From: a virus
Taxonomy: Duplodnaviria > Heunggongvirae > Uroviricota > Caudoviricetes > Ackermannviridae
IMG/VR virus record: IMGVR_UViG_2974596396_000001
Coordinates: 88,254 to 152,253 of that record
Length of the DNA stretch: 64,000 nucleotides
Direction: 5' to 3' (one strand)
Part shown: positions 1 through 64,000 of the stretch, one piece after another
Layout of the letters: the number at the start of each line of letters is the position of its first letter
How positions within the stretch are numbered: position 1 is the first letter of the stretch
The notes under the pieces: generated by a model
The model's database searches: none
What the model was told of the DNA's origin: nothing
Seen by the model: the letters and a program-made list of their open reading frames with translations, nothing else
Made by a program: the position numbers and the translations under genes

Positions 1-4
1 TCCG

Positions 5-880
5 TTGAACAACCTGGTTACGACTGAAGATGCGACTGTAATTTATGCCATCACTCGCGCCCCTGAGAAACGCGCATTCTATCTTGACGTCGGTACTCTC
101 GGTAAGAAATCTGCTGAAGAATACATGACCATGATGATGGGTAAATTCAAAAACCGCAACGCATATGACCGCACCACTGGTAAGATAACAGGTAATGCCC
201 ATCTTATGGGTATTGCAGAGGATTATTGGTTGCCGCGCCGCGAAGGTCAGAATGCTACAGAGATTGCGACTGTTGGGGGTGGGAATCAATTGGGCGAAAT
301 GGATCACGTGAACTATTTCCGTGAAAAACTCTATGATGCTCTAATGATCCCTAAGAGCCGCCTCCAAGAGGAAGGATCTATTAACATTGGGGGTTCTAAC
401 CTTGCGGAGATTACACAGGAAGAGCTGCGCTTCAGCAAGTTCTGTGCTGGGTTACGACGCCGTTACTCCCATTTCTTTATGGAATTCTTGCGCCGCCAGT
501 TAATTTTGAAAGGCGTTACGGATGAAAAGGATTGGAATGAGAAGATCAAACCGTTTATAAAGTTTGAATTCACATCCGATAGTTACATTCGTGAACAACA
601 AGAAAACGCTATCTTGAATGATCGTCTGGCTTCATTGAACACTGTTGAGCCATTTGTTGGTTCCATTTTCTCCATAGACTACGTCATGAGAAATGTATTG
701 CGTATGTCTGATGAAGAAGTTAAAGAACAACAAACGAAGATCGCGGAAGAGAAGAAGAAAGGTCTCTATCCGAAGGTTCAAGCAGATGAAACTGGCAATT
801 ATAGCGGTTCAGATGTTAGTCCGTTGAAGTTTAAACCTGAGACTATCCCATTCTCCGGTTCAACAGACGATAGTATTTAA
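5..880 (+). CDS. 20: Portal vertex protein gp20, C-terminal part; the 5' end lies outside the window
   Basis: The ORF runs from the window edge and resembles the T4 gp20 C-terminus. gp67/68/21/22/23 follow in T4 order. Confidence 0.8.
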   Translation: MNNLVTTEDATVIYAITRAPEKRAFYLDVGTLGKKSAEEYMTMMMGKFKNRNAYDRTTGKITGNAHLMGIAEDYWLPRREGQNATEIATVGGGNQLGEMDHVNYFREKLYDALMIPKSRLQEEGSINIGGSNLAEITQEELRFSKFCAGLRRRYSHFFMEFLRRQLILKGVTDEKDWNEKIKPFIKFEFTSDSYIREQQENAILNDRLASLNTVEPFVGSIFSIDYVMRNVLRMSDEEVKEQQTKIAEEKKKGLYPKVQADETGNYSGSDVSPLKFKPETIPFSGSTDDSI

Positions 881-886
881 AGTTCA

Positions 887-894
887 ACTAAATA
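887..894 (+). promoter_or_regulatory. Candidate late-promoter variant ACTAAATA
   Basis: ACTAAATA lies 28 nt upstream of the ATG at 922. An identical octamer sits at the same spacing before gp22. Confidence 0.3.
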
Positions 895-921
895 TAGAAA
901 ATTAATTCGGAGATCAAAATC

Positions 922-1092
922 ATGAGCGCAATTGATATCGTTCGTGCAGTAATTGACGGCGACACTGAAACTGCTGTTGCAGAATGCAACATGGAACTTG
1001 ATGCACGTAGTCAAGAACTATTAAACCAAGGCACAGCATATGTTCTGGATTCTATCGCAGCTGATATGAATTCAAACAACAACGGCCAGTAA
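922..1092 (+). CDS. 67: Small prohead core protein (gp67-like), 56 aa; below the ORF-track cutoff
   Basis: ATG preceded by a GGAG RBS. Small Ala/Asp-rich protein between gp20 and gp68/gp21, as in T4. Confidence 0.45.
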   Translation: MSAIDIVRAVIDGDTETAVAECNMELDARSQELLNQGTAYVLDSIAADMNSNNNGQ

Positions 1093-1100
1093 GGAGATGC

Positions 1101-1418
1101 ATGATGGAAATCACAGAGATCGCCACGTTCGCTGATTTCCTGGCCTCTCGTATGGACGAGCAGCGAGTCATCGATAAAGTGAACGCTCGTGGTAAACGCC
1201 GCCGCCGCTTGAAATGTGCCCCTGGGTTCAAATTGTCGGCTGATGGTTCACGTTGTGAAGTTATGGACGCCAGCGAACGTCGTGTTCGCAAGATCGGCAA
1301 CCGCAAAGCCCTCCGCTCTAAAAAGCGTATGGGAATGGGCTATCAACGTAAAATCGAGCGCCGCAAGAAAAAGGCTATGAAGTTCCGCAAAATGATGGGA
1401 CTGAGTAAGAACAAGTAA
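1101..1418 (+). CDS. 68: Basic prohead core protein (gp68-like)
   Basis: AAGGAG RBS and a very Lys/Arg-rich product. It occupies the gp68 position upstream of gp21. Confidence 0.5.
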   Translation: MMEITEIATFADFLASRMDEQRVIDKVNARGKRRRRLKCAPGFKLSADGSRCEVMDASERRVRKIGNRKALRSKKRMGMGYQRKIERRKKKAMKFRKMMGLSKNK

Positions 1419-1425
1419 GGAGTTT

Positions 1426-2094
1426 ATGATGAAACTGTTGCGTGAGATCACAGCGATAGGGAAGGATCTTCAAATCGGTGAGGCCACAACCTCAACTGGT
1501 GGGAAGGCCATGTTCATCGAAGGTCCGTTTGTGATGTGTAACCAAGTCAACCGTAACGGGCGTAACTATGATCTGCAGAAAGTGGGTATTCCTGCTGTCG
1601 AAGCATACGACAAAGAGTATATCCAAGATCGTCGCGCAATCGGTGAAGTCACACATCCTGACTATCCTTTCCCTAATCTGGTGGAAGCTGCGCTCAAAAC
1701 CGAATCCCTTCGCTGGGAAGGCACTAATGCCATCGGTCGGGCGCGAATTTTAAATACACCAAAAGGCCAAATCATACGTGCATTGGCCGAAGCAGACTTC
1801 AATCTGGCCGTGTCTACACGTGGCCTGGGTGAGACCAAGTCAGTAAACGGTTATGATGACGTTCAGCCTGGCTTTATGCTCACCGCTGTTGATGCAGTCG
1901 ACCGTCCTTCTGGACAAGTTTGTTATGTTAAGGCTGTGAGTGAATCTGTTGAATGGCAGCTTGATGAGGCTTCTGGTATTTGGATGCCTCGGGATGTTAA
2001 AGGAAACGTTGTTGATCAGTTGGTGAAAGCCAATATTCAAGTAGAAGACGACTTCCTGCGCCGCCTTGATGCAGCATTGAATCATCTGGGCTGA
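1426..2094 (+). CDS. 21: Prohead core scaffold protease gp21
   Basis: Product resembles T4 gp21 (NGR-Y and GEVTHP blocks match the T4 NGRIYP and GEVDHP blocks). AGGAG RBS. Confidence 0.85.
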   Translation: MMKLLREITAIGKDLQIGEATTSTGGKAMFIEGPFVMCNQVNRNGRNYDLQKVGIPAVEAYDKEYIQDRRAIGEVTHPDYPFPNLVEAALKTESLRWEGTNAIGRARILNTPKGQIIRALAEADFNLAVSTRGLGETKSVNGYDDVQPGFMLTAVDAVDRPSGQVCYVKAVSESVEWQLDEASGIWMPRDVKGNVVDQLVKANIQVEDDFLRRLDAALNHLG

Positions 2095-2104
2095 ATTTCA
2101 GCTC

Positions 2105-2112
2105 ACTAAATA
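2105..2112 (+). promoter_or_regulatory. Candidate late-promoter variant ACTAAATA
   Basis: ACTAAATA lies 29 nt upstream of the gp22 ATG. Same octamer and spacing as at 887. Confidence 0.3.
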
Positions 2113-2140
2113 CTGAAAAATCGTTCAGAAGGAAACTATC

Positions 2141-2980
2141 ATGAAACCTGAATTGCAAAAACTGTTTGAAGGCGTTAATGGCCTCAGCACCGATTTCTTG
2201 GACAAAGTATCTGGTCTGCTGGAATCTAAAGTTGAAGCCGCCCGTCTGCAAGCTATTCAAGAAACTGAAGCGGCTGGTAACGTTGAGCGCCTGACTCTGG
2301 TAGAAGCCCACCAGAAAGAAGTCGCAGACCTTAAAGAAAATTTCACTCTTCAGTTGGCGGAAAAAGTTGATTCGTTCCTCAACGCGGTTGTTGAAGAATG
2401 GGCTAACAAAAATGCTCCGGCCATTGACGCTCAGATCAAAACCGAAGCTGCTGAACGCTTCCTCACTGGTTTCTCTAATGTTCTGAAAGAAGCAGGTGTT
2501 AGTTTCGCCACTGACCCAGACGGTCAGATTGCAGCTCTCACCAACCGCCTGGCTGAAGCAGAGAAACGCGCCAGCATTGCCAATACTGAATTGGCTCAGC
2601 TCAAAGAAAGTGAAACCAAACGCCAGCGCAATGATGTCATTGATCGTATTTGTGAAGGTATGGTTGACACCAAGAAAGACACTGTTGTCAACCTGCTGGA
2701 AGGTATTGAATTCCAGACCGAGTCTGAATTTGAATCCCGTGTGCGCACCTTCCGTAACCTGGTAGAAGGCAAAGATGACTTCTCTGATAAAGTCGGCAAA
2801 GACAATGAAAAAGGCAAGCCGGATGGCGACAATTCTGAAAAAGACATCAAAGAAGGTAAAAAACCGAAGAAAGAAGGTGAAGCCGACGATGATGACGATG
2901 ACGATGATGACAAAGACGAAGTTGGCAAAGAAGTCAACGAAGCCGTCCGTCGCCAGATCAGTGCTTTGCTGAACGGCTAA
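2141..2980 (+). CDS. 22: Prohead core scaffolding protein gp22
   Basis: Helical, coiled-coil-like protein with a poly-Asp/Glu C-terminal tail. Sits between gp21 and gp23 as in T4. Confidence 0.75.
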   Translation: MKPELQKLFEGVNGLSTDFLDKVSGLLESKVEAARLQAIQETEAAGNVERLTLVEAHQKEVADLKENFTLQLAEKVDSFLNAVVEEWANKNAPAIDAQIKTEAAERFLTGFSNVLKEAGVSFATDPDGQIAALTNRLAEAEKRASIANTELAQLKESETKRQRNDVIDRICEGMVDTKKDTVVNLLEGIEFQTESEFESRVRTFRNLVEGKDDFSDKVGKDNEKGKPDGDNSEKDIKEGKKPKKEGEADDDDDDDDDKDEVGKEVNEAVRRQISALLNG

Positions 2981-3042
2981 TTTTAGCAGCCACAGCCCTC
3001 GAAAGGGGGCTTGATTTTGAACTACTAAGTAATTTCAACTTA

Positions 3043-3050
3043 ACTGAATA
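3043..3050 (+). promoter_or_regulatory. Candidate late promoter (ACTGAATA) for gp23
   Basis: Near-match to the ACTAAATA/TATAAATA class, 21 nt upstream of the gp23 ATG. Confidence 0.25.
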
Positions 3051-3071
3051 TCAATGTAAGGAACGAGCATC

Positions 3072-4394
3072 ATGACTAAGAAACTTGTAACCGAAGAAAT
3101 GCGCAAACAGTGGCTGCCAGTTCTCCAAAAAGAATCTGAAGCTATTCAACCTCTGTCTGCCGAAAACGTAACCATCCGTCTGATGCAGAACCAGGCTGAA
3201 TGGAACGCAAAAAACCTGGGCGAATCTGACGCACCTGGTTCTGTGAACAGCACTGTCGGTAAATGGCAGCCAGTTCTGATCGACATGGCAAAACGTCTGG
3301 CGCCGATCAACATCGCGATGGACTTCTTCGGTGTTCAGCCGCTGTCTGGTCCTGACGGTCAGATCTTTGCACTGCGCGCTCGCCAGGGTATTGGTGACAG
3401 TTCCAACACCGCACAGTCTCGTAAAGAACTGTTCATGCAGGAAGCCGATTCCGGCTATTCCGGTGATGGTACTGTACAGGCTGGCGACCCGTCAGGCTTT
3501 AGTCAGGCTGAGATCGAAGGTTCCGGCTCTGTCGTGACCACTATCGGTAAAGGTATGCCGTCAACCGACGCGGAACTGCTGGGTACTACCACCAATCCGT
3601 GGGCGCGTGTTGGTATCACCGTTCAGAAAGCGACCGTTACTGCCAAGTCTCGCGGCCTGTATGCTGATTACAGCCATGAACTGCGTCAGGATATGATGGC
3701 AATTCACGGCGAAGACGTGGATAATATCCTGTCTGACGTGATGGTAACTGAAATTCAGGCGGAAATGAACCGTGAATTCATCCGTACCATGAACTTCAGT
3801 GCTGTTCGCTTCAAAAAATTCGGCACCAACGGTGTTGTTGATATCGCGCAGGACATCTCTGGTCGTTGGGCGCTGGAAAAATGGAAGTTCCTGACTTTCA
3901 TGCTGGAAGTTGAAGCGAACGGTATCGGTGTTGACACCCGTCGTGGTAAAGGCAACCGTGTTCTGTGTTCTCCGAACGTGGCATCCGCTCTGGCGATGTC
4001 TGGCATGCTGGACTATGCTCCGGTTCTGCAGGAAAACACTAAACTGGCTGTTGACCCGACTGGCCAGACCTTCGCTGGTGTTCTGTCCAACGGTATGCGC
4101 GTCTATGTTGACCCGTATGCTGTAGCAGAATATATCACTCTGGCATACAAAGGCGCAACTGCGCTGGATGCCGGTATCTTCTTCGCGCCGTATGTGCCGC
4201 TGGAAATGTACCGCACCCAGGGTGAAACCACCTTCGCTCCGCGTATGGCGTTCAAAACCCGTTACGGCATCTGTGCTAACCCGTTCGTACAGATTCCGGC
4301 TAACCAAGACCCGCAGGTTTACGTGACTGCTGACGGTATTGCTCAAGACAGCAACCCGTATTTCCGCAAAGGTCTGATCAAATCTCTGTTCTAA
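3072..4394 (+). CDS. 23: Major capsid protein gp23 (440 aa; T4 gp23 is 521 aa)
   Basis: Collinear similarity to T4 gp23, including the blocks FGVQPLSGP-GQIFALRA and VLSNGMRVYVDPYA-YITLAYKG. Strong RBS. Confidence 0.9.
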   Translation: MTKKLVTEEMRKQWLPVLQKESEAIQPLSAENVTIRLMQNQAEWNAKNLGESDAPGSVNSTVGKWQPVLIDMAKRLAPINIAMDFFGVQPLSGPDGQIFALRARQGIGDSSNTAQSRKELFMQEADSGYSGDGTVQAGDPSGFSQAEIEGSGSVVTTIGKGMPSTDAELLGTTTNPWARVGITVQKATVTAKSRGLYADYSHELRQDMMAIHGEDVDNILSDVMVTEIQAEMNREFIRTMNFSAVRFKKFGTNGVVDIAQDISGRWALEKWKFLTFMLEVEANGIGVDTRRGKGNRVLCSPNVASALAMSGMLDYAPVLQENTKLAVDPTGQTFAGVLSNGMRVYVDPYAVAEYITLAYKGATALDAGIFFAPYVPLEMYRTQGETTFAPRMAFKTRYGICANPFVQIPANQDPQVYVTADGIAQDSNPYFRKGLIKSLF

Positions 4395-4412
4395 TCGACA
4401 GGTTTTGATAAC

Positions 4413-4440
4413 AAACCCCGCCGAAGCGGGGTTTTTCTTT
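4413..4440 (+). terminator. Rho-independent terminator after gp23
   Basis: AAACCCCGC-CGAA-GCGGGGTTT stem-loop followed by a T-tract. Confidence 0.8.
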
Positions 4441-4488
4441 ATAGGGATATGTAAGATAATAAAGCCTCATTTATCAAAGGAGGTTAAA

Positions 4489-4725
4489 ATGTCTCATCAA
4501 TTATCTGGCGGTGCAGTCGATACTCTATTCGTTCTTTTCTGGTTTGGACCTCGTGAAGCTGGGGAAATACCTGCTAAATCTGGAGAAGCCGAATTGGCCT
4601 CCCTGGGGTTTTGTAAACGAGTTGATGTTAAAAACGTACCAAAAGGTCGAGATACACATCTGTGTGTACTCACCGAGGAAGGTTACAAATACGCATATCT
4701 GAAATATGTTTCTCAAAATACGTGA
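4489..4725 (+). CDS. Hypothetical protein
   Basis: ATG with AAAGGAGG RBS. Inner start of ORF 4405. Confidence 0.4.
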   Translation: MSHQLSGGAVDTLFVLFWFGPREAGEIPAKSGEAELASLGFCKRVDVKNVPKGRDTHLCVLTEEGYKYAYLKYVSQNT

Positions 4726-4812
4726 TTGTTTATCGTAACGATTTAATACGCGAATAGTTCAATAACAATTCCTGTTGTACGATATAACTTTCTTACAACA
4801 GGAGTATCAGTC

Positions 4813-5127
4813 ATGACAACCCGAAATATTACCTCTGAACAATCCGTGTCACAAATCCTCATTAATTCCCGCACCCAAAAAGAACGTCTTTTTGACATCC
4901 TCACTAATGTGATCAATATTCGTCGACAATTAGATGGTGAATTTCCCGAATCTGATTCTGAAGAAAAATCAACACACAATCCAGGTCTTGTTGGTGCTAT
5001 CCTTAACATACAAGGAGAGCAGGACGATATCATCGATAGAATCAATGCCCACATGGACGTCATCCATACTAAACTGGGAACGTTTTATCACCCAAATTGT
5101 GAAGACGAGTCTAAAGATAATTGTTAA
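4813..5127 (+). CDS. Hypothetical protein
   Basis: ORF with CAGGAG RBS. Confidence 0.4.
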   Translation: MTTRNITSEQSVSQILINSRTQKERLFDILTNVINIRRQLDGEFPESDSEEKSTHNPGLVGAILNIQGEQDDIIDRINAHMDVIHTKLGTFYHPNCEDESKDNC

Positions 5128-5188
5128 TGTTTTCAATAAATGGGTAATGAACCATCATTACCCAACTTTCACAATAGGAATACAACTC

Positions 5189-5383
5189 ATGGCAAAAGAA
5201 ACTCTTAACAATGAAAACTCCAACTTTGCAGAATGGCATACCGAATTAGAGCGCGTTGCCCGTTCTCAACATGGTTCTGCCGCTGATGCAGATGCTTGGC
5301 GTGAAGATTATGAATCTGGAAAAACTCCACGTCAGGCTTGGGAAGACGAATGGGGGTGGGATGATGCCGACTCTAATCCGTAA
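5189..5383 (+). CDS. Hypothetical small acidic protein
   Basis: Inner ATG of ORF 4934. Trp/Asp/Glu-rich product. Confidence 0.3.
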   Translation: MAKETLNNENSNFAEWHTELERVARSQHGSAADADAWREDYESGKTPRQAWEDEWGWDDADSNP

Positions 5384-5594
5384 GATATATCTGGATAAGA
5401 ACTATTTGGAATCTAAAATCGAAGTTTTCACGGCTCAAAAAATATTTGAAGACGGTGAAACGAGATATTATCTGAATCCAGACCTTTATCTCCCAGGAAG
5501 TAATTTGAATCGCGACATATCCCAAATAGACGGCACAATCATTCGTTGGGAAATAGCGACGCAAGAAGACAACTGTCACAACATAACACTTTGA
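5361..5594 (+). CDS. Hypothetical protein
   Basis: ATGATG start preceded by a G-rich RBS. Overlaps the end of the previous gene. Confidence 0.3.
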   Translation: MMPTLIRKIYLDKNYLESKIEVFTAQKIFEDGETRYYLNPDLYLPGSNLNRDISQIDGTIIRWEIATQEDNCHNITL

Positions 5595-5609
5595 AGAGAG
5601 AACTACATC

Positions 5610-6056
5610 ATGTCTAAACAAAATTATATCTTTATTAGTCCAGGACGTTCCCAGTTTTTTCGTAGCGACATCGATACACCTATCGAAGGTTTTCGCATTT
5701 TCAAATGCTATAAATTGGCCAGCGGTGACATTGATTATCAAAGTCACGACAATGACCGCCAAGACTTGGTTGATAACGGTTGGGAAGAAATAGATTCTCC
5801 TCAATATCTGACCGTCAACCTTTATTATATGAAGGAAAGCGGTAAATATTATTCGACTGGGGAGTTGAAAATCCGAGTTTCAGAAGCCCAATCCAATCCA
5901 GCAAAAAGTTGGTATGACACGCAAGAGTTAGTGCGTGATCTCCTGAAGAAAGGCGAACTGCCTGGCTTGGTTAAAGGTTCCCGTTTTGATACCTTCATGT
6001 CCTGTGAACAACACCCGTGCTATGTTCCGACTTTATTTAAAATCAGCAACATGTGA
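5610..6056 (+). CDS. Hypothetical protein
   Basis: ORF with RBS. Confidence 0.5.
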   Translation: MSKQNYIFISPGRSQFFRSDIDTPIEGFRIFKCYKLASGDIDYQSHDNDRQDLVDNGWEEIDSPQYLTVNLYYMKESGKYYSTGELKIRVSEAQSNPAKSWYDTQELVRDLLKKGELPGLVKGSRFDTFMSCEQHPCYVPTLFKISNM

Positions 6057-6067
6057 GAGATTAATAT

Positions 6068-6442
6068 ATGAGCAATTTACCACTGCTTCAAGTCGGCGAT
6101 GTGTTCGTTCTCACAGAAGAAATGACCATTGAAACTCAGGTGCCTAAACATTTCTTGTATTCTAATTGCAAGGGAGATTGGCAAACGGACTCTGGTTATA
6201 TCACCCCTGAGGGATTCTTCGGTTACATGCAAGGGCATTATGTCGTTACCAAAACAGCTCTACAAGGAGGTAGCGCTGGTCACGACCCATACCCAGACGG
6301 TCATCATGTTTGGGCACAGCATACCGAAAATGAACGCATCAGGATCTGTTTTTATCAGACAGGCAGCTTCAGAAACATGCACCGTAACGTTCCAGTAGTC
6401 GGAAAAGCCAAGGCGCAAACATGGACTTGGGAGAAATTATGA
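6068..6442 (+). CDS. Hypothetical protein
   Basis: ORF with RBS. Confidence 0.5.
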   Translation: MSNLPLLQVGDVFVLTEEMTIETQVPKHFLYSNCKGDWQTDSGYITPEGFFGYMQGHYVVTKTALQGGSAGHDPYPDGHHVWAQHTENERIRICFYQTGSFRNMHRNVPVVGKAKAQTWTWEKL

Positions 6443-6675
6443 GAATCAAAAAGATTGGAGCAAGCCCGTTGACGGGCACTATCTTCCAAGGTACATTGAA
6501 TACCAAAACCAGTATGTGGGTAGGTGAGAAGACCGACGTGACTAACGACTGTGTAGCGGCTACGGCTGAACACATGCGCCACATCAAGAAAGACTACTGC
6601 TTCCCTACTAAAGACGGCAAGTTCCTGGTGCTGAGCGCTGAGGTTCACGACACTCTTCCTGATCGCTTCAAATAA
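6439..6675 (+). CDS. Hypothetical protein
   Basis: ATGA overlap with the upstream stop. GGGAGA RBS. Confidence 0.45.
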   Translation: MRIKKIGASPLTGTIFQGTLNTKTSMWVGEKTDVTNDCVAATAEHMRHIKKDYCFPTKDGKFLVLSAEVHDTLPDRFK

Positions 6676-6696
6676 ATTTAAAATTTATTCAATAAA

Positions 6697-6723
6697 CGGG
6701 GTTTACTTCTTCAATAAACCCCG
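6697..6723 (+). terminator. Hairpin terminator that encloses the -35 of the next promoter
   Basis: 8-bp stem CGGGGTTT / AAACCCCG with an 11-nt loop. Confidence 0.5.
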
Positions 6724-6729
6724 TATACT
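6701..6729 (+). promoter_or_regulatory. Host sigma70-type early promoter
   Basis: -35 GTTTAC/TTTACT, 16-17 nt spacer, -10 TATACT. AT-rich upstream sequence. The same architecture occurs at 43072 and 55615. Confidence 0.6.
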
Positions 6730-6778
6730 TCATTCCATAAGCAGCACAACACTGACTCTGAAATGAAGGAACTACACC

Positions 6779-7075
6779 ATGAACAACATGCCAACCACCA
6801 AAACTGCTCTGGAAATCGATTCTCGCTTTATCGTTGAAGCATGGGCCAACAGCCAAAACTCTTATGTGTATTCCCTTTATGTCGGTGACACTTATGTTTC
6901 TTGCCTCGGCATCGACGGCTCCAAGAACGAGCACGGCGTGAACGAGCGCTATACCAAAAAGCAGGCTATCGCTGATGCTACCAAATTCGCGACTGACATT
7001 CTGGGTCGCATCAATGCGGGTAAACCGTACAAACGCGGTGAAAAGGGCTATGTCACCCAATTGCTTGGTGCTTGA
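6779..7075 (+). CDS. Early hypothetical protein, first gene after the early promoter
   Basis: GAAGGA RBS. About 50 nt downstream of the promoter. Confidence 0.5.
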   Translation: MNNMPTTKTALEIDSRFIVEAWANSQNSYVYSLYVGDTYVSCLGIDGSKNEHGVNERYTKKQAIADATKFATDILGRINAGKPYKRGEKGYVTQLLGA

Positions 7076-7144
7076 TTTGTTCTAAACCTTTGAACGGGGT
7101 ATGTTAACCGCATACCCTATCCCCTACAAATAGAGGACTTTACC

Positions 7145-7489
7145 ATGACAGTCGACACCAAACTGAATAATTCCGTGGAGATCCCCCACATCGTCAAATT
7201 CGAAAAGCCGAGCGAGCGTAAGCCACGCAAAACGCGCCGCCTGGTCACCAAGCTGGATCTTCTGAAACAGAAGTTCGGCGATCACAGTGTGTTCACTCGC
7301 ATCCGTAACGCATTAAAGGAAGGGCGAACCGAGTTGGAGCTATATCGTCCAAACGGTTCGACTCGTGCGTATCAGACCACCGACGGTTTGCTGGAACTGA
7401 TCCGCCTCTCGGGAATGAGCATAGAACCTCGTTCATCAGGGACTCCCTTGTGCAGCCTGTACGTCATCAGCAATCTTGGGGCGCTGTGA
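7145..7489 (+). CDS. Hypothetical basic protein
   Basis: ORF with GAGGA RBS. Confidence 0.45.
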   Translation: MTVDTKLNNSVEIPHIVKFEKPSERKPRKTRRLVTKLDLLKQKFGDHSVFTRIRNALKEGRTELELYRPNGSTRAYQTTDGLLELIRLSGMSIEPRSSGTPLCSLYVISNLGAL

Positions 7490-7494
7490 GTTCT

Positions 7495-7917
7495 ATGAAG
7501 AAATATGTCGTGCTCATTACAGGTTCCCGCTCAATAACCGAGCGGGATAAAATCTTCGCCAAACTGGATGAACTGTTAGATCCCCACGAGATCGAAACTT
7601 TTATAGAAGGTGAAGCGGTTGGTGTGGACTTGATATCTCGTGATTGGTGTGAAATCAATTATGTCCATGTTACGCCAATGGGGATCCCTAAGGATTATCA
7701 CACGATATATGGGAAAGGCGCAGGAAACCAACGTAACAAAGATATGTTAGACAAAGCTACAACCCTGGCCAAACAAAAAGGTCTTGAGGTCTTTGGAATT
7801 GCGTTATGGGATGGTTCGTCTACTGGGACGCAAGACATGATTACCCGCATGAAAAAAGCAGGAGTCAATGTCAATATCACTCTCATGGGCAAACCCAAAA
7901 CCAAACGATTGTTATAA
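7495..7917 (+). CDS. SLOG/DprA-like (DUF2493-like) putative nucleotide-binding protein
   Basis: VVLITGSRS-ITERD N-terminal motif of the SLOG superfamily. Confidence 0.35.
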   Translation: MKKYVVLITGSRSITERDKIFAKLDELLDPHEIETFIEGEAVGVDLISRDWCEINYVHVTPMGIPKDYHTIYGKGAGNQRNKDMLDKATTLAKQKGLEVFGIALWDGSSTGTQDMITRMKKAGVNVNITLMGKPKTKRLL

Positions 7918-7950
7918 ATATGTTTGCCTTCACACCCATATGGAGTTAGC

Positions 7951-8122
7951 TATGCTGCAATTAATTTTGATTCTTTGTGTCGCTTTTACCATGTACTTTC
8001 TGGCGCGAATCAGTTATATCACACTAAATGATCTGAAAGATACACCACGCGAACCTAAATTTATATTTCTAAAGAAATACACCAAAAAGTTCTGCGAGAA
8101 TTTTATCTATCATCTTCCGTGA
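7951..8122 (+). CDS. Small membrane protein (1 TM)
   Basis: Inner ATG of ORF 7868 with GGAG RBS. Hydrophobic N-terminus. Confidence 0.35.
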
Positions 8123-8123
8123 T

Positions 8124-8131
8124 TATAAATA
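8124..8131 (+). promoter_or_regulatory. T4-type late promoter TATAAATA
   Basis: Exact TATAAATA 22 nt upstream of the ATG at 8154. A hairpin ACCCCCAAAATTGGGGGT follows it. Confidence 0.55.
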
Positions 8132-8153
8132 CCCCCAAAATTGGGGGTATTTT

Positions 8154-8882
8154 ATGAACGCACAAATCTACGATGTCCTTTCCTCTGGTAATGCATTTAG
8201 CAACCCGCTTCCGTCCCTCTCCGGACCCTCACAGGATTTAATCACCAGTGGTAGTACCAATATACCATTGATAACTGCCAACGCGACTCCGGAGATGCAG
8301 GCGGCTATGGTTGCTGGTGGACTAACACCAGAAAAACTCACAGCAGCCACCACCATGTATAGCGCCGCCAACACGGGGATAACGACACTGAACACATATG
8401 GCGACCAAAGTATCAATGACGCGTATTCTCGCATCGGTACTTCCGTGTCATACAAATCAGGTCTGAAGGGTATATCACGAGAGCCAAACAATTGTGATTT
8501 GATCAACAAGGCTTTTGGTGTTGTTCAGGATTTAGGACGCCAATGGCTGAATGCTATGGAAGGTGCTCTACAGACCGTAACAAACAAGATATCGGAATTG
8601 TATGACATGATTATGGAAGGTGCCTCAGAAGGGATGGCAAAACTACAGCAATTGGCTGCTGAAGTAACAGGACATATCAATGAGGCAATAACCGCCGTCA
8701 ATGGAGTTATAAACGATATCACCGATGGGATAGCTGCAGAACTTGCTCATATTGAAAGTATGATCAAAGAATGTCTAAACTTCTCTTTTGCGAATGTTCT
8801 TGGAGAATGGGCTAAAGATCTCTGTGCTGGAGGCGTTATTGATAAAATAGGGACTCCAGAATTAAAAGAGTCCCTGAAATAA
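8154..8882 (+). CDS. Late protein, probably virion structural
   Basis: Lies downstream of a consensus late promoter. No recognisable catalytic motif. Confidence 0.5.
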   Translation: MNAQIYDVLSSGNAFSNPLPSLSGPSQDLITSGSTNIPLITANATPEMQAAMVAGGLTPEKLTAATTMYSAANTGITTLNTYGDQSINDAYSRIGTSVSYKSGLKGISREPNNCDLINKAFGVVQDLGRQWLNAMEGALQTVTNKISELYDMIMEGASEGMAKLQQLAAEVTGHINEAITAVNGVINDITDGIAAELAHIESMIKECLNFSFANVLGEWAKDLCAGGVIDKIGTPELKESLK

Positions 8883-9503
8883 TCAATGTCTAGCGGGGAG
8901 AACTCCCACTGGTTCGATACCTTCCATCACCAGGGAGTTCACCCCAACATCACTCATTCGAATCCATACTTTACCGCCTGGTCTTATTTCATAGATGTTC
9001 ATTTCATTACCCACAGCAGATCCATTAACGAAAACACCCTGAGTGGCAATTCGGATCGGAGATTTGGTGTTATTAACTATCTGAAATGATATTGCAACGT
9101 CTCTGGTGATTTCTACGTCCCTTGCTTGAGTATTCCTTCTGAGTTTGTCAAAGAAAGAAGGGTTGAAAGTCGCTATGATGCTATTATTCTGAGAGTAATA
9201 AATACTTGCGGATAGATATGGGATCTTTCCTTCGTCACCTTTCCTCAATAGGGGAATCGTGGTTTTCCAGTATGGTCTCAGTGACTGGTTGTTATCATCA
9301 AAACAACCAACAGCTTGAAGAGTCTGGAAGTTCTGAAAATCAGATACTACTTGATTCAGAATATTTTTATTGCATTTATCAATGTCGGCTGAGATGTTAA
9401 CAGGTATGGTTCTGATTTCAGGATCCCAGAGGTCGGTTACAGAAATGACGGACGTGACAAAGATACGGCAACTTGTGAGTGCAAGCACCATTATCATCGT
9501 CAT
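8883..9503 (-). CDS. Putative lipoprotein on the opposite strand
   Basis: 232-aa minus ORF. The internal start MTMIMVLALTSC has a lipobox LTSC. The ORF-track first M is a non-ATG codon. Confidence 0.5.
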   Translation of the reverse strand: MTMIMVLALTSCRIFVTSVISVTDLWDPEIRTIPVNISADIDKCNKNILNQVVSDFQNFQTLQAVGCFDDNNQSLRPYWKTTIPLLRKGDEGKIPYLSASIYYSQNNSIIATFNPSFFDKLRRNTQARDVEITRDVAISFQIVNNTKSPIRIATQGVFVNGSAVGNEMNIYEIRPGGKVWIRMSDVGVNSLVMEGIEPVGVLPARH

Positions 9504-9566
9504 GATCCATTTTCTGAATCCGCGTATCAGGAACACTAAAACGTTCTCCACAGCAAAGGTGCTAAC

Positions 9567-10064
9567 ATGACAGGTGTACAATTCAAAAACGAAAATCCTA
9601 ATTTCGCGGCTTCCGATAAATGGCGCTTAACTATCGGAGACCTGATATTGCTTACTCGTTCAATACATGACTTCAGTATTCCTGGAGTGTATTCTGAAGG
9701 TATCGAGGGACCATCCCCTGGCGATGTGCTCAACTCCATACCTTCAGAACGTCTCACGTATGACCCCATCGTATTTACGTTCGTTATCGATGAGAGTTGG
9801 TACAACTGGGAACAGATTTACAATTGGATTGCGTCCAATGCTGGATCTGATTTAGCTGTTAGCCGTGACATCACCATCGACCTTCTTGATAACATGAATC
9901 GACCTGTTGGTCTACAATTGTTGTTGGAAGAAGCCCGTCCCACAGCTTTGGACAACGTATTGGTGGATGTGGATGCTGCGGTTCCCCAACTGGTCACGAC
10001 TGTCACGTTCAAATATTTGAAACTGACTCCGACTCGCGTCACCCGCGAAATTGATAAACAATAA
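9567..10064 (+). CDS. Hypothetical protein
   Basis: ORF with RBS. Confidence 0.5.
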   Translation: MTGVQFKNENPNFAASDKWRLTIGDLILLTRSIHDFSIPGVYSEGIEGPSPGDVLNSIPSERLTYDPIVFTFVIDESWYNWEQIYNWIASNAGSDLAVSRDITIDLLDNMNRPVGLQLLLEEARPTALDNVLVDVDAAVPQLVTTVTFKYLKLTPTRVTREIDKQ

Positions 10065-10102
10065 GTTATAATACAGAGAGTTGAAACAGCAGGGAATAAA
10101 TC

Positions 10103-10558
10103 ATGAGCGAAACAAAACTTGAAACGATGAAAACCGAAGATATAATGGCAGAATTGGAGCCTCTTATTTCGGTAAATCCTGAAGACATGAACTTAGACCA
10201 AATGTCATTGAAAATTGGTCGTTCGTGGATGACTGTGCAACGCCATTATATTCGTGAAGGAAGATATCTGGAGTATCTAACTGGCAAATTCCGCCAAATA
10301 GATCTCTATTTACGCCGATTTTATGCAGGGGAATTGCCGCCCAACGTTTATGTTGAACGCCCATTAAAAGTTCGACCCCTGAAATCTGATATAGACGTAT
10401 GGGTAAAAGCAGATGATGATTATATCGAATTGTCTAGCATGCTTCAAGAGCAGAAAGCCAAAGTCAAGTTTATCGAAAGTTGCTTAGATCGTTTGAACAA
10501 ACTCGGATATGAAGTGAAGAATGCTATTGATTGGCGAAAATATTTGGATGGGATGTAA
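10103..10558 (+). CDS. Hypothetical protein
   Basis: ORF with RBS. Confidence 0.5.
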   Translation: MSETKLETMKTEDIMAELEPLISVNPEDMNLDQMSLKIGRSWMTVQRHYIREGRYLEYLTGKFRQIDLYLRRFYAGELPPNVYVERPLKVRPLKSDIDVWVKADDDYIELSSMLQEQKAKVKFIESCLDRLNKLGYEVKNAIDWRKYLDGM

Positions 10559-11304
10559 TGGTTTCTCTACAGGCTTTGCGCAAACTTAATGACTTTGAAA
10601 ATCGTCATCATACATTTCAGCAATATTCCTTGCCGTTTAAGGAACTGACTTGCGTAACTACCGAAAATGGTCGTCACTATGTTTCCCCCACTGGAGTCAA
10701 ACTAACTTCAGTGACGACCATGTTAGGGCGTACTGGTGACCACACATGGTTAGAAGCCTGGCGGGACAAGTTGGGGCATGAAGCTGCTGATATAGAAACA
10801 CATCGTTGCGCAGACCGTGGGGAAAAACTCCATTTGGCTTGTGAGTTGTATCTCAAAAACAGACCAATGAAGGAAGTTCTGGAAGCTGCAGGGGAATACG
10901 TGTTTATGTTCAAACAGGTTTTCCCCTACCTTAACAAAATGAGCAAGATATATGCACAAGAGATTCCATTATATAGCGAAGTCCTGGGTCTTGCTGGTCG
11001 TGTTGACCTCATCGGGGTTTACGAAGGAATTCCAAGCATAATCGATTTCAAAACATCTAACACCCTAAAAACTCGAAGCATGATAGAAGATTATAGTATA
11101 CAATTGTGTCTATACTCAGTCATGTTTCAACAAATGTTTAATGTCAAGATAGAGCGTTTAATCAATATTATATCCAACGAAAATGCCCTTGTTCCCACCA
11201 TAATCGAATTCAATCGCAAAGACGTTATTTCTAAAATGTTTGACCGTGTCCGTCTGTATCACAAAATGGACAAAGAACAGAACGGAATCTGGGCGGATCG
11301 CTAA
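10558..11304 (+). CDS. PD-(D/E)XK (Cas4/RecB-like) nuclease
   Basis: GRVDLIGVY-IIDFKTS matches motifs II and III (D-x-K-T) of RecB-family nucleases. TAATG start overlap. Confidence 0.55.
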   Translation: MVSLQALRKLNDFENRHHTFQQYSLPFKELTCVTTENGRHYVSPTGVKLTSVTTMLGRTGDHTWLEAWRDKLGHEAADIETHRCADRGEKLHLACELYLKNRPMKEVLEAAGEYVFMFKQVFPYLNKMSKIYAQEIPLYSEVLGLAGRVDLIGVYEGIPSIIDFKTSNTLKTRSMIEDYSIQLCLYSVMFQQMFNVKIERLINIISNENALVPTIIEFNRKDVISKMFDRVRLYHKMDKEQNGIWADR

Positions 11305-11332
11305 ATACTCCATAATATTGGGGGAATTGGTG

Positions 11333-12838
11333 ATGTCAGAAATTCAAATAATCAAAGTTAATGAAGTCCGCATGCGTATCTTGGCAGAGGACTACATCCG
11401 CGAAGAACTCAACGATTACTTCAAATTTGAAGATCCCAATTTCCAACCAAATCCGTTCAGTAAATGGGATGGCGTGGTACGCCTATTCACAAAGAGTTCT
11501 GGTCTTATAGACATCGGCCTATTGTTTGAGGTGTTTAAATTCTGTAAGATGAATGGATACACCATTAAATTAGATCCCGCCTTAAAATATATCCAAGATA
11601 TACCAGACGAAGAGATACACACATTTATCAATTCTTTGAATGCTGTGTATCGTGATGAAAACAAGCAATACCAAATCGCAACAGTGCGTGACTATCAATT
11701 CGACTCAGTGGCCACAGCAATACGCCAGTCCAGATGCGTGCTGGAAGCGGCTACGAGCGCGGGTAAATCGTTTATTTTGTACATCATGGCGCGTTACTAC
11801 AGGCAACGCAGAGAGGCTCTGGAAAGCAATCTCAAGACGTTGATCGTTGTACCATCTATTCACTTGGTGACTCAGTTATATGACAACTTTGAGGAATACA
11901 GTCACGGCACAAATTGGAATACCATGATGAATGTCCAGATGATATGTGAAGGCGCGACAAAGGACATATTCAAGCCCATAGTCATTTCTACATGGCAGGG
12001 TATTCAGAATCAACCCAAAGAGTGGTTCCATCAGTTCGGGGATATTGTTGTTGACGAAGTACACACTTCTAAATCAGACAAGTTGTCTTACATCTTGAAT
12101 AACTGCGTTAATGCTGACCAAAGATTGGGAGTAACCGGAACCCTCGCAAATACAAAGGTTGCGGGATTGCAGGTCGTTGCCCACTTTGGCGCATACCATA
12201 AAATTATTACAGCGCGTGATTTGATAAATCTTGGTTATGCCACAGATATCCATGTTAACATGATTGAAGTTATACATCCAATGGCAGATTGTATAGAAAT
12301 GCACGGAGCCGAGTATCAAAAGGAAATAGAATTCCTCATAGCGAATGAACGTCGAAACGAATTGATAGCCAGAATGGCGTTGTCTTTGAAAGGCAACGTG
12401 GCTGTTATGTTCGAACGTATTGACGCTCATATGATGATCGTTTATGAAATGCTTTCTGCTGTCAAGAAAAACGTATTTGTCATCAATGGTGAAGTCAAAA
12501 CAGAAGTTCGTAAACAAATTCAGGCGGCGATGGAAGAAGGCGAAGACATAACACTGTTGGCGTCATATGGAACCATGCAGCAAGGCGTGTCAATCAAAAA
12601 ACTTCATCATCTGATATTAGCACACCCAAGTAAATCCTATATCCGTGTCATACAGACTTTAGGGCGTCTCATGCGTCAGCACTCTTCAAAGGATGTTGCC
12701 AAGATCTGGGATTTAGTCGACAACTTGCGTTACAATGGATTTTCGTACAACCATGCCCTTAGACATTCACATGAGAGATATAAATTTTATCTTATGGAGC
12801 GACACCCTGTACAAATGAAGAAAGTATCGCTCCAATAA
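11333..12838 (+). CDS. uvsW: UvsW DNA helicase (SF2, DExH)
   Basis: Collinear with T4 UvsW. Walker A GKS, a DEVH box, and the HHLILAHPSKS-IQTLGRLMR C-terminal motifs. Confidence 0.9.
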   Translation: MSEIQIIKVNEVRMRILAEDYIREELNDYFKFEDPNFQPNPFSKWDGVVRLFTKSSGLIDIGLLFEVFKFCKMNGYTIKLDPALKYIQDIPDEEIHTFINSLNAVYRDENKQYQIATVRDYQFDSVATAIRQSRCVLEAATSAGKSFILYIMARYYRQRREALESNLKTLIVVPSIHLVTQLYDNFEEYSHGTNWNTMMNVQMICEGATKDIFKPIVISTWQGIQNQPKEWFHQFGDIVVDEVHTSKSDKLSYILNNCVNADQRLGVTGTLANTKVAGLQVVAHFGAYHKIITARDLINLGYATDIHVNMIEVIHPMADCIEMHGAEYQKEIEFLIANERRNELIARMALSLKGNVAVMFERIDAHMMIVYEMLSAVKKNVFVINGEVKTEVRKQIQAAMEEGEDITLLASYGTMQQGVSIKKLHHLILAHPSKSYIRVIQTLGRLMRQHSSKDVAKIWDLVDNLRYNGFSYNHALRHSHERYKFYLMERHPVQMKKVSLQ

Positions 12839-12840
12839 AT

Positions 12841-13215
12841 TTATCTGTCTTGATTCACATAGGCGGGGGTTGCCTCGCCTTCATCACCCGCTGCACCGAA
12901 CAACTTGTCCAGGGAAGCCAAGCATTGAGAATTCAGGTGCTCGCCAATCGTGTCTTTCAACATCTGCTCACTGCCGAGTTGGAATGGTAACACTTTCGCT
13001 TCGATGCCGTTGTCATACGAAACCACACCGACATACAGACCAACTTTCAGGCCTGTCATCAACCCCAGCGGGATGAAGCGCGGCTCTACTGGGAAGTTTT
13101 TGTCAGCAGCCAGTTGAGAAAGAAAGACTGGTGTGCCTGTAACGAATTGCCCTGCGGTGAGGATGGCATCCGGCTTACTGCATCCCACTGCGTATAATCC
13201 TACGAACTGTTTCAT
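12841..13215 (-). CDS. Small reverse-strand protein, possible lipoprotein
   Basis: 124-aa minus ORF with the N-terminus MKQFVGLYAVGC (lipobox-like AVGC). Convergent with uvsW at 2-nt spacing. Confidence 0.4.
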   Translation of the reverse strand: MKQFVGLYAVGCSKPDAILTAGQFVTGTPVFLSQLAADKNFPVEPRFIPLGLMTGLKVGLYVGVVSYDNGIEAKVLPFQLGSEQMLKDTIGEHLNSQCLASLDKLFGAAGDEGEATPAYVNQDR

Positions 13216-13553
13216 ATATTACTCTCGTGTGTTGGTTAACATGACTACATATTATTTCGCGCCCATGTTTAGACCAAATTAAATTAATTTTGCTGTTGAA
13301 TAAAAACTGCTTTCCTGTTGAACAAATGGCGTGGTATTATACGAGTTGTGAGCTTTGCGAGCAACGAGTATTATCACGAGCGAAGCGAGTAGACTAATAA
13401 AGAAAGGTTTTATTAAAACAGAATACTATAAATGCCGTCAGGCATTTATTTACCGCGCGTAGGGCATTAACACTTGTTCTATAACTACAAACACGCGATA
13501 CTAATTTGCGTCAAACATGACTTGAACCCCACTATATTTTGAGGATATAAACA

Positions 13554-14222
13554 ATGCAAGAGATCACTCTCTCCGAACGCACTTTACAACTGCTGGCTAA
13601 CTTTGAAACCATTTGCCCTTCTATCGTTCTGGCACCTGGTAAAAAGCTGCGCACGGTTAACGATTCCAGCACCGTCATCGCTATTGCCGATATTGACGAA
13701 GACTTCCCGTTTGAATTTCCTATTCTGGATCTGACCAAACTTCTGGCCATTCAGCGTCTGCCTAGTTTCAAAGGCGGTAAAATCGAAATGTCGGAAGACC
13801 ACATTTTACTGAAAGGTGAAAACTCTCAGCTGCAATTCTGGCGCTCAGCAAAAGAATTGACTGTCGTTCCTGCCGACAGCATTGATCTCCCGTCCGTTGA
13901 ATTCGAAGCGACGGTCACTCCTGAAAAAATGAAAGAGCTGACTCGCGCCTGTTCCACCCTGGGCCACAAAACTGTTCGTCTGGTCGCCAGCGGCGGTAAA
14001 ACTCGTCTGGTTGGTACGACTACGACTATCGATAATTCCAACGATTACACCGTTGAATTGGGTGAAACTGCTCTGGCTGATTTCGCTATGCCTGTCGACG
14101 TTGTTAACCTGAAAATGATCGAAGGCAACTATGTGATCCGCGCCTGTGCTGAAATGCAGCTTGTCAACTTCCAGTCGGCCGATGGCACCATCAACTACTA
14201 CGTTGGTATGCAGCTGGATTAA
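13554..14222 (+). CDS. 45: Sliding clamp gp45
   Basis: Length and N-terminal pattern match T4 gp45 (L-NF-I). Followed by gp44 and gp62. Confidence 0.85.
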   Translation: MQEITLSERTLQLLANFETICPSIVLAPGKKLRTVNDSSTVIAIADIDEDFPFEFPILDLTKLLAIQRLPSFKGGKIEMSEDHILLKGENSQLQFWRSAKELTVVPADSIDLPSVEFEATVTPEKMKELTRACSTLGHKTVRLVASGGKTRLVGTTTTIDNSNDYTVELGETALADFAMPVDVVNLKMIEGNYVIRACAEMQLVNFQSADGTINYYVGMQLD

Positions 14223-14253
14223 TCAATAACGCTTCGGCGCTTTATTATCGGCG

Positions 14254-14278
14254 GCGGGGTTATTATCCCGCCCTTTGA
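14254..14278 (+). terminator. Hairpin after gp45
   Basis: GGCGGG-N8-CCCGCC stem followed by CTTT. Confidence 0.4.
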
Positions 14279-14302
14279 AATGGTTTATCTAAAGAGGCTG
14301 CA

Positions 14303-15292
14303 ATGTCCAACATCACTATCGTTACAGACCAATACGCGTGGGAAAACAAATATCGTCCTGATAATTTAGACGAGATCGTTCTCCCCTCAGACGTCCGTGC
14401 CAAGATCCATGGTTATGTTACCTCTGGTAACGGAAACATCCCCTCTATGCTGTTCTACTCCCCTCAGCCTGGTACGGGTAAAACTACTTCTGCTCTGGCA
14501 GTGTGCAACGAAATCGGTTGTGTGAAACCTCTGATGATCAACGCATCGCTTGACAACAGCATTGATGTGATTCGCGATCGTGTTATTCAATATGCTACTG
14601 GCGTCAGCGTTTTCGGTGGCCGGAAAGTCGTCATCCTGGACGAAGTTGAGCGTCTTTCTATGGCAGCGCAGGAATCGTTGAAAGGTATCGTGGAAAAGGT
14701 ATCCAAGAACTGTTCGTTTATCTTGACCACCAATGCAAAACAGCGTGTCAATGAGCCTCTGCGTTCTCGTTGTCGTGAAATTGATTTTATCTGGTCTGAA
14801 AAAGAAGCCGACGAAGTTAAACTTCAATTCATGCGTCGTTGCGCCACTATCCTGACGGAAGAAGGTATCCCATACGAAGCTGGTGTTATTGCATCGATTG
14901 TCAAATCTTATTTCCCTGACAACCGCAAGATTATGGGAACCCTTCAGGATAATGCCACCACGTTTGGTAAAATCGATGAACGTGCTTTGGCTCAGGTGAA
15001 AGCAGGTGAATTCCAGGCGCTGGTCGATTTCTTAAAGGCCAATGATTGGGCTGGCATGAAGCAATGGGTGACTGACAACCAAAACTATATTACAGAGGAC
15101 TTCTACTCTCGTTTCTTCCATTTCTGTGTCCCACAGAACAAAGAGAAGACTCCTTTGATTCAGAACGAATCTATCCCAGATTTGGTCTGCGTTTGTGGTC
15201 AGTCACAGATTGAACATCGTTCAGTTGGAGACGTCTGGTTACACGGCGTTTACTTCCTGACCAACGTCATGCTCAACATCAAGTGGAAGTGA
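14303..15292 (+). CDS. 44: Clamp loader large subunit gp44 (AAA+)
   Basis: The Walker A SPQPGTGKTT is nearly identical to the T4 gp44 Walker A SPSPGTGKTT. DExx box ILDEVE. Confidence 0.9.
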   Translation: MSNITIVTDQYAWENKYRPDNLDEIVLPSDVRAKIHGYVTSGNGNIPSMLFYSPQPGTGKTTSALAVCNEIGCVKPLMINASLDNSIDVIRDRVIQYATGVSVFGGRKVVILDEVERLSMAAQESLKGIVEKVSKNCSFILTTNAKQRVNEPLRSRCREIDFIWSEKEADEVKLQFMRRCATILTEEGIPYEAGVIASIVKSYFPDNRKIMGTLQDNATTFGKIDERALAQVKAGEFQALVDFLKANDWAGMKQWVTDNQNYITEDFYSRFFHFCVPQNKEKTPLIQNESIPDLVCVCGQSQIEHRSVGDVWLHGVYFLTNVMLNIKWK

Positions 15293-15296
15293 TATT

Positions 15297-15719
15297 ATGG
15301 CCGCTCCGTCACTGTTCGATTACCTGGGTGCTCTGAACAGCACCAAAGAGAATCTGTTGTTGACCGAAGACCCCGAAATCAGAAAGGCATTTGATCCTTT
15401 CATGACTCGGCGCGGCCTTGCCCAGAGTAAAGACACGTTGGTGGTTGCAGAACGAATGAACCACTTTCATGCCATTACTCCTTGGATGCAATGGAACCTT
15501 GCGTTTCATAGCATTCCGGCGAAACGCCGTTATGATAAATGGTCTAAGAAAGGAGCCATGGACCCTGATGTAAAATTGATTTCCGAGTATTACTACATCA
15601 GTCCTGAAAAGGCTTCTGAATATGTTCGATTCCTGCCGAAAGAAGTCCTGGCTGAAATCAAGGCGAAGGTCGAACGTTCTAACAGCAACGAAAAAGCTAA
15701 ACCGCGCAAGGCTAAGTAA
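15297..15719 (+). CDS. 62: Clamp loader small subunit gp62
   Basis: SIPAKRRYDKWSK matches the T4 gp62 block AVPRGKRYGKWAK. Immediately follows gp44. Confidence 0.7.
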   Translation: MAAPSLFDYLGALNSTKENLLLTEDPEIRKAFDPFMTRRGLAQSKDTLVVAERMNHFHAITPWMQWNLAFHSIPAKRRYDKWSKKGAMDPDVKLISEYYYISPEKASEYVRFLPKEVLAEIKAKVERSNSNEKAKPRKAK

Positions 15720-15748
15720 TTCAAATAATTGTTAAAGGGGTATGAGTC

Positions 15749-16213
15749 ATGGCGCGTAATACGCTGGACATCTTAAAACTTTCAGCTGTCAACGATGAGG
15801 CCAGCATTGTTGACTGTATGGTTGAAGTTCAATTGAACCAAGACAAACCAGGGATTTTCCTGGGTATCAAGGAAACGCTGAGTCGGATAGGGGTTAACAC
15901 TCGTCAAGAGCCTAACACCTTGTATCAAACGTGCCATATCTTGCATAAATTTGGCAGATATCACATCGTGCATTTCAAGCATTTGTTCATGCTAGATGGG
16001 CACTACAACGGCTTTACGCGTGAAGATGTCCTGCGTATGAATCGGATTATACGGCTTCTGGAGCAATGGAATATGGTTAAGATCTTGCATCCGGAACAAA
16101 TAACCGAAGTGGCTGACATGTCTCGGATCAAAGTTGTAAAACATGACCAAGTTTCTGAGTGGAAATTGGTTCCAAAATACACTATTCGCCCAAGTCGGGC
16201 AAAAAGCGAATAA
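15749..16213 (+). CDS. regA: RegA translational repressor
   Basis: TLSRIGV-LYQTCHILHKFGRYHIVHFK and the C-terminal EWKLVPKYTI match T4 RegA. Confidence 0.85.
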   Translation: MARNTLDILKLSAVNDEASIVDCMVEVQLNQDKPGIFLGIKETLSRIGVNTRQEPNTLYQTCHILHKFGRYHIVHFKHLFMLDGHYNGFTREDVLRMNRIIRLLEQWNMVKILHPEQITEVADMSRIKVVKHDQVSEWKLVPKYTIRPSRAKSE

Positions 16214-16229
16214 CTGGAGTCGCTATATT

Positions 16230-17099
16230 ATGACAACTACATTTAATAAAAACGTGAGATTGAATTTGGCTTTTGGTAATGCGGCTGGAGATATTACAGC
16301 CCCTGACTTCGGTAAAATTCGCAATCAGGCCAAACTGGTTCTGGAAGAGACCCGCGAATTACTGGAAGCGGCTTATTTCGACCACGAGGTGAAAATTGAG
16401 TTCACTGCATCTCCGCGAGTCCTGAAAGAACCTGCTGTTGTCGACATCAAAGACATTATGCGCCAGATTCTGGACGCTCAGGGCGACATCACAACAGTCA
16501 ATGACGGCGTGGCACACATTGCTGGTTTCAACGGCGATGAGTGCTTGCAGCGTGTTTATGCCTCCAACATGAGCAAATTTATTCGCTCAGAAGATGAAGT
16601 CGGTCCGGCACTGGAATATTATTATTCACGCGGTTTCCCAGATGGCCAGTTACGCGTTGAAGGTGAATTCCCTCAGGCATGCATCAAAGTGAATGAGACT
16701 GTGATGTGGAATGGCAAAGAATATCCGAAAGGAAAATTCCTGAAAAACATGGCTGTGTTCAAAGAGCCTGATTTCTCTGATATGCTGACGAATACCCCTT
16801 CCCGTCAGATCAATGACATCGTTGCCAGCATGGCAATTGAAGAAGGTCAGGTATTTGTTGATGATATGAACGGCGTGGCGTTGGTATCTCCAAAAACGTT
16901 GGAAGTAATTCTTTCTATGGCAGTTGAAAAATCTTCTCGACCCGTAGATGTTAACGGCCAAATTGAAAGTTATGTGCCAGCGTATATCATTAACGATACC
17001 AATATGCCTAAGCTGTGTGGGGTGTGGGGTGCTAATGTTCGTGTATACGCGTGCGCACCTGTTCAAAACACTGTGACACACCTCTCTCGCTTCGATTAA
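16230..17099 (+). CDS. Hypothetical protein; possible all-alpha (MazG-like) NTP pyrophosphohydrolase
   Basis: EETRELLEA-EVK resembles the EExxE-E-D metal-binding motifs of MazG and T4 gp56. Weak call. Confidence 0.35.
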   Translation: MTTTFNKNVRLNLAFGNAAGDITAPDFGKIRNQAKLVLEETRELLEAAYFDHEVKIEFTASPRVLKEPAVVDIKDIMRQILDAQGDITTVNDGVAHIAGFNGDECLQRVYASNMSKFIRSEDEVGPALEYYYSRGFPDGQLRVEGEFPQACIKVNETVMWNGKEYPKGKFLKNMAVFKEPDFSDMLTNTPSRQINDIVASMAIEEGQVFVDDMNGVALVSPKTLEVILSMAVEKSSRPVDVNGQIESYVPAYIINDTNMPKLCGVWGANVRVYACAPVQNTVTHLSRFD

Positions 17100-17123
17100 T
17101 ATAATCCGTTATTCACTAAACAA

Positions 17124-17150
17124 CAGAGGCTATAATGGCCTCTGTTTTTG
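17124..17150 (+). terminator. Rho-independent terminator
   Basis: CAGAGGC-TATAATG-GCCTCTG followed by TTTTT. Confidence 0.75.
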
Positions 17151-17168
17151 TATTCTAGAGAGGATACC

Positions 17169-18365
17169 ATGAAAGATAAACCATATGACATCCCATATTG
17201 CGGTGTCCGTGAAGATAAAATCAAATCAGCCAAACCTGTGCTTAGTCCGACCCATACCCGCCTGTCTTACGAATGGATGAGCGAGCGCTATAAGATCCAC
17301 GTTCGAAAGGACGTCCAGCGTCTTCCTGCTCCTTGGACCAATAATCCTATACTACGGCAGGTCAAGTTCTGTAACGTCCGGAGAGAGCACGACAGGCAGT
17401 CTCTTAACCTGATCAACAACATCATCAACAACGATGCTCTGGGTATGGCAGACAAGATGTTTAACTGCGTGCTGTTCCGCATGTTCAACCTCTGGGATCC
17501 AATTCAGGCTATCGGCGGCGCGATGACGATCAAAGACTTCGCCAAGATCAACCTTGACGCAACCCGCGAACGACTTCAGAAGTTCGAGGCCGACGGCGGT
17601 AAGGTATTCACTAATGCCTTCAACACGGGCGGCCTGAAGCAATGCCTGGCTTTCCCTGAGCTGGTTGTCAACCACAAGGAGCAACGCTTCGGTGGGATGA
17701 TGGTGAATCTGATCTACAAAGATGGTTCAACCCAGAATATGGATTATAAGGAAGCCAAGGCAATTGCTGAAGCAGAGCCGGACTTCTACACCATTGAGGG
17801 TTGGGAGCCGTACATGCCGATGCGCGTCATCCGTTCTCTGAGGGCATTCGTCAACAAGCACCCTGATTACTTCGAGCGGCTGCTGGAATGCGAATCTCCG
17901 GATGAAGTCTACCAGGCCATGTACGACGAAATCGAAGGCTTGGGTCCATTCCTGGCCTATCAGATCTGGGTGGACTTTACGTACATTCCTGAGTATCCGT
18001 TCAGTGAGAACCATTTCACCATCGCTGGACCGGGTTGCCGCGCTGGGATCGACCTGTTGTTCCTGAACAAGGACGGCATGACGCATGAAGAATGTATCTT
18101 CTGGTTGCGAGATAATCAGGACGCGGTGTACTCCCAATATGGATATGTTCGCGAGCAATTCTGGTCAGCCGAAGAGCCTTGGGATCAGTGTATGAATGTT
18201 CAACAATTAGAAAACCACTTTTGTGAATTGTCGAAATATACCCGTTGTGTAGAGGCTTTACAGCAAGGTAAAAAACCACGCGGGAAGGTTGGATACGATG
18301 GGGAAGGACAACCTAAAGCGACGACATCTGGTTCTAAAAACCTACTAAATTTATTTAAAAAGTAA
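17169..18365 (+). CDS. Hypothetical 398-aa protein, possibly a nucleotide- or DNA-modifying enzyme
   Basis: ATG with GAGAGGA RBS. No P-loop. Placed next to the replication genes. The function is unknown from sequence alone. Confidence 0.5.
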   Translation: MKDKPYDIPYCGVREDKIKSAKPVLSPTHTRLSYEWMSERYKIHVRKDVQRLPAPWTNNPILRQVKFCNVRREHDRQSLNLINNIINNDALGMADKMFNCVLFRMFNLWDPIQAIGGAMTIKDFAKINLDATRERLQKFEADGGKVFTNAFNTGGLKQCLAFPELVVNHKEQRFGGMMVNLIYKDGSTQNMDYKEAKAIAEAEPDFYTIEGWEPYMPMRVIRSLRAFVNKHPDYFERLLECESPDEVYQAMYDEIEGLGPFLAYQIWVDFTYIPEYPFSENHFTIAGPGCRAGIDLLFLNKDGMTHEECIFWLRDNQDAVYSQYGYVREQFWSAEEPWDQCMNVQQLENHFCELSKYTRCVEALQQGKKPRGKVGYDGEGQPKATTSGSKNLLNLFKK

Positions 18366-18425
18366 CTTACTTTGTGAGTTAATAAAATATATTATAACAG
18401 GAACTTTCATTTTGGGGTTCCTGTT

Positions 18426-19349
18426 ATGTTTTATGAATTGTTGGTTTCTAAAGGCGGCAAACCGCATTTTGTCAAGAAGTATTTGAGGATGGTTCAATCT
18501 TTCAAATATTCTGATGGTGACTACACCGAATTACACCACATCCTTCCCAAGAGCATGTTCCCTGAATATTCCAAAGACAAGATCAATTTGACAAGACTTA
18601 CTGGCAGGCAACATTATCTTGCCCATGTGTGTTTGGCCTTGGCTTTCCCACACACGAGAATGGTGTATGCTGTGGTAGCTATGAGAAAGGGAGGAAGGAG
18701 AAATAAATCAGGGATTCGGTTTAATTCTCATTTGTATGAAAGTTTCAGAATTAAATTCAGTGAACAACTATCTTTACAATGGAAAGGGGTTTCTCGGTTT
18801 GTGGGTAAAGACAACCCAATGTATGGGAGAAGGGGAAAGAATAATCCCCAATATGGATATAAGAGAACTCCAGAGCAAGTCAAGAAAATTACCAAAGGAT
18901 TGATGAAAATCCATGAAAGGATGGCTTCTGATCCGGAATATAAAAGAGAAGTTTTAGATCAGCGTCGTGCCAATACGGATTTAAAGCAATTTTCTGAGCG
19001 TTCCCGCCAAGCAAAACTCGGGAAACTCAACCCAAATTATGGGAAGGACTTAACCAACTCATTCACACCAGAGCAACGCGCCAAACAGAAAGAAAACGCT
19101 CAGAAAGGCATGTTGGTTAAGATGCCCTGGGAGAAGGGTAAATGGAACCCAGAAAATGATGTATATTGGGAGAAAGCTGATCAATTCCTTGAAGCCCTGA
19201 AAACGATGAAACGTTCAGAAGCCCTCTTGTTTGTGTACGGAACAAAGGATTTGAAGGCGTTTAATGCATCTAGTGGGATCATCGAACGTTTCAATAAAGG
19301 GTGGGAACCATTAAAATGTGGTAAATGGTTAAAAAGGTACAAAGGATAA
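18426..19349 (+). CDS. HNH homing endonuclease with NUMOD-like repeats
   Basis: ELHHILPKS-HYLAH HNH core, plus repeated NPMYGRRGKNNPQYG modules. Free-standing gene. Confidence 0.7.
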   Translation: MFYELLVSKGGKPHFVKKYLRMVQSFKYSDGDYTELHHILPKSMFPEYSKDKINLTRLTGRQHYLAHVCLALAFPHTRMVYAVVAMRKGGRRNKSGIRFNSHLYESFRIKFSEQLSLQWKGVSRFVGKDNPMYGRRGKNNPQYGYKRTPEQVKKITKGLMKIHERMASDPEYKREVLDQRRANTDLKQFSERSRQAKLGKLNPNYGKDLTNSFTPEQRAKQKENAQKGMLVKMPWEKGKWNPENDVYWEKADQFLEALKTMKRSEALLFVYGTKDLKAFNASSGIIERFNKGWEPLKCGKWLKRYKG

Positions 19350-19353
19350 AGAA

Positions 19354-19578
19354 ATGAGCTGGAAATTGTTCAAACTGCGTAAAGCGACTGATGAGTTTCT
19401 TCTGAAAGCCCGTATGGAAGGACGTCTCGTGTACACTCCTTACCCAGGCACTACTCGGTTTTGCAGTACGCTGAGGAAACAGAAATCAGTTTCTGGGCCG
19501 AGACGTTTGATGAACCAGGGTATGTTGTCTTTTAACACGGGAGACCACAGACCGTGTGATGGCGGTCGGATTATCTGA
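19354..19578 (+). CDS. Hypothetical small protein
   Basis: ORF with RBS. Confidence 0.35.
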   Translation: MSWKLFKLRKATDEFLLKARMEGRLVYTPYPGTTRFCSTLRKQKSVSGPRRLMNQGMLSFNTGDHRPCDGGRII

Positions 19579-19695
19579 ATAAAGAATCGCGTTACTTCGT
19601 TCTTCAATAACTTTTTCAACGTATATATTGACCTCACTTTAACGACGCGCCCCGATAAGGGCGCTCACTTTGAACTGAAACAGGAAGACTATACC

Positions 19696-21714
19696 ATGGC
19701 AGAATTCAAACCCTTCGCAACGGCAGTTAATAACAACGTGCTGGCGATGTCCGCAACTGGTCTGTTCATGACCAATATCGATAAAGATGCTCTTTGGGAT
19801 CTGTATCTGGCATCTTTCCCTGCTGGTACCAACCCGCTTTACCGTGAGCGTACCGAGCACGACTGCACCTGCTGTAAACAATTCATCCGTAACATCGGCG
19901 GTGTGGTCACCATCGACTCCGACCTGAACTTAATTTCTATCTGGGACAACATTGATCTGGGTAATGAATATGACGTGGTGGCTGCGGCGCTGTCTGCGTA
20001 TGTCAAGCAACACGCAATCGTCGACGTGTACTTCAACGATACCAAGAAAGTCGGTGTTGAGTCGAATCACGAAATGAAAGACGGCAATGTCCGCACCTAC
20101 AACCACTTTCACACCGACCTGCTGGGTAGCTATGTTCTGCGTCCGGACGCAATCGCTTCGAAAAAAGGTGAAATCCGCCAGGCTATTGAATTGTTTGAAC
20201 GCGGTCTGCGTGAAATTACTCTGGAATCAGCTGAAATCGTTCTGGAACTGATTGACCAGAATTCTCTGTATCGCGGCGCAGAACACAAAGCAGCAGTGAA
20301 GGGATTTGTTGAAACCAAAAAGGCATATGAACAAGTCCCCGAATCAGCCCGTTCTCTTTGGGCATGGCATACTGGATACCGTTCAAACAATCATGTTCCA
20401 CACGGCATCCGTAACACAGTTATCGGCACTCTGCTGACTGATATCAGTGAAGGCGTGGAACTGGAAAAGGCCGTTAAGTCGTTTGAAACCAAAGTTGCCC
20501 CAGCGAACTACAAACGCCCGACGGCTCTGGTCTCCAAGTCCATGATCGAAAACGCTCAGAAAGAAGTGATTGCTCTCGGTCTGGAAGATTCGCTGGCGCG
20601 TCGTTATGCAGTTTATGACGACCTGACGATCAATAACGTTCTGTTTGCAGACCTGGCTGCTCAAAAAGCGATGGATCCATTCGCTCAACTGGCCGCCGAA
20701 GTGAAAACGCCGACCAAGTCGCTGGATAAAGTTGAAGAGATCGGCATTGACGACTTCCTGAGCAATATCCTGCCGAAAGCGCATTCAATGGAAGTGCTGG
20801 TTGAAAACTCGCATACAGGAAACCTGATGTCTCTGGTCGCTCCGGCTATCGCAGGTGCTCCTAACCTTTTCAAATGGGGCAACGGTTTCTCATGGTCATA
20901 CAACGGCGAAGTGGCCGACTCCATCAAAGAGCGTGTGAAAGCGGCTGGCGGTAAAGTCGACGGGTTCCTCCGTGTATCCCTGGCCTGGCATAACAACGAT
21001 GACCTCGATCTGCATATGTTCTTTAACAATATGGAACATGTGTACTTCCGCGATCGTCGTTCAATGACTGGTGCACATCTCGATATCGACATGAACGGTA
21101 TGGACGGCATCGACCCGAACCGCTCTCCGGTAGAAAACATCATCTTCACTGATGAAAGAAAGTTGCGTGACGGTGAATATCGTTTTGAGATTCACAACTA
21201 CAACCAACGTGAAAAGATCGACGAAGGGTTTGAAATTGAAGTTGAATACAAAGGCGCTACGCAACGTTTCAGCCACAATGGGTTAAAAGACCAGGGGCGC
21301 ATCACTGCCGTCGTTCTGACTGTTAAAGACAAACAAGTCGTTAGCATCAAGTCCGAGCTGGCGAATGTTGATAAATCCAAAGAAATTTGGGGCATTAAGA
21401 CAGCGACCTTCCAGAAGGTACAACTGGTCCTGAACTCACCGAACCATTGGGATGGTGAACAAACTGGCAACAAGCACGTCTTCTTCATCCTGGAAGGTTG
21501 TGCAAATCCTGAAGGTACTCGTGGTTTCTACAACGAATATCTGAAGCCGGAACTGGATAAACATCGTAAGGTTTTTGAAATGTTGGGTAGTAAAATGAAA
21601 GTCCAGCCGAATGAAAACCAACTGTCCGGTCTGGGATTCTCGACGACGCAACGCAACCACGTGTTCGTCAAAGTGTCCGGCGCGTTTAACCGTACTGTAA
21701 AAGTCATTTTCTAA
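19696..21714 (+). CDS. Large hypothetical protein (672 aa)
   Basis: Long ORF with GAAGAC RBS. No motif I can assign. The minus-strand ORFs inside it are spurious. Confidence 0.6.
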   Translation: MAEFKPFATAVNNNVLAMSATGLFMTNIDKDALWDLYLASFPAGTNPLYRERTEHDCTCCKQFIRNIGGVVTIDSDLNLISIWDNIDLGNEYDVVAAALSAYVKQHAIVDVYFNDTKKVGVESNHEMKDGNVRTYNHFHTDLLGSYVLRPDAIASKKGEIRQAIELFERGLREITLESAEIVLELIDQNSLYRGAEHKAAVKGFVETKKAYEQVPESARSLWAWHTGYRSNNHVPHGIRNTVIGTLLTDISEGVELEKAVKSFETKVAPANYKRPTALVSKSMIENAQKEVIALGLEDSLARRYAVYDDLTINNVLFADLAAQKAMDPFAQLAAEVKTPTKSLDKVEEIGIDDFLSNILPKAHSMEVLVENSHTGNLMSLVAPAIAGAPNLFKWGNGFSWSYNGEVADSIKERVKAAGGKVDGFLRVSLAWHNNDDLDLHMFFNNMEHVYFRDRRSMTGAHLDIDMNGMDGIDPNRSPVENIIFTDERKLRDGEYRFEIHNYNQREKIDEGFEIEVEYKGATQRFSHNGLKDQGRITAVVLTVKDKQVVSIKSELANVDKSKEIWGIKTATFQKVQLVLNSPNHWDGEQTGNKHVFFILEGCANPEGTRGFYNEYLKPELDKHRKVFEMLGSKMKVQPNENQLSGLGFSTTQRNHVFVKVSGAFNRTVKVIF

Positions 21715-21752
21715 TTGATTTTGACCACAAATTCGTAATAAGGAACAATGAA

Positions 21753-22124
21753 ATGTTTGATCAAGCAACCCGTTTAAAACTGCGTTTCAACTCTAACAAA
21801 GGTCTGCTGTCTGTTGAGCAGGTTTGGGATCTGAACCTGAATGCCCTAAACGAACTGGCGAAAGACCTCAGCCGTCAGGTGAAGGAAGCCGCCAGCGATG
21901 AAGAAGATTTCATCGGCGTGAAAAGCGCAGTCGACTCTCAGTTACAACTGCGTTTCGATATCGTGAAAGCGATCATCGGTGTTAAACTGAAAGAACGTGA
22001 CGAAAGCGCAACCGCCGCCGAACGTAAAGCGAACAACCAGGCGATCATGGAACTGATCCAGCGTAAGAAACAGCAGGAACTGGAAGGTCTCTCTGTTGAA
22101 GAACTGGAAAAACTCCTGAAATAA
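21753..22124 (+). CDS. Coiled-coil hypothetical protein
   Basis: Heptad-like charged repeats. AGGAAC RBS. Confidence 0.5.
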   Translation: MFDQATRLKLRFNSNKGLLSVEQVWDLNLNALNELAKDLSRQVKEAASDEEDFIGVKSAVDSQLQLRFDIVKAIIGVKLKERDESATAAERKANNQAIMELIQRKKQQELEGLSVEELEKLLK

Positions 22125-22145
22125 TCTGTCGGCTCCGGCCTGAGC

Positions 22146-22172
22146 AACCCCGCCGTGTGCGGGGTTTCTTTT
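22146..22172 (+). terminator. Rho-independent terminator
   Basis: AACCCCGC-CGTGT-GCGGGGTT followed by TCTTTT. Confidence 0.8.
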
Positions 22173-22183
22173 AGGTAAAGAAT

Positions 22184-22558
22184 ATGAAACCTGTCATCTG
22201 TGATTACTGCGGCCTTCCTGCCAAATACGTCAGTGGTGATGTACTCTACCCTCATCGCCCAGATCTACACAAACTGAAGTTCTGGGTATGCTCGCCATGC
22301 GACGCTCGTGTGGGTTGCCATACCCATGGGGATGGTAGACAACCTCTGGGAAGGATGGCGAATGCCGCTCTCCGTGCTGCTAAGCAGGAAGCTCATAGGT
22401 CGTTTGACCCTATCTGGAAAAGTGGGCAGAGGAGCAGGAGTGATGCTTACAGCTGGCTGGCTCATAATCTGGGGATCAAGAAGCGCGATTGCCATATCGG
22501 CTTGTTCGATATCGTCATGTGCCGTAAAGTAGTGGAGGTCTGTAAACAAATATCATAG
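22184..22558 (+). CDS. Zinc-finger protein (DUF3268-like)
   Basis: CDYCGLPA-YPHRPDL-FWVCSPCDARVGCH pattern of two C-x-x-C pairs. Confidence 0.45.
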   Translation: MKPVICDYCGLPAKYVSGDVLYPHRPDLHKLKFWVCSPCDARVGCHTHGDGRQPLGRMANAALRAAKQEAHRSFDPIWKSGQRSRSDAYSWLAHNLGIKKRDCHIGLFDIVMCRKVVEVCKQIS

Positions 22559-22566
22559 GATAACAC

Positions 22567-23439
22567 ATGACAACTCGTACTGGCATCAAACTCACTCCTG
22601 AAGTCCTGAAGTCACATATCGCTGAGGTGATTTACGAAGACCGCGAAGTCGGCGGTCACCGGGCTATCACTTGTCATTTCAAGATGGATAACGGCTTCGT
22701 CGTTCACGGCACCAAGCCCAGCACATCCATAGACCCGGCCAACTTCGATGAAGCCCTGGGCAAAGAGATTTCCTACAATAACACCTTCGACCAGCTGTGG
22801 CAGCTGGAGGCGTACCGGGCGCTTGTTGAACAAGATCTGTTGGCCAAAGCCACGGAAACGGCAGAGATCCGGATCGATCAATACGCTGTTGAACGTAGCG
22901 CCCTCTGTCCGGCCTATCACCTCGGCTTCAATGTGATGATTCAGGACGTGATGTTCAGAGCGGAAAATGGCGAGCGCTTCTTGGCGTCTTTCGTTTGTGG
23001 GCCGGATGACATGGAACTTGTTGTTGACTCTCACAACGCCAAATCTCGTAAGGCTGTTAGTGATTTCCTGCGCGCCAACTCCAAACTCGATCTCACTTAT
23101 TCGCCATTGGTTCTGCGCATCGCCAAGATTTGTCATGAAGCCAACCGCGCATACTGCAAGTCTGTTGGTGACGACTCTCAACTGCCTTGGGAACAATCTC
23201 CGGCCTGGCAGCGTGAGAGCGCTTGCAAAGGTGTTATCTTCCATCTCACTGGTGATCGTAAGCCCAGCGAATCGCATGAGAGCTGGATGGCGGAGAAGGA
23301 GGCTGAGGGATGGGTGTATGGCCCAGTCAAAGACCCTCAGACCAAGCAACACCCTTGCATGGTTCCGTATGGAGAACTCCCGGTACAACAACGCTCCAAA
23401 GATTATATTTTCAAATCCATTGTAGACTCCTTTAAATAA
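22567..23439 (+). CDS. RyR-domain protein
   Basis: The C-terminal WMAEKEAEGWVYGPVKDPQTKQHPCMVPYGELPVQQRSKD matches the RyR (ryanodine-receptor) domain consensus. Confidence 0.6.
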   Translation: MTTRTGIKLTPEVLKSHIAEVIYEDREVGGHRAITCHFKMDNGFVVHGTKPSTSIDPANFDEALGKEISYNNTFDQLWQLEAYRALVEQDLLAKATETAEIRIDQYAVERSALCPAYHLGFNVMIQDVMFRAENGERFLASFVCGPDDMELVVDSHNAKSRKAVSDFLRANSKLDLTYSPLVLRIAKICHEANRAYCKSVGDDSQLPWEQSPAWQRESACKGVIFHLTGDRKPSESHESWMAEKEAEGWVYGPVKDPQTKQHPCMVPYGELPVQQRSKDYIFKSIVDSFK

Positions 23440-23467
23440 GCTCTGAATAATATTTCAACCTGTCAAT

Positions 23468-23552
23468 AATATAATGCCCGGTTATATTCAATCGGGCATT
23501 TTATTATATTAATTGGCATCAATACCGCCTGTCGTAATATAATAGTCCCATG
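23468..23552. promoter_or_regulatory. Cluster of three TAATATAAT boxes (+,-,+) flanking an ATGCCCG/CGGGCAT hairpin
   Basis: Direct reading. Each box contains a perfect TATAAT. Upstream of the vWA operon. Confidence 0.4.
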
Positions 23553-23588
23553 TTGAAATAGTTGGGAAATATAACTCACGAGAGCCTG

Positions 23589-23765
23589 ATGACCGACAAC
23601 AAATTAAAACGCGCCGGACTTGATTGTCTTGACAATTCATTCCGTCCCAGTGATGTTCTGGTCGCCCAAATGGAAAACAACCGGGATTTCATTGAAACTA
23701 TGCTGGAGAACGCCGACGCGAACTCCAAACACTCCAAAGCCCAAAAAGGTCAAAACGATGATTGA
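23589..23765 (+). CDS. Hypothetical small protein
   Basis: Inner ATG of ORF 23562. Ends with an ATGA overlap into the vWA gene. Confidence 0.3.
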   Translation: MTDNKLKRAGLDCLDNSFRPSDVLVAQMENNRDFIETMLENADANSKHSKAQKGQNDD

Positions 23766-25974
23766 ATCATTAACATTTAAGAATGCGGTTGCGACTGTCG
23801 CGCCGTCTAACCATGTAATCGTTGTGGATATCTCCGGTTCCATGTATCGTTCACTTCCAGAAGTTCGTAAGCATCTGAAGGAGAACCTGCCTTCCCTGGT
23901 GAAACCGGAAGATACTGTGAGCATCCTTTACTTTTCATCTCGCGGTGATTTCGGAACGGTATTTGCCGGACGTCAGATTAACAGTGCAACTGATCTCAGT
24001 GAGATCAATAATCTAATTGACCGTTTCCTGAAGCCTTCTGGTTGTACTGGTTTTGTTGAGCCACTGAAACTGGCTGCGGAAACTGCCATTAGCCTGAATA
24101 AACCTGGTTATGTTAACAACCTGGCATTCATGACCGACGGATATGACAACTGCTGGCGTTCTAATGAAATCCTGGATGCCGCTGAAGTACTGCCCAAAGC
24201 GTTTGATAACATTACCTTCATCGAATACGGTTGGTATTGTAATCGCGAACTGCTGGGGCTAATGGCAGAACGTTCTGGTGCGACCCACGTATTCGCCGAA
24301 GGACAGAATGAATATCAGACCGAATTGGAAAACGTGCTGAAAACTTCTTCACCGAAAGTTGTAGTCGATGTTCCTCTGGTTTATACCCATGCCATTTATG
24401 TTGAAAATGGCGTGGCGACTGTTTTAGCTGTGCATCCTGATGAAGAGCACCCTATTGGCCACGTCAGCATCCCTGAAAGCGTTTCTCAGCTGTGGGTTGT
24501 AAACCCCAACATGATCGACCAGCTGGATAATCTGGCAGACAACCAGGCGGCATACGTGCTGGCATTCTATGGCGTGTACACCATGGACGCCGATTTGGTC
24601 TGGGCCGCGCTGAAGAAGACGGGTGACGTCCGCTTCATCAAACAGTACAGCAACTGTTTCACCAAGCAGGATTACTCCAACATCAAAGTTGATCTGACTC
24701 AGGCTATCGTAGACGAATCTCTGCGAGGAGTTGATGGCATCGATTATAATATGGTTCCGGCTGAAGACGCCACCACCATTGTTGATGTTCTGACGTATCT
24801 GGCTGAAGCAGATGTCTCTATTGTCACCAAGCATCCGCTATTCTCTTACAAGAGCATTGGGCGCGGTACTGTACAGAAAGTTGATGACACCGAAGACAAG
24901 TTGGCCGAAGAGATTGCGAATGCGACTTCTAAAGAAGAGCGTAAAGCCCTGGCGCTCAAACTGGCCGAGCACGAAGATTGGACCCCCGAATTCAATCCAG
25001 CGGATGATAAAGGGATTGTCCCGATCAGCAATTTGGTCTACAATTCAGAACGTCCTAACATCAGTGTGCAGACAGTTCAACACGGAACGGTTGTTGTGCC
25101 TGAGTTTGTACAGAAGAAATATGAACTTCCTGAAGAACTGGGAACCTGGCGTTATCGCAATTATACCATTGTCAAGGATGGCATCATCAACCTGAAAACA
25201 ATGCCTATCACTGCAGATTCTCCGATTGTTCGGGCTAAGGTGGCACAGGATTTGACTGCCATGGGCGTTCATGTGTTTGGTGGGCCGGAAGTCTTCATTG
25301 TAAATCTGGAAAGTGTCCCAATGGTTAACCGCGCCATGACAAAGAATATCAGTGCTGCTGAATTCTTTGCAGACAATGTGCGCCGTGAAGCATTGAAGGC
25401 AAAACAGAAAGTTCTGAAATTCTACCGTGATGAACTGGTTGGTAAAGGCAACGCTACTGGTCTGGCTTCAAAATATGGCAAAGAAGCGGCTGATTTCCTG
25501 TCAGCAAACGGCATTCGCGACTATGGATTTTCACCGAAGACTTCTTCTGTAGAATCAACCGATGTCTATATGAGTCGTGAATTGAATGTGAAAATCAAAG
25601 GCGCATCTTCACTGCCGAGCATCGCGTCTGTTATCAAAAAACAGACGGACGGTAAAAAACTCAATGTCGCTGATCAGCTGATCGCTAATGCCCTGGCAGA
25701 ATACAATGCGTTTGTTAAATCGCCGATGATCACCAGCGTACCGGAAGAGACTCAGAAAAAGCTGATCGAAAGTTGGATCGGTGACGCAGCAAAAGCGGCC
25801 ATTAACGAAGTCCGCTCTCTGAACAAAACGCTGTCCAAGGTAGTTTATGGGATTGTTGCAGGCCATGGTTGGTTTACCGACCTGGATTTGGAAGAATCCA
25901 CTATGGATGTGGAAGTTGATGGGGTGAAATACACCGTCACTGCCGAACTGGCTGAAAAAGAAGTCAAAATCTAA
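23758..25974 (+). CDS. von Willebrand factor A (vWA/MIDAS) domain protein, 738 aa
   Basis: MIDAS VVVDISGSMYRS and AFMTDGYDN. Start placed at ATG 23758 (ORF 23620 extends spuriously upstream). Confidence 0.65.
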   Translation: MIESLTFKNAVATVAPSNHVIVVDISGSMYRSLPEVRKHLKENLPSLVKPEDTVSILYFSSRGDFGTVFAGRQINSATDLSEINNLIDRFLKPSGCTGFVEPLKLAAETAISLNKPGYVNNLAFMTDGYDNCWRSNEILDAAEVLPKAFDNITFIEYGWYCNRELLGLMAERSGATHVFAEGQNEYQTELENVLKTSSPKVVVDVPLVYTHAIYVENGVATVLAVHPDEEHPIGHVSIPESVSQLWVVNPNMIDQLDNLADNQAAYVLAFYGVYTMDADLVWAALKKTGDVRFIKQYSNCFTKQDYSNIKVDLTQAIVDESLRGVDGIDYNMVPAEDATTIVDVLTYLAEADVSIVTKHPLFSYKSIGRGTVQKVDDTEDKLAEEIANATSKEERKALALKLAEHEDWTPEFNPADDKGIVPISNLVYNSERPNISVQTVQHGTVVVPEFVQKKYELPEELGTWRYRNYTIVKDGIINLKTMPITADSPIVRAKVAQDLTAMGVHVFGGPEVFIVNLESVPMVNRAMTKNISAAEFFADNVRREALKAKQKVLKFYRDELVGKGNATGLASKYGKEAADFLSANGIRDYGFSPKTSSVESTDVYMSRELNVKIKGASSLPSIASVIKKQTDGKKLNVADQLIANALAEYNAFVKSPMITSVPEETQKKLIESWIGDAAKAAINEVRSLNKTLSKVVYGIVAGHGWFTDLDLEESTMDVEVDGVKYTVTAELAEKEVKI

Positions 25975-25982
25975 TTTCAACT

Positions 25983-26007
25983 GGCGGGGAAACCCGCCTT
26001 CATTTTG
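25983..26007 (+). terminator. Rho-independent terminator
   Basis: GGCGGG-GAAA-CCCGCC followed by TTCATTTT. Confidence 0.7.
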
Positions 26008-26017
26008 AGATATGCTT

Positions 26018-26329
26018 ATGTCAAACAAACCAACTTATGTTGAAGTGATGCGTGTTCTGGCTCAGTACGCTTGTGACAACCTGAACATGGAAACTTGGCG
26101 CAATGGGGATCACAAGGACAAGTTTGATAACATTGATGATAATATCGATGCTTTAGCGCCGTTACGGGTTAAGAATGATCTCGGCGGTGACGATCTTGAC
26201 ATGATTGAGCTGGTCATGGAAATCGAAGAAGAGTACGATGTAGAAATTAGTGACGAGTGGGTGGGTAAACATGGAGATGATCCTACCCTCGGAGAGTTAG
26301 CTGAACTCGTCGTTGTTCTCTGCAAATAA
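26018..26329 (+). CDS. Acyl carrier protein homologue with the active-site Ser replaced by Asp
   Basis: DLGGDDLDMIELVMEIEEEYDVEISDE aligns with E. coli AcpP [27 protein letters not shown]. The phosphopantetheine Ser corresponds to Asp59 (codon GAT, 26192-26194). Confidence 0.7.
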   Translation: MSNKPTYVEVMRVLAQYACDNLNMETWRNGDHKDKFDNIDDNIDALAPLRVKNDLGGDDLDMIELVMEIEEEYDVEISDEWVGKHGDDPTLGELAELVVVLCK

Positions 26330-26338
26330 TAATCCATG

Positions 26339-26370
26339 AAATCCCCAATAATTATTGGGGATTTTTACTT
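26339..26370 (+). terminator. Rho-independent terminator
   Basis: AAATCCCCAATAATTATTGGGGATTT followed by TTT. Confidence 0.8.
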
Positions 26371-26378
26371 TCAAAGGC

Positions 26379-26407
26379 TTTACTTGAATAAACATTTGCC
26401 GTATTAT
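26379..26407 (+). promoter_or_regulatory. Host sigma70-type early promoter
   Basis: -35 TTTACT, 17-nt spacer, -10 TATTAT. Confidence 0.5.
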
Positions 26408-26460
26408 TCAATAACTGGCTAACGTGGGGTTGGTCAGAAATTGAATAGGTTGATTATAAC

Positions 26461-26700
26461 ATGTCAAACAAGAAAGTAGAAACGGCAGTAGAAATAGACC
26501 GCAATTGGGGCTTGCTCCGCGCTAAAGGATTCCGCCGTGTGTACATGACTAAGGAAGTCTATGCTTCGCGCCGAGATGTTATCATTAGCAAGAAAGGAAA
26601 AGTATGGGTTGCTGAAGAGGTTGATGCCGAAACGGGTGTCGTCGGTAAGGTTAAAGCCAAGGCGAATATTCTTTTCGCTCTTCTGAAGCATATCAATTAA
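26461..26700 (+). CDS. Early hypothetical basic protein
   Basis: First ORF downstream of the promoter at 26379. Confidence 0.5.
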   Translation: MSNKKVETAVEIDRNWGLLRAKGFRRVYMTKEVYASRRDVIISKKGKVWVAEEVDAETGVVGKVKAKANILFALLKHIN

Positions 26701-26759
26701 TTCTATAAATTATGGCGGGGTATGATTACCCCGTCGATTTGAAATGCAGGAACTATACC

Positions 26760-27215
26760 ATGACTCGCATCAATGTTATTCCCGTTGAATCTCTTTGCGA
26801 CCAACACCTCCTTGCCGAGTATAAAGAACTTGCGCCTGTTGTCCTTAACGTGGTGAATGGAAAACGCCGTAATCTCAAGGGCGCTCCAAAGCAGTACAAA
26901 CTCAACGAAGGTCATGTGCTGTTCTTCCGCGACAAACTCATTTATCTGATCGAGCGTTACGATCAGCTTGTTGCCGAACTGATTTCTCGTGGGTATGTTG
27001 TCAACTATCCTTCGCTCCGCAATCAGGTGACGTCCGACAATCGACAGGAACTCGCGATCTATTTGAACGATTACCAACCGACCCAGGCCGCAGTAGAAGA
27101 GAATGCCGAGCGCATTGTCGAACGTCTGAATGGCATGGGCAAGATCACGTATAACAGAACACCAGTAGATTCATCCTACATGGTGAACGTTATGAAACAA
27201 ACATTCCAATTTTGA
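26760..27215 (+). CDS. denV: Endonuclease V (pyrimidine-dimer DNA glycosylase) DenV
   Basis: MTRINVIPVESLCDQHLLAEYKELA-NGKR-GHV-FF-DKL is collinear with T4 DenV, [24 protein letters not shown]. Confidence 0.85.
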   Translation: MTRINVIPVESLCDQHLLAEYKELAPVVLNVVNGKRRNLKGAPKQYKLNEGHVLFFRDKLIYLIERYDQLVAELISRGYVVNYPSLRNQVTSDNRQELAIYLNDYQPTQAAVEENAERIVERLNGMGKITYNRTPVDSSYMVNVMKQTFQF

Positions 27216-27227
27216 AGAGGCTATATT

Positions 27228-27512
27228 ATGCAAAGAATAATCCGTAACAAATTGAACATCATGGTGTCAAACAAATTAAATCTGGATTCCCGTCAGACTA
27301 ATTCTGTTGTAAAACTTATGGTGATCAAAAATGATATCGACAAGGGAGATATCACTTCCGCGTTGAATGGGATTCTGGGTTTCATTTTGCGAGAATCTGA
27401 TCTTGGTCCAGTTCACGAAATCGATGATTTGACTAAGATGCTGAATACTAGCGGGGAAGATTTTGATTCCGCTCGTGTCTTAATCGATGGAATTAATAAA
27501 GATGAGGTGTAA
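27228..27512 (+). CDS. Hypothetical protein
   Basis: ORF with GAGG RBS. Confidence 0.45.
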   Translation: MQRIIRNKLNIMVSNKLNLDSRQTNSVVKLMVIKNDIDKGDITSALNGILGFILRESDLGPVHEIDDLTKMLNTSGEDFDSARVLIDGINKDEV

Positions 27513-27514
27513 CT

Positions 27515-27673
27515 TTGGATAATGAATTAATTTGGGAAATTGTAAAGGGTATCCTGGTGATAATCGGAGTCATCTTCGTATTGGGTGGTAATTTCTTCTA
27601 TCTGTTATTCCGGTTTGAACATAAGCGGAGGGAACGACAAGAATCGAGAAGAAAAGATAGGTGGATGAACTAA
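27515..27673 (+). CDS. Possible small single-TM protein with a non-ATG (TTG) start
   Basis: 52-codon frame WEIVKGILVIIGVIFVLGGNFFYLLF followed by a basic tail. Start codon uncertain. Confidence 0.2.
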   Translation: MDNELIWEIVKGILVIIGVIFVLGGNFFYLLFRFEHKRRERQESRRKDRWMN

Positions 27674-27705
27674 CTAAGGGATAACCCTATATCCCGAGGT
27701 GTGTC

Positions 27706-28155
27706 ATGTTCCTTACATCCTTTATTGACTGGATGAATATCATAAATGGCCTGAGGATCCCTGTTGGGAACCTCGGGCTTTCTCGTTCTTCTATGCCGCA
27801 AATCGATGCCGACAAACAAGAAGATTTTCACAAATATCTTGAAGACAACGGCGTGTCTATAGATGCTGCGCAAGTGCCTATCAAAATGCTTCGTCTTACC
27901 CAGAACGAAATCAATAAAATGAAGGTCTGGAAGATTATGAAGCAGATCAGAAATAAGAAGCCCATGGGTCGAGTTTGGGTATCTTCTGACAATTACGTTG
28001 TTGACGGTTCTCACCGATTTGTCGCTGCGTTGAACATGGACGGCAAACAGCGCATGAAGGTCTACAAAGTTGATTTGCCAGCGATGGAATTTGTTAAACT
28101 CGCTAAACAGTTTCAGGGTGTGCGATACAGAACGGTCAGCGATACCCGTTTCTGA
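27706..28155 (+). CDS. ParB-like nuclease domain (ParB/Srx fold) protein
   Basis: VVDGSHRFVAAL resembles the ParB N-terminal DGxHR motif. Confidence 0.45.
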   Translation: MFLTSFIDWMNIINGLRIPVGNLGLSRSSMPQIDADKQEDFHKYLEDNGVSIDAAQVPIKMLRLTQNEINKMKVWKIMKQIRNKKPMGRVWVSSDNYVVDGSHRFVAALNMDGKQRMKVYKVDLPAMEFVKLAKQFQGVRYRTVSDTRF

Positions 28156-28234
28156 ATACGATAGTTTATTGAAACCCTTTACTCAACATGGTGACAGCCC
28201 TATCATTTTATCCAATGAAATAAGGAGAATCACC

Positions 28235-28924
28235 ATGAAACGTTTAATCATCGGGGTTGTGCTGGCTGGTCTGGCACTTCCTGCCACCGCCAAGCTGAAT
28301 TCCACGGGTGAAAAACTGTGGTCTGATCTTTCCTACTGTGCTGGGTTCTCCCAAGCCGTCGCTATAGACAAAACTGGTTCCATAGAGAACTTTGCTGAAC
28401 TCTGGGCCACAGGTAATGTCACAGATGCCGTTGTAAATGCTGGTATTGAGTTTAATCGATATAAGCAAGGCGCGTTCAACCTGAAAGGATATATGAACGA
28501 CAAAGAATTTAACCGAGGAGGCATGGAGGCTGGCGATCTTATTATGACTGGTCGTATGGGCACACAAGGACGAATGACCGTAAGACAGTGCCGTTCTCTT
28601 CCTTCTCCAGCATTACAAAAAGGTGTGCAGGTTGGCCGACGTCAGCTGGATCTCATCAATGATGGCAACCAATGTATCCGAGTATTTGAATATAGTGCTG
28701 ATCAAGAATCAGATCAACGTTTGAAAAAGGAATGGCGGACTCGCGCCCTTGGCCTGAGAGCATGGCTGGTGGAAAATGATCATTATTATGAAGACCGTGT
28801 TCAGAATGGTTTGAAAGATCTTTCCACTAATTTGTCTGTCAATCTAGACGACCCAAGGCTTTCGCGTGAACTCAAGCAAACAAGAATTGACTGCGATAAT
28901 ATGATGAAGGAGAACGAAAGATGA
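28235..28924 (+). CDS. Secreted or periplasmic protein
   Basis: AGGAGAA RBS. Signal peptide MKRLIIGVVLAGLALPATA. Confidence 0.5.
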   Translation: MKRLIIGVVLAGLALPATAKLNSTGEKLWSDLSYCAGFSQAVAIDKTGSIENFAELWATGNVTDAVVNAGIEFNRYKQGAFNLKGYMNDKEFNRGGMEAGDLIMTGRMGTQGRMTVRQCRSLPSPALQKGVQVGRRQLDLINDGNQCIRVFEYSADQESDQRLKKEWRTRALGLRAWLVENDHYYEDRVQNGLKDLSTNLSVNLDDPRLSRELKQTRIDCDNMMKENER

Positions 28925-29241
28925 AAATCAAAATCTTATTGTTATTCCTGTACGCTTTCATGTCTTCCCAAGTATTGGCAGCTCCGGCCAGTAAGTTGAA
29001 TATTTGTGCTGCTTGGTTGTCTACATATCAACAATTTCATCCGGATGATAAGGACACATCAATCCTTTTATCTGATTATGAAGGTGAATTGAAACGCCTT
29101 GATCTCTATAGTGTGGACCAGATAGAGAATGCGCTTGATTTACCCATGATGGAATCTGCTGCAGACAACAGCAAACAGACTATTAAAGATTTGACTATGT
29201 GCCGTGAAATTGCAACTAATTTCGTTGGAAATCAAAGATAG
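28921..29241 (+). CDS. Secreted small protein
   Basis: Signal peptide MKIKILLLFLYAFMSSQVLAA. ATGA overlap with the previous gene. Confidence 0.5.
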   Translation: MKIKILLLFLYAFMSSQVLAAPASKLNICAAWLSTYQQFHPDDKDTSILLSDYEGELKRLDLYSVDQIENALDLPMMESAADNSKQTIKDLTMCREIATNFVGNQR

Positions 29242-29290
29242 TTTCAGGTTAAAATTTTATTCCCCATTGAACTGAAAGGTGTATTTCGTG

Positions 29291-30082
29291 ATGATCATTA
29301 CCAAAAAGATCGCTGAGGCGATCGTTGAAAAGAATAAAATGTTCGCACCTAACAAAGCAAAGGTTATTCTGATCCATGATGATGGTCGCGTGGTCTTCGC
29401 TGAAAAATTTGAGCAAGGGTGCGCTTTCTGGTTTGCAGACACGATGCGTGAAAGCAAGCTACAGGGCATCATTTACAAATTAACTCTGGTTGCCAAGCGC
29501 AACGACCAGGGTGACTGGGTTACGGTTTGTGATTTCAGCTCCAAGGTTGATACTCGACCAAAATCTCGCCAAGAGAGAATTCTGGAAGCTCAGGAAAAAC
29601 TTGTTGCTGCTCGTACTTCACCAGTCATTAAGCCAGCAGTCATCTCCCCTTCTATTGATCTGCCGCCTGTCAGCCAAAAGGCTGTTGAGCAATATGCAGA
29701 AAAACGAAAAGAAGAACCCGTGAAGTCTCCGGTTGAGAATAAAGAAGAATCTGAATTTATTTCAATCAGGCAGTTATGTCCGCAAGAAAGGCGATTTTCT
29801 TCACCAAATGATTTATTCGTGTCTTTCCGGTCTAATGGGAAGATTATATTGTGCAAAACCCTACGGGAACAATTGCAGTGGCCTAACATCAATATGATGG
29901 TGAGTCGGAACTTCAAACGATTCGCAATCGGTGAAGGTAAAGATTATCCTGTTAATAAGAGCGGAACATATGCAAATCGTCATATGTGCGACAAATTGTC
30001 TTTCCCAAACGATTCTGGCACTATTCGTGTTCGTTTAGAATGGGATGAAAGTTTGAACATGTATGTCGGTGATATAAAATAA
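29291..30082 (+). CDS. Hypothetical protein
   Basis: ATG (or GTG at 29288). Confidence 0.5.
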   Translation: MIITKKIAEAIVEKNKMFAPNKAKVILIHDDGRVVFAEKFEQGCAFWFADTMRESKLQGIIYKLTLVAKRNDQGDWVTVCDFSSKVDTRPKSRQERILEAQEKLVAARTSPVIKPAVISPSIDLPPVSQKAVEQYAEKRKEEPVKSPVENKEESEFISIRQLCPQERRFSSPNDLFVSFRSNGKIILCKTLREQLQWPNINMMVSRNFKRFAIGEGKDYPVNKSGTYANRHMCDKLSFPNDSGTIRVRLEWDESLNMYVGDIK

Positions 30083-30095
30083 TTCAATAACATTA

Positions 30096-30125
30096 GGGCG
30101 GTTATTATTAAACCGCCTTTTATTT
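30096..30125 (+). terminator. Rho-independent terminator
   Basis: GGCGGTT-ATTATTA-AACCGCC followed by TTTTATTT. Confidence 0.7.
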
Positions 30126-30139
30126 GAGAGATCTATATT

Positions 30140-30808
30140 ATGAACAACAAGAGCCGTATTATCATCGGGGCTGACCAGGGTAATTTATATTTTGAAAGAT
30201 CTGATGTTGTCGCCCACGCTATCCTTCCCACTGGAATTTCCGTTTATTGTGTGGAACATCCTGACCCTGCAGTTAAACGTCTTTGCTATGTCTCCCGTGA
30301 AAATGGACTAATTGTATTGCCAGAAGGCGCGATTATGCGCGCTCGTTTTTGGCCGATCGATTTTAATTCCGTGAGCAATAGGGAGATCGACGCCCGTTTC
30401 TTCGTACATAATATGAACCGGACTCTGAAAAATGAAACTCAGAGAGTTGTTCATTTCGACAATGAAACTCATGGAGTGACGTTAGAATTCAGAACTCGTG
30501 GTGAAGCTCTTCAGGTGAAGAAATCAAGCTGGAAAACTGAAGGGACGTTCACATATGATTATGCGTTAATCGACAAATTGTGTAATCAGTTTCGCATTAG
30601 CCTGACTGCCAACGACGATTTAGGTCAGTATGTTGTATGGACAGCCCGTTCACCACATATGAACGGTATCATGATGGAGAGTGAAACTCGTAATCGCGCT
30701 GTGCTCCAACTGCTGCTGTTAGACGCGTATTCTCGCAACCCGTTGGAATATCTGTCTCGGGAACAGATTGATAACGCGCTTTCTCATTGTAACCGTCTGG
30801 AGGTGTAA
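30140..30808 (+). CDS. Hypothetical protein
   Basis: ORF. Confidence 0.5.
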   Translation: MNNKSRIIIGADQGNLYFERSDVVAHAILPTGISVYCVEHPDPAVKRLCYVSRENGLIVLPEGAIMRARFWPIDFNSVSNREIDARFFVHNMNRTLKNETQRVVHFDNETHGVTLEFRTRGEALQVKKSSWKTEGTFTYDYALIDKLCNQFRISLTANDDLGQYVVWTARSPHMNGIMMESETRNRAVLQLLLLDAYSRNPLEYLSREQIDNALSHCNRLEV

Positions 30809-30809
30809 T

Positions 30810-31097
30810 ATGTCCGGCGTATGGTGTGATGTATTGTTGGTAAGATTTTCAAACGGGATGGATAACCAGATTATTTCATTCTTTTATCCTGTTCCCTTTT
30901 CTTCTATGGGTCTGACTGTCAAGCGCGTTCTTGACATAGAAGAAAAACTCAACGCCATGCCGTATATGGCGCGACCACACGTGCTGGGTTGTGAACTGTT
31001 AAACGAAATGATGATTGACGAGAACCTTGTTGAAACCATCATTACTCGTGAGCAAATGAAAGTAATATTGGCGCAGGGAGAACCCCATGTCGAATAA
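30810..31097 (+). CDS. Hypothetical protein
   Basis: GGAGGT RBS. Inner start of ORF 30768. Confidence 0.45.
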   Translation: MSGVWCDVLLVRFSNGMDNQIISFFYPVPFSSMGLTVKRVLDIEEKLNAMPYMARPHVLGCELLNEMMIDENLVETIITREQMKVILAQGEPHVE

Positions 31098-31407
31098 ACC
31101 GTTTGAACTTAAATTTCGCGTTTGGCATATTCCCCAGGTTCCTGGGATCGCTTTTCATGTTGAGGTTCCAACATTTGAAGAAGCGCAGCGCCTGAAGAAT
31201 ACTCTGGCTGATTACGACCTGTTTCAGTATAACAATAACATCAAGCCGGATTATTGTAATGCTTCCGGCGTTCAAATATACCAACATGATCTGACTGAAG
31301 AAGATCTAAATGATATGGGTCTGGATGATCGTTGGGTTGATATCGAAGATATTGACGAACTCAACGATTATTTTGATCATCTGCGTAGCACAGGGTGGGA
31401 AATATGA
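31087..31407 (+). CDS. Hypothetical acidic protein
   Basis: GGAGAA RBS. Asp/Glu-rich C-terminal half. Confidence 0.45.
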   Translation: MSNKPFELKFRVWHIPQVPGIAFHVEVPTFEEAQRLKNTLADYDLFQYNNNIKPDYCNASGVQIYQHDLTEEDLNDMGLDDRWVDIEDIDELNDYFDHLRSTGWEI

Positions 31408-31613
31408 TCGGGTTAATCCGTTATCTGTTCATATTCGTAATTTCAACATTCATTTTATTTTTCTTTTTCAAATACTTGAAAGAGACTAAAATCTACCGAA
31501 GTAAACGTTGGCGTAAACGGGTGAGGGTAACTTTCCTGCTGCTGATTTCTTCGGTTACAATAACCGCACTCACATTGGGTGCTTATATTTACATTTTTGA
31601 AGGGGTACATTGA
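31404..31613 (+). CDS. Small 2-TM membrane protein
   Basis: Two hydrophobic helices separated by the basic loop KRWRKR. Translationally coupled to the SPFH gene. Confidence 0.45.
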   Translation: MIGLIRYLFIFVISTFILFFFFKYLKETKIYRSKRWRKRVRVTFLLLISSVTITALTLGAYIYIFEGVH

Positions 31614-32404
31614 TGTTCAAGAAATTGGTGTTTGGTGCAATTATGGTTCTGGCTGCAAGTCTACTTTCTGGTTGTGGTGGCGTTATCGATGAAGGTAATG
31701 TCGGCGTTCGAACCCAATGGGGTGAAGTGGACATGAACCCTGTAACCGCAGGTATCTACACCAGTTTCGTTTCAAGTGTAGATGTCTATACGACTAAAGA
31801 AGCCGTCGTGAGTCTGACGAAAATGACGCCAAAGGCCAAAGACAACCTGACCTTGGAAGATCTGGATGTGGACGTTTATTACACACCGAACGTCGCGAAG
31901 GTTCCTTGGTTCCATACCAAATTTGCAGGTCAGAGCGCTGAACTCGGTGACGGCACGATAGCGGTGGGATTCAACCTGGTTAAAACCGCCGCAGCATCCT
32001 CAACGATGGACGCCGTTTCCTCTTTGGATTCTATGACAATTCACACCCAACGGGCTGAGTTAGAAAAGATGATCAAGGAACGCACCCAGCAGCAATTGGA
32101 AACTGCTGCGCCTGGCATGTTCACAATCACACGTGTGTTGGTGAAAAAGGCGCTGACAGATCCTTCGATTGAGCAATCTATCCGTGATAATGTCATGGCC
32201 GACAAACGTTTGGATACAGCAAGAAAGAACGTTGAAATTCGAGACCAAGAAGCCAGGGCGAATCAGAAACTGACGACATCTCTGACACCTGAATATTTAC
32301 AACACGAATATAACATGGTGTTGCAATCTTGCGCCAACAGCGGGAAATGTACTCTGATCGTTGACGGATCCGGCTCAGGTAAAATGCTGAACGTCGGCAA
32401 ATAA
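31613..32404 (+). CDS. SPFH/Band-7 (stomatin/HflK-like) domain lipoprotein
   Basis: Lipobox LLSGC. VIDEGNVGVRTQWGEV fits the SPFH N-terminal motif. GAAGGGG RBS. Confidence 0.6.
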   Translation: MFKKLVFGAIMVLAASLLSGCGGVIDEGNVGVRTQWGEVDMNPVTAGIYTSFVSSVDVYTTKEAVVSLTKMTPKAKDNLTLEDLDVDVYYTPNVAKVPWFHTKFAGQSAELGDGTIAVGFNLVKTAAASSTMDAVSSLDSMTIHTQRAELEKMIKERTQQQLETAAPGMFTITRVLVKKALTDPSIEQSIRDNVMADKRLDTARKNVEIRDQEARANQKLTTSLTPEYLQHEYNMVLQSCANSGKCTLIVDGSGSGKMLNVGK

Positions 32405-32487
32405 ACGCTTTATTCAATAATATTTGTTAGGTAAGCTGTAGTCCTCTTGTAGTGAAACATTGTAAACAACTAACTGGAGTAATCCGA

Positions 32488-32766
32488 ATGAACCGTACTG
32501 ATTTTATTGCTCACATCGCCCAGACTCAGGGTATGACCAAAGGCGAAGCTGAGAAAATCGTTGCATCTTTTATTAATGGCGTGAAAACTGCAGTCGCGGC
32601 TGGCCAATCTGTCCAATTCGTAGGCTTCGGCGCGTTCGAAGTTAAACATCAGGAAGCGCGCACTGGCCGCAACCCGCTGAACGGACAACAGATCCAGATC
32701 GAAGCGAAAAATGTAGTTAAATTCAAAGTCGGTGAAGGTCTGAAAGCTGCTGCCAACGGCCAGTAA
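32488..32766 (+). CDS. HU/IHF-family DNA-binding protein
   Basis: GFGAFEVKHQEARTGRNPLNGQQIQIEAK aligns strongly with the E. coli HU [26 protein letters not shown]. Confidence 0.8.
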   Translation: MNRTDFIAHIAQTQGMTKGEAEKIVASFINGVKTAVAAGQSVQFVGFGAFEVKHQEARTGRNPLNGQQIQIEAKNVVKFKVGEGLKAAANGQ

Positions 32767-32825
32767 TCACACCAGGCGTCGGCCCAGCGCATGTCTGCAG
32801 TGCAGCGGCGCAAGGCTAAAAGGAG

Positions 32826-32853
32826 AAGCCGAGGTTAATGCCTCGGCTTTTTC
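32826..32853 (+). terminator. Rho-independent terminator
   Basis: AAGCCGAGG-TTAATG-CCTCGGCTT followed by TTT. Confidence 0.85.
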
Positions 32854-32901
32854 GTTGTTGGGATTCGGGTAAACTATAACAGAATCCAAAGGAGGAACAA
32901 C

Positions 32902-34623
32902 GTGACAGCATTTAATCAACACCGAAAGGCGATTGACGCCATAGGCCGTAAGGTTCCTGTGGAAGAAATACAACGCCTTGCCAAAGATGAATTCCCATAT
33001 GACAAAGCGAACCCAGGCCAGATGGAATGTATCGTCGAAGCCGTTGATGCCTTGGTCAACAAAAAGGTCAAACACGTAATCATTGAAGCCCCAACTGGCG
33101 TGGGGAAATCTTTGATTGGCACTACCATTCATAAAGTGATTCGCCATCTAGTTTTACAGGCTGATCCTTATGGGCAATTTCGCACTTCTATCAGCACCCC
33201 GACCAAAGGTCTGCAAGATCAGTATGCTGCTGAAAAGGCGGTGGCGATAGACATCCTAAAAGGCAAGAAGAACTATCGTTGCCACGTACACCCAGATGTG
33301 TATTACAACGCTGTGCAATGCCGTATAGCATGCCGCGACGGGCATTGTAGCAAACGCCGTTGTCCTTATGTACAGGCGCGCAATTTATGGACTGATATTT
33401 CGTCATTGCGTTGCACTAATGCAGCTATGATGATTGAGATGTGCACCACCATCTGTATGAAGCCTGAAAACCGTTCCGATATGCTGATCTTAGACGAGTG
33501 TCATAAGATGCCCTCTACGCTCCTAGAGCACACGATCATGGAATACAATACAAAGGCCGTGGAGGGGCTGCGTTCTATCCCTGAGGGCAAGGAGATCGTC
33601 TCTACCATTGGTGATATCGTAGAACGCACCAAGGACTATGTCCTGGGCAAGTTATATTCTTTGTCTGGTGAACTACATTCAATGTTTGAAGACCTCCATC
33701 TCAAAGTAGAAAATTTGTTGGAAGTTCTTGAAGAATTGGTCGAAGATGATCGCTTGAGTGAAAGCCAAGTGATGAAACTCGCAGACATTATAGATGTCTT
33801 GCATAACTTGAGTGATTATTGCGGTATTATGTCACAAACCCAAGCAAGTACATTTATTGTGCAAGAAAAGGGGGAAGATTTTATCCGGTTTAAACCTGTT
33901 ATGCCTTCTGATGTAAGCGAATTCGGGTTATTCCGAAAAGCCGATTATCACGTTCATATGTCAGCAACGATCTGCGGCATAGATTCTTATGCTCGTTCAT
34001 TGGGTATTCGACAGGGGGATTATCATTCCATTCAGATCGGCAACCCTATCCCAATTGAAAACAGAAAAGTCAACTATATGCCCATAGTGAAGATGACTAA
34101 CAATATGGGCGACTATGAAATGAAAAGGTTGACGGAATATATTGATGAAATAATCGCGTTCCACCCAGGTCAGTCCGGCATTATCCATACAGTGAGTTAT
34201 GATCGCGCCTTGGCAATACAAAAATTTAGTAAATATCAGAATTTTATCCATGTTCCGCGCACCCGAAAGGCGTTGATGGATATTATGGAAAATGCTTTTA
34301 GAACAAAGTCCCCATGCGTCATTGCCAGTCCGGCTATGGAAGAAGGTTATGATTTCAAAGGGGATTACAGCCGTTTCCAAATACTGATCAAAGTCCCTTA
34401 TGATTATCTGGGCGATCCACTGATAGCACATATCAATTCAGTGGATCCGTCGGCATATTTCCGCAATGCAGTACTGCGCATTGTTCAAATGTGTGGGCGT
34501 TCGGTCAGGGGTGTTGATGACTGGGCTGCGACATACATCATTGATTCATCCTTTGAATCTCTTATGATGCGCAACCCAGAATTCTTCCCAACCTGGTTCA
34601 CCGATGCAGTGTTTGAGGTTTAA
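32902..34623 (+). CDS. DinG/XPD-family (Rad3-like) Fe-S helicase
   Basis: GTG start after an AAGGAGG RBS. Walker A EAPTGVGKS. Four-Cys cluster CRIACRDGHCSKRRCPY. DEAH box LILDECH. Confidence 0.7.
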   Translation: MTAFNQHRKAIDAIGRKVPVEEIQRLAKDEFPYDKANPGQMECIVEAVDALVNKKVKHVIIEAPTGVGKSLIGTTIHKVIRHLVLQADPYGQFRTSISTPTKGLQDQYAAEKAVAIDILKGKKNYRCHVHPDVYYNAVQCRIACRDGHCSKRRCPYVQARNLWTDISSLRCTNAAMMIEMCTTICMKPENRSDMLILDECHKMPSTLLEHTIMEYNTKAVEGLRSIPEGKEIVSTIGDIVERTKDYVLGKLYSLSGELHSMFEDLHLKVENLLEVLEELVEDDRLSESQVMKLADIIDVLHNLSDYCGIMSQTQASTFIVQEKGEDFIRFKPVMPSDVSEFGLFRKADYHVHMSATICGIDSYARSLGIRQGDYHSIQIGNPIPIENRKVNYMPIVKMTNNMGDYEMKRLTEYIDEIIAFHPGQSGIIHTVSYDRALAIQKFSKYQNFIHVPRTRKALMDIMENAFRTKSPCVIASPAMEEGYDFKGDYSRFQILIKVPYDYLGDPLIAHINSVDPSAYFRNAVLRIVQMCGRSVRGVDDWAATYIIDSSFESLMMRNPEFFPTWFTDAVFEV

Positions 34624-35387
34624 TAACCCGCAATAAACGATAAATGGCACTTGATATTTGGTTCAAGTGTCGTTATCGTGATAATCATATTGTCCACATC
34701 TTGGCTGAAAGATATATTTGCGATCGGTTTGGTTTGAACATGATTATACAGGCTATAAATCAGATCTTCACCACGATAACCGATTTTGCCATCAGTGTCC
34801 TGCCAATGACCGAGGGTAGACTCTCGAGCGTGTACTCGGAATTCGACCATATGAAACAATGCTTTTGGGATGGTCTTCAGTATGCTGGTCCCAACAACCG
34901 GAATATCAATAGAAGAGTCGTTGGAGTTTCCTTCATAAACAGATTCCCAACCAAATATTGGATCCCCACCAGCTACAGGAGTTCTTTTCCAGTATTGGAA
35001 TTCTGGGTTTCCGGCAGAGTTCTTTTGTAGGAGGATTACTTCACCGCCTTCAAAATTGGAAGTGTCTATATCGTCCCTTGCTAATAAATCTGCCGGAGAA
35101 CCAATAAATTTCCAAGTTTCGCGATCTAAAATAGACTTATAATGATCGGTGAATACGTTACTGTCGCCAGCTGAATTAATTGCGTCTTTAAGACCTTGAC
35201 CTGTGACCATCTCATTGAGTTTGATCCACATGTTCTTAACAGCTGACGCAGCTGCGACCTGACCTTCAGTCCCACCCGCCGTGTAGTCATATACGATGTC
35301 CAGCTTTTGTATGGAATCATTTATAGACAAGAGCAAACGCTCAATTTCTGGGGCGGTCAGACTGAAACGATATGCGCGTTCTGACAT
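34620..35387 (-). CDS. Reverse-strand hypothetical protein
   Basis: 255-aa minus ORF whose stop overlaps the helicase stop. No signal peptide. Confidence 0.5.
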   Translation of the reverse strand: MSERAYRFSLTAPEIERLLLSINDSIQKLDIVYDYTAGGTEGQVAAASAVKNMWIKLNEMVTGQGLKDAINSAGDSNVFTDHYKSILDRETWKFIGSPADLLARDDIDTSNFEGGEVILLQKNSAGNPEFQYWKRTPVAGGDPIFGWESVYEGNSNDSSIDIPVVGTSILKTIPKALFHMVEFRVHARESTLGHWQDTDGKIGYRGEDLIYSLYNHVQTKPIANISFSQDVDNMIITITTLEPNIKCHLSFIAGY

Positions 35388-35429
35388 GATTCGTTCCTCA
35401 TCGATAAAACCAGTTTGGGATACTTATAC

Positions 35430-35966
35430 ATGATTGAAATATACACTGACGGGGCATCATCCCCTCAGAAGACACGAGCCGCTGGTTGGGCATTTGCCAT
35501 CAGTCCAATCACTGGAGAGCAATGGAAAGTGTTTTATGGGTATTTACCCCCGCCGTCAACGAACAATATAGCTGAGTTACTCGGGGTTATAAACGCGATG
35601 AAGATCCTATGGAAATTCTCTAATTGCGGTGAACGCTGCATTCCCCCAGCCCGCATTATATCCGACAGCCAATATGTTATCAATAGCGTTTTGGAGTGGC
35701 GTCGTAAATGGGAATATGAAGGAATGCCGCCTAAGAACACAGAACTTCTGCTCGAGTTGTTCGATTATTATGACAAAGTTTGTTCAATTTGTGAACTTGA
35801 ATTAAAATGGGTGAAAGGTCATGCAGGAACGATGGGCAACGAAATTGCGGATCAGTGGAGCGTTAGAGCCAAAGAAGATAGTTCAATGGTTCTTGAAAAT
35901 AACCGTTTCTCGGTCAAGAAAGTCGTTGGTTCTTTCAATGAATTCATTGGTATCTCTGAGGGGTAG
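35430..35966 (+). CDS. rnh: Ribonuclease H (RNase HI-type)
   Basis: IEIYTDGA-AE-ISDSQYV-W-KWVKGHAG-NE-AD matches the RNase HI catalytic motifs. Confidence 0.8.
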   Translation: MIEIYTDGASSPQKTRAAGWAFAISPITGEQWKVFYGYLPPPSTNNIAELLGVINAMKILWKFSNCGERCIPPARIISDSQYVINSVLEWRRKWEYEGMPPKNTELLLELFDYYDKVCSICELELKWVKGHAGTMGNEIADQWSVRAKEDSSMVLENNRFSVKKVVGSFNEFIGISEG

Positions 35967-35969
35967 ATC

Positions 35970-36692
35970 ATGAGTATTCCATTCGTTTACTGTTTGAAAA
36001 GTAAGGATGGACATTTGTATTTTGGCTCCAAGATTGGAGAAGATTCTGATCCAAAGCAGCTTATGGAAACATATTTCACTTCATCAAAATATGTCAAAGA
36101 CTTGATGAAAACAAAAGGAAACGATTATTTTCAGGTAGTGGGTATAGAAATATTTCCAGGTAAACCGGAAGAAGCGTTTTGGAAAGAACAACAATTGATA
36201 GAGTCCTCTTACGACAACCCCATGTTACTAAACAAACATTATCAAACTGTTGGGACTAAACCATGGACTCAATTAGGCAGAAAGGGGAACAAACAGTATT
36301 TGTTTGGAAAGGGGCACCTCCGCGCTGGTAAAAATAATCCAATGTTTGGTAAACAAGGAGCCATGAAAGGTATTACAGGGAAAGACCATCCGGCCTATGG
36401 CGTAGATCGGTCGGGTGACAAAAATGGTATGTTTGGGAAATGCGGGGAATTACATCACCACTATGGAACTCCTCCATGGGAAGTTCCAATAAGCAAGAAA
36501 TTGGGGACTTCAAAACATTGGTTGGTTGCAGAAGAAATACGATTGGAGTGGGTTGCTGGCGCAAGGCAATGCGACTTGTCAAGGAAATATGGAATTAGCA
36601 TAAAGACCATTGAAACTATGGTCGGCAAATTCCGTTCCGGTTGGATACCTTCACAAGACCCTCAGTGGGTTAATTTTAAAGGTGGTGTATAA
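35970..36692 (+). CDS. GIY-YIG homing endonuclease (Seg-like) with NUMOD3 repeats
   Basis: FVYCLKSKDGHLYFGSK GIY-YIG core. Repeated NPMFGK/HPAYG/NGMFGK modules. Confidence 0.65.
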   Translation: MSIPFVYCLKSKDGHLYFGSKIGEDSDPKQLMETYFTSSKYVKDLMKTKGNDYFQVVGIEIFPGKPEEAFWKEQQLIESSYDNPMLLNKHYQTVGTKPWTQLGRKGNKQYLFGKGHLRAGKNNPMFGKQGAMKGITGKDHPAYGVDRSGDKNGMFGKCGELHHHYGTPPWEVPISKKLGTSKHWLVAEEIRLEWVAGARQCDLSRKYGISIKTIETMVGKFRSGWIPSQDPQWVNFKGGV

Positions 36693-37486
36693 TGTGTGCT
36701 ATGAATTTTGTAGACAGGGGTGATAACGTCACCAAATATTTCACAGACGAAGATAATGACCGTGTTGTTGGAATATTGAGAGATTGGATTCCGGCTCGCA
36801 AAAAGGCTTTGGCCGAAGGAACACCCCTACCAAGAATCCCCAATTATGTGGCCATGAATGTTCAGATGATTATTAAGAACATGAGTATGCGCTACAACTA
36901 TCGTGATTATCCATACCGCGAAGACATGGTCAGTGAGGCCGTTGTCAACATCCTTCGTTACCTCCATACATTTGACGTCAGTCATATCGGCAAGAAAGGA
37001 AAAATCAATTTCTTCTCTTGGGTAACGATGTGTGCCGACCGTTCATTCGCCAAGAAACTCACCAGTGAAGAAGAACACAATTATATCAAGTTGCGTTCAT
37101 TTGAAGAAGCAGGTGGTTTCGCTGCATTATCAGATGACCCAGACTTCCAGCAACAGACATTCGTAGACAGCACTGGTATAACAATGGACTTTCGTGAGCG
37201 TATCGGAAATTTTGAAACTAAGAAAGAAGCCCAGCGCGAAAAGGAACGCCAAAAGCAAATCGCCATCAAAGAAGAGGAAAAGAATAAGAAAATTCCTCGC
37301 GGTATACTTCAATGTCTCACAAAGAGTGAAAATACCATTACCGCCGACGCCGAAGATAATTCAGACTATGACTTCGGCTCTACTCAATTCAATCTGGAAG
37401 ACGAAATATGTTCTATGGAACCAGATTGGGAAGAAGCAAAGAAACGAGCATTAGAACGGGAGCAACAAAATAATGGCGATTGCTAA
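36692..37486 (+). CDS. 55: Late-transcription sigma factor gp55
   Basis: I-DW, RYNYRDY and LHTFD blocks are collinear with the T4 gp55 blocks RFNFSGY and LHNFD. Sits before gp47 as in T4. Confidence 0.7.
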   Translation: MCAMNFVDRGDNVTKYFTDEDNDRVVGILRDWIPARKKALAEGTPLPRIPNYVAMNVQMIIKNMSMRYNYRDYPYREDMVSEAVVNILRYLHTFDVSHIGKKGKINFFSWVTMCADRSFAKKLTSEEEHNYIKLRSFEEAGGFAALSDDPDFQQQTFVDSTGITMDFRERIGNFETKKEAQREKERQKQIAIKEEEKNKKIPRGILQCLTKSENTITADAEDNSDYDFGSTQFNLEDEICSMEPDWEEAKKRALEREQQNNGDC

Positions 37487-38588
37487 AATTGGCGATTTAC
37501 ATATTGGGAGCCGTAATGGTTCCCGTTACGTTCGAGAATTCATAAAGAATTATCTCATCAATTATTTTATTCCAGAATTGGTTGACGCCGATATTAAAGA
37601 AGTGTGGCAATTTGGTGATACGTTTGATGTTCGCAAATTCATGTATGGTCGCGATAAAGATTGGTTGAAAGATGAATTGACGCCAGCGCTGCGCAAAGCA
37701 GGTATTAAATGGAATGGCATCGTCGGCAACCATGATATCACGTTAGAAGAGTCCAATCGTATTAACTGGCCTTCTTATCTTAATGAATTGGCACCGGATG
37801 TTTATCATTATTACAGCGAACCAACTGAAGTAATGATTGAAGGTGTCAAGACCCTCCTACTGCCGTGGATTAACAAAGAGAACTATGATGCGTCCATTAA
37901 AGCGATACAAGATACAGACGCCAAGTACTGTTTTGCGCATCTGGAGTTGGCAGGGTTCAAAATGTACCAGTCCTCTGTATGTGATAAAGGTCAGATCGAC
38001 TTGGCGCTCCTTTCGAAATTCGAGCGCGTGGATACCGGACATTTCCATACCCGTTCGATGGAAGGTAACATTCAGTATATTGGGACTCCTTATCACCTTA
38101 CCTGGGAAGACCACAAAGACGGGACGAACCGAGGATTCTATGTAGACGACATGAATGGCGGGGAATTGTTTATCCCCAACAACGAACAACAAACGTTGTT
38201 CCGGTTCGTGGAATACGACTACACACAAATGTCTTCTGATACTGAAGGTAATTGGATCGACCCCGATTGGTTAAACAATGTTTTGGGTATTGAAGGGCAA
38301 ATCGTTAAGGTGATTGTACAGAACCGTGACAATGCCAAGCATTATGAAAAGTTCTGTGACGCATTGAAGCGCTGTAAATGCATCGATTACAACTTCATCG
38401 ATCGGACGATTACTGTTGCTTCCGAGAAGGTAGAAGTCACTGAAGAGATGGTGGCGACTGATGCTGTGGAAGTCTTGAAGAAAGATATCCGCGCCGCCAA
38501 TAATATCCAGCGCCCTGAAAATGTTTGCAAATTAGCAGAACAATTCTATAATGCTGCCCAACAACGCCTGAACACATTGGATGCATAA
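37473..38588 (+). CDS. 47: Recombination endonuclease subunit gp47 (Mre11-like)
   Basis: IGDLHIG-GNHD-GHFH phosphoesterase motifs. Collinear with T4 gp47. Confidence 0.85.
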   Translation: MAIAKIGDLHIGSRNGSRYVREFIKNYLINYFIPELVDADIKEVWQFGDTFDVRKFMYGRDKDWLKDELTPALRKAGIKWNGIVGNHDITLEESNRINWPSYLNELAPDVYHYYSEPTEVMIEGVKTLLLPWINKENYDASIKAIQDTDAKYCFAHLELAGFKMYQSSVCDKGQIDLALLSKFERVDTGHFHTRSMEGNIQYIGTPYHLTWEDHKDGTNRGFYVDDMNGGELFIPNNEQQTLFRFVEYDYTQMSSDTEGNWIDPDWLNNVLGIEGQIVKVIVQNRDNAKHYEKFCDALKRCKCIDYNFIDRTITVASEKVEVTEEMVATDAVEVLKKDIRAANNIQRPENVCKLAEQFYNAAQQRLNTLDA

Positions 38589-38590
38589 TA

Positions 38591-40924
38591 ATGAGCAATG
38601 TAGATCTATTATCAAAATTTGGTTCGCTGTTGAAAGAAGCGGACACTCCTGTTTCTGTTGAAGCACCATTTGAAATCCGTGGGGAAATTACCCACAAACT
38701 GACTTTCCATCGCGGTCGCGCTAAAAACTTCCGTTCCATCGGTAATGAATTCATGGAAATTGATTACCAACGCAATTCGGCAACCTTGGTTACATCCGAT
38801 GACAATGGCGCTGGTAAATCCACCATGCTTGTCTGGCTGCTGTTCTTCGTTCTGTATAATGACACATATAGCAAGAAAGAAAAGAAAGCCGGATTAGTCA
38901 ATTCCCAAAACAAAAAGGAATGCGTGGGTGAAGTTGAGTTCTCCACTCGAGGAAGTGAATGGAAAGTCCGTCGTGGTATCAAACCTGATTTCGTAGAAGT
39001 CTATCAGATGGTAGACGGTGAGTGGAAGCAGGTCGTGAATGATGCGGCCAAAGCTGACATGAACAAATATATTGTGAACCTGATTGGCGTAGACCAGAAG
39101 ATGTTTGAGAACTCCCTGGTTCTAGGCAAAGAGAAGTTCATCCCATTCACGGAAATGTACACTGCCGACCGTCGCGCTATGGTAGAGACAATCTGGGATT
39201 TGGGGTTCTTCAGTTTGATGAATGAAGATGTAAAAGCATCTATCAAGACAGTAACGAATGAACTCACGACGGTCACCAATGATTACGCCTTTCATGATGT
39301 AAATTTAAAAGGCCAGCAAGCGCAGTTGGAACAGATCAATAATTCCAATGCGATGATCCAGCAACAATCTGCGGATATCCTTGTCCAAGAGAAGGGACGT
39401 CTGAATAGCCTGAATTCAGATATCGGCGCAGTGCAGGAACAACTGACAGAGTCCCGTGCTCAAGACTCTAAATTGGAATCAGAATTATCAGAAGTCCGTA
39501 ATCGCCTGAATGCCGAAATGAAAGGGGATATCGATGCCATCAATGACGAGTATTTTGCCAAAATTCAAGCGGTTCAGGATGAGGCTGATACCAAGGCTGA
39601 AGACTATGAGCGTATCGAGGTGTCTGATGGCGAACGTTCATTACAAGAAATTCGGGAGAGAATGGCGGTAGTCGCGGAACGTAAAAATGATCTGGTCAGC
39701 CAACGGAATGCTAACCTGGATGAACTGAACAAAGCATTAGCGCGGCGTCAGCAGGGTGAGAACTTCCGTATCAAATTCGTAACAGAAATGGAAGGACATG
39801 AATCTGCCATCAAACGTTTCCACGATATGGGCACTTGCCCTACGTGTACGCAATTAGTGTCGGACGATACCAAATCACGCATTGAAAGTCAATATTATCC
39901 ACAAATCAGTGAACTGACTGACAAGATTCTTCAGGTTGATACAGCCCTAGAAGAAGTGAATTCCCTGATTGAGAATTACAATGTCAGAGATTCAGAATTA
40001 TCTTCTCAGATTTCGGTTATTGACAAAGAACTGGATGCTTTGCGCAATGAAATCCGAGAAGCGGAATCAGCGATCGCTACATTAAAACGCGACATCCAAG
40101 GATTCTATGATGTCGCTGCTGTTGAGAAAACATCTTTACAGCGGGAACAACAGTCCAAAATTAACGACGTCCTCAAGGCCGTAGACACCCGTTATGAAGA
40201 TATCACGACGTCAATCCGTCAAGCGCGTGAGCAGCTCTCTAAGAGTATCAACGACACGGCTGATAAACTCACCAGCCTGAAATCACGCCGTGCCCCTCTA
40301 GAGGCATCTATTGCCGATTTAGAGCGTAAATTGGCGGTTAAGCCGACACCAACTGACGCCCTGGAAGGAGAGATCGCTCGCATCACGGCATTAATGGAAG
40401 ATCTGAATGCGCGGCGCGTAGAGTTGGATGAGAAATTGCAAGACCTGAACCATCTTCTGTTCTTCCTAAAAGATGACCAGACCAAAGCGCGCATTATCAG
40501 TCTGTACTTGCCTTTCCTCAATAGCAAGATAAACGAGTATCTTGAAGCACTCAATATGTTCTTGGATATTGCGGTTGATGATACATTTGAAATCACTATG
40601 AGCGCTGCTGGTCGTAAAGGGCAAAGCATATTCTCCCTGTCTACAGGACAACGCAGCCGACTCAATCTGGCGGTGACATTAGCCCTGCGGGACGTGGCCA
40701 ACCTCAAGGCGTCGGTGCAATGTAACCTGTTTGTGTTAGATGAAATCCTTGAGAACATGAGCGAGCGTGGCGTACAAGAATCGGTTGAGATGCTGAAACA
40801 TAAATTTGGTGGGAACAATCTATTTGTCATCAGTCAGCGTGAGCAGGAGTTCCAAGAATATTTCCAACATAACATTCGTTATGGTCTGCGTAATGGCATG
40901 ACCGAAGTGATTAAGAAGGATTGA
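38591..40924 (+). CDS. 46: Recombination endonuclease subunit gp46 (Rad50/SbcC-like), 777 aa
   Basis: N-terminal Walker A DNGAGKST, long coiled coil, C-terminal signature LSTGQRSRLNL and D-loop LFVLDE. Confidence 0.85.
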   Translation: MSNVDLLSKFGSLLKEADTPVSVEAPFEIRGEITHKLTFHRGRAKNFRSIGNEFMEIDYQRNSATLVTSDDNGAGKSTMLVWLLFFVLYNDTYSKKEKKAGLVNSQNKKECVGEVEFSTRGSEWKVRRGIKPDFVEVYQMVDGEWKQVVNDAAKADMNKYIVNLIGVDQKMFENSLVLGKEKFIPFTEMYTADRRAMVETIWDLGFFSLMNEDVKASIKTVTNELTTVTNDYAFHDVNLKGQQAQLEQINNSNAMIQQQSADILVQEKGRLNSLNSDIGAVQEQLTESRAQDSKLESELSEVRNRLNAEMKGDIDAINDEYFAKIQAVQDEADTKAEDYERIEVSDGERSLQEIRERMAVVAERKNDLVSQRNANLDELNKALARRQQGENFRIKFVTEMEGHESAIKRFHDMGTCPTCTQLVSDDTKSRIESQYYPQISELTDKILQVDTALEEVNSLIENYNVRDSELSSQISVIDKELDALRNEIREAESAIATLKRDIQGFYDVAAVEKTSLQREQQSKINDVLKAVDTRYEDITTSIRQAREQLSKSINDTADKLTSLKSRRAPLEASIADLERKLAVKPTPTDALEGEIARITALMEDLNARRVELDEKLQDLNHLLFFLKDDQTKARIISLYLPFLNSKINEYLEALNMFLDIAVDDTFEITMSAAGRKGQSIFSLSTGQRSRLNLAVTLALRDVANLKASVQCNLFVLDEILENMSERGVQESVEMLKHKFGGNNLFVISQREQEFQEYFQHNIRYGLRNGMTEVIKKD

Positions 40925-40926
40925 AC

Positions 40927-41100
40927 ATGAACTGGGATCATCTGTGGTTGGCTATCAGTGTCTTTATGTTCTTTGATGCGTTGTTGGGAACGTACGAGAT
41001 GAGTAGGGAGTCCAGAGTCGGGGTGATGGTTTGTTGTTCCCTTATCGGCGTGGTATCCCTTTATTTCGCGATTGGGTTTGCCGCAGAGATCTTCAAATGA
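40927..41100 (+). CDS. Small membrane protein (57 aa; below the ORF-track cutoff)
   Basis: Two hydrophobic segments. ATGA overlap into the next gene. Confidence 0.3.
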   Translation: MNWDHLWLAISVFMFFDALLGTYEMSRESRVGVMVCCSLIGVVSLYFAIGFAAEIFK

Positions 41101-41426
41101 AAGTTGTCCACTTCAAGAAGGAGCCATACGACGTCTACATTGGTCGCCCTGGTAAATGGGGAAACCCGTTCGAGGTTAAAGACCACGGGCGGGGAAACTG
41201 TATTGAGTTGTTTGAAGACGACTTGTATGTGCGCCTGATTGAAGGGGATATCACCGAAGATGAACTCCTTGAATTAGATGGAAAGACCTTGGGGTGCTGG
41301 TGTAAGCCGCGCCCATGTCATGGAGATGTTTATGTCAAAGTGATCGGTCGTATTAAACTATTCCGTAAGTTGGGTAAATCTTTTACTGAATATTTGAGAC
41401 AAACATATGTCAGAAGAGAAAGATGA
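41097..41426 (+). CDS. DUF4326-like protein
   Basis: YIGRPGKWGNPF motif. Confidence 0.45.
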   Translation: MKVVHFKKEPYDVYIGRPGKWGNPFEVKDHGRGNCIELFEDDLYVRLIEGDITEDELLELDGKTLGCWCKPRPCHGDVYVKVIGRIKLFRKLGKSFTEYLRQTYVRRER

Positions 41427-41691
41427 AATTCAGATTGCTTGTGATATCGCTGTCGAGTTATGGAATCAGCGAAACAAACATTATCAGGTGACGTTGACCC
41501 CAAAGCGTTATCTAGAGCAAGGTGGCTTAATAGTCGTTGATGCCGTGTTAGGTTTCAACAAATATACTGATATGCAAATCTTGGACGGGGATTTCACTAT
41601 TGCTTCCAATACAGCTTGGGATGATCCTATGGAATTTGTCTACGGTTGGTTGGAATGCATCGAGGAATCATACCATCTGATCTACGAATAA
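41407..41691 (+). CDS. Hypothetical protein
   Basis: ORF. Confidence 0.45.
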   Translation: MSEEKDEIQIACDIAVELWNQRNKHYQVTLTPKRYLEQGGLIVVDAVLGFNKYTDMQILDGDFTIASNTAWDDPMEFVYGWLECIEESYHLIYE

Positions 41692-41695
41692 GGTG

Positions 41696-41730
41696 AAGGG
41701 CACTAAATATCACGTGCCCTTTATCTTTTA
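41696..41730 (+). terminator. Rho-independent terminator
   Basis: AAGGGCAC-N10-GTGCCCTT followed by TATCTTTT. Confidence 0.7.
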
Positions 41731-41788
41731 ACCCTGTCAGGAGGCTCAATCGAGCTGCAAGTCGACAAACCACATAAGGAACGCCATC

Positions 41789-42403
41789 ATGACGATGACA
41801 ACGTTGAAGGCCATGGCCTTGTCCGTGACCTTTACCATTGCCAGCGGGAATGTGCACGCTTCCCAAAATACAAGTCAATGTGTTTATGATTTCTCTGAGC
41901 AACAACTTAATACGCTGGCAACCGCCTATCACATAGGCAAGACGCAAGACCTTGGTTACACTCTGGCCGCCATATCTTGGCGAGAGAGTCGCGCTGGTGA
42001 AGATGTAGTGTCAATGCGATACGGCCTCAAGGCGGCCAACATGGGAGCCTTTCAGAACAAGGTGAAGACAGTTGGTGATCGCGAAGGTTGTAAGAATCGC
42101 AAGTGTTATGCCAATGTCGCCATAAAGTTGCTGACCGACCAAGAATATGCCGCGCAAGCCGCCCTCGATGAGATGCAGTTCTGGCTGGCCTATCACAATC
42201 AGAATATCCGCAAATCTCTCTCCTCTTACAATGCTGGCTTCGCCCGTAATCCCGCATCGAACGCCTATGCCGCCGACGTCGTGAAGAAAGCTAAATATCT
42301 TCAGAAATGTGTGTCCTTCAAAGGCCAGACCATCTCCGAGGTAGATCCTCAGGTGATCGCCATGAACAAGCGCACGATAGAGAAACTGAAGAGGACAAGA
42401 TAA
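41789..42403 (+). CDS. Secreted lytic transglycosylase-like (SLT domain) protein
   Basis: Signal peptide. WRESRAG (catalytic E-S) and SYNAG (AYNAG motif). Confidence 0.45.
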   Translation: MTMTTLKAMALSVTFTIASGNVHASQNTSQCVYDFSEQQLNTLATAYHIGKTQDLGYTLAAISWRESRAGEDVVSMRYGLKAANMGAFQNKVKTVGDREGCKNRKCYANVAIKLLTDQEYAAQAALDEMQFWLAYHNQNIRKSLSSYNAGFARNPASNAYAADVVKKAKYLQKCVSFKGQTISEVDPQVIAMNKRTIEKLKRTR

Positions 42404-43041
42404 TGAACATCACTCCATCTCAGACCGGATATGAACATATCTTGGTCTTCATCGCTCTACAGGGCGCGAAGGAAGGCATCATCGTATCCGAGTACTCGGG
42501 GACTGTGCGCCTTGCCGATTATGTCGCACCCGAGGCGTTCATTAAGAAGTGCATTGATGCGTGGTGCCTCTATGCCCTCGGCACGTATCCTGCTCCTCCT
42601 GAGGGCGAGCTGTTGTTTACTGTACCGACTCCGGCTGCTGGTGATACGGATGCGATCTTTGCCGATATGCTGGCCAAGGGGTATCTGGTGTATGATATCA
42701 CTCACGATGTCTATTCCTTCACCTCCCTGAACACTGTGTTTGGATTCACCATCACATCTGAAGCCAACATCCCTGACTGGGGCATCTTGGCGTGGGGCGT
42801 TGACGGCCTGGGCGCAACCTATGCATCATCTGATGTCGGTCCTGTTCTGATTGATGATGGTGTAACCATGGAGCAGTACCTTGCCCAGTTCCCTCAACAC
42901 AACATCACAGGCAGCGACATCATTTTGGTTCAGCCTGGTGCTATCGCTCTCCCTCGTTTGGTGGATGGCTGGAAGTCCCAGCTGAAGGACATCATTGCCG
43001 GAATCAGATTCCATATTCCCATCGTGAACCCAGCACCGTAA
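42403..43041 (+). CDS. Hypothetical protein
   Basis: TAATG overlap start. Confidence 0.5.
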   Translation: MNITPSQTGYEHILVFIALQGAKEGIIVSEYSGTVRLADYVAPEAFIKKCIDAWCLYALGTYPAPPEGELLFTVPTPAAGDTDAIFADMLAKGYLVYDITHDVYSFTSLNTVFGFTITSEANIPDWGILAWGVDGLGATYASSDVGPVLIDDGVTMEQYLAQFPQHNITGSDIILVQPGAIALPRLVDGWKSQLKDIIAGIRFHIPIVNPAP

Positions 43042-43055
43042 AAATAATTCAATAA

Positions 43056-43080
43056 AAGGGGCGAAAGCCCCTTTACTTCT
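43056..43080 (+). terminator. Hairpin terminator fused to the next promoter
   Basis: AAGGGGC-GAAA-GCCCCTT. The 3' arm runs into the -35 TTTACT. Confidence 0.6.
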
Positions 43081-43100
43081 TCAATATCCTTCCCTATACT
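43072..43100 (+). promoter_or_regulatory. Host sigma70-type early promoter
   Basis: TTTACT, 17-nt spacer, TATACT. The downstream sequence is almost identical to the promoter at 6701. Confidence 0.6.
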
Positions 43101-43148
43101 TCATTCCATAAGCAGTACGATACCAACTTGAAACGAAGGAGCTATATC

Positions 43149-43484
43149 ATGACACAACTCAAAAACTTCACCGCAGATGACATGTTTGCCTTCCAGGGCG
43201 CTGAGCACTTTGCTGACGGCTCCGTCCCGCGCATCTACTATTTCTCTGATGAAGAAATGGAAGATTTCTTCGCCCTGATGGAAAAGGAATACACAGAAAC
43301 TGATTTCGTCTACGTCATCCACCATGCCGAAGGGTTGTCTCTTGGTTGGACGGCCAACGGCGAGCCGGAAGAAGTGAACTTCCCTGAAGGCATCATGTCC
43401 GAGCGCGTAGAGTACCTGCTGGAAGCCCTGGATCCACACACCCTCCCACTCTGGGCGATGTCAGTTGCCCAAATTCAAAAATAA
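43149..43484 (+). CDS. Early, strongly acidic small protein; a candidate DNA mimic or anti-restriction protein
   Basis: AAGGAG RBS. About 24 Asp/Glu against 7 Lys/Arg in 111 aa. First gene after the early promoter. Confidence 0.5.
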   Translation: MTQLKNFTADDMFAFQGAEHFADGSVPRIYYFSDEEMEDFFALMEKEYTETDFVYVIHHAEGLSLGWTANGEPEEVNFPEGIMSERVEYLLEALDPHTLPLWAMSVAQIQK

Positions 43485-43492
43485 GACAAGGG

Positions 43493-43520
43493 GAGCCGAA
43501 GCTCCTCTTTTGTTTTCGCT
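43493..43520 (+). terminator. Rho-independent terminator
   Basis: GGAGC-CGAA-GCTCC followed by TCTTTTGTTTT. Confidence 0.75.
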
Positions 43521-43563
43521 AATTAAGGGAAACCGCACCGATTTTATAATCAGGAGAATTATA

Positions 43564-45171
43564 ATGGCCATCCCATCTTTCTTGAACTTTCTTGAAGAGT
43601 CTAAACAATTAGACGAAGCGTTTAACTCATCCCCGTATGAATTGACATTCGGAAAGAAGAACGCTGGTGACATTTTCTTCACATTTGTTGATGAAGACGA
43701 AAAAGAATTCCGTATTCAATTCTATACTCCACAAGGTCTAGGCAAGAATGTTCGCCAAGTCTTTATCGGTCAGAAGCGTGGTTCAACCTATCCAGACGCA
43801 ATCGGTCGTTTCAAGAATCCGATGCGTGTTATCGCATCCATGATTGAAGCAACAAAGCAATTCATGGCGACGCCTTTGGGTAAAACCATTGACGGCTTTG
43901 CAATTAACTTCTCCAAGAAAGCATTGGAGCGTGGTGTTACCCTCCTGCCGAAGATCATCCGTCAGTCCGGCCTGAAGCAGAAGCTCAATGTCATGGACCT
44001 GACGTATACCCCTATCCCTGATCGTGCATTCGTATGGGTTGTGCGTAAAGGTAAGGATCCTGCTCAGGTATTCGATGGTCCGAAAATGAAAGGTGTCACC
44101 TGGGATGACCCAGATAAGGTTGGTGATGTTCCGGTTCAGAACAATACTCCGGATGTGGGGGCTTCATCTTCTGTTGATGATTCCAACGGATGGAAATTAA
44201 CTTCAAACGGGGATCAGCCCATGTTGATATGGGTTGGTAAGGAGAGAGGCCGCATGGTCACGGCAAATATCGCTCCCCACTACGATGTGCCAGGCATGTA
44301 TGTTGGTGCATACATGAATGAAAAATCTGTACGTGGACAAAGCGCCGATTTTATTGCTAGTCAATTGAAATTACCGCAAGTCCCTATCGGTGTCCTGAAT
44401 GATTTCACGAAAATGGCAAGCAAATTCTGGAGTACCCAAGCCGGGGAAGTCGTAAACTCCAAAACCTTAAATATCCCAAAAAATGCTTTAGTCTTTGGTG
44501 AGACTATCAACGGTATGTCCATCAGTTGGAGTGGAATCGATTTCCCTAAAAGTGGGAAGTACGCTGATGCTATAATGACCACGAACATCATATTTGATTA
44601 CATTAACATCAAGGCAAAGTTTACCCCTATGGTTAATCAAAAAGGGCGAACTTTAAACAAACCAATAAGTTATGAAATCCGTTTGAAGAAAGATATTGTT
44701 CAATCCATGATCGATGAAATCTCATCAAAAATGGAATATCTTTCCAGAAACCTCCAACAGTTGAATAGTCAGGCATACAACCCAAACCAGGTTTTCTTGA
44801 ATGATATAACCATCACGGATAAAGGTGAAGTGATTTGGAACGATTACAACTTGTCTGACGGCAAAGTTACACAAATTATGCTGTCCATGATAAGCGCAGA
44901 AAATAGACGCTTGGAGAAAGTGACAAACAAGCCGGATATCACATTACCAAAGAAACAAGCCGAAGTAGTAGAATTTATAAACCGGATGATTGATATTGAT
45001 CTCGGACCTTATTTGAGAGAACCCAAAAAACTTGATGTGGTATTATTTGACTCTTCTGAATTGTCGATAAACCAACTCAACAACATAGAACGCCTGGGAA
45101 GAGAAACAGGAAAATGGTCTCTTCAGTCAAACGGCGGTATGGGTCATGCACTATTTCTGAATGTTTGGTGA
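43564..45171 (+). CDS. Large hypothetical protein (535 aa)
   Basis: AGGAGA RBS. No motif I can assign. Confidence 0.55.
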   Translation: MAIPSFLNFLEESKQLDEAFNSSPYELTFGKKNAGDIFFTFVDEDEKEFRIQFYTPQGLGKNVRQVFIGQKRGSTYPDAIGRFKNPMRVIASMIEATKQFMATPLGKTIDGFAINFSKKALERGVTLLPKIIRQSGLKQKLNVMDLTYTPIPDRAFVWVVRKGKDPAQVFDGPKMKGVTWDDPDKVGDVPVQNNTPDVGASSSVDDSNGWKLTSNGDQPMLIWVGKERGRMVTANIAPHYDVPGMYVGAYMNEKSVRGQSADFIASQLKLPQVPIGVLNDFTKMASKFWSTQAGEVVNSKTLNIPKNALVFGETINGMSISWSGIDFPKSGKYADAIMTTNIIFDYINIKAKFTPMVNQKGRTLNKPISYEIRLKKDIVQSMIDEISSKMEYLSRNLQQLNSQAYNPNQVFLNDITITDKGEVIWNDYNLSDGKVTQIMLSMISAENRRLEKVTNKPDITLPKKQAEVVEFINRMIDIDLGPYLREPKKLDVVLFDSSELSINQLNNIERLGRETGKWSLQSNGGMGHALFLNVW

Positions 45172-45195
45172 AACTGACTGGACCTTGAACAGAAT

Positions 45196-45216
45196 AAAGC
45201 CCCTTCGGGGGCTTAT
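45196..45216 (+). terminator. Hairpin (weak T-tract)
   Basis: AGCCCC-TTCG-GGGGCT. Confidence 0.4.
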
Positions 45217-45221
45217 AAATA
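45214..45221 (+). promoter_or_regulatory. T4-type late promoter TATAAATA
   Basis: Exact octamer 24 nt upstream of the ATG at 45246. Confidence 0.55.
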
Positions 45222-45245
45222 ACTGAAATCCCCGAGGAGATTAAG

Positions 45246-45815
45246 ATGAAACCGTTCATTCAGTATTTCAACGAGCAAGCTGCTCAGCCTCAGACCCATG
45301 CTGGTGTCCAGGGCAAAAGCGTATCCATCAAAAGCCAAGCTGATGGAACATTGTGGTGCTCTGGAGCAGTCATCACCCAGATCACCCCCGACAATCAGGC
45401 TGATGTCTACAACCTGGAACTCACTGACGGCAACACCGCAAAAGTCAAACTGACACCAGATCAGACTCATGGCATCACCCAAGGCCAAGAAGTTGTTGCT
45501 GTCCACGATGGCTTCGAATTCTTCTTTGGTAAGTCGGCCGACAAAGGCCAGGTGACTGAAGGGTATGAAGCTGTCCTGAAGAAAATGGGACAAGACATGG
45601 CTAAAACGCTGGGTGCGAAAACAACTCGCATGAGCGGTCGTCAGGAGTTCGAATATGGTGGCATACCAGGAATTGGTAAGCTGGTGCACATCGAATTTGG
45701 TGGTGAAGACGAGCCGTATGTGATCGTTTCTGTGGGCGGCAAAGAAACAGACTTCAGCAAGGGTAAAACCATGGCTGCCGACATTGCCAAGTTCCTCGGC
45801 GTTAAACCTGTCTAA
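45246..45815 (+). CDS. Late protein, possibly a virion component
   Basis: Late promoter plus GAGGAG RBS. Confidence 0.5.
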   Translation: MKPFIQYFNEQAAQPQTHAGVQGKSVSIKSQADGTLWCSGAVITQITPDNQADVYNLELTDGNTAKVKLTPDQTHGITQGQEVVAVHDGFEFFFGKSADKGQVTEGYEAVLKKMGQDMAKTLGAKTTRMSGRQEFEYGGIPGIGKLVHIEFGGEDEPYVIVSVGGKETDFSKGKTMAADIAKFLGVKPV

Positions 45816-45824
45816 GGAGGTTGT

Positions 45825-46067
45825 ATGAAAGGGTTCCAGGACTTCCTCTTGAAGGAAGCAAAGGTCGACCACCGGGCGCTGGGTAAGCGCGGTCAGTATG
45901 ACATCACCGATGTTGGCCGCCCAACCAAAGGCGAACTGATCGACTACTACAACCGCAACGGCGACAAGCGACAAGGGAAAGTGAAGTCTGTGAACGCACA
46001 AGACGTCATGACCCTGACGGACACCGAAACGGGGGAAACCGTCAAGCTGTATCTGGTCAAGCCGTGA
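45825..46067 (+). CDS. Hypothetical protein, co-transcribed with 45246
   Basis: AAGGAGG RBS. Confidence 0.45.
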   Translation: MKGFQDFLLKEAKVDHRALGKRGQYDITDVGRPTKGELIDYYNRNGDKRQGKVKSVNAQDVMTLTDTETGETVKLYLVKP

Positions 46068-46071
46068 TTGC

Positions 46072-46102
46072 AATCCCCCTAAATACAGGGGATTTCTTTT
46101 TC
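46072..46102 (+). terminator. Rho-independent terminator
   Basis: AATCCCC-N9-GGGGATT followed by TCTTTTT. Confidence 0.8.
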
Positions 46103-46116
46103 TGAGGAAACAAATC

Positions 46117-46470
46117 ATGGTCAATGCGAGTATTTTCATCAACCGTGGACTGCTTGCTATAGCCCACTCTCATGCCCTCCACTTCGTTACAACGTCCTAT
46201 GCCAAGCACAAGGCACTCGGGGAGTTCTACGGGGAACTGGAGGACTTGCTGGATACCTTTACAGAGGCATATATCGGCGCGGGTGGTGTATATGTCCCAG
46301 GGTTTGAGAATATTAAACTGTACAACCCAGATCCTATATCGTATGTCAACAGCGTTGTTATCGACGTAAACGGAATTTATGGTCAATGCGACAGCCATCT
46401 TCAAAATACGCTCGATGAAATCAAAACTTTGTGCTATCAGACCATCTACAAACTGAAGCAATTGTCTTAA
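46117..46470 (+). CDS. Hypothetical protein
   Basis: ORF. Confidence 0.45.
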   Translation: MVNASIFINRGLLAIAHSHALHFVTTSYAKHKALGEFYGELEDLLDTFTEAYIGAGGVYVPGFENIKLYNPDPISYVNSVVIDVNGIYGQCDSHLQNTLDEIKTLCYQTIYKLKQLS

Positions 46471-46532
46471 CTCAATAGAACATCCTTCAGGTTATAATTT
46501 GCCCATTCGTCATCAATAGGATACAGATAACA

Positions 46533-47150
46533 ATGGGCAAAATATTCATACCTTCGCATTCAGAAGGTTGTCAGATCGCAGCAAAATATCTTCACAAGCA
46601 AATGAACTGTGGTGCTGTGTTTGTAGAACCAAATTCTTTTGATAATCGTGAATCCCCTGACGCCATCGGGTTCAGACCTGGGGGTTGTTCTATATTAATG
46701 GAAGTTAAAGTCTCCCGCGCCGACTTCCTGACAGACAAAAAGAAACCTCATCGCATGAATCCTTCAACAGGAATGGGGGCATACCGATTTTATGTTTGTC
46801 CTGCTGATGTGATCAAAGTTGAAGATCTCCCACCAAAGTGGGTATTATTATATTTCACTCCTCGGAAATCATTGAAGCCCGTTCACGTTCCGAATATGCA
46901 ATATTCTTCGTTATCTTCTCCGGAACATTATGCATCATATTTGTCTAAATCCTTGGGCAAAAGAAATCCTACAGATATCCCTCCTTACCTGTTAGGATAC
47001 AAGCAGATGTTGGAAGAATTCGCCCACTTTGAACGAAATCAAGTCGCAGAGCAGAATATTCTATATGGTGCATGGAGACAGCTTTGCATAGCTCAAAGTC
47101 GCGGTGTAAATTATAATGTGACAGAAGTATTCCAAAGGCCAAACATATGA
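46533..47150 (+). CDS. PD-(D/E)XK-fold (VRR-NUC/MmcB-like) putative nuclease
   Basis: SPDAIGF-ILMEVKVSR fits the PD-(D/E)XK motif. Confidence 0.4.
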   Translation: MGKIFIPSHSEGCQIAAKYLHKQMNCGAVFVEPNSFDNRESPDAIGFRPGGCSILMEVKVSRADFLTDKKKPHRMNPSTGMGAYRFYVCPADVIKVEDLPPKWVLLYFTPRKSLKPVHVPNMQYSSLSSPEHYASYLSKSLGKRNPTDIPPYLLGYKQMLEEFAHFERNQVAEQNILYGAWRQLCIAQSRGVNYNVTEVFQRPNI

Positions 47151-47821
47151 ACTATAAAAGGATACACGACTCCATAATTTCCAGGGCGGTTAATCGGTCA
47201 CTGCCTTCGGGTTACACAGAGAAACATCATATCATTCCTCTTTCCATGGGTGGTAAAGATAGGAAATTTAATATGGTGGTTTTGACAGCGTCAGAACATT
47301 ATATTGTGCATATGTTGTTGGCTAAGATGTTTGGTGAAGTTATGAACAAAGCATTTACCAAAATGAAACATCTTACATCCAATCCATCCAATAACAAGGA
47401 GTTTTCATTAAGAAGGGAAATGATATGCACTATTTCTGGAAACAACGCTAAAAATGAAAGAAACAGAAAGACTCATTCTGATAAAATAAAAGGCCGAAAA
47501 CATACAGAAATTACCAAGAAATCTATTTCGGATTCTATGAAAGGGGTTAATAACCCAATGAAGGGGACCAGTCCTTGGAGAAATCCGACTAATATAAAAC
47601 GGGGTTCTCATAAAAATTGGTTGATAGCGGATAAAATATATGACAAATGGTGTAAGAACAAATCTGTTAGAGTCATAGATTTACTCAATGGAAACGATAT
47701 GCAGACTTCGTATACGACAGTTACAACTATGAAATTGAAATTTGAAGCTGGTTGGGTTCCTAAAGAAGACGAAGATTGGATTATCTTTGTCAAGGAGAAC
47801 AAACATGAAATTTCTCGATGA
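47147..47821 (+). CDS. HNH homing endonuclease
   Basis: YTEKHHIIPLSMGG-N-VVLTASEHYIVH HNH core. Basic C-terminal DNA-binding half. Confidence 0.65.
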   Translation: MNYKRIHDSIISRAVNRSLPSGYTEKHHIIPLSMGGKDRKFNMVVLTASEHYIVHMLLAKMFGEVMNKAFTKMKHLTSNPSNNKEFSLRREMICTISGNNAKNERNRKTHSDKIKGRKHTEITKKSISDSMKGVNNPMKGTSPWRNPTNIKRGSHKNWLIADKIYDKWCKNKSVRVIDLLNGNDMQTSYTTVTTMKLKFEAGWVPKEDEDWIIFVKENKHEISR

Positions 47822-48869
47822 ACAATTTATCAATTATCTTGCCCCGAGATTGGAAAAATTTGTCTGGGAAAGAACTGGTGCCGTTGCGAAATTTCGTTGT
47901 CCTCTATGCGGTGATTCTCAAAAACACGCCAGCAAACGTCGAGGTCATTTCTTCTATGACCATGATGAAGATGTGTTTAGATTTAAATGTTTCAATTGCA
48001 ATGAGATGAGCGGTTGGGCGTTTGAATTCTGGTTGAAGAAGTTTGACGAGCGTCTGTATAATGAATACAACCTTGAAAAATTCAGGATAATGGGGGATAC
48101 CAGTTCCCGCCCGTTACAAAAACTCAAACCATTACAGCGCCTGACCCAGACAGCACGTATCGGTTCTCAGGTCGCCAAACGGGATGAAGAGCACCTTGGG
48201 AATATGATACGCCTTGATCTTCTTGACCGTGATCATATCGCCCGTCGTTACGTTGAAGGCAGGGGAATGCCGGAGAGCACGTTATCTTTGTTATATTACA
48301 GCAGGAATTTTCGTCAAGATCTTCTGAGTTTTGAAACGGATGTTGAGAAGCAAAAGAAGATACCCGAAGATGAGCGGCTGGTAATCCCATTCTGGACCCA
48401 AGACGGGCGCATGAAGATAGTTCAGGGGCGCGCATTCGGCGATAACCTTCCTGATGGGGTATTACGGTATGCCACTGTCAAGCCTAAGAACGAAGATACT
48501 AAGATCTACGGGGAAGAGCGCATCATTTGGAACAAAACAAAGTTGGTAGTAGAAGGTCCAATTGATAGCTTGTTTCTACCTAATTGTCTTGCGACTGCCG
48601 ATGCCGACTTATTAAGTGCTAAGGGGGATATCTATATCCCCGATAACCAATACAGGAACAAACAAGTTTGTGACGGTATACAGAAGATGATAGACAGCGG
48701 AGTCAAAGTCGTTCTGTTTCCACCGGAAATACCGTGGAAGGATATCAATGATATGGTTCGCCCCGACAAGGGAAATATCCCGATACGTGATCTGCTTCAG
48801 ATCATAGCCAAGAACGTATATCAGGGACTGTCGGCGTCCTTACGATTTTCTGACTTGAGGAAGATATGA
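47805..48869 (+). CDS. 61: DNA primase gp61
   Basis: FRCPLCGDS-RGHF-FKCFNC zinc ribbon. The Toprim block EGPIDSLFL is conserved with the T4 gp61 block EGPIDSLFI. Confidence 0.85.
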   Translation: MKFLDEQFINYLAPRLEKFVWERTGAVAKFRCPLCGDSQKHASKRRGHFFYDHDEDVFRFKCFNCNEMSGWAFEFWLKKFDERLYNEYNLEKFRIMGDTSSRPLQKLKPLQRLTQTARIGSQVAKRDEEHLGNMIRLDLLDRDHIARRYVEGRGMPESTLSLLYYSRNFRQDLLSFETDVEKQKKIPEDERLVIPFWTQDGRMKIVQGRAFGDNLPDGVLRYATVKPKNEDTKIYGEERIIWNKTKLVVEGPIDSLFLPNCLATADADLLSAKGDIYIPDNQYRNKQVCDGIQKMIDSGVKVVLFPPEIPWKDINDMVRPDKGNIPIRDLLQIIAKNVYQGLSASLRFSDLRKI

Positions 48870-49075
48870 TGGATTTAAAAGAACTGAATAGTATGGACGA
48901 TGAAGAGATTCTTCGCGGGTATATGCAAGCCCGTGAAGGATATGTCCTATCTGGTTTAGAATCTAAGAGTTTCATCCATGGTTGGAGGAACGGAATGGTG
49001 GACTTCGGCGGTTGTCCTATCACTGAAGAACAAATGAATTTGGCTCGCCAGTATTTGAAAAAGAAGCCGACCTAA
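48866..49075 (+). CDS. Hypothetical small protein
   Basis: ATGA overlap with the primase gene. Confidence 0.4.
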   Translation: MMDLKELNSMDDEEILRGYMQAREGYVLSGLESKSFIHGWRNGMVDFGGCPITEEQMNLARQYLKKKPT

Positions 49076-49168
49076 AACTTTTTAACTCAAAAACCTTCTC
49101 TCTAGGCCTCATTCTACGAGGCCTTTTAAAATACTTCAAAAATAATTTAAAAATTTATTGAAAAAGAC

Positions 49169-49197
49169 TTTACTCTTCAATAATCATGCACTATTAT
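49169..49197 (+). promoter_or_regulatory. Host sigma70-type early promoter
   Basis: TTTACT, 17-nt spacer, TATTAT. AT-rich upstream region. Confidence 0.5.
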
Positions 49198-49274
49198 AGT
49201 TCACATAGGGCGGTACACAACACCCCGCCGAATGAAAAGTGAAACGACCCAACTACATTATGAGGAATTACATC

Positions 49275-49763
49275 ATGGCTACTACCAAAACTCTGATCAC
49301 CAACGGCACCATCTCTTTTGAACTGAACACCGAAGTTGCAAAAGTTGAAATGTTCCGCATCGCTCAGGCAGCTGGCTTCACTGGTGGCAAAACTTCCTTC
49401 ATGAATCTGCTGAACGGCAAAGTGAAAGCGACCAACGGCTTCACCCTGGTAGAGCAGGTTGTCGTAGACAAAGCCGTGGTTGCCAAGACTGCTGACAAAG
49501 TTGGCATGCTGAAAGACCTGGGCCATGACATCCACGTTGTCGAAGCGAATACCGAAACTTACGGCACCATCGTAGTCGGTAAAGGTCGCATTCAGCTGAA
49601 CCCGCTGAACAACGGAACCTTCTCCGTGATGGTATTCCCGAAAAAGGGTTATGACAACAGTGATATCGTGAAAGCCGCTGGCGGTGAAGCGAAATCCCAG
49701 TATGTCAAAATGGGTAAACTGAGCGCCGACGCAGTAGAAACTCTGGTGAATAAACTGGCTTAA
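49275..49763 (+). CDS. Early hypothetical protein
   Basis: GAGGAA RBS. First gene after the early promoter. Confidence 0.5.
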   Translation: MATTKTLITNGTISFELNTEVAKVEMFRIAQAAGFTGGKTSFMNLLNGKVKATNGFTLVEQVVVDKAVVAKTADKVGMLKDLGHDIHVVEANTETYGTIVVGKGRIQLNPLNNGTFSVMVFPKKGYDNSDIVKAAGGEAKSQYVKMGKLSADAVETLVNKLA

Positions 49764-49767
49764 CCGC

Positions 49768-49798
49768 AAGGGGGAAACCTCCCCCTTTCAAAGTTTTG
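49768..49798 (+). terminator. Rho-independent terminator
   Basis: AAGGGGG-AAACCT-CCCCCTT followed by TCAAAGTTTT. Confidence 0.75.
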
Positions 49799-49813
49799 GT
49801 AGGAGAATGAGAC

Positions 49814-50002
49814 ATGAGTAGAGCAATTATCCAAGCCTCTCCTGGCGCTCTATGGGTTGCCGACCGAATTCCCAACGCGCACTTTCCTCAGTTCCAAGAG
49901 GAACTGGAACAAGCGATGTTGAAAATATTTGAAAAATATGGGTATGATTCCGAAGTTAGGACTTCCTTCAAAGAAATCATGCCTGTCGTCGTAGTCAGAT
50001 AA
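49814..50002 (+). CDS. Hypothetical small protein
   Basis: AGGAGAA RBS. Confidence 0.35.
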   Translation: MSRAIIQASPGALWVADRIPNAHFPQFQEELEQAMLKIFEKYGYDSEVRTSFKEIMPVVVVR

Positions 50003-50071
50003 TCGACACTAAATCCTCAAGTTCGACTTTCACTTTAAATACCTTCGCATACATTGCGGAGGTATTTTCTT

Positions 50072-50866
50072 ATGGCCATTCTAAAACTTGGCAACCGAGG
50101 TTCTGAAGTCAAAGCGCTTCAACAAAGCCTCAACAAAATCGGTTTCTCCCTTACAGCCGATGGCATATTTGGTAAAGCAACAGAGAATGCAGTCAAATCC
50201 GTTCAGGCAGGTGCTGGATTGGTTATTGATGGTATTGCTGGGCCAAAGACCTTCTATGCTATCCGCAACGCTGGAGACGCTCATCAGGAACATCTGACCG
50301 AAGCGGACTTGGTTGACGCAGCACGTGAACTTGGTATTGAGCTGGCCAGTATGAAAGCTGTGAATCAGGTAGAATCCCGTGGCACGGGTTTTACCAAAAC
50401 TGGCAAGATCAAAACTCTGTTTGAGCGCCACATCATGTACAAAAAGGTGACGGCCAAATTCGGGCAAGCAAGAGCCAATGCTCTGTACCAACTCTATCCA
50501 ACATTGGTTAACCCCAATTCTGGCGGGTATATCGGCGGAGACGCGGAGTTGGAACGCCTTCAGGGTGCAATCGCCCTTGACGAGGACTGCGCTTACGAGA
50601 GTGCTTCCTACGGCCTATTCCAGATCATGGGGTTCAACTGCCAAATCTGTGGCTATTCAAATGCCAAAGAGATGTTCACTGATTTCCTGACTGGTGAACG
50701 CGCTCACCTTCTGGCATTTGTCAAGTTCATCAAGGCTGATGCCAATATGTGGAAAGCCCTGAAGAACAAAAATTGGGCTGAGTTCGCCCGTCGGTACAAT
50801 GGTCCAGCATACGCCAAGAACCAGTATGACACCAAACTGGCGGTAGCATACAAGAGTTTCTGCTAA
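50072..50866 (+). CDS. Endolysin: N-terminal peptidoglycan-binding domain plus C-terminal N-acetylmuramidase (DUF3380-like)
   Basis: PG_binding_1 signature LGNRGSEVKALQ-L-ADGIFG-T. YGLFQIMGFN muramidase motif. Confidence 0.7.
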   Translation: MAILKLGNRGSEVKALQQSLNKIGFSLTADGIFGKATENAVKSVQAGAGLVIDGIAGPKTFYAIRNAGDAHQEHLTEADLVDAARELGIELASMKAVNQVESRGTGFTKTGKIKTLFERHIMYKKVTAKFGQARANALYQLYPTLVNPNSGGYIGGDAELERLQGAIALDEDCAYESASYGLFQIMGFNCQICGYSNAKEMFTDFLTGERAHLLAFVKFIKADANMWKALKNKNWAEFARRYNGPAYAKNQYDTKLAVAYKSFC

Positions 50867-50872
50867 TTCTCA

Positions 50873-50897
50873 AGGCCGGAAACGGCCTTTTTCTTTA
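50873..50897 (+). terminator. Rho-independent terminator
   Basis: AGGCCG-GAAA-CGGCCT followed by TTTTC. Confidence 0.75.
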
Positions 50898-50973
50898 TCT
50901 GATATACAGGTATGCTGGGCGTGTCGCTTAATTAAAGGTGTCGACAACCCCTGTAGATATAGGAAGGTTCAAC

Positions 50974-51813
50974 ATGCAATCTGCGTCTAAAGTTGTATCC
51001 ATGAAGCCAGCGAAGACAAAATCTGCTCGTAAGAAAGACACCATCCAGAAGGAAGAAGACTGGATGAAGTTTTCCAAAGGCGATTTCAAAATTGCTCCGT
51101 TCAATGGCCTCTCAGAAAATCAGAACCTCGCATATCAATCCGCACTCAATGAACATCTCACTATCGCTATCGGTCCGGCAGGTACAGGCAAATCCTATTG
51201 TGGTGCATCTGCTGCAGCAAAACATCTGATTGACAAAACCATCAACAAGATTATCATCACGCGTTCTCCCCTTCCAACTGGCACCACAGCAGGGTTCCGG
51301 CCTGGTGATACATATGAAAAGTTGATGCCTTATTTGATGCCGCTCATACAGACATTCAAAAAGGTTCTCAAAACAGATACGGGTTCCGACGGTTTCTTCA
51401 ACTATCTGTGGGAGAAACGCATCATAGAAATTCAAGACCTTGAAACTGTAAAGGGGATGACTTTCGATGATTGTTTCCTGATTATCGAAGAGGCGCAGGA
51501 ATGCGATATGGAGCAGCTGAAGAACTTACTGACCCGTGCTTCAGATTCTTCGTACATCTTCGTGAATGGAGATATCAAACAGTCTAACAAGCGACTGCGT
51601 GACAGTGCGTTACAGACGTATGTGGATTCCTTTAAAGACTTCAACAATAAGCTGGAAACAGGTTCCTTGCAAATTGACGGTGTAGAAATCGGAGATGAAT
51701 ATCCAGAGTGGGTTCAACCATTCAGCATCATCGAATTCGATAAGTCTGATCGTAATGGTCGCGGCAACTTCACCCGCCTGATGTTAGAAATTAACGACCT
51801 GTACAACATTTAA
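50974..51813 (+). CDS. phoH: PhoH-like ATPase
   Basis: Walker A GPAGTGKS and the PhoH block IIEEAQE. AGGAAGG RBS. Confidence 0.8.
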   Translation: MQSASKVVSMKPAKTKSARKKDTIQKEEDWMKFSKGDFKIAPFNGLSENQNLAYQSALNEHLTIAIGPAGTGKSYCGASAAAKHLIDKTINKIIITRSPLPTGTTAGFRPGDTYEKLMPYLMPLIQTFKKVLKTDTGSDGFFNYLWEKRIIEIQDLETVKGMTFDDCFLIIEEAQECDMEQLKNLLTRASDSSYIFVNGDIKQSNKRLRDSALQTYVDSFKDFNNKLETGSLQIDGVEIGDEYPEWVQPFSIIEFDKSDRNGRGNFTRLMLEINDLYNI

Positions 51814-51897
51814 ATACCACACGAACTTCCCCGCCGCCTTCAATCCATGGAGGCGGTGTATAATAACAGCCTGCATAAACACAAACCGAGGATCGCT

Positions 51898-54180
51898 ATG
51901 ATTAACATCATAAAGCGGGACGGATCTTCTGTCCCCTTTGACATTGAAAAACTCCATACCGTTATTGAACGAGCATGTGACGGCCTTGAAGGAGTATCGG
52001 TGTCTGAGGTGGAAGCCACATCGAAGATTCAATTCACCGATAACATGAAAACCGAACGCATTCAGGATATCATTATCCAAGCTGCGGCCACCTTAATTTC
52101 TGTTGATAAACCCAACTATCAATATGTTGCTGCCCGCCTGAAGTCGTATGACCTGCGCAAGGTTGTCTATGGTCAGTACAAGCCACCTCATTTGCTGGAT
52201 ATCTTTGCAAAGAACACCAAGCTGGGTGTTTATGACCGCGAATTCCTCGAACTTTACTCTAAAGAAGAATTCGAAGAACTTAACACAGTCATCAACCACA
52301 AACGCGACAAGAATTTCACTTGGGCAGCAATGGGCCAGCTGACTCAAAAATATCTTTTGCGTGATCGTTCTTCTGACAGCAAAGTGTATTATGAAACCCC
52401 TCAAGTCATGTACATGGCAATCGCTATGGCATTATTCTCAGCGTGGGATAAAGAAAGCAGACTGACAATGGTGAAGAAGTTCTATGAATACGCCAGTACA
52501 GGCAAATTCAGTCTTCCAACACCTATTATGTCCGGCGTCCGCACCCCGACCCGACAGTTCAGCTCTTGTGTATTGATCAAAACTGGTGATACATTGGACT
52601 CAATTAATGCCACTGCGAAAAGCATCGTGGATTATGTTTCCAAACGTGCTGGCATCGGATTCGATGTTGGGGCAATTCGTGGCATCGGTAGCCCTATCCG
52701 TAAAGGGGAAATGGTCCATACAGGTCTGGTTCCATTCATCAAGTATTTGACTGGTGCCCTGAAGTCTTGCTCTCAAGGCGGTATCCGTGGTGGATCGGCA
52801 ACATGCTATGTTCCCATCTGGCATTATCAATTTGATGATGTCGTTGTTCTCAAAAACAACCGTGGATTGGAAGAGAACCGTGAACGCCGTATCGACTATG
52901 GGATTCAGATTAACCGCGTCATGTTCGAGCGCCTGGTGAACAAACAGCCTCTATACCTGTTTGATCCAAAAGACAACCGCGAAATGTATGAAGCATTTTT
53001 CGCAGACGTCAATAAATTCCGCGAAATGTACGACAATATGATCAAGGCCGCCGACGCCGGATTATGTCGTTCCAAAAAGCTGCAAGCTGAAGAAGTGTTC
53101 CAAATGCTACTAGACCAGCGTTCTGACACTGGACGGATCTACATCGCATTCGTTGATCACATGAACGAGTATAGTCCGTTCAATTTGGACACGATTTATA
53201 GCTCTAATCTGTGTTTAGAAATCGCGCTCCCGACTCGTGAGTTCCAACAGTATGATGATGAAGATGGTCGCATTGCCCTGTGTACACTCGCATCATTTAA
53301 CCTGACGGCATTTGAAGATCCAACAGAAATGGAAGATGTTGCTTTCGTTCTGGTTTCAGCTTTGGATATGTTGTTGGAATATCAGGACTACCCAGCTCGC
53401 CAAGCCCGTTTGGCCGTAGAAGAATATCGTCCTCTGGGTATCGGTATCGTCAACGTCGCACATTTCCTGGCCAAGAATTTCACGGGTTATGGATCGCCTA
53501 TCGGATTAGAACTTCTAGACAAGTGGATGGCGCATCTTCATTTCTACTTGGTCAAAGCGTCCAACCGTCTGGCCATGCGTTTCGGATCTTGTAAGAAGTC
53601 AACTATCCATGATTCCGGATTTGTAACAGCCGACCTTCAGCCTCTCCCGCTGGACATCCTACCCAATGGCAAAAAGCCTGTTGGGCAAGCCTATGGTCTT
53701 GACTGGGAAGGTCTTAAGCAGAACCTATCAGAGTATGGGATCCGTAACGCCACGTTGTTAGCCGTAGCACCAACTGAAAGCTCCTCTCAAGTGCTGAACG
53801 CAACGAACGGTATAGAGCCACCAAAAGGTCTCATCAGCATCAAAGGCAGCAAGGACGGCGTCTATAAACAGATCGTTCCGGATGTAGAAACCCTTGGTCC
53901 TCTATATGACCTGAAATGGAATCTGGATTGTATTGAATACCTGAAGACGGCTGCGGTCATACAACGTTGGGTAGATCAATCTATCAGCACCAACACATGG
54001 TATGACCCAGAGAAATATCCAGAAGGCAAGATCCCGCGCTCTCTTATGATGCAGGATATTCTGTCTTTCTACATGTGGGGTGGTAAAACTCTGTATTACA
54101 ACACCAACAAAGACTCCAAGGAAGACGAGGAGTTGAAACAAATTGAAGATCCGAATCACTGCGACACCTGTGTTGTCTGA
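51898..54180 (+). CDS. nrdA: Ribonucleotide reductase class Ia alpha subunit NrdA
   Basis: N-terminal ATP cone (IKRDGS-F). Catalytic Cys-containing blocks NLCLEIALP and SCVL. 760 aa, uninterrupted. Confidence 0.9.
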   Translation: MINIIKRDGSSVPFDIEKLHTVIERACDGLEGVSVSEVEATSKIQFTDNMKTERIQDIIIQAAATLISVDKPNYQYVAARLKSYDLRKVVYGQYKPPHLLDIFAKNTKLGVYDREFLELYSKEEFEELNTVINHKRDKNFTWAAMGQLTQKYLLRDRSSDSKVYYETPQVMYMAIAMALFSAWDKESRLTMVKKFYEYASTGKFSLPTPIMSGVRTPTRQFSSCVLIKTGDTLDSINATAKSIVDYVSKRAGIGFDVGAIRGIGSPIRKGEMVHTGLVPFIKYLTGALKSCSQGGIRGGSATCYVPIWHYQFDDVVVLKNNRGLEENRERRIDYGIQINRVMFERLVNKQPLYLFDPKDNREMYEAFFADVNKFREMYDNMIKAADAGLCRSKKLQAEEVFQMLLDQRSDTGRIYIAFVDHMNEYSPFNLDTIYSSNLCLEIALPTREFQQYDDEDGRIALCTLASFNLTAFEDPTEMEDVAFVLVSALDMLLEYQDYPARQARLAVEEYRPLGIGIVNVAHFLAKNFTGYGSPIGLELLDKWMAHLHFYLVKASNRLAMRFGSCKKSTIHDSGFVTADLQPLPLDILPNGKKPVGQAYGLDWEGLKQNLSEYGIRNATLLAVAPTESSSQVLNATNGIEPPKGLISIKGSKDGVYKQIVPDVETLGPLYDLKWNLDCIEYLKTAAVIQRWVDQSISTNTWYDPEKYPEGKIPRSLMMQDILSFYMWGGKTLYYNTNKDSKEDEELKQIEDPNHCDTCVV

Positions 54181-54212
54181 TTAGGTCTATACAACACAAA
54201 CGTTTAATATCA

Positions 54213-54240
54213 GGGGTGATTCGTCACCCCTTATTCATCA
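54213..54240 (+). terminator. Hairpin after nrdA
   Basis: GGGGTGA-TTCG-TCACCCC followed by TTATTC. Confidence 0.5.
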
Positions 54241-54250
54241 GGAAAGAAAC

Positions 54251-55354
54251 ATGAACGAACAAAAGCAATTTTCAGTATTTGACCCATCTTCAGATAATAC
54301 AGGTTTGCCGTTCTTTGGCGACCCTGTGAGCATTCAGCGCTATGACATCGTGGCATGGCCTTTTGTACAGAAGTGGTATGAGAAAGGTCTCAGCCAGTTC
54401 TGGCGTCCGGAAGAAGTGGATGTCACCAAAGACAAAGCAGACTTTGCCACTCTATCCGCTGCGGAACAACACATCTACTTCAGCAACCTGAAACGCCAAA
54501 CCATGCTGGACTCTATTCAGGGCGCTGCTCCGTTCGAAGCGTTTGGCCCATGGGCATCAACACCAGAAGCGCAATTTGCTATTCTGGAGTGGACGCGCCA
54601 AGAAGCCATCCACTCACTATCCTACACGCATATCCTTCGTAACACAGTGAATGATCCTGGTATCGTTTTTGACCATGTTCTGGACGTTCAGGAGATCGTC
54701 GATTGCGCCGGACAGATCAGCGTATACTACGACGACATGGTGCGTTACAGCGGGATGCGTATGGCTGGACGCGCGTTCACCCGTGAAGACATCATGAACG
54801 CCAAGCGTGCATTCTGGCGTGCTCTGTTTGCCGCCAACTCCCTCGAAGGCGTCCGTTTCTATGTTTCATTTGCGTGTTCTTGGGCATTCATGCAATTCCT
54901 CAACAAAATGGAAGGCAACGCTAAAATCATCCGTCAGATTGCTCGTGATGAGCAAGATCACCTCATCCTGACCCAGACTTTCCTGAACCGTCTGCCGCTG
55001 TTGGACCCTGATTTTGCCATTATTAGAGAAGAACTGCGCGGCGAAATGACCCAGATGTATGTCGACGTTGTCAACCAAGAAAAAGAATGGGCGAATTATC
55101 TGTTCAAAGACGGCTCAATGCTGGGACTGAATGCCAATATCCTTCATCAAATGGTGGACTGGTTGGCAACACATCGTATGGGAGCTATTGGCCACCCATA
55201 TCCAGGACAAGCCCGTAAAGACAATCCGGTGCCATGGATAAATGAGTGGCTAGATAATAAAACAATGCAATATGCATTACAGGAAGCGGAAGCCCCTGAT
55301 TATCTGACTGGTGTCCTTACTGGATCAGTCTCCGACGGTCTGAAATTTGCCTAA
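54251..55354 (+). CDS. nrdB: Ribonucleotide reductase beta subunit NrdB
   Basis: Di-iron ligand motifs (E-AIH, E-H). Tyr-radical region. Confidence 0.9.
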   Translation: MNEQKQFSVFDPSSDNTGLPFFGDPVSIQRYDIVAWPFVQKWYEKGLSQFWRPEEVDVTKDKADFATLSAAEQHIYFSNLKRQTMLDSIQGAAPFEAFGPWASTPEAQFAILEWTRQEAIHSLSYTHILRNTVNDPGIVFDHVLDVQEIVDCAGQISVYYDDMVRYSGMRMAGRAFTREDIMNAKRAFWRALFAANSLEGVRFYVSFACSWAFMQFLNKMEGNAKIIRQIARDEQDHLILTQTFLNRLPLLDPDFAIIREELRGEMTQMYVDVVNQEKEWANYLFKDGSMLGLNANILHQMVDWLATHRMGAIGHPYPGQARKDNPVPWINEWLDNKTMQYALQEAEAPDYLTGVLTGSVSDGLKFA

Positions 55355-55363
55355 AGGTGAGAA

Positions 55364-55588
55364 ATGATTACGATTTATTCCAAACAAGGTTGTGCGCAAT
55401 GTTTACAAGCTGAAAACATCTGTCGCATTCGCGGTATTGAACACCAAATTCTGAAGCTAGACAAAGACTACAAGCTGGAAGAATTACAGAAAATCACTGG
55501 TAAGCAACGCATGTCTATGCCCGTGATTGTTCTGGCTGACCAAACCGTGACCGACGTTACTGGACTCGCCGCAAGTTTGAAACGCTGA
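55364..55588 (+). CDS. Glutaredoxin/NrdH-like redoxin
   Basis: 74 aa with CAQC. Lies downstream of nrdAB. Confidence 0.65.
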   Translation: MITIYSKQGCAQCLQAENICRIRGIEHQILKLDKDYKLEELQKITGKQRMSMPVIVLADQTVTDVTGLAASLKR

Positions 55589-55594
55589 TCTTTC

Positions 55595-55618
55595 AAAGCC
55601 CCTCAATGAGGGGCTTTA
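55595..55618 (+). terminator. Hairpin terminator fused to the next promoter
   Basis: AAAGCCCCTC-AAT-GAGGGGCTTT. The 3' arm ends at the -35 TTTACT. Confidence 0.6.
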
Positions 55619-55643
55619 CTTTTGAAACCTTCCCACCTATACT
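55615..55643 (+). promoter_or_regulatory. Host sigma70-type early promoter
   Basis: TTTACT, 17-nt spacer, TATACT. Confidence 0.55.
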
Positions 55644-55693
55644 TCCCAGTAATTCATTGGCCAACGCCACAAATTGAAAGCGGGTACTACATC

Positions 55694-55927
55694 ATGACCA
55701 ACTCTGAAATATATCATGCTTCTATGCATTATCACGACCTACGCGCCCGTCCAGGACACGCCAAACAAAAGGCATTTTGGGTGGCAGAACTCAGATTACG
55801 CCGTGCTGTCGTTAACCACCAAATAATCATGAATCGGAAAAACGACAAATCACCGTTGTTGGCAGATTCTTATCTTGAACTCCGCACAGCCTATGAACAA
55901 GCCAAACAGCACGTAATAGGAGCATAA
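55694..55927 (+). CDS. Early hypothetical basic protein
   Basis: First ATG downstream of the promoter. ORF 55622 begins upstream of the -10 and is too long at its 5' end. Confidence 0.4.
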   Translation: MTNSEIYHASMHYHDLRARPGHAKQKAFWVAELRLRRAVVNHQIIMNRKNDKSPLLADSYLELRTAYEQAKQHVIGA

Positions 55928-55928
55928 T

Positions 55929-56390
55929 ATGTCCAACAAATTACTCACCAACCCCCGCCACAACTTTGGTTATATCCAATTACCAGAAGTGATCGATACG
56001 TTGTTTGCTGAAGACAAGGAAGAAGTTTGTTGGGCACCAGCGACCCTTATTGAACGCGAAATTTTCAAATCTGAAGTAGACGTGATGTTCCGTATCGGTT
56101 CATCCGGAGACCTCCATTATTTGGGGAAAGTGACCGAGTTAAAGACCTGCCATGCTCAAAGATTTTTGCGCATTGACACCACTCAATGTGAAGACTTTTC
56201 ATTCAGCATTCTGCGTGAATATGTTCAGGTCAACCGTCCTGTGTATCAACACCGTCCTTATTTGACGTCGATGCATATAGACAATTATATTTCTGACATT
56301 CATTTACGTGCATCAACTATCCATGAAGAAGATTCTGGTATCGCGGTTGATACAGTACTCAATATGATCGTCATTACTTTGGTGCCGTGA
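55929..56390 (+). CDS. Hypothetical protein
   Basis: GGAG RBS. Confidence 0.45.
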   Translation: MSNKLLTNPRHNFGYIQLPEVIDTLFAEDKEEVCWAPATLIEREIFKSEVDVMFRIGSSGDLHYLGKVTELKTCHAQRFLRIDTTQCEDFSFSILREYVQVNRPVYQHRPYLTSMHIDNYISDIHLRASTIHEEDSGIAVDTVLNMIVITLVP

Positions 56391-56391
56391 T

Positions 56392-56730
56392 ATGTACAAA
56401 TTCCCGATATTAGAAACAGTGTACTCTGTTCACAAAAAGGAAGGTCCATTATTTGAAAATTTGGATATTCTGTTAAAGGAAAATGTCCGTATCCCTCTGG
56501 TTCTAAAGGGAAAGCAAATAGGATATAGCCATGACTGCCAAATAATGCGTTCTGAAGGCACCGACGTCTTACGCATCCGTCTAACATTTGTGTTGACAGG
56601 TAATCTGGACGGTATGGTGGTTAATCTGAAACCAACCACCATAGTCCACAGAACGGGTGGGAAAATATTATATCGTTTATTAACTCATTTTGAGTTGGTG
56701 ACAAAATGCTCTGCCACGGACGTTCTTTAA
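56392..56730 (+). CDS. Hypothetical protein
   Basis: Translationally coupled to the previous gene. Confidence 0.45.
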   Translation: MYKFPILETVYSVHKKEGPLFENLDILLKENVRIPLVLKGKQIGYSHDCQIMRSEGTDVLRIRLTFVLTGNLDGMVVNLKPTTIVHRTGGKILYRLLTHFELVTKCSATDVL

Positions 56731-57144
56731 TCAATTTGTCCGTTTCAACCATATGGTGTCTGTTATCGGCTCTGGGTTGTTGACCACATAGAACGTGATG
56801 GTTACGCCCAGAGAATGATAATCGTCCGACAATGATACATCAACAGATTGCAATTCAGCTCTTGGCTCAAAAAGAGCAATGGCATCTTCAACTTTGTTCT
56901 TCACGTCGACCTGTATCGTGGGATTTGTATTTTCTCCCAGCATGGTATACAACCCCGCCCCAATACTCGGATACGTCGGCCAATCACCTACCGTCGCCAT
57001 CACTATATTACGCACAGATTGTAGTACAGCATAAATGCCTGTTTTCTTAGTGACATCTTTGGTGACCGGATGCATGCCAAACTTCAGGTCAATGTCCTTG
57101 TACTCTTTCATGTTAAACCCCTTTGGATATTGCCTCTCCAGCAC
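56731..57144 (-). CDS. 25: Baseplate wedge protein gp25-like
   Basis: Size and central region resemble T4 gp25. Adjacent to the gp5-like gene on the minus strand. Confidence 0.6.
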   Translation of the reverse strand: MLERQYPKGFNMKEYKDIDLKFGMHPVTKDVTKKTGIYAVLQSVRNIVMATVGDWPTYPSIGAGLYTMLGENTNPTIQVDVKNKVEDAIALFEPRAELQSVDVSLSDDYHSLGVTITFYVVNNPEPITDTIWLKRTN

Positions 57145-57175
57145 GAGAGGGCATTATCTGCCCTCACCAGTGTAA

Positions 57176-58801
57176 TCATGCGCCTTTACCACCAAAATTG
57201 CCACCGTTATCCTCTAACTCCGGTTTTATATCAATTGGACCTGGGCCTGTAGTTGTTACAGGAGTTGCCCCCGCACGTGAGGCGGCGCGGCCAGCGCCTT
57301 CAGCATATTTGATGTTGCCTTCAATAGTCTGCGCCACCGACAACTTATCACAAACTATTTCACTAGCCAGTATTTTAGGCACTTTCAAAGTATTGGAAAC
57401 TTCCAACATTTCACAGATGAGACGCAACACGTTCTGTGCCTGTATCTCAGCCAATTGGGAAAATTTCATCAACGCCGTGCCAGCGACCACATTGGAGTAG
57501 TTAGAAGAGTGCAAGTGGTAAACTTCTCCTGTCTTACGCTGTACTTCAGTCCCGCCGATAGTCAGGTTATGATCGCGCCCCACATAATAACGTTTGTCAA
57601 ACATCGTCAGATCATAATGATCTTTGACTGATTTATTGACCACGTCCCCGTCAGGAAGCATCTGCTTATAAGACCCCGAGGAGTGCATCCAATGGAGACG
57701 TTCCCCGCCTGGAGTGTCATCAACCTCCATAATATGCCCCGACCGAGATGCCATGACATTGTTGTAAGGATAACGAGACCCGCCAGCAGAAGGAACCGAT
57801 ACCTCTCCTGTGTTGTCAATATCCTGAACACGACCAGAAGGAGGCGGTGTTTCTTGGACTTTCGGGGTACGATCCGGAATAGGTTCAGACCATTTACCGT
57901 TTTGTTGTGCCGGAGCTGCTGAAGCTGTAGTTGCTGGACCTGGCCAACGATAACCCAACACGGATGAGCGGCTAAAACGGCTCACCTTCACAGAATCGGA
58001 TTGGTTTCCCCCGATACACCAAACGTAGTTGGCGTCAAATTTCTGAACGAATGCAACGTGACCGAATGTCGGGTTGTTCCCGCGCCGGAACACTACAACA
58101 GCGCCGTAACGTGGTTCTGACAGAGGAGACCCCCATTGTAAATATGAACGAGCCAAAGCAGAACGTGTTGATGTATATCCGGCCTGTATCAGAACCCATC
58201 CGACAAACGACGCACACCAACTAACTTCATCTTCTGACGCCCCCAGGGAAGTTGTCTTATGATATTCCAATATCCTTGGGTTGTTATTGAACTTACCAGA
58301 ATATTCTTTGACACCCAATTCCCCACGAGCCACGGTCATCCACTTCTCAGGATCATATCCGTCTACTGGTGGTTGTGGATCCGGTTGCGGTTCATCCTCA
58401 ATCTTAACAGGAACATTCTCGACGGCATTATACTTCTGCCTTTCTATAGATTGAACGACCTGACCCAGCGCCAATGGGTTTGTATCTGACCCATCTGTTG
58501 GTGTTGCTGCTGGCCATACCCATGCAATACGGATGTTCTGATATGCTTTATCTAAAGCAAACCCCATGACGTCAGAGCCGACAGTGATACCCGTCGGAGA
58601 CCAGCCTAAACCTGCCGAGGAGGCGTTAGATGCTGGCATAAGCATTTTACCCCAAGGCAATAATTCGGTAGGCAGGAGAGTGGTATCCTCCGTGTGTACC
58701 CCATAGATGCGTACTGCGACGCGCCCGTTTTGATCGGGATCATTCACGTCTTCAACGCGCCCGTAAAACCAACGCAAGTTGTCTAACATATTGAAACCCA
58801 T
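57176..58801 (-). CDS. 5: Baseplate hub/cell-puncturing protein gp5-like with a CHAP peptidase domain in place of lysozyme
   Basis: N-terminus NLRWFYGRVEDVNDP-GRV-VRIYG-LPW matches the T4 gp5 OB domain. The central domain C-ASFVGW-GHVAFV-GGNQ is a CHAP Cys/His peptidase. Confidence 0.75.
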   Translation of the reverse strand: MGFNMLDNLRWFYGRVEDVNDPDQNGRVAVRIYGVHTEDTTLLPTELLPWGKMLMPASNASSAGLGWSPTGITVGSDVMGFALDKAYQNIRIAWVWPAATPTDGSDTNPLALGQVVQSIERQKYNAVENVPVKIEDEPQPDPQPPVDGYDPEKWMTVARGELGVKEYSGKFNNNPRILEYHKTTSLGASEDEVSWCASFVGWVLIQAGYTSTRSALARSYLQWGSPLSEPRYGAVVVFRRGNNPTFGHVAFVQKFDANYVWCIGGNQSDSVKVSRFSRSSVLGYRWPGPATTASAAPAQQNGKWSEPIPDRTPKVQETPPPSGRVQDIDNTGEVSVPSAGGSRYPYNNVMASRSGHIMEVDDTPGGERLHWMHSSGSYKQMLPDGDVVNKSVKDHYDLTMFDKRYYVGRDHNLTIGGTEVQRKTGEVYHLHSSNYSNVVAGTALMKFSQLAEIQAQNVLRLICEMLEVSNTLKVPKILASEIVCDKLSVAQTIEGNIKYAEGAGRAASRAGATPVTTTGPGPIDIKPELEDNGGNFGGKGA

Positions 58802-58821
58802 TAGTCAATTAGAATCATGTG

Positions 58822-58830
58822 ATATTTATG
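58822..58830 (-). promoter_or_regulatory. Candidate late promoter (CATAAATAT) for the gp5-like gene
   Basis: Minus-strand ATAAATA about 20 nt upstream of the start at 58801. One mismatch to TATAAATA. Confidence 0.3.
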
Positions 58831-59135
58831 GCGGGGATTTGAAATCTGTCGAATAATATATTATAGGAAGCTCTGCTTCCGTTCAACCTTTATTCTTTTC
58901 GTTCCTACTCGCTGAAGCTCGTAACACCGCCTTGACAGGCAGTCCCATTCCAATGCCATGGAGGCATAAAGGCGAGGAAAATACTGTACACCTCAGAACA
59001 TGCGTAGAAAAGCATTATTTTTGTTTCAAAACAAATTCAAAACAGATTTACACAACATTCACATCAGGAACAATGGTGTTATAGCAATTTCGGGTTAAAC
59101 AATCCTTTCTTAAACGGTAATACAGGTAAGCAAAG

Positions 59136-59165
59136 AAAACCCCACATTACGTGGGGTTGGAAGAT
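59136..59165 (-). terminator. Rho-independent terminator (minus strand)
   Basis: AACCCCACGTAATGTGGGGTT followed by TTCTTTG on the minus strand. Terminates gene 59308-60111. Confidence 0.65.
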
Positions 59166-59307
59166 TTCTTAGACAATCTAATTTTCAGTGTCTCGGTAAG
59201 CAAATCAAGATGCCACGGCATCGATTCACTGATTTCAAATATACTATAGCCGTGTGCCTTTAATTCGTCACACATCACAAAATAGGAGAGTAAATCAATT
59301 TCAAAAA

Positions 59308-60111
59308 TTAAATGAAAATCTCAGTGACACTGTTAAATTTGACTTCGTGTTCTTTCCCACACGAAGGGCATTTAATTTTTGTCGCGTAACGAATACGCGG
59401 AATCTTTTTAAAGAAATCATTCGAAATGTCCTGAACAATCTCAGATTCAATATTGTCCCCAACCCATTTGACAAATTCATCCTTAATGCGTTGGCGTTCT
59501 TTAGCAACTTCTGGATCGATACCAGGTTCAGCCGGATTTTCCACCTTCCAAACCTGACCATCGTCGTCATACAGACAATCGATAAAGGTGGCAATCATTT
59601 GTTCAACAGAGGATGCTTCATTAAGCACTGAGGCATCCGAGAAGGACGGCTGGCGCATCTTTATATGATAACCACCTGGTAGATCAAACGTCTCCCTGAA
59701 GCCTTCTGGGGACACGCATTTTACCTGATTGAGCGGGATCGGTAACACAAGCTCTTGACCACAATCTTTAACACCAGAAACTGGTTCTTCACCTTCATTT
59801 GTGTCGGCTTGAACTTTATTGTTACATTTGTAACGTATCTTCATGACCTCGCCGATAGATATACAGCGCATCTTTAAAAATACTTCTTCAGTAACACCGA
59901 TTGGCAGTTTACTAAAGGGAACGCCAGCATCAACACAACTGTCAAATAGTTGCTCCAATGTTGCCACGCGCTCACTCATAGGAGTGTTCGGATCAGCAAC
60001 CTGAAGTAACATGGTCTGTTGCCCTGCTGTAAAGGCGCGGTATTTGATCACAGTCGGCCAGAAATCACTTTTATGTGTTCTCTCAGTTTTGGGCAATGAT
60101 GGTAAATTCAT
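59308..60111 (-). CDS. Late structural (baseplate-associated?) protein with a C-terminal zinc ribbon
   Basis: Minus-strand late promoter TATAAATA 28 nt upstream. C-terminal C-x-x-C KCPSCGKEH. Confidence 0.5.
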   Translation of the reverse strand: MNLPSLPKTERTHKSDFWPTVIKYRAFTAGQQTMLLQVADPNTPMSERVATLEQLFDSCVDAGVPFSKLPIGVTEEVFLKMRCISIGEVMKIRYKCNNKVQADTNEGEEPVSGVKDCGQELVLPIPLNQVKCVSPEGFRETFDLPGGYHIKMRQPSFSDASVLNEASSVEQMIATFIDCLYDDDGQVWKVENPAEPGIDPEVAKERQRIKDEFVKWVGDNIESEIVQDISNDFFKKIPRIRYATKIKCPSCGKEHEVKFNSVTEIFI

Positions 60112-60139
60112 AATGTATCTCCACGGTATATTGTAATTG

Positions 60140-60147
60140 TATTTATA
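60140..60147 (-). promoter_or_regulatory. T4-type late promoter TATAAATA (minus strand)
   Basis: The + strand reads TATTTATA, which is TATAAATA on the minus strand. 28 nt upstream of the start at 60111. Confidence 0.5.
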
Positions 60148-60160
60148 ACGAGGACTGAAA

Positions 60161-60685
60161 ATGCACGCGTTCTGTTTCAGTAAAGTGGGGGAGCAACTCG
60201 CAATTAATTATCCGGATGCAAACACGGACTTTTTTGTATTACTCACAGATTTTGCAAATAAATTGGGGATAAAGAATGTCGCCATGACCGTGTCCGATAT
60301 GAAATTCGGGTGGCTGGGAGTTAAAGATTTATTGAATTATGGATTCAATGTGATTATCGTTGATCCAACGTACAGCCCAATAGAAGAGGATGATGTTATT
60401 CCAGTTTGGGTTCAACGAGACATAAACACTCTGGATAAGCATTATCCCGATTGTGTCATCATTGGCGAATTAATACCATATTTTCATAAACGTCGTCGGC
60501 TTGAATCAATTAAAAGTTATTTTCAAGATAGCGATGACGGATATAAAATGGATGTCCTTACGAGCGGTTGGGTTGTGAAGAATACCACAGGCAATGCCGA
60601 CCGAATTACTTCCCGTCTTTATGAATATGTTAAAGAACGGGATTATGAACTGGAGAACAATAATGCCAAACGTAGAACGCGCTGA
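60161..60685 (+). CDS. Hypothetical protein
   Basis: ORF. Confidence 0.45.
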   Translation: MHAFCFSKVGEQLAINYPDANTDFFVLLTDFANKLGIKNVAMTVSDMKFGWLGVKDLLNYGFNVIIVDPTYSPIEEDDVIPVWVQRDINTLDKHYPDCVIIGELIPYFHKRRRLESIKSYFQDSDDGYKMDVLTSGWVVKNTTGNADRITSRLYEYVKERDYELENNNAKRRTR

Positions 60686-61148
60686 TATTCAGCAGGTACA
60701 AGACGTCATCCTTCAACGCCTTCGCGCTGTGATCACAAATGAAAAGGGAGAAATTGCGCCAGGGTTTGAAGGCGCATTCGACGGTTTCGTTGCTGATGAT
60801 CAGGGGAACCCCGTTGTACAAACGATCGCTGGCATGATTATGCTGAATAGCGAATTTATGGCTGATGGTAAAATCCATTATTCACCCAATCTCAGTGTTG
60901 ACGGAGAATCTTTGGCTTCCGAAGTGGTTGATTTAACGGTTGCCGTTGGTGAGTTGGGTTATGTTTTGATGGTTTGCACCGCGCATTATGTGGACGCCAA
61001 CGGCCATGTGTCGTATGGTGATGAGGCGCGAGGGATCAAACGTCATGTGGACACTTCTGCATTACTGCAACAGATACGTCAGATGCAAGAAGAAATGGAC
61101 TCCAAACCTCGCCTGATTTTACCGGAAAGCAAAATCGTCACCAGATAA
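60663..61148 (+). CDS. Hypothetical protein
   Basis: GGAGAA RBS. Overlaps the previous gene by 23 nt. Confidence 0.45.
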   Translation: MPNVERADIQQVQDVILQRLRAVITNEKGEIAPGFEGAFDGFVADDQGNPVVQTIAGMIMLNSEFMADGKIHYSPNLSVDGESLASEVVDLTVAVGELGYVLMVCTAHYVDANGHVSYGDEARGIKRHVDTSALLQQIRQMQEEMDSKPRLILPESKIVTR

Positions 61149-61160
61149 TCCGGTCTAAAT

Positions 61161-61197
61161 ACCCATAACACAATGAAACTTCGTTATGGGTATTTTT
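61161..61197 (+). terminator. Rho-independent terminator
   Basis: ACCCATAAC-N14-GTTATGGGT followed by ATTTTT. Confidence 0.7.
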
Positions 61198-61797
61198 ATG
61201 AAATTTTGCGGAATCGACTATTCTTACGGCTGTCCAGCCATGTGCTTCTGGGACGACAAAGATCCTCTGGATTTTGATCATCTTCATTTCTATGCACACC
61301 ATACCGTTGAGAAGCACTGTCGTCAAGTGCGACACAATATTCTTATTTTACGTCAACCCAAATATGAATCCCCCGAAGAACGGTTTTATAACATTTCCAA
61401 ATGGGCTGAAGCCGTACTTCTTACAGAGAAGCCGGATTTCATCACCCTAGAAGGCTATGCTATGGGGAATTCAAAAAACTCCAACAACATATGCCAAACC
61501 GCCGAGAACACATCTCTATTGAAACAAGCGATGCGCCGTAACAATATGGAATTTCAGATTGTTACCCCGTCTTTTGTTAAGAAACATTTTTGTGGTAAAG
61601 GAAATGCCGACAAATTGGTCATGATAGATCACTTTGAGAAGCTGTTCAACGTTAAGATGCGTGGTATAATGGACATGTTGGACGTGAAGGATCCAAAGCC
61701 TATCGATGATCTTGTAGACTCATTCGCAAACATGGTGTCTGGACCTTACTTCATAGAAAATTATCCCGATTTCAATAGAGGTGTAAGAAATGATTAA
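61198..61797 (+). CDS. RuvC-like Holliday junction resolvase
   Basis: FCGIDYS resembles the RuvC motif ILGIDPGS. KPDFITLEGYAMG resembles the RuvC motif QPDYFAIEQVF. An acidic block IDDLVDS is present. Confidence 0.55.
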   Translation: MKFCGIDYSYGCPAMCFWDDKDPLDFDHLHFYAHHTVEKHCRQVRHNILILRQPKYESPEERFYNISKWAEAVLLTEKPDFITLEGYAMGNSKNSNNICQTAENTSLLKQAMRRNNMEFQIVTPSFVKKHFCGKGNADKLVMIDHFEKLFNVKMRGIMDMLDVKDPKPIDDLVDSFANMVSGPYFIENYPDFNRGVRND

Positions 61798-62086
61798 TTA
61801 CTGGCTGTTGGCAGACATACTGCTTTTCGCCTTGCTGTTGATAACGGCATTTATTTGGGTTAAGGGATTCTTGACATTCCTTCATTCATTAAGTGCCATG
61901 GTATCTTTCTATGCGGTTTCGCCACATAGTGACGTCAATGTAAGAGCTGCAAATCAATCTGATATGTTGGCCGAATATGTTTTGCTGCGTGACAAAGCAA
62001 TCAGGATTGTCCTGTTTTCTACGCTGGTGGGAGCAGTTATTATATTTCTGCGACACGTATTGGAGGCGATTCATGCCGTTTTATGA
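61790..62086 (+). CDS. Membrane protein (2-3 TM)
   Basis: Hydrophobic helices. ATGA overlap. Confidence 0.45.
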   Translation: MINYWLLADILLFALLLITAFIWVKGFLTFLHSLSAMVSFYAVSPHSDVNVRAANQSDMLAEYVLLRDKAIRIVLFSTLVGAVIIFLRHVLEAIHAVL

Positions 62087-62318
62087 TTATGCCTGTACAG
62101 GTTGTGGAAATTCGTTTAGTGCTCGAAAATCTTGTGCTGAACGTCATACACCTGAATTAGAGCCATGTTCTGAATGTGGCGGTGAAATAAAAATGATTAT
62201 TGGAGCACCAAAGATCGTATCTGGTGTTCGTGGTCCTCAGTCCGCGCCTGATGGCTTCAAAGACGTTTTGCGTCATATTAAGAAGCAATCAGGGAAGGGG
62301 AATACAATCGATGTCTGA
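62073..62318 (+). CDS. FmdB-family zinc-ribbon protein
   Basis: MPFYDYACTGCG-CSECGG. GGAGG RBS. Confidence 0.55.
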   Translation: MPFYDYACTGCGNSFSARKSCAERHTPELEPCSECGGEIKMIIGAPKIVSGVRGPQSAPDGFKDVLRHIKKQSGKGNTIDV

Positions 62319-62553
62319 TCAACAAATAGCACAAGTGCTCACACCAGATTCTTTTTCCGAATTGGTGTTGATGAGAGCAAGCCAACGCAAGGAATCAATC
62401 CTTGAAACGATGGCCAGTGTTTGTGAAGAGTATGACATCGAAGAAGCAAAGGTCAAAAAATTGATCACGCCTCCTCTTCTGTCAAGGCTAACAGCTGAAT
62501 GTTCTGATGCTCGGTTGTTGAAGGGTGAATTGAAATCTAAAAAACTCATTTAA
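62311..62553 (+). CDS. Hypothetical protein
   Basis: ATG overlapping the upstream stop. Confidence 0.4.
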   Translation: MSDQQIAQVLTPDSFSELVLMRASQRKESILETMASVCEEYDIEEAKVKKLITPPLLSRLTAECSDARLLKGELKSKKLI

Positions 62554-62562
62554 GGTTGTAAC

Positions 62563-62802
62563 ATGAGCAAAGAGCAAATCTATAAAATGTTGAAGGCGCA
62601 AGAGTATCTGCCAGGTTCTATCCGCTGGCGGCACGGTAGCCTCAATGAACATGCTGATGATATGGATCGTGTACGTTACACGACGCCGGAAGGTAAATCC
62701 TATGTCATCGAATACCATACATTCTTGGAAGGACACAAAACCTTCTCAGATGTGTACGACATTATTGAAATAGACCCAGCAAAACAAATGATTGCGGGTT
62801 AA
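62563..62802 (+). CDS. Hypothetical protein
   Basis: ORF. Confidence 0.4.
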   Translation: MSKEQIYKMLKAQEYLPGSIRWRHGSLNEHADDMDRVRYTTPEGKSYVIEYHTFLEGHKTFSDVYDIIEIDPAKQMIAG

Positions 62803-62898
62803 CTCAATAGCAAAACGCAGTATAATTACACCGTCGGAATAATTGACAAATACATTTACAGAATAGCCCGAAGGGGCGGATTATAGAGGAATATTAAA

Positions 62899-63930
62899 AT
62901 GGGTAATTTATTTGATCGTCTTAAACAATCTCGTGGCCAACAAGCCGAAGCTATGCAACAGCGACTCGCTCAGCAAGGCCAGCGTGTTGGTGGCGGTCGT
63001 GACCCGCGCATCTGGAAGTGGACCTGGAATGACAAGGGTACTTCTGAAAACATCATTCGTTTCCTGCCGATCCCTTTGGTGGACATGAAGGCTCAAGAAG
63101 AAGGCACCATCCCTGAAGATGCTGTGTTAACTCCGTGTGCCATGATCATGAAACACGCATTCCAGGGCGCTGGTGGTTGGTATATCGAAAACTCTCCTCA
63201 GACTTTCGGTAACGATGATCCTGTTCGTGACCATGACCGTCCTCTGTGGGCACAACAGAAAGAAACGAATGATGAAAAGCTGAAAACAGTTCTCAAAAAA
63301 CGTCTGCCGGACACCAAATACTACGCCAACATCCTGGTGATCAAAGATGGTAACAATCCGGAAAACAACGGCAAGGTCTTCTTGCTTGAGTTCGGTAATG
63401 CCGTCAAGAAAATCCTGGATTCGGCTCAGAATCCTAAGTTCTCAACTGACCCTAAATTCGACCCGTTCGATATGTGGGAAGGCGCGAACCTGATTCTGAA
63501 CCTCTTTGGTGAAGAGAAAGAGTTCGGAAACTGGAAAGGTCTGGTGGCTAACTTCACCAATGTGAAGTGGGATACTCCGGCACCTTTGGGGACAGACGAA
63601 TACATTGAAGAGATCTGGGAAAAAGAACACAGTCTGTTTGAGTTCTTTAATCCGGCCAACTTCAAATCGTACGAAGATCTGGAAAAACGTTTGCGCAAAG
63701 TTCTGGCCATCCCTGACAATCAGCCTCTGGTTGAAGGTGGTGCTTCTACTATGGCACATGCGCCTACCCAGTCTCAGGAACCCCAGCGCCCAACAGCGCA
63801 GGAAAGTCTGAACCAACAACAATCTCAGCCTTCTAATGCACAGCAATCTGTTCCAGCCAATAATGGTGGTGCCGATGCGAAACAGACGGCTACTATTGAT
63901 GAGTTCGAGCAGTTCCTGAAGCAAGACTAA
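62899..63930 (+). CDS. 32: Single-stranded DNA-binding protein gp32
   Basis: IRFLP-, WYIE-S, YYANILVIKD-PENNGKVF and PWEGANL blocks match T4 gp32. Acidic C-terminal tail. Confidence 0.9.
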   Translation: MGNLFDRLKQSRGQQAEAMQQRLAQQGQRVGGGRDPRIWKWTWNDKGTSENIIRFLPIPLVDMKAQEEGTIPEDAVLTPCAMIMKHAFQGAGGWYIENSPQTFGNDDPVRDHDRPLWAQQKETNDEKLKTVLKKRLPDTKYYANILVIKDGNNPENNGKVFLLEFGNAVKKILDSAQNPKFSTDPKFDPFDMWEGANLILNLFGEEKEFGNWKGLVANFTNVKWDTPAPLGTDEYIEEIWEKEHSLFEFFNPANFKSYEDLEKRLRKVLAIPDNQPLVEGGASTMAHAPTQSQEPQRPTAQESLNQQQSQPSNAQQSVPANNGGADAKQTATIDEFEQFLKQD

Positions 63931-63937
63931 TTTCGCT

Positions 63938-63966
63938 AAAGCCCCTTCGGGGGCTTTTTAGTTTTT
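63938..63966 (+). terminator. Rho-independent terminator
   Basis: AAAGCCCC-TTCG-GGGGCTTT followed by TTAGTTTTT. Confidence 0.85.
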
Positions 63967-64000
63967 GACAACATCCTGTAACAATCCCAACAGACTACTC

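Follow-up and report, generated by a model that had tools for sequence, protein, structure and literature searches.

At positions 6688-6729 of the DNA analysed here, a hairpin resembling a rho-independent terminator is fused to a promoter-like sequence, and similar fusions recur elsewhere. What are these repeated units, and does the octamer TTCAATAA that accompanies them belong to the same promoters? The source of the window (the whole stretch analysed, 64,000 nt) is Salmonella phage Se-J (Kuttervirus, Ackermannviridae; Vi1-like), and it was compared with about 20 related phages from three genera, including Dickeya phage Coodle and Klebsiella phage 0507-KN2-1. In our assessment, the three main modules and three looser copies are probably terminator-promoter cassettes which start genes and serve as shuffling joints, and TTCAATAA is chiefly the box of a second promoter class. 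We refer to the two putative promoter types as class A, with TTTACT as the -35, a 16-17 nt spacer and TATACT, TATTAT or TATCAT as the -10 hexamer (six copies in the window), and class B, TTCAATAA-N12-TAnnnT without a -35 hexamer. All support is computational, and promoter activity, termination, timing and a factor reading the box are predicted from it.

Class A modules and their hairpins

When the coordinates were rechecked, the three main modules described in an earlier note on this DNA were found in place, and the two looser copies that it had listed proved genuine (TTTACT-N17-TATTAT at 26379-26407 and 49169-49197). Its list of five had missed a sixth copy, TTTACT-N17-TATCAT at 28178-28206. 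The 17-nt spacer that it had ascribed to the promoters occurs at 43072 and 55615, but the 6702 promoter has 16 nt, and the gene start placed at 49275 is actually at 49260. The class A features of the window are the following:

6688-6695, + strand: module 1, upstream box TTCAATAA, at about -48 to -41, within the near-palindrome TTATTCAATAA
6696-6724, + strand: module 1, hairpin ACGGGGTTTA / TAAACCCCGT with a 9-nt loop
6702-6729, + strand: module 1, putative class A promoter, TTTACT 6702-6707, 16-nt spacer, TATACT 6724-6729
6710-6717, + strand: module 1, spacer octamer TTCAATAA
6735-6781, + strand: module 1, start region CCATAAGCAGCA as predicted from the -10 position, leader, RBS GAAGGAAC, ATG 6779
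43048-43055, + strand: module 2, upstream box TTCAATAA, invariant in 19 relatives
43055-43074, + strand: module 2, terminator-like hairpin AAAGGGGC-GAAA-GCCCCTTT, whose TTT tail forms the first bases of the -35
43072-43100, + strand: module 2, putative class A promoter, TTTACT 43072-43077, N17, TATACT 43095-43100
43080-43087, + strand: module 2, spacer box TTCAATAT
43106-43151, + strand: module 2, conserved +1 region (predicted) CCATAAGCAGTA, then leader, RBS, ATG 43149
55595-55617, + strand: module 3, putative terminator hairpin AAAGCCCCTC-AAT-GAGGGGCTTT with a T-rich tail after it
55615-55643, + strand: module 3, putative class A promoter, TTTACT 55615-55620, N17, TATACT 55638-55643; ATG 55694
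26338-26414, + strand: looser class A copy, hairpin 26338-26365, TTTACT 26379, N17, TATTAT 26402-26407; ATG 26461
26407-26414, + strand: TTCAATAA overlapping the -10 of the 26379 copy; cassette kept in Coodle
49104-49197, + strand: looser class A copy, hairpin 49104-49124, TTTACT 49169, N17, TATTAT 49192-49197; ATG 49260
49155-49162 and 49176-49183, + strand: boxes in the 49169 copy, inverted TTATTGAA and TTCAATAA, respectively; cassette kept in the Klebsiella phage
28166-28206, + strand: sixth class A copy, TTATTGAA 28166-28173, TTTACT 28178, N17, TATCAT 28201-28206; ATG 28235

The +1 regions at 6724 and 43095, earlier called near-identical, share the same 21-mer TATACTTCATTCCATAAGCAG, and CATAAGCAGTAC in the start region of module 2 is invariant across 19 sequences. 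An A/T-rich stretch lies 5' of the promoters (aaatttaaaatttattcaataa at 6702, aaaaataattcaataaaa at 43072 and aaaataatttaaaaatttattgaaaaag at 49169), and in class A cassettes the RBS GAAGGAAC is separated from the ATG by 7-8 nt. Gene duplication behind the near-identical 6702 and 43072 modules was ruled out, as the downstream proteins are unrelated and not paralogues.

Chance as the origin of the class A pattern is excluded. An exact-pattern scan of the window for TTTACT-N15-19-TATAYT gave 3 matches, all of them N16/17-TATACT, against 0.01 expected. In the 160-kb genome, eight of the nine sites with full TTTACT and at least five of six -10 matches are intergenic and directed at the next gene. 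The TTTACT hexamer agrees with the sigma-70 -35 consensus at 4 of 6 positions, and generic sigma-70 and terminator scans were non-discriminating (43 and 42 promoter-like sites against 35 and 33 expected).

The modules are kept in about 20 related phages of three genera. In the 17-19 relatives compared, neither the -35 nor the -10 hexamer ever changes, while the loops of the hairpins and some of the spacer drift. Spacer length scored constant across the relatives, yet the 43072 spacer outside the box varies in both sequence and length; in the 55615 module the hexamers do not vary, and the spacer is unconstrained in sequence but always 17 nt long. The 6702 promoter is identical in 7 relatives and in Coodle, where the 28178 copy is conserved as well.

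The module hairpins have folding energies between -12 and -19 kcal/mol and z-scores from -3.2 down to -5.1. The 43055 hairpin (-14.4 kcal/mol) has a freely varying loop and a compensatory GC to AU change in its stem, and the 55595 hairpin (-16.6 kcal/mol) carries a compensatory UA to CG change in 5 of 17 relatives. The 6696 hairpin (-14 kcal/mol, z -5.1) has zero sequence variation among relatives, and thus no covariation. A good U-tract follows 55617, 26365 and 30119 (the last in a class B element, see below), but the tract is interrupted after 43074 (TTTACTTCTTC) and weak after 6724, so that a terminator function of the 6696 hairpin is doubtful. The hairpin ends 0 nt before the -35 or overlaps it at 43072 and 55615, is separated from it by 13 nt at 26379 and by 44 nt at 49169, and encloses it at 6702; no hairpin was found by folding at the 28178 copy. 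The simple hairpin finder used here missed several minus-strand cases and gives a rough count only.

The invariant hexamers, the drifting loops and spacer, the compensatory stem changes and a match to the T4/PST early-promoter consensus (discussed below) bear out the original reading of these units as promoter plus terminator. In such a cassette an A/T-rich stretch, often containing TTCAATAA or its complement, would be followed by a GC-rich stem-loop, a promoter and a leader of 35-50 nt with RBS and start codon. The stem-loop would most likely halt transcription that comes in from the preceding gene, and would make the unit independent of its upstream neighbour. The promoter, of a sigma-70 type resembling T4 early promoters (TTTACT, 16-17 bp, TATACT/TATTAT/TATCAT) and with its -35 beginning in the T-tail of the terminator, may be fired by host RNA polymerase without phage help.

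Every gene behind a class A module encodes a small protein to which no function is assigned. When these genes and candidate regulators were searched against Pfam, PHROGs and PDB sequences, just 'unknown function' or generic HTH hints came back. Gene 28235, behind the 28178 copy, has an i-spanin annotation in a relative, which is hard to reconcile with calling it simply early or anti-defence. That the module genes are expressed early, are insulated and serve host takeover or anti-defence, as suggested earlier, is thus far a proposal.

The octamer box and class B elements

The octamer does recur, as had been noticed, but the coordinates given for it were off by 1-10 nt except at 30083; the corrected starts are 6688, 6710, 43048, 26407, 32413, 19603, 49176 and 30083. 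The copy placed at 43082 is actually TTCAATAT at 43080, an inexact one. In the whole window TTCAATAA has 18 matches against 4.2 expected, and 9 of the 11 matches on the + strand fall within 4,873 nt of intergenic DNA. This intergenic coding-strand count of 9 compares with a mean of 0.32 and a maximum of 3 in 2000 dinucleotide shuffles of the intergenic DNA. Intergenic enrichment had been proposed as a check, and both the class A pattern and the octamer lie far above expectation. Among intergenic 8-mers of Se-J, TTCAATAA is the second most enriched, behind the late-promoter motif, and it is enriched in Coodle too.

The earlier note had treated the octamer as an accessory of the TTTACT promoters. 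The octamer is not mainly such an accessory: genome-wide, most copies mark a different element, TTCAATAA-N12-TAnnnT without a -35 hexamer, which seems to be a further type of promoter, apparently not described before. Between box and -10 the offset has a mode of 12 and a range of 10-14 bp, and the hexamer is TATAAT-like. In Se-J, a -10 hexamer stands at offset 10-13 in 17 of 62 intergenic boxes vs 2 of 292 boxes in coding DNA, and the corresponding fractions in Coodle are 11 of 56 and 4 of 154. We listed 39 class B sites across these two phages. Their -10 hexamer is often within a terminator hairpin loop, their target genes belong to DNA metabolism and other non-structural functions, and the start codon follows the -10 mostly by 29-42 nt. 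Sites in the window are given below:

30083-30119, + strand: putative class B, TTCAATAA, 12 nt, TATTAT 30103-30108 in the loop of terminator hairpin 30095-30119; ATG 30140
17112-17146, + strand: putative class B, TTCACTAA, 11 nt, TATAAT 17131-17136 spanning the loop of hairpin 17122-17146; ATG 17169
26701-26735, + strand: putative class B, TTCTATAA, 12 nt, TATGAT 26721-26726 in the loop of hairpin 26714-26735; upstream of a DenV-like gene, the true start of which is probably 26760
23462-23501, + strand: putative class B, GTCAATAA, 13 nt, TATATT 23483-23488 in the loop of hairpin 23473-23501
19603-19629, + strand: putative class B without a hairpin, TTCAATAA, 11-13 nt, TATATATT; ATG 19696
32413-32437, + strand: class B-like, TTCAATAA, 11 nt, TAAGCT (TAAACT in Coodle); upstream of HU-like gene 32488
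13477-13502, + strand: class B-like, TTCTATAA, 12 nt, GATACT; upstream of sliding-clamp gene 13554
14222-14248, + strand: class B-like, ATCAATAA, 13 nt, TATTAT; upstream of clamp-loader gene 14303
51832-51864, + strand: class B-like, TTCAATCC in the loop of hairpin 51832-51858, 12 nt, TATAAT 51859-51864; nrdA 51898 downstream

A role of box elements in driving tRNA genes was dropped: one element directly follows tRNA-Met and none clearly precedes a tRNA. In the Klebsiella phage a homologue of gene 29291-30082 is labelled 'RNA polymerase sigma factor', but Pfam does not bear this out.

Class B promoters, the more numerous ones, would thus consist of the box, about 12 bp and a near-consensus -10, with no -35, the -10 frequently standing in the terminator loop of the upstream gene. 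We propose that a class B transcript starting in the loop would lack the 5' arm of the hairpin and would therefore not terminate itself.

This architecture recalls T4 middle promoters, in which a MotA box is combined with a sigma-70 -10 and sigma is appropriated by AsiA/MotA (Hinton 2010, PMC2988021), and the PmSL cassettes that occur in Vibrio phage nt-1. With these, class B shares the near-consensus -10, the lack of a -35, a box of 8-9 bp centred near -30, the distance of 12 +/- 1 bp between box and -10 and the location upstream of replication and nucleotide-metabolism genes. However, the class B box is TTC(A/T)ATAA and the MotA box (a/t)(a/t)(a/t)TGCTTtA, and the class B -10 is frequently inside a terminator loop. 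Using tblastn of the T4 MotA and AsiA proteins, validated first by 100% identity on T4 records, we found no significant homologue in Se-J or Coodle; the absence of MotA/AsiA from Vi1-like phages was also reported by Kutter 2011.

A substantial, if minority, possibility is that TTCAATAA, often palindromic as TTATT(C/G)AATAA, is the site of one phage or host DNA-binding switch protein, which would activate class B at about -30 and silence class A from the spacer (-28 to -19) or from -60 to -40, so that class A cassettes would be regulated early promoters and not constitutive ones. Such a protein would account for the spacer copy at 43072, TTCAATA(A/T), which is invariant in 19 relatives when the rest of the spacer varies, for the boxes at several positions and in both orientations around class A, for the MotA-like geometry of class B and for the retention of the box in three genera with different hosts. 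On the other hand, no factor was found in Se-J or Coodle, from which MotA and AsiA are absent, and searches with two small proteins predicted to be regulators, Se-J gp005 and gp016, were uninformative. Moreover, the class A box offsets, from 6 to 10 bp, are loose for a defined operator, and A/T-rich boxes at -60 to -40 could be UP elements for the alpha subunit of RNA polymerase. More tentative, and slightly less likely, is the idea that a factor yet to be discovered reads TTCAATAA (TTATT(C/G)AATAA), runs pre-late transcription in Ackermannviridae independently of MotA/AsiA and turns early promoters off. At about -30 it would replace the -35 contact in a way resembling sigma appropriation, and a site in the spacer or UP region of early promoters would allow their shut-off. 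With many of the activated promoters nested in the loop of the preceding terminator, some 45 bp would on this view close one transcript and open the next.

It is improbable that UUCAAUAA and the hairpin instead make up a module at the 3' end of the upstream mRNA, with a role in termination, exonuclease protection, processing or protein binding, and that the resemblance to -35 and -10 is secondary. The typical position of TTCAATAA, 1-13 nt past the upstream stop codon and directly 5' of the hairpin, would suit this explanation, as would a RegB-family endoribonuclease annotated in relatives. The class B stems also carry G-U wobble pairs in the comparison with Coodle and the Klebsiella phage, which point to a function in RNA and to selection at that level. 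Nevertheless, the distance of about 12 bp between box and TAnnnT holds without an intervening hairpin (19603, 32413 and genome sites 8334 and 56620), the bases next to the -35 and -10 hexamers drift but the hexamers themselves do not, the distance from -10 to start codon is tight, and an Rfam search of the window matched no family.

Relation to T4-like cassettes and to annotated promoters

Promoter-early stem-loop (PeSL) cassettes are known from T4-like phages (Arbiol et al. 2010, PMC2839356; Comeau et al. 2014, PMC4122927), with the T4/PST early-promoter consensus TTTACW-N17-TAYWAT, which the Se-J class A promoter equals. Both kinds of cassette have an A/T-rich upstream stretch, a stem-loop just 5' of a sigma-70-like promoter and an RBS and start codon 3' of it, and both occur in several similar copies per genome with adjoining indels and gene replacements. 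They differ in that PeSL belong to T4-like Straboviridae and the Se-J cassettes to Ackermannviridae, in that the Se-J -35 overlaps the terminator tail or sits inside the hairpin, and in the conserved octamer TTCAATAA and CCATAAGCAG at the predicted +1, which the Se-J cassettes add. Furthermore, cassette recombination by mini-circle excision and integration is experimental in RB49/phi1, whereas for Se-J it is inferred.

The GenBank record HE600015 of Dickeya phage LIMEstone1 carries 'putative early promoter' features (Adriaenssens et al. 2012, PMC3296691), and the paper reports only 5 early promoters, found by T4 similarity. The 6702 orthologue is annotated as 'putative early promoter' with -35 GTTTAC and -10 TATACT; in contrast, the 43072 orthologue is annotated as a 'middle' promoter (CTT + TACGAC) and the 55615 orthologue as a terminator alone. 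The available parts of the LIMEstone1 accounts do not describe the cassette nature, the TTCAATAA box or the shuffling. Given the match to the PeSL consensus and this 'putative early promoter' annotation, we conclude that the promoter-terminator reading of class A holds.

According to Kutter et al. (2011), early promoters of Vi1-like phages were not findable by informatics, and these phages are without the T4 proteins controlling early and middle transcription; in the 2024 Ackermannviridae review promoters go unmentioned. Our searches of the literature found neither an Ackermannviridae transcriptome or start-site study nor a paper naming TTCAATAA in Vi1-like phages. The abstract of the 2012 'Viunalikevirus' genus paper reportedly mentions conserved regulatory sequences, and the box may therefore already be noted there. 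The motifs give testable positions for two putative pre-late promoter classes across a family widely used in biocontrol and therapy, point to a not-yet-known regulator, and let several start codons of the reference annotation be corrected.

Conserved loci and exchange of the flanking genes

The variable flanking genes, like the presence of the motifs, their statistical excess, the conservation pattern and the stem covariation, are demonstrated computationally. Orthologous cassettes keep the same loci across three genera, and Coodle and Klebsiella phage 0507-KN2-1 carry nearly identical modules. Downstream of them, unrelated ORF families follow in different phages: 5-6 at the 43072 module (20 phages), and 2 each at 6702 and 55615. 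The upstream contexts of a given module also differ between phages, and chimeric modules are present in relatives. Since the cassettes are near-identical within a genome and between genera while their flanking genes differ, they probably also act as, or mark, recombination joints, where small genes of unknown function would swap between phages; we infer recombination between cassettes from this pattern. Their near-100% identity could reflect recent recombination or gene conversion, and not selection on every base.

It is very improbable that the repeats were left behind by mobile DNA or are targeted by it (for example as sites for homing endonucleases or site-specific recombination) and have no transcription role of their own: the genome does contain many homing endonuclease genes, and the cassettes adjoin gene replacements and form chimeras, but they always face the downstream gene and end in an RBS and start codon, their variation is partitioned as a promoter plus hairpin predicts, orthologous cassettes occupy the same loci in three genera, and the three main modules have no adjacent homing endonuclease gene.

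A pattern scan of IMG/VR gave about 25 matches outside Ackermannviridae-sized contigs. Most of these look like chance, lying inside coding DNA; the exceptions are one Ackermannviridae fragment (L121) and one promoter-like site on two contigs (L126/L132).

Probable terminator–promoter modules of phage Se-J

The window is 100% identical to positions 88254-152253 of Salmonella phage Se-J (NC_049497.1). Se-J is Vi1-like, has a 160-kb genome and belongs to the genus Kuttervirus in the family Ackermannviridae. The content of the window runs from portal and head genes to replication, nucleotide-metabolism and lysis genes, nearly all on the + strand, and 7.6% of it is intergenic. As in T4, functional gene classes are interspersed, and the window is not a dedicated 'early region'. 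For genome-wide counts, the entire Se-J genome was reassembled from the public record.

The earlier note, made from the sequence alone, had described three main modules joining a terminator hairpin to an early promoter, as well as looser copies. The three modules lie where it placed them and the looser copies are real, while a sixth copy had been overlooked. The 17-nt spacer it proposed holds with one exception (16 nt in module 1), and the gene said to begin at 49275 starts at 49260. These class A modules, named by the start of their -35 hexamer, are laid out as follows.

Class A modules in the window
6688-6695, + strand: module 1, upstream TTCAATAA
6696-6724, + strand: module 1, hairpin with 10-bp stem and 9-nt loop, enclosing the -35 hexamer
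6702-6729, + strand: module 1, promoter with TTTACT 6702-6707, second TTCAATAA 6710-6717 and TATACT 6724-6729; ATG at 6779
43048-43055, + strand: module 2, upstream TTCAATAA
43055-43074, + strand: module 2, hairpin AAAGGGGC-GAAA-GCCCCTTT
43072-43100, + strand: module 2, promoter with TTTACT 43072-43077, TTCAATAT 43080-43087 and TATACT 43095-43100; ATG at 43149
55595-55643, + strand: module 3, hairpin 55595-55617, TTTACT 55615-55620 and TATACT 55638-55643; ATG at 55694
26379-26407 and 49169-49197, + strand: looser copies, TTTACT-N17-TATTAT
28178-28206, + strand: sixth copy, TTTACT-N17-TATCAT

The exact pattern TTTACT-N15-19-TATAYT is matched three times in the window against 0.01 expected, and the hairpins have folding energies of -12 to -19 kcal/mol (z-scores -3.2 to -5.1). 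Genome-wide, a perfect TTTACT with at least five of six -10 matches was found at nine sites; eight of these are intergenic and face a gene 29-63 nt downstream. The genome-wide TTTACT set comprises the six window sites and genome positions 2803 and 48175, and a TTTACA variant lies at genome position 155103.

Conservation and probable shuffling of the modules

The comparison drew on orthologous regions of Dickeya phage Coodle (Limestonevirus, in the other subfamily), of Klebsiella phage 0507-KN2-1 (Taipeivirus) and of 17-19 further Ackermannviridae genomes in IMG/VR. All 19 sequences of the 43072 module agree in the upstream TTCAATAA, the stem, TTTACT, the TTCAATA copy within the spacer, TATA(C/A)T and the 12-mer CATAAGCAGTAC, located where transcription is predicted to start; the bases next to the 12-mer vary. 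The loop is free (GAAA, TTT, AAAC, TTTT, TTCG and others), and the 3' half of the spacer differs in sequence and length. Both hexamers of the 55615 module are invariant, and its spacer is free in sequence and always 17 bp long. Compensatory changes occur in the stems: GGGGC/GCCCC becomes GGGAC/GTCCC, and U-A becomes C-G in 5 of 17 sequences. Such a partition of constraint is what would be expected of a promoter adjoining a structured RNA element. The 6696 hairpin has a weak U-tract and does not vary among relatives. The T-tail of the 43055 hairpin also serves as the -35 hexamer and is therefore interrupted; efficient termination there is a prediction. Two modules carry CCATAAGCAG(C/T)A where transcription is predicted to begin (6735-6746 and 43106-43117); this element or CATAAGCAGTAC might serve as an initial transcribed sequence, as an operator or as an element at the RNA 5' end.

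The 6702 and 43072 modules have in common TTTACTTCTTCAATA, the 21-mer TATACTTCATTCCATAAGCAG and a similar leader, and the proteins encoded behind them are unrelated. Across relatives, five or six unrelated ORF families follow the 43072 module. Seven phages share the 6702 module at 100% identity, and the Coodle copy is nearly identical; this module has two ORF families behind it and two different contexts in front. At the 55615 module, a 77-codon ORF is inserted or deleted exactly at the 3' border. When IMG/VR was scanned for the pattern, Ackermannviridae genomes proved to have 3-5 copies of this subtype each, spread over four kinds of locus; some copies are chimeras of a 6702-type upstream half and a 43072-type leader. 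A site TTTACTTCTTCAATAATCCGCGTATAAT in promoter-like context occurs in two IMG/VR contigs not of Ackermannviridae size (L126, 19 kb, 6139-6166; L132, 129 kb, 2219-2246), and the motif may be present in another phage group. Judged from these patterns, the modules appear to be cassettes and not merely promoters.

Promoter-early stem-loops (PeSLs) of T4-like phages combine a terminator with a promoter: an A/T-rich region and, directly before the sigma-70-like promoter, a stem-loop, with a ribosome-binding site and start codon to follow. The T4/PST consensus is TTTACW-N17-TAYWAT; PeSLs are clustered at indels and have been proposed to mediate modular shuffling (Comeau et al. 2014, PMC4122927). The Se-J modules have all PeSL features at the sequence level, and shared modules beside changing genes, together with chimeras, match the behaviour described for PeSLs, although Se-J belongs to another family and is not T4-like. 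We consider it likely that the modules work as a whole as PeSL-like cassettes. The hairpin would terminate transcription arriving from upstream, a sigma-70 promoter of the T4 early type, which overlaps the tail of the hairpin, would start it anew, and a standard leader would lead to translation of a small, exchangeable gene. The sequence data themselves show the features, their excess over chance, the pattern of conservation, covariation in the stems and the changing neighbours. Promoter activity, termination and early timing are predictions, as is any host-takeover role of the downstream genes, which all belong to families of 'unknown function'.

In kind, the core finding has precedents: T4-like phages have such elements, and a relative already has one copy annotated. 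The GenBank record of that relative, Dickeya phage LIMEstone1, marks the 6702-promoter orthologue as 'putative early promoter' (GTTTAC / TATACT), and the orthologues of the other two module loci are annotated differently. The 2012 genus paper reportedly mentions conserved regulatory sequences in its abstract. Early promoters of the Vi1-like phage CBA120 were not identifiable by informatics, and MotA, AsiA and Alt are missing there (Kutter et al. 2011); the AG3 and LIMEstone papers list just a handful of sigma-70-like sites, and a 2024 review of the family leaves promoters unmentioned. What is new is the extension of the cassettes to Ackermannviridae, with the evidence of shuffling, and TTCAATAA as the mark of a putative second, MotA-independent promoter class, with the box at about -30 and often nested in terminator loops.

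A putative promoter class with the TTCAATAA box

The octamer recurs as the earlier note claimed (18 matches in the window against 4.2 expected), although the coordinates given were off by 1-10 nt and one listed copy is actually TTCAATAT. On the coding strand, 9 of 11 copies are intergenic, where shuffled intergenic DNA averages 0.32. In an unbiased 8-mer count over oriented intergenic DNA of Se-J, TTCAATAA came next after the late-promoter-like ACTAAATA/CTAAATAC. Intergenic copies number 20 of 44 in the Se-J genome (about 1 expected), 12 of 28 in Coodle (0.8 expected) and 7, with 5 coding, in 50 kb of the Klebsiella phage. The note's observation is confirmed and its interpretation supported in part. 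The octamer mainly marks a putative second class of promoter: most copies lie away from TTTACT promoters, typically 1-13 nt past a stop codon, with a TATAAT-like hexamer about 12 bp further downstream.

The box-to-hexamer offsets peak at 12. With at most one mismatch allowed, a -10-like hexamer at offset 10-13 follows 17/62 intergenic against 2/292 coding boxes in Se-J, and 11/56 against 4/154 in Coodle. Slightly relaxed rules give 39 such class B sites in the two phages, 17 spaced exactly 12; none has a -35-like hexamer at the proper distance. In about half, the -10-like hexamer sits inside the loop of a GC-rich hairpin followed by a T-run, for example:

Class B sites with a loop-nested hexamer
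30083-30119, + strand
17112-17146, + strand
23462-23501, + strand
26701-26735, + strand

Between genera the stems show compensatory and G-U substitutions (TCATAG/CTATGA in Se-J, TCGTAG/CTACGA in Coodle), with box, spacing and loop hexamer unchanged. Genes behind class B elements include the sliding clamp, clamp loader, endonuclease V, an HU-like protein, nrdA and a thymidylate-metabolism cluster, and no virion genes.

The class B geometry, a box 12 ± 1 bp from a good -10 hexamer with no -35 hexamer, is also what defines the MotA-dependent middle promoters of T4 (Hinton 2010, PMC2988021); stem-loop cassettes with middle-type promoters (PmSLs) are described in Vibrio phage nt-1 (Comeau et al. 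2014). However, the box sequence differs, and AsiA and MotA homologues were undetectable in Se-J or Coodle with queries validated beforehand at 100% identity on T4 records. Class B is therefore not a member of the T4 middle-promoter family; on paper, it resembles a working middle promoter outside it.

Class A promoters have the box or its complement at -60 to -40 and frequently carry it a second time within the spacer, 6-10 bp away from the -10 hexamer; the spacer box of the 43072 module is conserved while the remaining spacer drifts. The box is often extended to a near-palindrome, TTATT(C/G)AATAA. On the simpler reading, the upstream boxes would be UP-like A/T tracts and the spacer box would be inherited with the cassette; another reading is a single box-binding factor, which might activate class B and repress class A. 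Candidate readers of TTCAATAA are two small predicted transcriptional regulators adjoining box-type promoters outside the window, a phrog_639 regulator (Se-J genome 2446-2757) and a phrog_13786 MarR-like winged-helix protein (8100-8306).

Probable late-promoter motif, possible regulators and annotation

The most enriched intergenic 8-mer in both Se-J and Coodle is (A)CTAAATA(C/T), with 12 of 13 ACTAAATA copies intergenic in Se-J. It precedes head and other structural genes (window 888-895, 2106-2113, 41703-41710, 46079-46086 and 61155-61162; also 11301 and 42291) and is probably a late-promoter motif read by a gp55-like sigma factor; Kutter et al. (2011) gave the late-promoter motif as unidentified for the family. 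The 263-aa protein of 29291-30082, which has no Pfam match and falls in a PHROG family of unknown function, has a homologue in Klebsiella phage phi1_175010 (PQ066595) that carries the label 'RNA polymerase sigma factor'. The gene at 41789-42403, separated from the 43072 cassette on its upstream side by one gene (42403-43041), has a homologue annotated as RegB-family endoribonuclease in Coodle and LIMEstone1, and Pfam gives a weak SLT-domain hint below the family cut-off.

Two RefSeq start codons look wrong (55622-55927 and 26712-27215). The TTG at 55622 falls inside the putative promoter, and the position of the conserved ribosome-binding site suggests the ATG at 55694 instead. For the DenV-like gene, the start at 26712 is inside a hairpin, and the alternative ATG 26760 (MTRIN...) has a conserved leader and agrees with the Coodle start. 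Three long RefSeq gaps hold ORFs on the gene strand that are probably unannotated genes: 56392-56730 (112 codons), at whose position Coodle annotates a gene, 19354-19578 (74) and 27515-27673 (52). Two non-coding regions of about 340 nt at transcription divergence points (13216-13553 and 58802-59146) are A/T-rich, contain short repeats and several -10-like hexamers, and might harbour divergent promoters or an origin of replication.

Follow-up and report, generated by a model that had tools for sequence, protein, structure and literature searches.

The superinfection-exclusion lipoproteins Llp of phage T5 and Cor of T1 and phi80, together with Spackle (Sp) of T4, which in the periplasm inhibits the gp5 tail lysozyme of a superinfecting phage, are the described systems with which the present locus is most readily compared. 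In enterobacteria, the membrane destination of lipoproteins follows the Lol sorting rule, according to which the residue after the lipidated cysteine (Asp versus any other) is decisive. Closer in sequence stands the family recorded as Pfam DUF7424 and PHROG 3832, which carries the annotation 'putative conserved lipoprotein' in Salmonella phages Marshall, bering, pertopsoe and others and is, as DUF7424, without mention in the literature searched. The first of the two minus-strand genes considered here (gene A) belongs to this family; the second (gene B) does not encode a lipoprotein.

The 64,000-nt stretch of DNA that was analyzed (the window) derives from a Kuttervirus (Ackermannviridae) genome and shows 100% identity to Salmonella phage Se-J over the region searched (7400-13600). 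Gene A (8883..9536) and gene B (12841..13215) had been described as interrupting an otherwise plus-oriented map, which holds for the first ~32 kb, where they are the sole inverted genes, but not further downstream, where other minus-strand genes are found (34620-35387, the baseplate genes at 56731-60111 and the tail tube gene from 63958). Closely abutting convergent genes are usual in Se-J and not peculiar to genes A and B: of the eight convergent junctions in its annotated regions, five overlap or have a gap of at most 2 nt. Both inverted positions are kept across genera, that of gene A beside the tail-completion gene in seven of them, and the two genes have probably been inverted at these fixed positions since early in Ackermannviridae evolution. 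Conservation of position and orientation, the coding-type conservation of both protein families and the confident structure models of both products refute the notion that one or both reading frames are non-coding artefacts antisense to a long plus-strand transcript, for which nothing speaks beyond the unusual orientation and which we regard as vanishingly improbable. The best explanation, which we hold to be probable, is that genes A and B are two unrelated single-gene transcription units, the former encoding a lipoprotein precursor and the latter a cytoplasmic protein that is not a lipoprotein.

Gene A had been delimited as 8883-9503 with a lipobox LTSC. A minus-strand open reading frame indeed ends at 8883 and the motif L-T-S-C is present; its start, however, is most likely GTG 9536 rather than ATG 9503, because with GTG 9536 alone the lipobox cysteine becomes residue 23 and is preceded by an n-region containing Arg and Lys. 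The PROSITE PS51257-type rule applied here calls for a lipobox [LIVMFWSTAG]2-[LIVMFYSTAGCQ]-[AGS]-C after six uncharged residues, with the cysteine at position 15-35 and a Lys or Arg among the first 7 residues. Translation from GTG 9536 yields a 217-residue product that conforms to this rule (Cys at 23, Arg5 within the first 7 residues, then Arg8 and Lys9), whereas translation from ATG 9503 places the cysteine at 12 and does not. The probable start is preceded by a Shine-Dalgarno sequence GGAGA (9545..9549, minus strand, 8 nt upstream), which adjoins, back to back, the ribosome-binding site from which the divergent tail-completion gene (ATG 9567) is translated, and the combination of GGAGA and GTG start is kept in five genera (Kuttervirus, Limestonevirus, Agtrevirus, Taipeivirus and Nezavisimistyvirus). 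The predicted signal peptide MFLIRGFRKWIMTMIMVLALTS and the predicted lipidated Cys23 that follows it occupy 9468..9536 of the minus strand, with the Cys codon at 9468-9470. The lipobox cysteine is invariant across all homologues examined, as are Cys55 and Cys78 in an alignment of 38 sequences, and canonical lipoprotein signal peptides are found in homologues as distant as those of Erwinia phage Bue1 (..FVSGC, 39% identity), Aeromonas phage phiA8-29 (..LISC, 26%) and Vibrio phage D531 (..ISSC, 22%). As judged from its sequence, gene A is thus a genuine lipoprotein precursor with a Sec-type signal peptide and the lipobox LTS|C, as had been claimed. The mature protein comprises 195 residues with a pI of 7.9 calculated from composition, and its AlphaFold2 model has a mean pLDDT of 76. 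The residue at +2 is Arg in gene A and Arg or Lys, never Asp, in its homologues, so that by the Lol sorting rule the protein is predicted to reside in the inner leaflet of the outer membrane and to face the periplasm; this disagrees with the proposal of outward-facing lipoproteins.

Gene A scores far above the cut-off of its family (Pfam DUF7424, E=1.2e-60, 205 bits against a gathering cut-off of 27, profile positions 2-195 of 196; also phrog_3832), and the family is found in 346 phage records, all with Ackermannviridae-type hosts. Gene A matches the family over its full length and departs from it in nothing, with 96-100% identity to close Kuttervirus relatives, and several GenBank records already label it "putative lipoprotein". 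In phage LIMEstone1, the counterpart ORF128 was noted for a 'putative signal peptide' and does not figure among the proteins detected in the virion by mass spectrometry, while the flanking ORF127 and ORF129 are confirmed structural proteins (PMC3296691). The product of gene A in LIMEstone1 is not a virion protein, unlike the products of both flanking genes. The plus-strand neighbor at 8154-8882, the orthologue of ORF129, does look like a late gene, as had been proposed, with a late-promoter-like motif TATAAATA placed 22 nt upstream of its ATG. This motif overlaps a hairpin (AATACCCCC ... GGGGGTATT and a T-run; together 8124..8153, plus strand), an arrangement that is kept in four genera and whose LIMEstone1 hairpin is annotated as a factor-independent terminator.

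Gene A and the gene at 8154-8882 meet tail to tail with 0 nt between them, as described, the stop codon of the former (8883-8885) touching the TAA of the latter (8880-8882). The statement that no terminator lies between the genes is trivially true here, because no bases lie between them, yet a strong hairpin is found just past the gene A stop, inside the 3' coding end of the convergent gene. This terminator-like structure (8841..8876, minus strand) starts 7 nt beyond the stop, within the last codons of the neighbor, and consists of a 9-bp stem (8848-8876) with a 9-nt loop, followed by AUUUUAUC (8848-8841), an interrupted U-run. It has the composition of an intrinsic terminator (a G+C stem-loop, then a U-rich tract on the minus strand), and it is more stable than shuffled sequence (z = -3.7; 1 of 200 shuffles equally stable); the stem folds on both strands, but on the plus strand the tail, GAAAUAAU, is not U-rich. 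The loop is longer than the limit of the consensus scan, which accordingly missed the hairpin. In Taipeivirus and Agtrevirus the corresponding site holds a hairpin with a U-tract that is not homologous to this one, in Bue1 and Vibrio D531 it holds a canonical intergenic terminator, and in Limestonevirus there is no clear equivalent. The gene A transcript probably ends at this hairpin and U-tract, within the last codons of its neighbor. A promoter scan revealed none for gene A: sigma-70-like sites of at least 8/12 were absent within 200 nt, as was any motif resembling TATAAATA.

Antisense transcription across gene A is a separate matter. A scan of the 30-nt gap upstream of the tail-completion gene at 9567 found no late-promoter motif, which implies that late transcripts may read through gene A in the antisense direction; those initiated at TATAAATA (8124) may cross it to reach the tail-completion gene. 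Antisense interference across gene A is plausible on these grounds.

Gene B is, as described, a minus-strand reading frame beginning MKQFVGLYAVGC, with its stop 2 nt from the TAA (12836-12838) of uvsW, a helicase gene whose product matches Pfam UvsW_N. The product is a 124-residue acidic protein (pI 4.8; phrog_4255) that belongs to no Pfam family. The suggestion that it too is a lipoprotein does not survive comparison with the lipobox rule: its cysteine, at position 12, comes too early and lacks an adequate h-region, and in homologues it is replaced by S, D, H, T, E, Y, R, A, L, G or V. Furthermore, residues 2-11 are modeled as a beta-strand of the fold with a pLDDT of 94 (mean of the AlphaFold2 model 80.5), and the strongest hydrophobic window is not N-terminal. 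In our reading it is a small acidic cytoplasmic protein. The family is restricted to Ackermannviridae; among 1.84 billion proteins, only about 17 were convincing members. Its ends are conserved, with the invariant strand xGLYAxG at the N-terminus and the disordered tail [ST]PxYV[NDSK]QD at the C-terminus, while its middle is highly variable. Gene B has 39% identity to its counterpart in the same-genus phage bering and 85-89% to those of Agtrevirus and Limestonevirus, a pattern opposite to that of the neighboring genes, and these identities indicate that the Se-J gene has exchanged its middle part for that of another subfamily, an allele of the Aglimvirinae type.

In GenBank, gene B goes under names such as 'clamp loader subunit' and 'sliding clamp holder', which would make its product a sliding-clamp-associated factor, docking on gp45 through the sequence SLDKLFG. 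In every genus examined, the immediate and divergently oriented neighbor of the gene is gp45; in addition, residues 100-107 (ASLDKLFG) resemble the C-terminus of T4 DNA polymerase (ASLDFLFG), and the homologue P0021 has SLDFLFG exactly. In gene B, however, the motif is part of a packed helix (residues 92-106) rather than a free tail, the Se-J polymerase itself ends in ...VNLLSMMGKKG, and the gp55 homologue is devoid of such a motif, so that we consider a clamp-associated role very unlikely. An identity with a T4-type clamp loader subunit or with RpbA was rejected, there being no match to gp44, gp62 or any other Pfam or NCBIfam family and an hhalign probability of only 0.15% for T4 RpbA.

A hairpin also follows gene B (12796..12833, minus strand; 11-13 bp), beginning 8 nt past the stop in the last codons of uvsW. 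It folds in six phages, and over 8 distinct sequences 89% of cells are paired, compared with 36-57% in slid controls; one pair shows a compensatory (double) change and several G-U pairs are valid only on the minus strand. The underlying coding sequence is itself conserved, so that covariation offers only thin evidence, and the stem is followed by AUAAGAUAAAAUUUAU, rich in A and U without forming a U-tract. The evidence contradicts the claim of transcription without terminators in the case of gene A and makes it doubtful in that of gene B, where the 2-nt gap to uvsW is bordered by a conserved hairpin lacking a canonical U-tract. Upstream of gene B, the promoter scan returned a candidate sigma-70-type promoter (13336..13364, minus strand; TTGCTC, 17-nt spacer, TATAAT; 9/12), a consensus match only, whose -10 hexamer ends 120 nt upstream of the ATG and both hexamer positions of which are conserved in the alignment. 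It overlaps a conserved palindromic non-coding element between gene B and gp45 (13338..13390, plus strand) with two hairpins of the form CGAG-stem-loop-stem-CGAG, the second containing GCGAAGC. Blocks of this element are invariant out to Erwinia phage Bue1, compensatory changes occur in 3 of 15 predicted pairs, and the predicted fold is far more stable on the plus strand (-19.7 kcal/mol) than on the minus strand (-7.9); no Rfam match was found.

Taken as a whole, what the sequence-only reading had singled out is mostly ordinary, with gene A already flagged as a lipoprotein in databases, gene B none, and hairpins where terminators would be expected. Its model, in which two outward-facing lipoproteins, one from each gene, block receptors or exclude superinfecting phage and in which terminator-less convergent transcription serves as an antisense switch, draws on the lipoprotein nature of gene A, the junction gaps of 0 and 2 nt and the possible antisense read-through toward the tail-completion gene. 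We judge it highly improbable, given that gene B lacks every lipoprotein feature looked for, which refutes the model for that gene, that the gene A product is predicted to face the periplasm, that hairpins follow both genes, and that neither sequence families nor fold comparison revealed any similarity of gene A to Llp, Cor or other characterized exclusion proteins, or to spanins. As a superinfection-exclusion factor, gene A is without support from sequence or modeled fold, and the masking of a host-specific receptor is not easily reconciled with a core gene shared by phages of hosts from Vibrio to Salmonella. The phage also has, elsewhere in the window, a second lipoprotein gene and a 'superinfection exclusion' gene of the P22 gp17 type, which count against an exclusion or envelope reading of gene A.

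The lipoprotein encoded by gene A would most likely alter the envelope of the infected cell in favor of the phage, for example by excluding superinfecting phage or protecting released progeny. Its distribution across the whole family, independent of host genus, fits a target common to all hosts, and this, with the predicted outer-membrane location and the position among late structural genes, would suit a function in lysis or egress, either as an accessory that is linked to, or regulates, spanin and endolysin action at the outer membrane or peptidoglycan or by blocking receptor fragments in debris so that progeny escape inactivation. Such a function is nevertheless unlikely, as a spanin and an endolysin gene are already annotated at other places (window positions 28921-29241 and 46326-47120), the mature protein has no apparent C-terminal membrane segment, and its fold matches no lysis protein. 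Quite unlikely, too, is that DUF7424 constitutes a new, large class of outer-membrane exclusion lipoprotein, directed at a target common to the whole phage family rather than at a host-specific receptor, which would be made before late transcription and then shut off by antisense late transcripts running from TATAAATA at 8124 toward the tail-completion gene. Candidate targets would in that event be the tail lysozyme or needle of the incoming phage, as with Spackle, or a conserved envelope machine.

Compared with the described systems, gene A shares with Llp and the Cor family its occurrence in virulent phages, a lipoprotein signal peptide, two conserved cysteines in the mature protein and a location beside tail genes. 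Llp and Cor are small, however, the Llp precursor having 77 residues (PMC9409062), and gene A, with its mature protein of 195, is neither small nor related to them in sequence or fold. Furthermore, Llp adjoins the gene for the receptor-binding protein and acts on a single host receptor, FhuA, while gene A adjoins a tail-completion gene and is kept in phages of hosts from Vibrio to Salmonella. With the spanins (the o-spanin Rz1, or unimolecular spanins such as T1 gp11) gene A has in common the lipoprotein signal and the predicted outer-membrane location, but it is far larger than an o-spanin, no i-spanin partner is adjacent or embedded, and it is flanked instead by the gene for a virion protein and by the tail-completion gene; its strongest hydrophobic windows (11-19 residues) all fall in the signal-peptide region, so that it is neither an o-spanin nor a u-spanin. 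Spackle, encoded by a T4-type myovirus, offers a further likeness: it works in the envelope, and its target is a conserved component of the phage, not a host receptor. A comparable logic would explain why gene A is a core gene of the entire family.

The region spanning 7400-13600 of the window is 100% identical to the corresponding sequence of the Salmonella phages Se-H, Se-I, Se-J and Se-N, and many other Kuttervirus genomes (Ackermannviridae, Vi01-like phages) match it at about 94-96% identity. According to the RefSeq and GenBank annotations, from which the local gene order was taken, the plus strand carries a SLOG-domain gene, a small gene, a gene for a DUF7217 virion protein (8154-8882), a tail-completion gene (9567-10064), likewise encoding a virion protein, uvsY, an exonuclease gene and the uvsW helicase gene (to 12838; Pfam UvsW_N), beyond which lie gp45, gp44, gp62 and regA. 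Two lone minus-strand genes are inverted within this series, one after the DUF7217 gene (gene A, 8883-9536) and one after uvsW (gene B, 12841-13215). Both reading frames are present, with the junctions that the sequence-only reading had given: the TAA of the DUF7217 gene (8880-8882) abuts the reverse-strand stop of gene A (8883-8885), and the uvsW TAA and the gene B stop are 2 bases apart (12839-12840). That reading took both genes to encode outward-facing lipoproteins; overall, its observation is partly confirmed and its interpretation partly supported.

Gene A, a conserved lipoprotein gene, needs a corrected start. Its reading frame is open to 9581, with possible starts at 9551, 9536, 9503 and 9497, of which only GTG 9536 satisfies the PROSITE PS51257-type lipoprotein rule; from this codon the cysteine is residue 23, an arginine (Arg5) falls within the first seven residues and the h-region is uncharged, whereas the ATG at 9503 chosen previously would make the cysteine residue 12. 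The sequence GGAGA sits 8 nt upstream of GTG 9536. Limestonevirus, Agtrevirus, Taipeivirus and Nezavisimistyvirus share this GGAGA-spacer-GTG layout, and the predicted starts of the homologues fall at the aligned position. Cys23 and the arginine that follows it are invariant among 38 homologues, in which the lipobox reads L-[TVAN]-S-C or S-G-C, and Cys55 and Cys78 are likewise invariant. The only families matched by the protein are Pfam DUF7424 (E = 1.2e-60) and phrog_3832. By tblastn the gene is present in 346 phage records, with hosts from Salmonella and Klebsiella through to Vibrio and Aeromonas, and its most distant relatives (39%, 26% and 22% identity) all retain a textbook lipoprotein signal peptide (MSPKKIAWVLIVLASLFVSGC in Erwinia phage Bue1, MQNFFKKVSVLLAVLVLISC in Aeromonas phage phiA8-29 and MRFRLWKVAMLLLFCVLISSC in Vibrio phage D531). 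The lipoprotein call is right, yet not new: several GenBank records already label the product a 'putative lipoprotein', and the annotation of the LIMEstone1 orthologue, ORF128, states 'putative signal peptide present'. In Bue1 (NC_048702) the orthologue occupies 4980-5651, which RefSeq shortens to 5328-5651, with the consequent loss of signal peptide and lipobox.

Gene B is not a lipoprotein gene. The lipobox rule fails, and Cys12 is not conserved, the invariant N-terminus MKQFVGLYAVG being followed by Cys here and by S, D, H, T, E, Y, R, A, L, G or V in homologues. Hydrophobicity peaks in an internal window and not at the N-terminus, and in an AlphaFold2 model (mean pLDDT 80.5) residues 2-11 form a beta-strand of the fold (pLDDT 94). 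A profile search of 1.84 billion representatives returned 21 proteins, about 17 of them convincing and all 114-168 aa in length. At the same position and orientation in Bue1 there is a 149-aa ORF (995-1444 of NC_048702), unannotated in RefSeq, which lies 0 nt from uvsW, contains two tail motifs of the YV[DK] type and, from its hhalign match (73%, E = 3e-5), is probably a distant member of the family. The phiA8-29 gene orf_121 also corresponds in position and orientation, and was set aside because homology to gene B was not detectable.

Many GenBank records name the gene B orthologues (e.g. bering_45 and those of Det7, SS9 and ISTP3) 'clamp loader subunit' or 'sliding clamp holder'. No similarity of gene B to gp44, gp62 or any clamp-related family was detected, and the clamp name looks like an annotation error passed from record to record. 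Binding of the product to the clamp has a low probability: its motif ASLDKLFG resembles the C-terminus of the T4 polymerase (ASLDFLFG), but in the model it is located in a packed helix, and the tails of the phage's own polymerase and of gp55 do not share the SLDKLFG motif. A correspondence to T4 RpbA was likewise considered, and no homology was found.

On the evidence of its identity profile, gene B has been swapped between subfamilies. It shares 39% identity with its counterpart in bering, a comparison phage of the same genus, as against 95-100% for the neighbouring genes, and 85-89% with the Limestonevirus and Agtrevirus versions, as against just 62-87% for the neighbours. In sliding windows, identity with bering drops to about 55% at 12900-13200 and identity with Agtrevirus rises to 83-97% at 13000-13300, delimiting a recombinant patch (12883-13183) in which identity is about 55% with other Kuttervirus genomes and 83-97% with Agtrevirus. 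The replaced segment is bordered by conserved first and last codons; conserved ends around a variable middle suggest a host-interaction protein under diversifying pressure. The uvsW gene (11300-12800) is itself unusually diverged from bering (74-92% identity, versus 97-100% upstream).

The earlier assertion that no terminators separate the convergent genes holds up poorly, as there is a hairpin with a U-tract past gene A and one lacking a U-tract past gene B. The former is a 9-bp hairpin (8848-8876, minus strand) that begins 7 bases beyond the gene A stop, lies within the final codons of the DUF7217 gene and is followed by AUUUUAUC; its stability exceeds that of 199 of 200 shuffles. On the plus strand the hairpin is followed by GAAAUAAU, so that this terminator-like structure should work in one direction only. 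Different, non-homologous hairpins with U-runs are found at the same place in other genera: that of Agtrevirus coincides in position, that of Taipeivirus straddles both stop codons, and Bue1 and D531 have a short intergenic gap with canonical terminators, while Limestonevirus has no clear equivalent. Such independent solutions at a single position point to selection for a gene A transcript that ends at this site.

Past gene B, all the genera examined have a hairpin of 11-13 bp within the final codons of uvsW (12796-12833). Over 8 distinct sequences, 89% of cells are paired, compared with 36-57% in slid controls; a compensatory change is seen at one pair, and several G-U pairs are compatible with pairing on the gene B strand only. 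A U-tract is absent downstream of the stem, and a terminator role is accordingly uncertain. The 'missing' terminators are, on this sequence analysis, terminator-like hairpins hidden in coding sequence. Tail-to-tail packing is moreover normal for the genome and conserved across the family. Of 8 convergent junctions in the parts of Se-J that are annotated, 5 are overlaps or gaps of no more than 2 nt; among these is the junction of a third lone inverted gene (34620-35387, minus strand; 255 aa, no Pfam family), which shares 4 nt with the end of a convergent helicase gene. In three other genera gene B and uvsW overlap by 10-16 nt. A further minus-strand ORF (32767-33147; 126 aa) is absent from the RefSeq annotation and has no Pfam match.

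The 338 bp between gene B and gp45 contain a strikingly conserved element (13338-13390, plus strand) of two hairpins, each enclosed in a CGAG...CGAG frame (tandem G-A loops), the second of which holds GCGAAGC. Its blocks are invariant as far as Bue1, compensatory changes occur in 3 of 15 predicted pairs, stable folding is confined to the plus strand, and there is no match in Rfam. As the element overlaps candidate promoters on both strands, it could be an RNA structure, a palindromic operator or a mutually exclusive divergent promoter pair. Scanning viral contigs with CGAGTTGTG-N(6-18)-AACGAG gave mostly chance matches, and a stricter three-block pattern was the sole one to single out Ackermannviridae loci. 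Also upstream of gene B (13289-13326 and 13428-13449) are a direct repeat, TTTsCTGTTGAAyAAA, occurring twice with 22-nt spacing, and a perfect 9-bp A/T-rich hairpin (ATAAATGCC / GGCATTTAT) that is kept in Kuttervirus, Agtrevirus and Limestonevirus and absent from Taipeivirus and Bue1.

All four exact copies of the late-promoter-like motif TATAAATA in the window (7913, 8124 and 45214 on the plus strand; 60147-60140 on the minus strand) lie 22-31 nt upstream of a same-strand start codon, a distribution consistent with the use of T4-type late promoters. The copy at 8124 precedes the DUF7217 gene and overlaps a hairpin and T-run (AATACCCCC..GGGGGTATTTT; 8124-8153, plus strand) ending at the ATG of that gene. 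This arrangement is kept in four genera, and the equivalent hairpin is annotated as a terminator in LIMEstone1; transcripts from upstream would stop there, whereas a late one initiated within the hairpin would not be terminated. The tail-completion gene, with its ATG 30 nt from the gene A start, has no TATAAATA motif nearby, so it may be transcribed late from 8124 by read-through that crosses gene A in antisense. A late promoter for this gene within gene A (AATAAATA at 9197, conserved in five genera) was rejected, since the motif, read on the opposite strand, spells the codons of an invariant Ser-Ile-Tyr-Tyr in gene A, a coding constraint that accounts for its conservation. No promoter for gene A was found by sequence scan. 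Gene B has a candidate promoter, TTGCTC-17-TATAAT, 120 nt upstream of its ATG, and the LIMEstone1 annotation includes a putative middle promoter upstream of ORF121, predicted in silico by its authors. A literature search found no Kuttervirus or Ackermannviridae transcriptome with the terms tried. The antisense switch envisaged from the sequence is possible.

In enterobacteria, the residue after the lipidated cysteine determines membrane destination by the Lol sorting rule. In gene A this residue is Arg or Lys, never Asp, and the rule therefore predicts a protein at the inner leaflet of the outer membrane that faces the periplasm, instead of the outward-facing one originally proposed. The invariant cysteine pair fits a disulfide made outside the cytoplasm, and the AlphaFold2 model (mean pLDDT 76) has a largely beta fold behind the signal helix. 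A BFVD fold search with this protein returned DUF7424 members only, PDB profile, NCBIfam and PADLOC searches gave no matches, and no paper naming DUF7424 was found. The strongest hydrophobic windows all fall within the signal-peptide region; a spanin was discounted, there being no partner gene and no apparent C-terminal membrane segment, and a separate spanin is annotated elsewhere in the phage. The protein is unlike Llp and Cor in size, sequence and fold.

Among LIMEstone1 virion proteins, ORF127 (tail completion) and ORF129 are confirmed and ORF128 is absent from the list (PMC3296691), so that gene A, flanked by two late structural genes, appears to be non-structural. The virion mass spectrometry of Sajous1, which lists a 'gp214 tail completion protein' and hypothetical gp215-217 in a series resembling the gene A locus (PMC10892097), was rejected as evidence because the GenBank record puts gp214-217 elsewhere and gp214 is a 795-aa protein.

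Ackermannviridae (for example Vi01, CBA120 and LIMEstone) are in wide use for biocontrol and phage therapy, and the practical outcome here is a set of corrections, to the gene A start, the gene B lipoprotein call, the gene B name in GenBank and the account of hairpins hidden in coding sequence. Predicted to reach the host envelope in infections by every member, the gene A lipoprotein is an evident candidate for making cocktail phages exclude one another or for protecting progeny. Two other genes of the window may be recorded here, a P22 gp17-type 'superinfection exclusion' gene (31087-31407, plus strand; Pfam GP17, E = 1e-49) and, near it, a second canonical lipoprotein gene (31613-32404, plus strand) with an SPFH/Band 7 domain and the N-terminus MFKKLVFGAIMVLAASLLSGC. 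Against receptor masking by gene A stands its status as a core gene across phages of very different hosts; by analogy with the Llp protein of T5, the best guess is an envelope-modifying role, whether in excluding superinfecting phages or in protecting progeny. Llp is an outer-membrane lipoprotein that faces the periplasm and contains a disulfide (PMC9586334), and the gene A product, as predicted, would resemble it in location, orientation and disulfide.

Follow-up and report, generated by a model that had tools for sequence, protein, structure and literature searches.

Conversion of 5-hydroxymethyl-deoxyuridine (5-hmdU) to thymidine within DNA was reportedly described for the phages SP10 and PhiW-14 around 1980, and we know of no enzyme that has been assigned to the step from 5-hmdU to canonical thymidine since then. 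Lee et al. (2018) call the route from 5-hmdU to thymidine "still unknown". In the same study gp160 of phage ViI, named "aG/PT-PPlase1", supplied one of five lysates which in combination rebuilt 5-NeOmdU. It belongs to Pfam family PF18723, whose current name is HMUDK_hel (hel) and whose earlier name was "aGPT-Pplase clade 1". Hypermodification has been reconstituted in vitro without PF18723: the purified ViI kinase with gp247 and gp226 is sufficient, and so is M6 gp54 with gp51. The kinase domain of SP10 gp186 is active without its hel domain. The M6 kinase alone phosphorylates about 23% of 5-hmdU in vitro, and M6 gp51 with borohydride turns 5-PmdU into thymidine. A cysteine and a nearby glutamate are essential in the amino-acid:DNA transferases (ADDT) gp247 of ViI and gp51 of M6. 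In the third enzyme of this kind, the glycine:DNA transferase gp46 of PaMx11 (PUGT, PDB entry 8z2m), Glu243 and Cys247 are catalytic and W146 clamps the base (PMC11472151). Among enzymes of the nucleotide pool, the MazG-like DR2231 of Deinococcus radiodurans is reported to be dUTP-exclusive, and gp18 of Acinetobacter phage SH-Ab 15599, a phage classified in the Ackermannviridae, is the one characterised dTTPase/dUTPase of this phage group (PMC13458397).

Salmonella phage Se-J is a ViI-like Kuttervirus, and the window analysed here, a stretch of 64,000 nt, is 100% identical to its bases 88254-152253. The locus is already catalogued: the phage genome is published and both genes discussed below carry family names. 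In T4, gene 43 (DNA polymerase) occupies the slot after 45-44-62-regA. A sequence-only reading of the window had placed two genes at 16230-18365, coding for 289 and 398 aa, behind the same upstream order and in front of a homing endonuclease at 18426. The coordinates are exact and RefSeq has the same two CDS for Se-J, here called ORF1 and ORF2. The flanking genes are also as described:
13554-14222, plus strand: gp45-like sliding clamp (ViI ortholog annotated as Gp45 sliding clamp)
14303-15292, plus strand: gp44-like clamp-loader ATPase (annotated as such in the orthologs of ViI, Det7 and Se-J)
15297-15719, plus strand: gp62-like clamp-loader subunit (Pfam Phage_clamp_A, 4.4e-11; phrog_225)
15749-16213, plus strand: regA translational repressor (Pfam Translat_reg, 4.1e-35)
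16230-17099, plus strand: ORF1, 289 aa, predicted MazG/HisE-superfamily NTP pyrophosphohydrolase, ortholog of ViI Vi01_131c/orf00161
17122-17146, plus strand: terminator-like hairpin in the gap between ORF1 and ORF2 (11-bp stem, 3-nt loop ATA, T-run)
17169-18365, plus strand: ORF2, 398 aa, PF18723 protein, ortholog of ViI gp160
18393-18428, plus strand: second terminator-like hairpin, overlapping the 5' end of the homing-endonuclease gene
18426-19349, plus strand: MobE-like homing endonuclease (NUMOD3; phrog_655)

ORF1 runs from ATG 16230 to a stop at 17099 and ORF2 from ATG 17169 to a stop at 18365. The alternative starts ATG 16143 for ORF1 and TTG 17148 for ORF2 were rejected, since the chosen starts are preceded by Shine-Dalgarno sequences (GGAG and GAGAGGA, respectively) and agree with RefSeq. 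Both genes recur in over 280 phage records and are therefore genuine genes rather than ORFs that arose by chance. NCBIfam has no model matching ORF1, ORF2, the homing endonuclease or a 672-aa ORF. No DNA polymerase gene was found within the window; that of Se-J lies outside it, at Se-J 44254-47250. The whole Se-J genome contains orthologs of all ViI 5-NeOmdU genes (a dUMP hydroxymethylase homolog, gp67, gp243, gp247 and gp226), which bears out the earlier guess that relatives of this lineage hypermodify thymidine. Identity with ViI is 74% for the thyA-like gene, 90% for gp67 and 87.5% for gp243, all three of them outside the window. Se-J also encodes the dUTPase_2 protein gp213 and a third MazG-like gene, gp048.

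The order regA-MazG-gp160 is the same in ViI, and the homing-endonuclease insertion stands behind the window copy only. This insertion, which consists of the endonuclease gene and a small ORF at 19354-19578, has no counterpart in ViI, where a spacer of 113 nt is found at that position. The hairpin between ORF1 and ORF2 carries TATAAT across its apex and is kept in relatives; in Erwinia phage Bue1 both stem arms are altered with pairing retained. Adjacency of ORF1 and ORF2 is limited to the enterobacterial Ackermannviridae, and the pair is better described as neighbours than as an operon. Thus, of the DNA-modification module suggested before, the families fit, while the term module is loose given this hairpin and the narrow distribution of the adjacency.

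The sequence-only reading had called both products unassigned, and this does not hold. ORF1 carries the annotation MazG-like pyrophosphatase. ORF2 matches PF18723 with E=2.8e-83 and 280 bits (cutoff 25) over profile positions 4-279 of 281, so that the suggested comparison with aGPT-Pplase/5-HMUDK profiles ends in membership of an associated family. It is 78% identical over its full length to ViI gp160 (Vi01_130c, YP_004327501); gp160 is equated with Vi01_130c because the gp numbers of Lee et al. match the "orf00NNN" notes of NC_015296. A Walker A motif was searched for in both ORFs and is absent from both, in agreement with the claim that the 398-aa protein has no P-loop, and ORF2 has no match to the 5-hmdU DNA kinase families PF18748 and PF18747. 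Single-sequence searches of ORF1 and ORF2 against PDB sequences returned nothing, and the ORF2 family profile gave only a spurious WDR24 match there. The same genome encodes both a 5-hmdU DNA kinase ortholog and a homolog of dUMP hydroxymethylase. ORF2 is very probably part of the thymidine-modification system of these phages. The earlier proposal that ORF1 and ORF2 are modification or pool genes is supported.

PF18723 proteins are present in all six experimentally studied hypermodifying phages, PhiW-14 (by a GenBank similarity note only), SP10, ViI, M6, PaMx11 and 15599. The family is tied to the kinase in several ways. Fusions exist in both orders, kinase then hel in SP10 gp186 and hel then kinase in L037. 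In M6 (gp54-gp55), PaMx11 (gp49-gp50) and Microbacterium phage Koji (gp53-gp52), the gene directly after a P-loop kinase gene is a hel gene. Further relatives have a cluster of pol, HMUD2 kinase, ADDT and hel (L034-L036). In Bacillus phage SP10, C-terminal residues 313-598 of gp186 are the PF18723 domain, which retains PW, NV.R..DR, GPGC and LE..CE.SKY; whereas this domain is fused to a kinase, ORF2 is free-standing, with the gp67 ortholog some 50 kb away. ADDT was not detected in SP10 or Koji, both of which have kinase and PF18723. No activity of any PF18723 protein was found reported in the literature consulted on these phages.

Judged from its sequence, ORF1 is a nucleoside-triphosphate pyrophosphohydrolase of the all-alpha MazG/HisE type, probably with its metal-binding residues intact. 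It consists of two parts:
16230-16799, plus strand: N-terminal catalytic domain, residues 1 to about 190, with E39-E40-x-x-E43, D82/D86 and K169/K172
16800-17096, plus strand: C-terminal domain, residues about 191-289 (about 100 aa), only in Ackermannviridae orthologs

The N-terminal domain has the helical NTP-PPase fold, with pLDDT mostly above 85. The EExxE motif noted earlier occurs once, as E39-E40-T-R-E43, and is followed by a second acidic motif D82-x-x-x-D86 in place of the canonical E-x-x-D. Across 61 homologs there is no variation at E40, E43, D86, K169 and K172, and D82 is nearly invariant (at least 90%). No Pfam model matched the ORF1 sequence itself. Its homologs match PRA-PH (28/61), MazG (15/61) and MazG-like (13/61), and the family profile matches DR2231, the closest solved relative, at 1.9e-9; at the level of the family, the MazG/HisE comparison proposed earlier comes out as predicted. 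Compared with DR2231 and with Exig_1061 of Exiguobacterium (PDB entry 3nl9), ORF1 differs by D82-x-x-x-D86 for ExxD, by an inserted beta-hairpin region and by the extra C-terminal domain. Distant homologs align to the N-terminal domain only. The C-terminal domain has no relatives outside the Ackermannviridae, its AF2 pLDDT is below 50 over most of its length, and its profile gave only noise and no match against the PDB.

That ORF1 is an active NTP pyrophosphohydrolase can be predicted with good confidence. It would cleave a pyrimidine dNTP (dUTP, dTTP or dCTP) to the monophosphate and PPi, and this cleavage may help 5-hm-dUTP to supplant dTTP in the infected cell. The link to the thymidine pathway comes from context, and a role specifically in the hmdU pathway is a tentative assignment, which we hold a little short of probable. 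ORF1 was at one point considered as the dTTPase/dUTPase of this phage, and this was downgraded: gp18 of 15599, with a pool-remodelling role like that proposed for ORF1, is made of a dNMP-kinase-like domain and a dUTPase_2 domain and has its homologs in ViI 059c and 058c rather than in ORF1, so that its counterpart is a separate dUTPase_2 gene (Vi01_058c, Se-J gp213).

A rather doubtful, still credible, alternative is that ORF1 is a general house-cleaning or host-manipulating phage MazG acting on non-canonical NTPs, dGTP/dCTP or alarmones, with an accidental adjacency to ORF2. The restriction of this adjacency to enterobacterial Ackermannviridae and the terminator-like hairpin in the gap are in line with it, as is the presence of gp213, homologous to a proven dTTPase/dUTPase, and of gp048 in the same phage. 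Homologs of the N-terminal domain also occur in N4-like and Pakpunavirus phages, for which no modification of thymidine is known to us. Against a general role stands the dUTP-exclusive activity reported for DR2231. Moreover, PRA-PH/MazG relatives recur together with kinase, PF18723 and a TS homolog (Koji gp42, PaMx11 gp62), and pool enzymes adjoin PF18723 genes in other genomes as well.

ORF2 is a distant homolog of the amino-acid:DNA transferases, and it is predicted by modelling to have the fold of a helix-hairpin-helix (HhH) DNA glycosylase, resembling gp46. Two segments are central to the comparison:
18027-18047, plus strand: helix-hairpin-helix loop G287-P288-G289-C290-R-A-G293, with G287, P288 and G289 invariant in 14 diverse members
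18210-18236, plus strand: candidate active-site motif E348-N349-H-F-C352-E353-L-S-K356, aligning with gp46 E243-T244-x-x-C247

The 14 aligned PF18723 members come from Salmonella, Pseudomonas, Acinetobacter and Bacillus phages and from metagenomes. Besides the GPG loop, C352, E353, K356, F261, Y264 and D269 are invariant, and E348 is found in 13 of the 14. The relation to the transferases (PF18724, formerly aGPT-Pplase clade 2) is marginal at the level of profiles: hhalign reaches E=0.0012 and a probability of 19% across 217 columns once both profiles are broadened, and narrow profiles of Ackermannviridae only give 0.6%. Searched at E<=10, the Pfam ADDT model gives no match to ORF2, against 3.2e-58 for gp247; a phmmer search with ViI gp247 against PDB sequences missed gp46. 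In the broadened, marginal alignment E348, N349 and C352 lie opposite E243, T244 and C247 of gp46, and F261 lies opposite W146. The equivalence of the two active sites is thus a candidate one, drawn from an alignment. ORF2 further differs from ADDT in being about 100 aa longer, and amino-acid transfer in vitro proceeds without PF18723. With the HhH-GPD DNA glycosylases (AlkA, Ogg, EndoIII, MutY) and the queuosine hydrolase QNG1/DUF2419, ORF2 shares the overall fold and the HhH GPG hairpin. The catalytic Asp of HhH-GPD enzymes, about 20 residues past the hairpin, is not conserved in PF18723, where a conserved Cys-Glu pair replaces it; between the GPG loop and E348, the alignment of 14 members has no conserved acidic position.

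We consider it fairly probable that ORF2 is a cysteine-dependent enzyme acting on 5-PmdU or 5-hmdU in DNA. For the two genes together, the explanation that we favour, by a lighter preference, is a PF18723 cysteine enzyme on modified DNA next to a MazG-type pyrophosphohydrolase. ORF2 would bind newly replicated phage DNA that carries 5-hmdU for thymidine, flip the base out and act as partner of the HMUD1-type 5-hmdU DNA kinase, the gp67 ortholog. Cys352 would attack C6 of the phosphorylated base with the assistance of Glu348 and Glu353. This attack would expel the phosphate and generate a reactive exocyclic methylene, the same as the intermediate of ADDT. Our preferred guess is that at ORF2 sites this intermediate would become ordinary thymidine where the base is not hypermodified.

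It is unlikely, in our estimate, that ORF2 is instead no enzyme at all and assists the 5-hmdU DNA kinase as an accessory subunit that binds DNA, flips bases and raises the extent of phosphorylation, or sets its sequence context, for gp67. An accessory role is implied by the Pfam name, a helical domain of the kinase, and it would agree with the kinase fusions in both orders, the repeated kinase adjacency, the about 23% phosphorylation reached by the M6 kinase alone and the in vitro chemistry that proceeds without PF18723. However, Cys352-Glu353 and Glu348 are kept family-wide at the position of the catalytic Glu and Cys of ADDT, which is unexpected for a pure binding module. The SP10 kinase domain works without hel, and neither in SP10 nor in Koji is there another HhH-fold candidate for the step after phosphorylation.

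That ORF2 is a genuine HhH DNA glycosylase which removes uracil, leftover 5-hmU or damaged bases, unrelated to building the modification, is highly improbable, as the conserved acidic residue past the hairpin is absent and Cys352, Glu353 and Lys356 are invariant instead, the genomic partners are kinases, ADDT and dUMP hydroxymethylase, and excision of hmU would be suicidal for a phage with an all-hmU genome.

Returning to ORF2 as a cysteine-dependent enzyme on modified DNA, the family is of interest because it is kept in every hypermodifier examined, is fused to the kinase in both orders and carries an ADDT-like Glu/Cys, yet is dispensable in vitro. PF18723 is the one pathway-linked gene kept in all examined phages that has no assigned step, and from this comes the more far-reaching and speculative idea, which we rate as improbable, that PF18723 proteins (ORF2, ViI gp160, M6 gp55 and the C-terminal domain of SP10 gp186) are the missing enzymes that turn 5-hmdU into thymidine at non-hypermodified sites. 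Their reaction would be coupled to the kinase, pass through the Cys352 methylene intermediate and end with a reduction, for which no cofactor domain is visible in ORF2. If PF18723 proteins do make thymidine, the pathway would be completed and a new thymine-forming activity at the level of DNA would be added.

Comparison with the whole of NC_049497 shows that the window is base-for-base Salmonella phage Se-J 88254-152253. In a megablast search with 15700-19400, the Salmonella phages Se-H, Se-I, Se-J and Se-N match at 100% identity, and Det7 follows at 96%. Se-J belongs to the ViI-like group Kuttervirus (Ackermannviridae), as the sequence-only reading had guessed. That reading had also placed the two ORFs exactly, in agreement with the RefSeq CDS, and the 45-44-62-regA genes and the homing endonuclease that it put on either side of them are found:

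5' of ORF1, plus strand: gp45-like clamp, gp44, gp62 (Pfam Phage_clamp_A) and regA (Pfam Translat_reg)
16230-17099, plus strand: ORF1, ATG to stop, 289 aa, GGAG ahead of the start; RefSeq CDS identical
16800-17096, plus strand: ORF1 C-terminal domain, residues 191-289, Ackermannviridae orthologs only, pLDDT mostly <50
17122-17146, plus strand: terminator-like hairpin, 11-bp GC-rich stem, 3-nt loop ATA, T-run after it
17169-18365, plus strand: ORF2, ATG to stop, 398 aa, GAGAGGA ahead of the start; RefSeq CDS identical
18426-19349, plus strand: homing endonuclease, NUMOD3/MobE-like, 3' of ORF2

In T4, gene 43 comes after regA. No DNA polymerase gene is present within the window; that of Se-J lies at Se-J 44254-47250, beside the orthologs of phage ViI gp243 and gp247. 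The homing endonuclease gene and a 74-aa ORF (19354-19578) form an insertion of ~1.2 kb that is missing in ViI, and the start codon of the endonuclease falls within a 15-bp hairpin (18393-18428). Further genes on the plus strand are a 672-aa ORF (19696-21714; phrog_1735, unknown function; no match in Pfam or NCBIfam), which is two CDS in ViI and whose counterpart in phage Guerrero is labelled 'putative DNA-directed RNA polymerase', a DUF3268 zinc-finger gene (22184-22558), and after it the gene of a 290-aa protein (22567-23439) with an N4 gp49/Sf6 gp66-family domain and a RyR domain.

The proposal that the two genes are candidates for nucleotide-pool or base-modification functions is supported by their families, PF18723 for ORF2 and MazG-type for ORF1. 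Their label as "unassigned" is wrong: the annotation of ORF1 reads MazG-like pyrophosphatase, and for ORF2 there are both a strong match in Pfam and an ortholog in the literature. The Walker A motif is absent from both sequences, which confirms that the second protein has no P-loop. In the profile check against the aGPT-Pplase/5-HMUDK families, ORF2 matches PF18723 "HMUDK_hel" (5-hydroxymethyl-dU (5-hmdU) DNA kinase, helical domain; here hel) at 2.8e-83 with near-complete profile coverage. Its ViI ortholog is Vi01_130c (note orf00160; 78% identity). The gp numbers of Lee et al. are those of the orf notes (gp67 = YP_004327432 = orf00067, gp226 = orf00226, gp243 = orf00243, gp247 = orf00247); therefore gp160 is Vi01_130c. 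In Lee et al. 2018, gp160 appears as "aG/PT-PPlase1" among five lysates rebuilding 5-NeOmdU, the ViI hypermodified thymidine, and the authors noted that they did not know which of these the reaction required. Work from this group in 2021 accounted for the chemistry by the kinases gp67/gp243, the serine:DNA transferase gp247 and the PLP decarboxylase gp226; phage M6 gp54 and gp51 were enough without gp55, and gp160 was given no function. The GenBank record of phage Guerrero already labels the ORF2 ortholog "Pplase1 ... clade 1". A 2026 paper on Acinetobacter phage 15599 (PMC13458397) leaves the PF18723 family unmentioned; gene 00016 of phage SH-Ab 15599 (locus L044, 8961-9926) matches PF18723 at 6e-40 and adjoins the dUMP hydroxymethylase.

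All the enterobacterial Ackermannviridae loci (L011-L032) have the order regA-MazG-hel. In more distant relatives (L033-L036) the pathway genes are consolidated: L033 carries HMUD2 kinase, amino-acid:DNA transferase (ADDT) and hel consecutively, and L034-L036 carry pol, HMUD2 kinase, ADDT and hel, with HMUD1 kinase, a dUMP hydroxymethylase homolog, dNMP kinase and dUTPase_2 a few kb on. The slot after 44-62-regA holds MazG and PF18723 in Kuttervirus, whereas in phage 15599 it is occupied by the characterised diaminopropane transferase, an ADDT (L044 4376-5251); hypermodification genes thus recur in this slot across Ackermannviridae.

The link between PF18723 and kinases is strong. SP10 gp186 joins an HMUD1 kinase (35-193) to PF18723 (313-598), the viral contig L037 (4677-6521) encodes the reverse fusion of PF18723 (32-318) and HMUD1 kinase (408-578), and a PF18723 gene directly follows a P-loop kinase gene in M6, PaMx11 and Microbacterium phage Koji (39 kb), the Koji kinase being of a different family, PF18751. 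PF18723 is carried by all six experimentally studied hypermodifying phages, counting the matches in 15599, SP10, M6 and PaMx11, the ViI ortholog, and PhiW-14 gp72, whose membership comes from its annotation alone (similar to M6 ORF055). In a pelagiphage study, too, "aG/PT-PPlase1" and the TS homolog are described as regularly occurring together. A broadened ADDT profile finds no ADDT in the complete SP10 and Koji genomes, both of which have PF18723, and Lee 2018 reported no second paralogue in SP10; in these two genomes there is no HhH-fold candidate other than PF18723 for what comes after phosphorylation.

Several neighbours of PF18723 genes are to be noted. PhiW-14 gp72 (locus L048), like ORF2, lies directly 5' of a homing endonuclease (gp73). 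In L037 a BCCT betaine/carnitine/choline-family transporter gene (8634-10004), ~2 kb downstream of the fusion gene, might encode an importer of a modification donor. In Koji, a 39-kb siphovirus (L052, 31304-38040), the PF18751 P-loop kinase gene overlaps the PF18723 gene; the minimal set also has a divergent thymidylate-synthase homolog and a PRA-PH/MazG-like pyrophosphatase, with no ADDT detectable, and this gene content points to an as yet uncharacterised modification of thymidine in actinophages of the cluster EA type.

The AlphaFold2 model of ORF2 (38 homologs as input) has a mean pLDDT of 88.7. We aligned 14 divergent PF18723 members (ORF2, ViI gp160, M6 gp55, PaMx11 gp50, 15599 gene 16, the C-terminal domain of SP10 gp186 and eight sequences from metagenomes). 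Invariant residues, in ORF2 numbering, are R40, I43, P55, T57, F67, N69, R72, D75, R104, F261, Y264, D269, G287-P288-G289, C352, E353 and K356; E348 is present in 13 of the 14, and C352 is the sole universally conserved cysteine. In the PaMx11 transferase gp46 (PDB 8z2m; PMC11472151), the metal on O4 of the flipped-out thymine is held by Glu243/Thr244, the base is clamped by Trp146, and Cys247 has been proposed as the nucleophile that attacks C6; in gp247 and gp51, a Cys and a nearby Glu are essential. A narrow profile comparison aligned just one segment, ORF2 MNVQQLENH-FCELSKY with gp247 INRLNFETSgACWLKKF. With broadened profiles, hhalign of PF18723 against ADDT (E=0.0012, probability 19%, 217 columns) pairs ORF2 E348/N349/C352 with gp46 E243/T244/C247, and F261 with W146. 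The equivalence of this motif to the gp46 active site is suggestive, not proof.

What is established for ORF2 is its family, its fold, the conserved motif, the coupling to kinases and the context of the pathway. From the Glu/Cys motif that the family conserves, its fusions with kinases and the two genomes without a detectable ADDT, we argue that PF18723 would be an enzyme in its own right. ORF2 would flip 5-hmdU or its phosphorylated form 5-PmdU out of duplex DNA, and Cys352 would add to C6 of the flipped base; phosphate (or water) would then depart, with Glu348, Glu353 and perhaps a metal assisting, and the exocyclic methylene would subsequently be resolved. In hypermodifying phages the conversion of 5-hmdU is sequence-specific and yields either canonical thymine or the hypermodified base, and no 5-hmdU is present in virions; the route to thymidine "is still unknown" (Lee 2018), and M6 gp51 with borohydride turns 5-PmdU into thymidine. 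For these reasons thymidine formation from 5-hmdU is the most interesting candidate role of ORF2, one to which we give a low probability since no reductant-binding feature is visible in ORF2. The main rival is a non-catalytic accessory of the kinase, as the Pfam name implies; this is possible, if rather doubtful. A true DNA glycosylase is unlikely, since the Asp expected C-terminal to the HhH hairpin is not conserved across the PF18723 family and the surrounding genes do not fit a repair role.

ORF1 matches phrog_2144 "MazG-like pyrophosphatase" in PHROGs at 4.6e-136, and its own sequence has no match in Pfam. The proposed comparison with MazG/HisE families came out positive: among 61 aligned homologs, 28 match PRA-PH, 15 MazG and 13 MazG-like, and the family profile matches Deinococcus DR2231 (1.9e-9), which the title of a cited paper reports as exclusive for dUTP. 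The EExxE motif claimed for this protein occurs once (E39-E40-T-R-E43). Five residues (E40, E43, D86, K169, K172) do not vary among the 61 homologs and D82 hardly does, so the enzyme is probably active. An exhaustive search of 1.84 billion representatives gave 222 relatives, most spanning just residues 1 to ~190; residues 191-289 have conserved motifs ESY.P.F and WG.W..N.R, with no detectable homolog outside Ackermannviridae orthologs and no solved relative.

A role of ORF1 in the hypermodification pathway is favoured by the retention of its place between regA and hel across enterobacterial Ackermannviridae, by PF18723 genes elsewhere adjoining other pool enzymes (NT5C nucleotidase, dCMP deaminase), and by related PRA-PH/MazG genes in PaMx11 (gp62, 1.4e-6) and Koji (gp42, 5.6e-13). 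A dedicated dTTPase role is disfavoured, in that the proven dTTPase/dUTPase 15599 gp18, a dNMP-kinase-like domain plus a dUTPase_2 domain, is homologous to ViI 059c/058c (Se-J gp212/gp213) and not to the MazG/HisE-type ORF1. A dCMP deaminase and a third MazG-like gene, gp048, are also encoded by Se-J, and homologs of the N-terminal domain occur in N4-like and Pakpunavirus phages. Se-J has three all-alpha NTP-pyrophosphatase-like genes, ORF1, gp048 and a dUTPase_2 gene. The latter two lie outside the window (L049 26692-27273 and L051 6248-6799, respectively); gp048 (193 aa, 'MazG-like') is unrelated to ORF1 at the profile level, and the dUTPase_2 gene is clustered with a kinase, a TS homolog and a dNMP-kinase.

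ORF1 and ORF2 are adjacent on the same strand with a 69-nt spacer, but "module" is a loose term for them; with the terminator-like hairpin between them, "operon" is less apt than "neighbours with related themes". The hairpin is kept in Kuttervirus relatives, and TATAAT spans its apex. Erwinia phage Bue1 (L023) has changes in both arms of the stem, which pair all the same, and retains the apex TATAAT. It may be a terminator or attenuator, or a -10-like element combined with a terminator. Thus, given the conserved hairpin and T-run in the spacer, the two genes may form separate or attenuated transcription units.

As regards its gene families and their published orthologs, the locus is already known. 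The residual interest lies in the reaction of PF18723, which could supply the step that leads from 5-hmdU to thymidine and has long been open.
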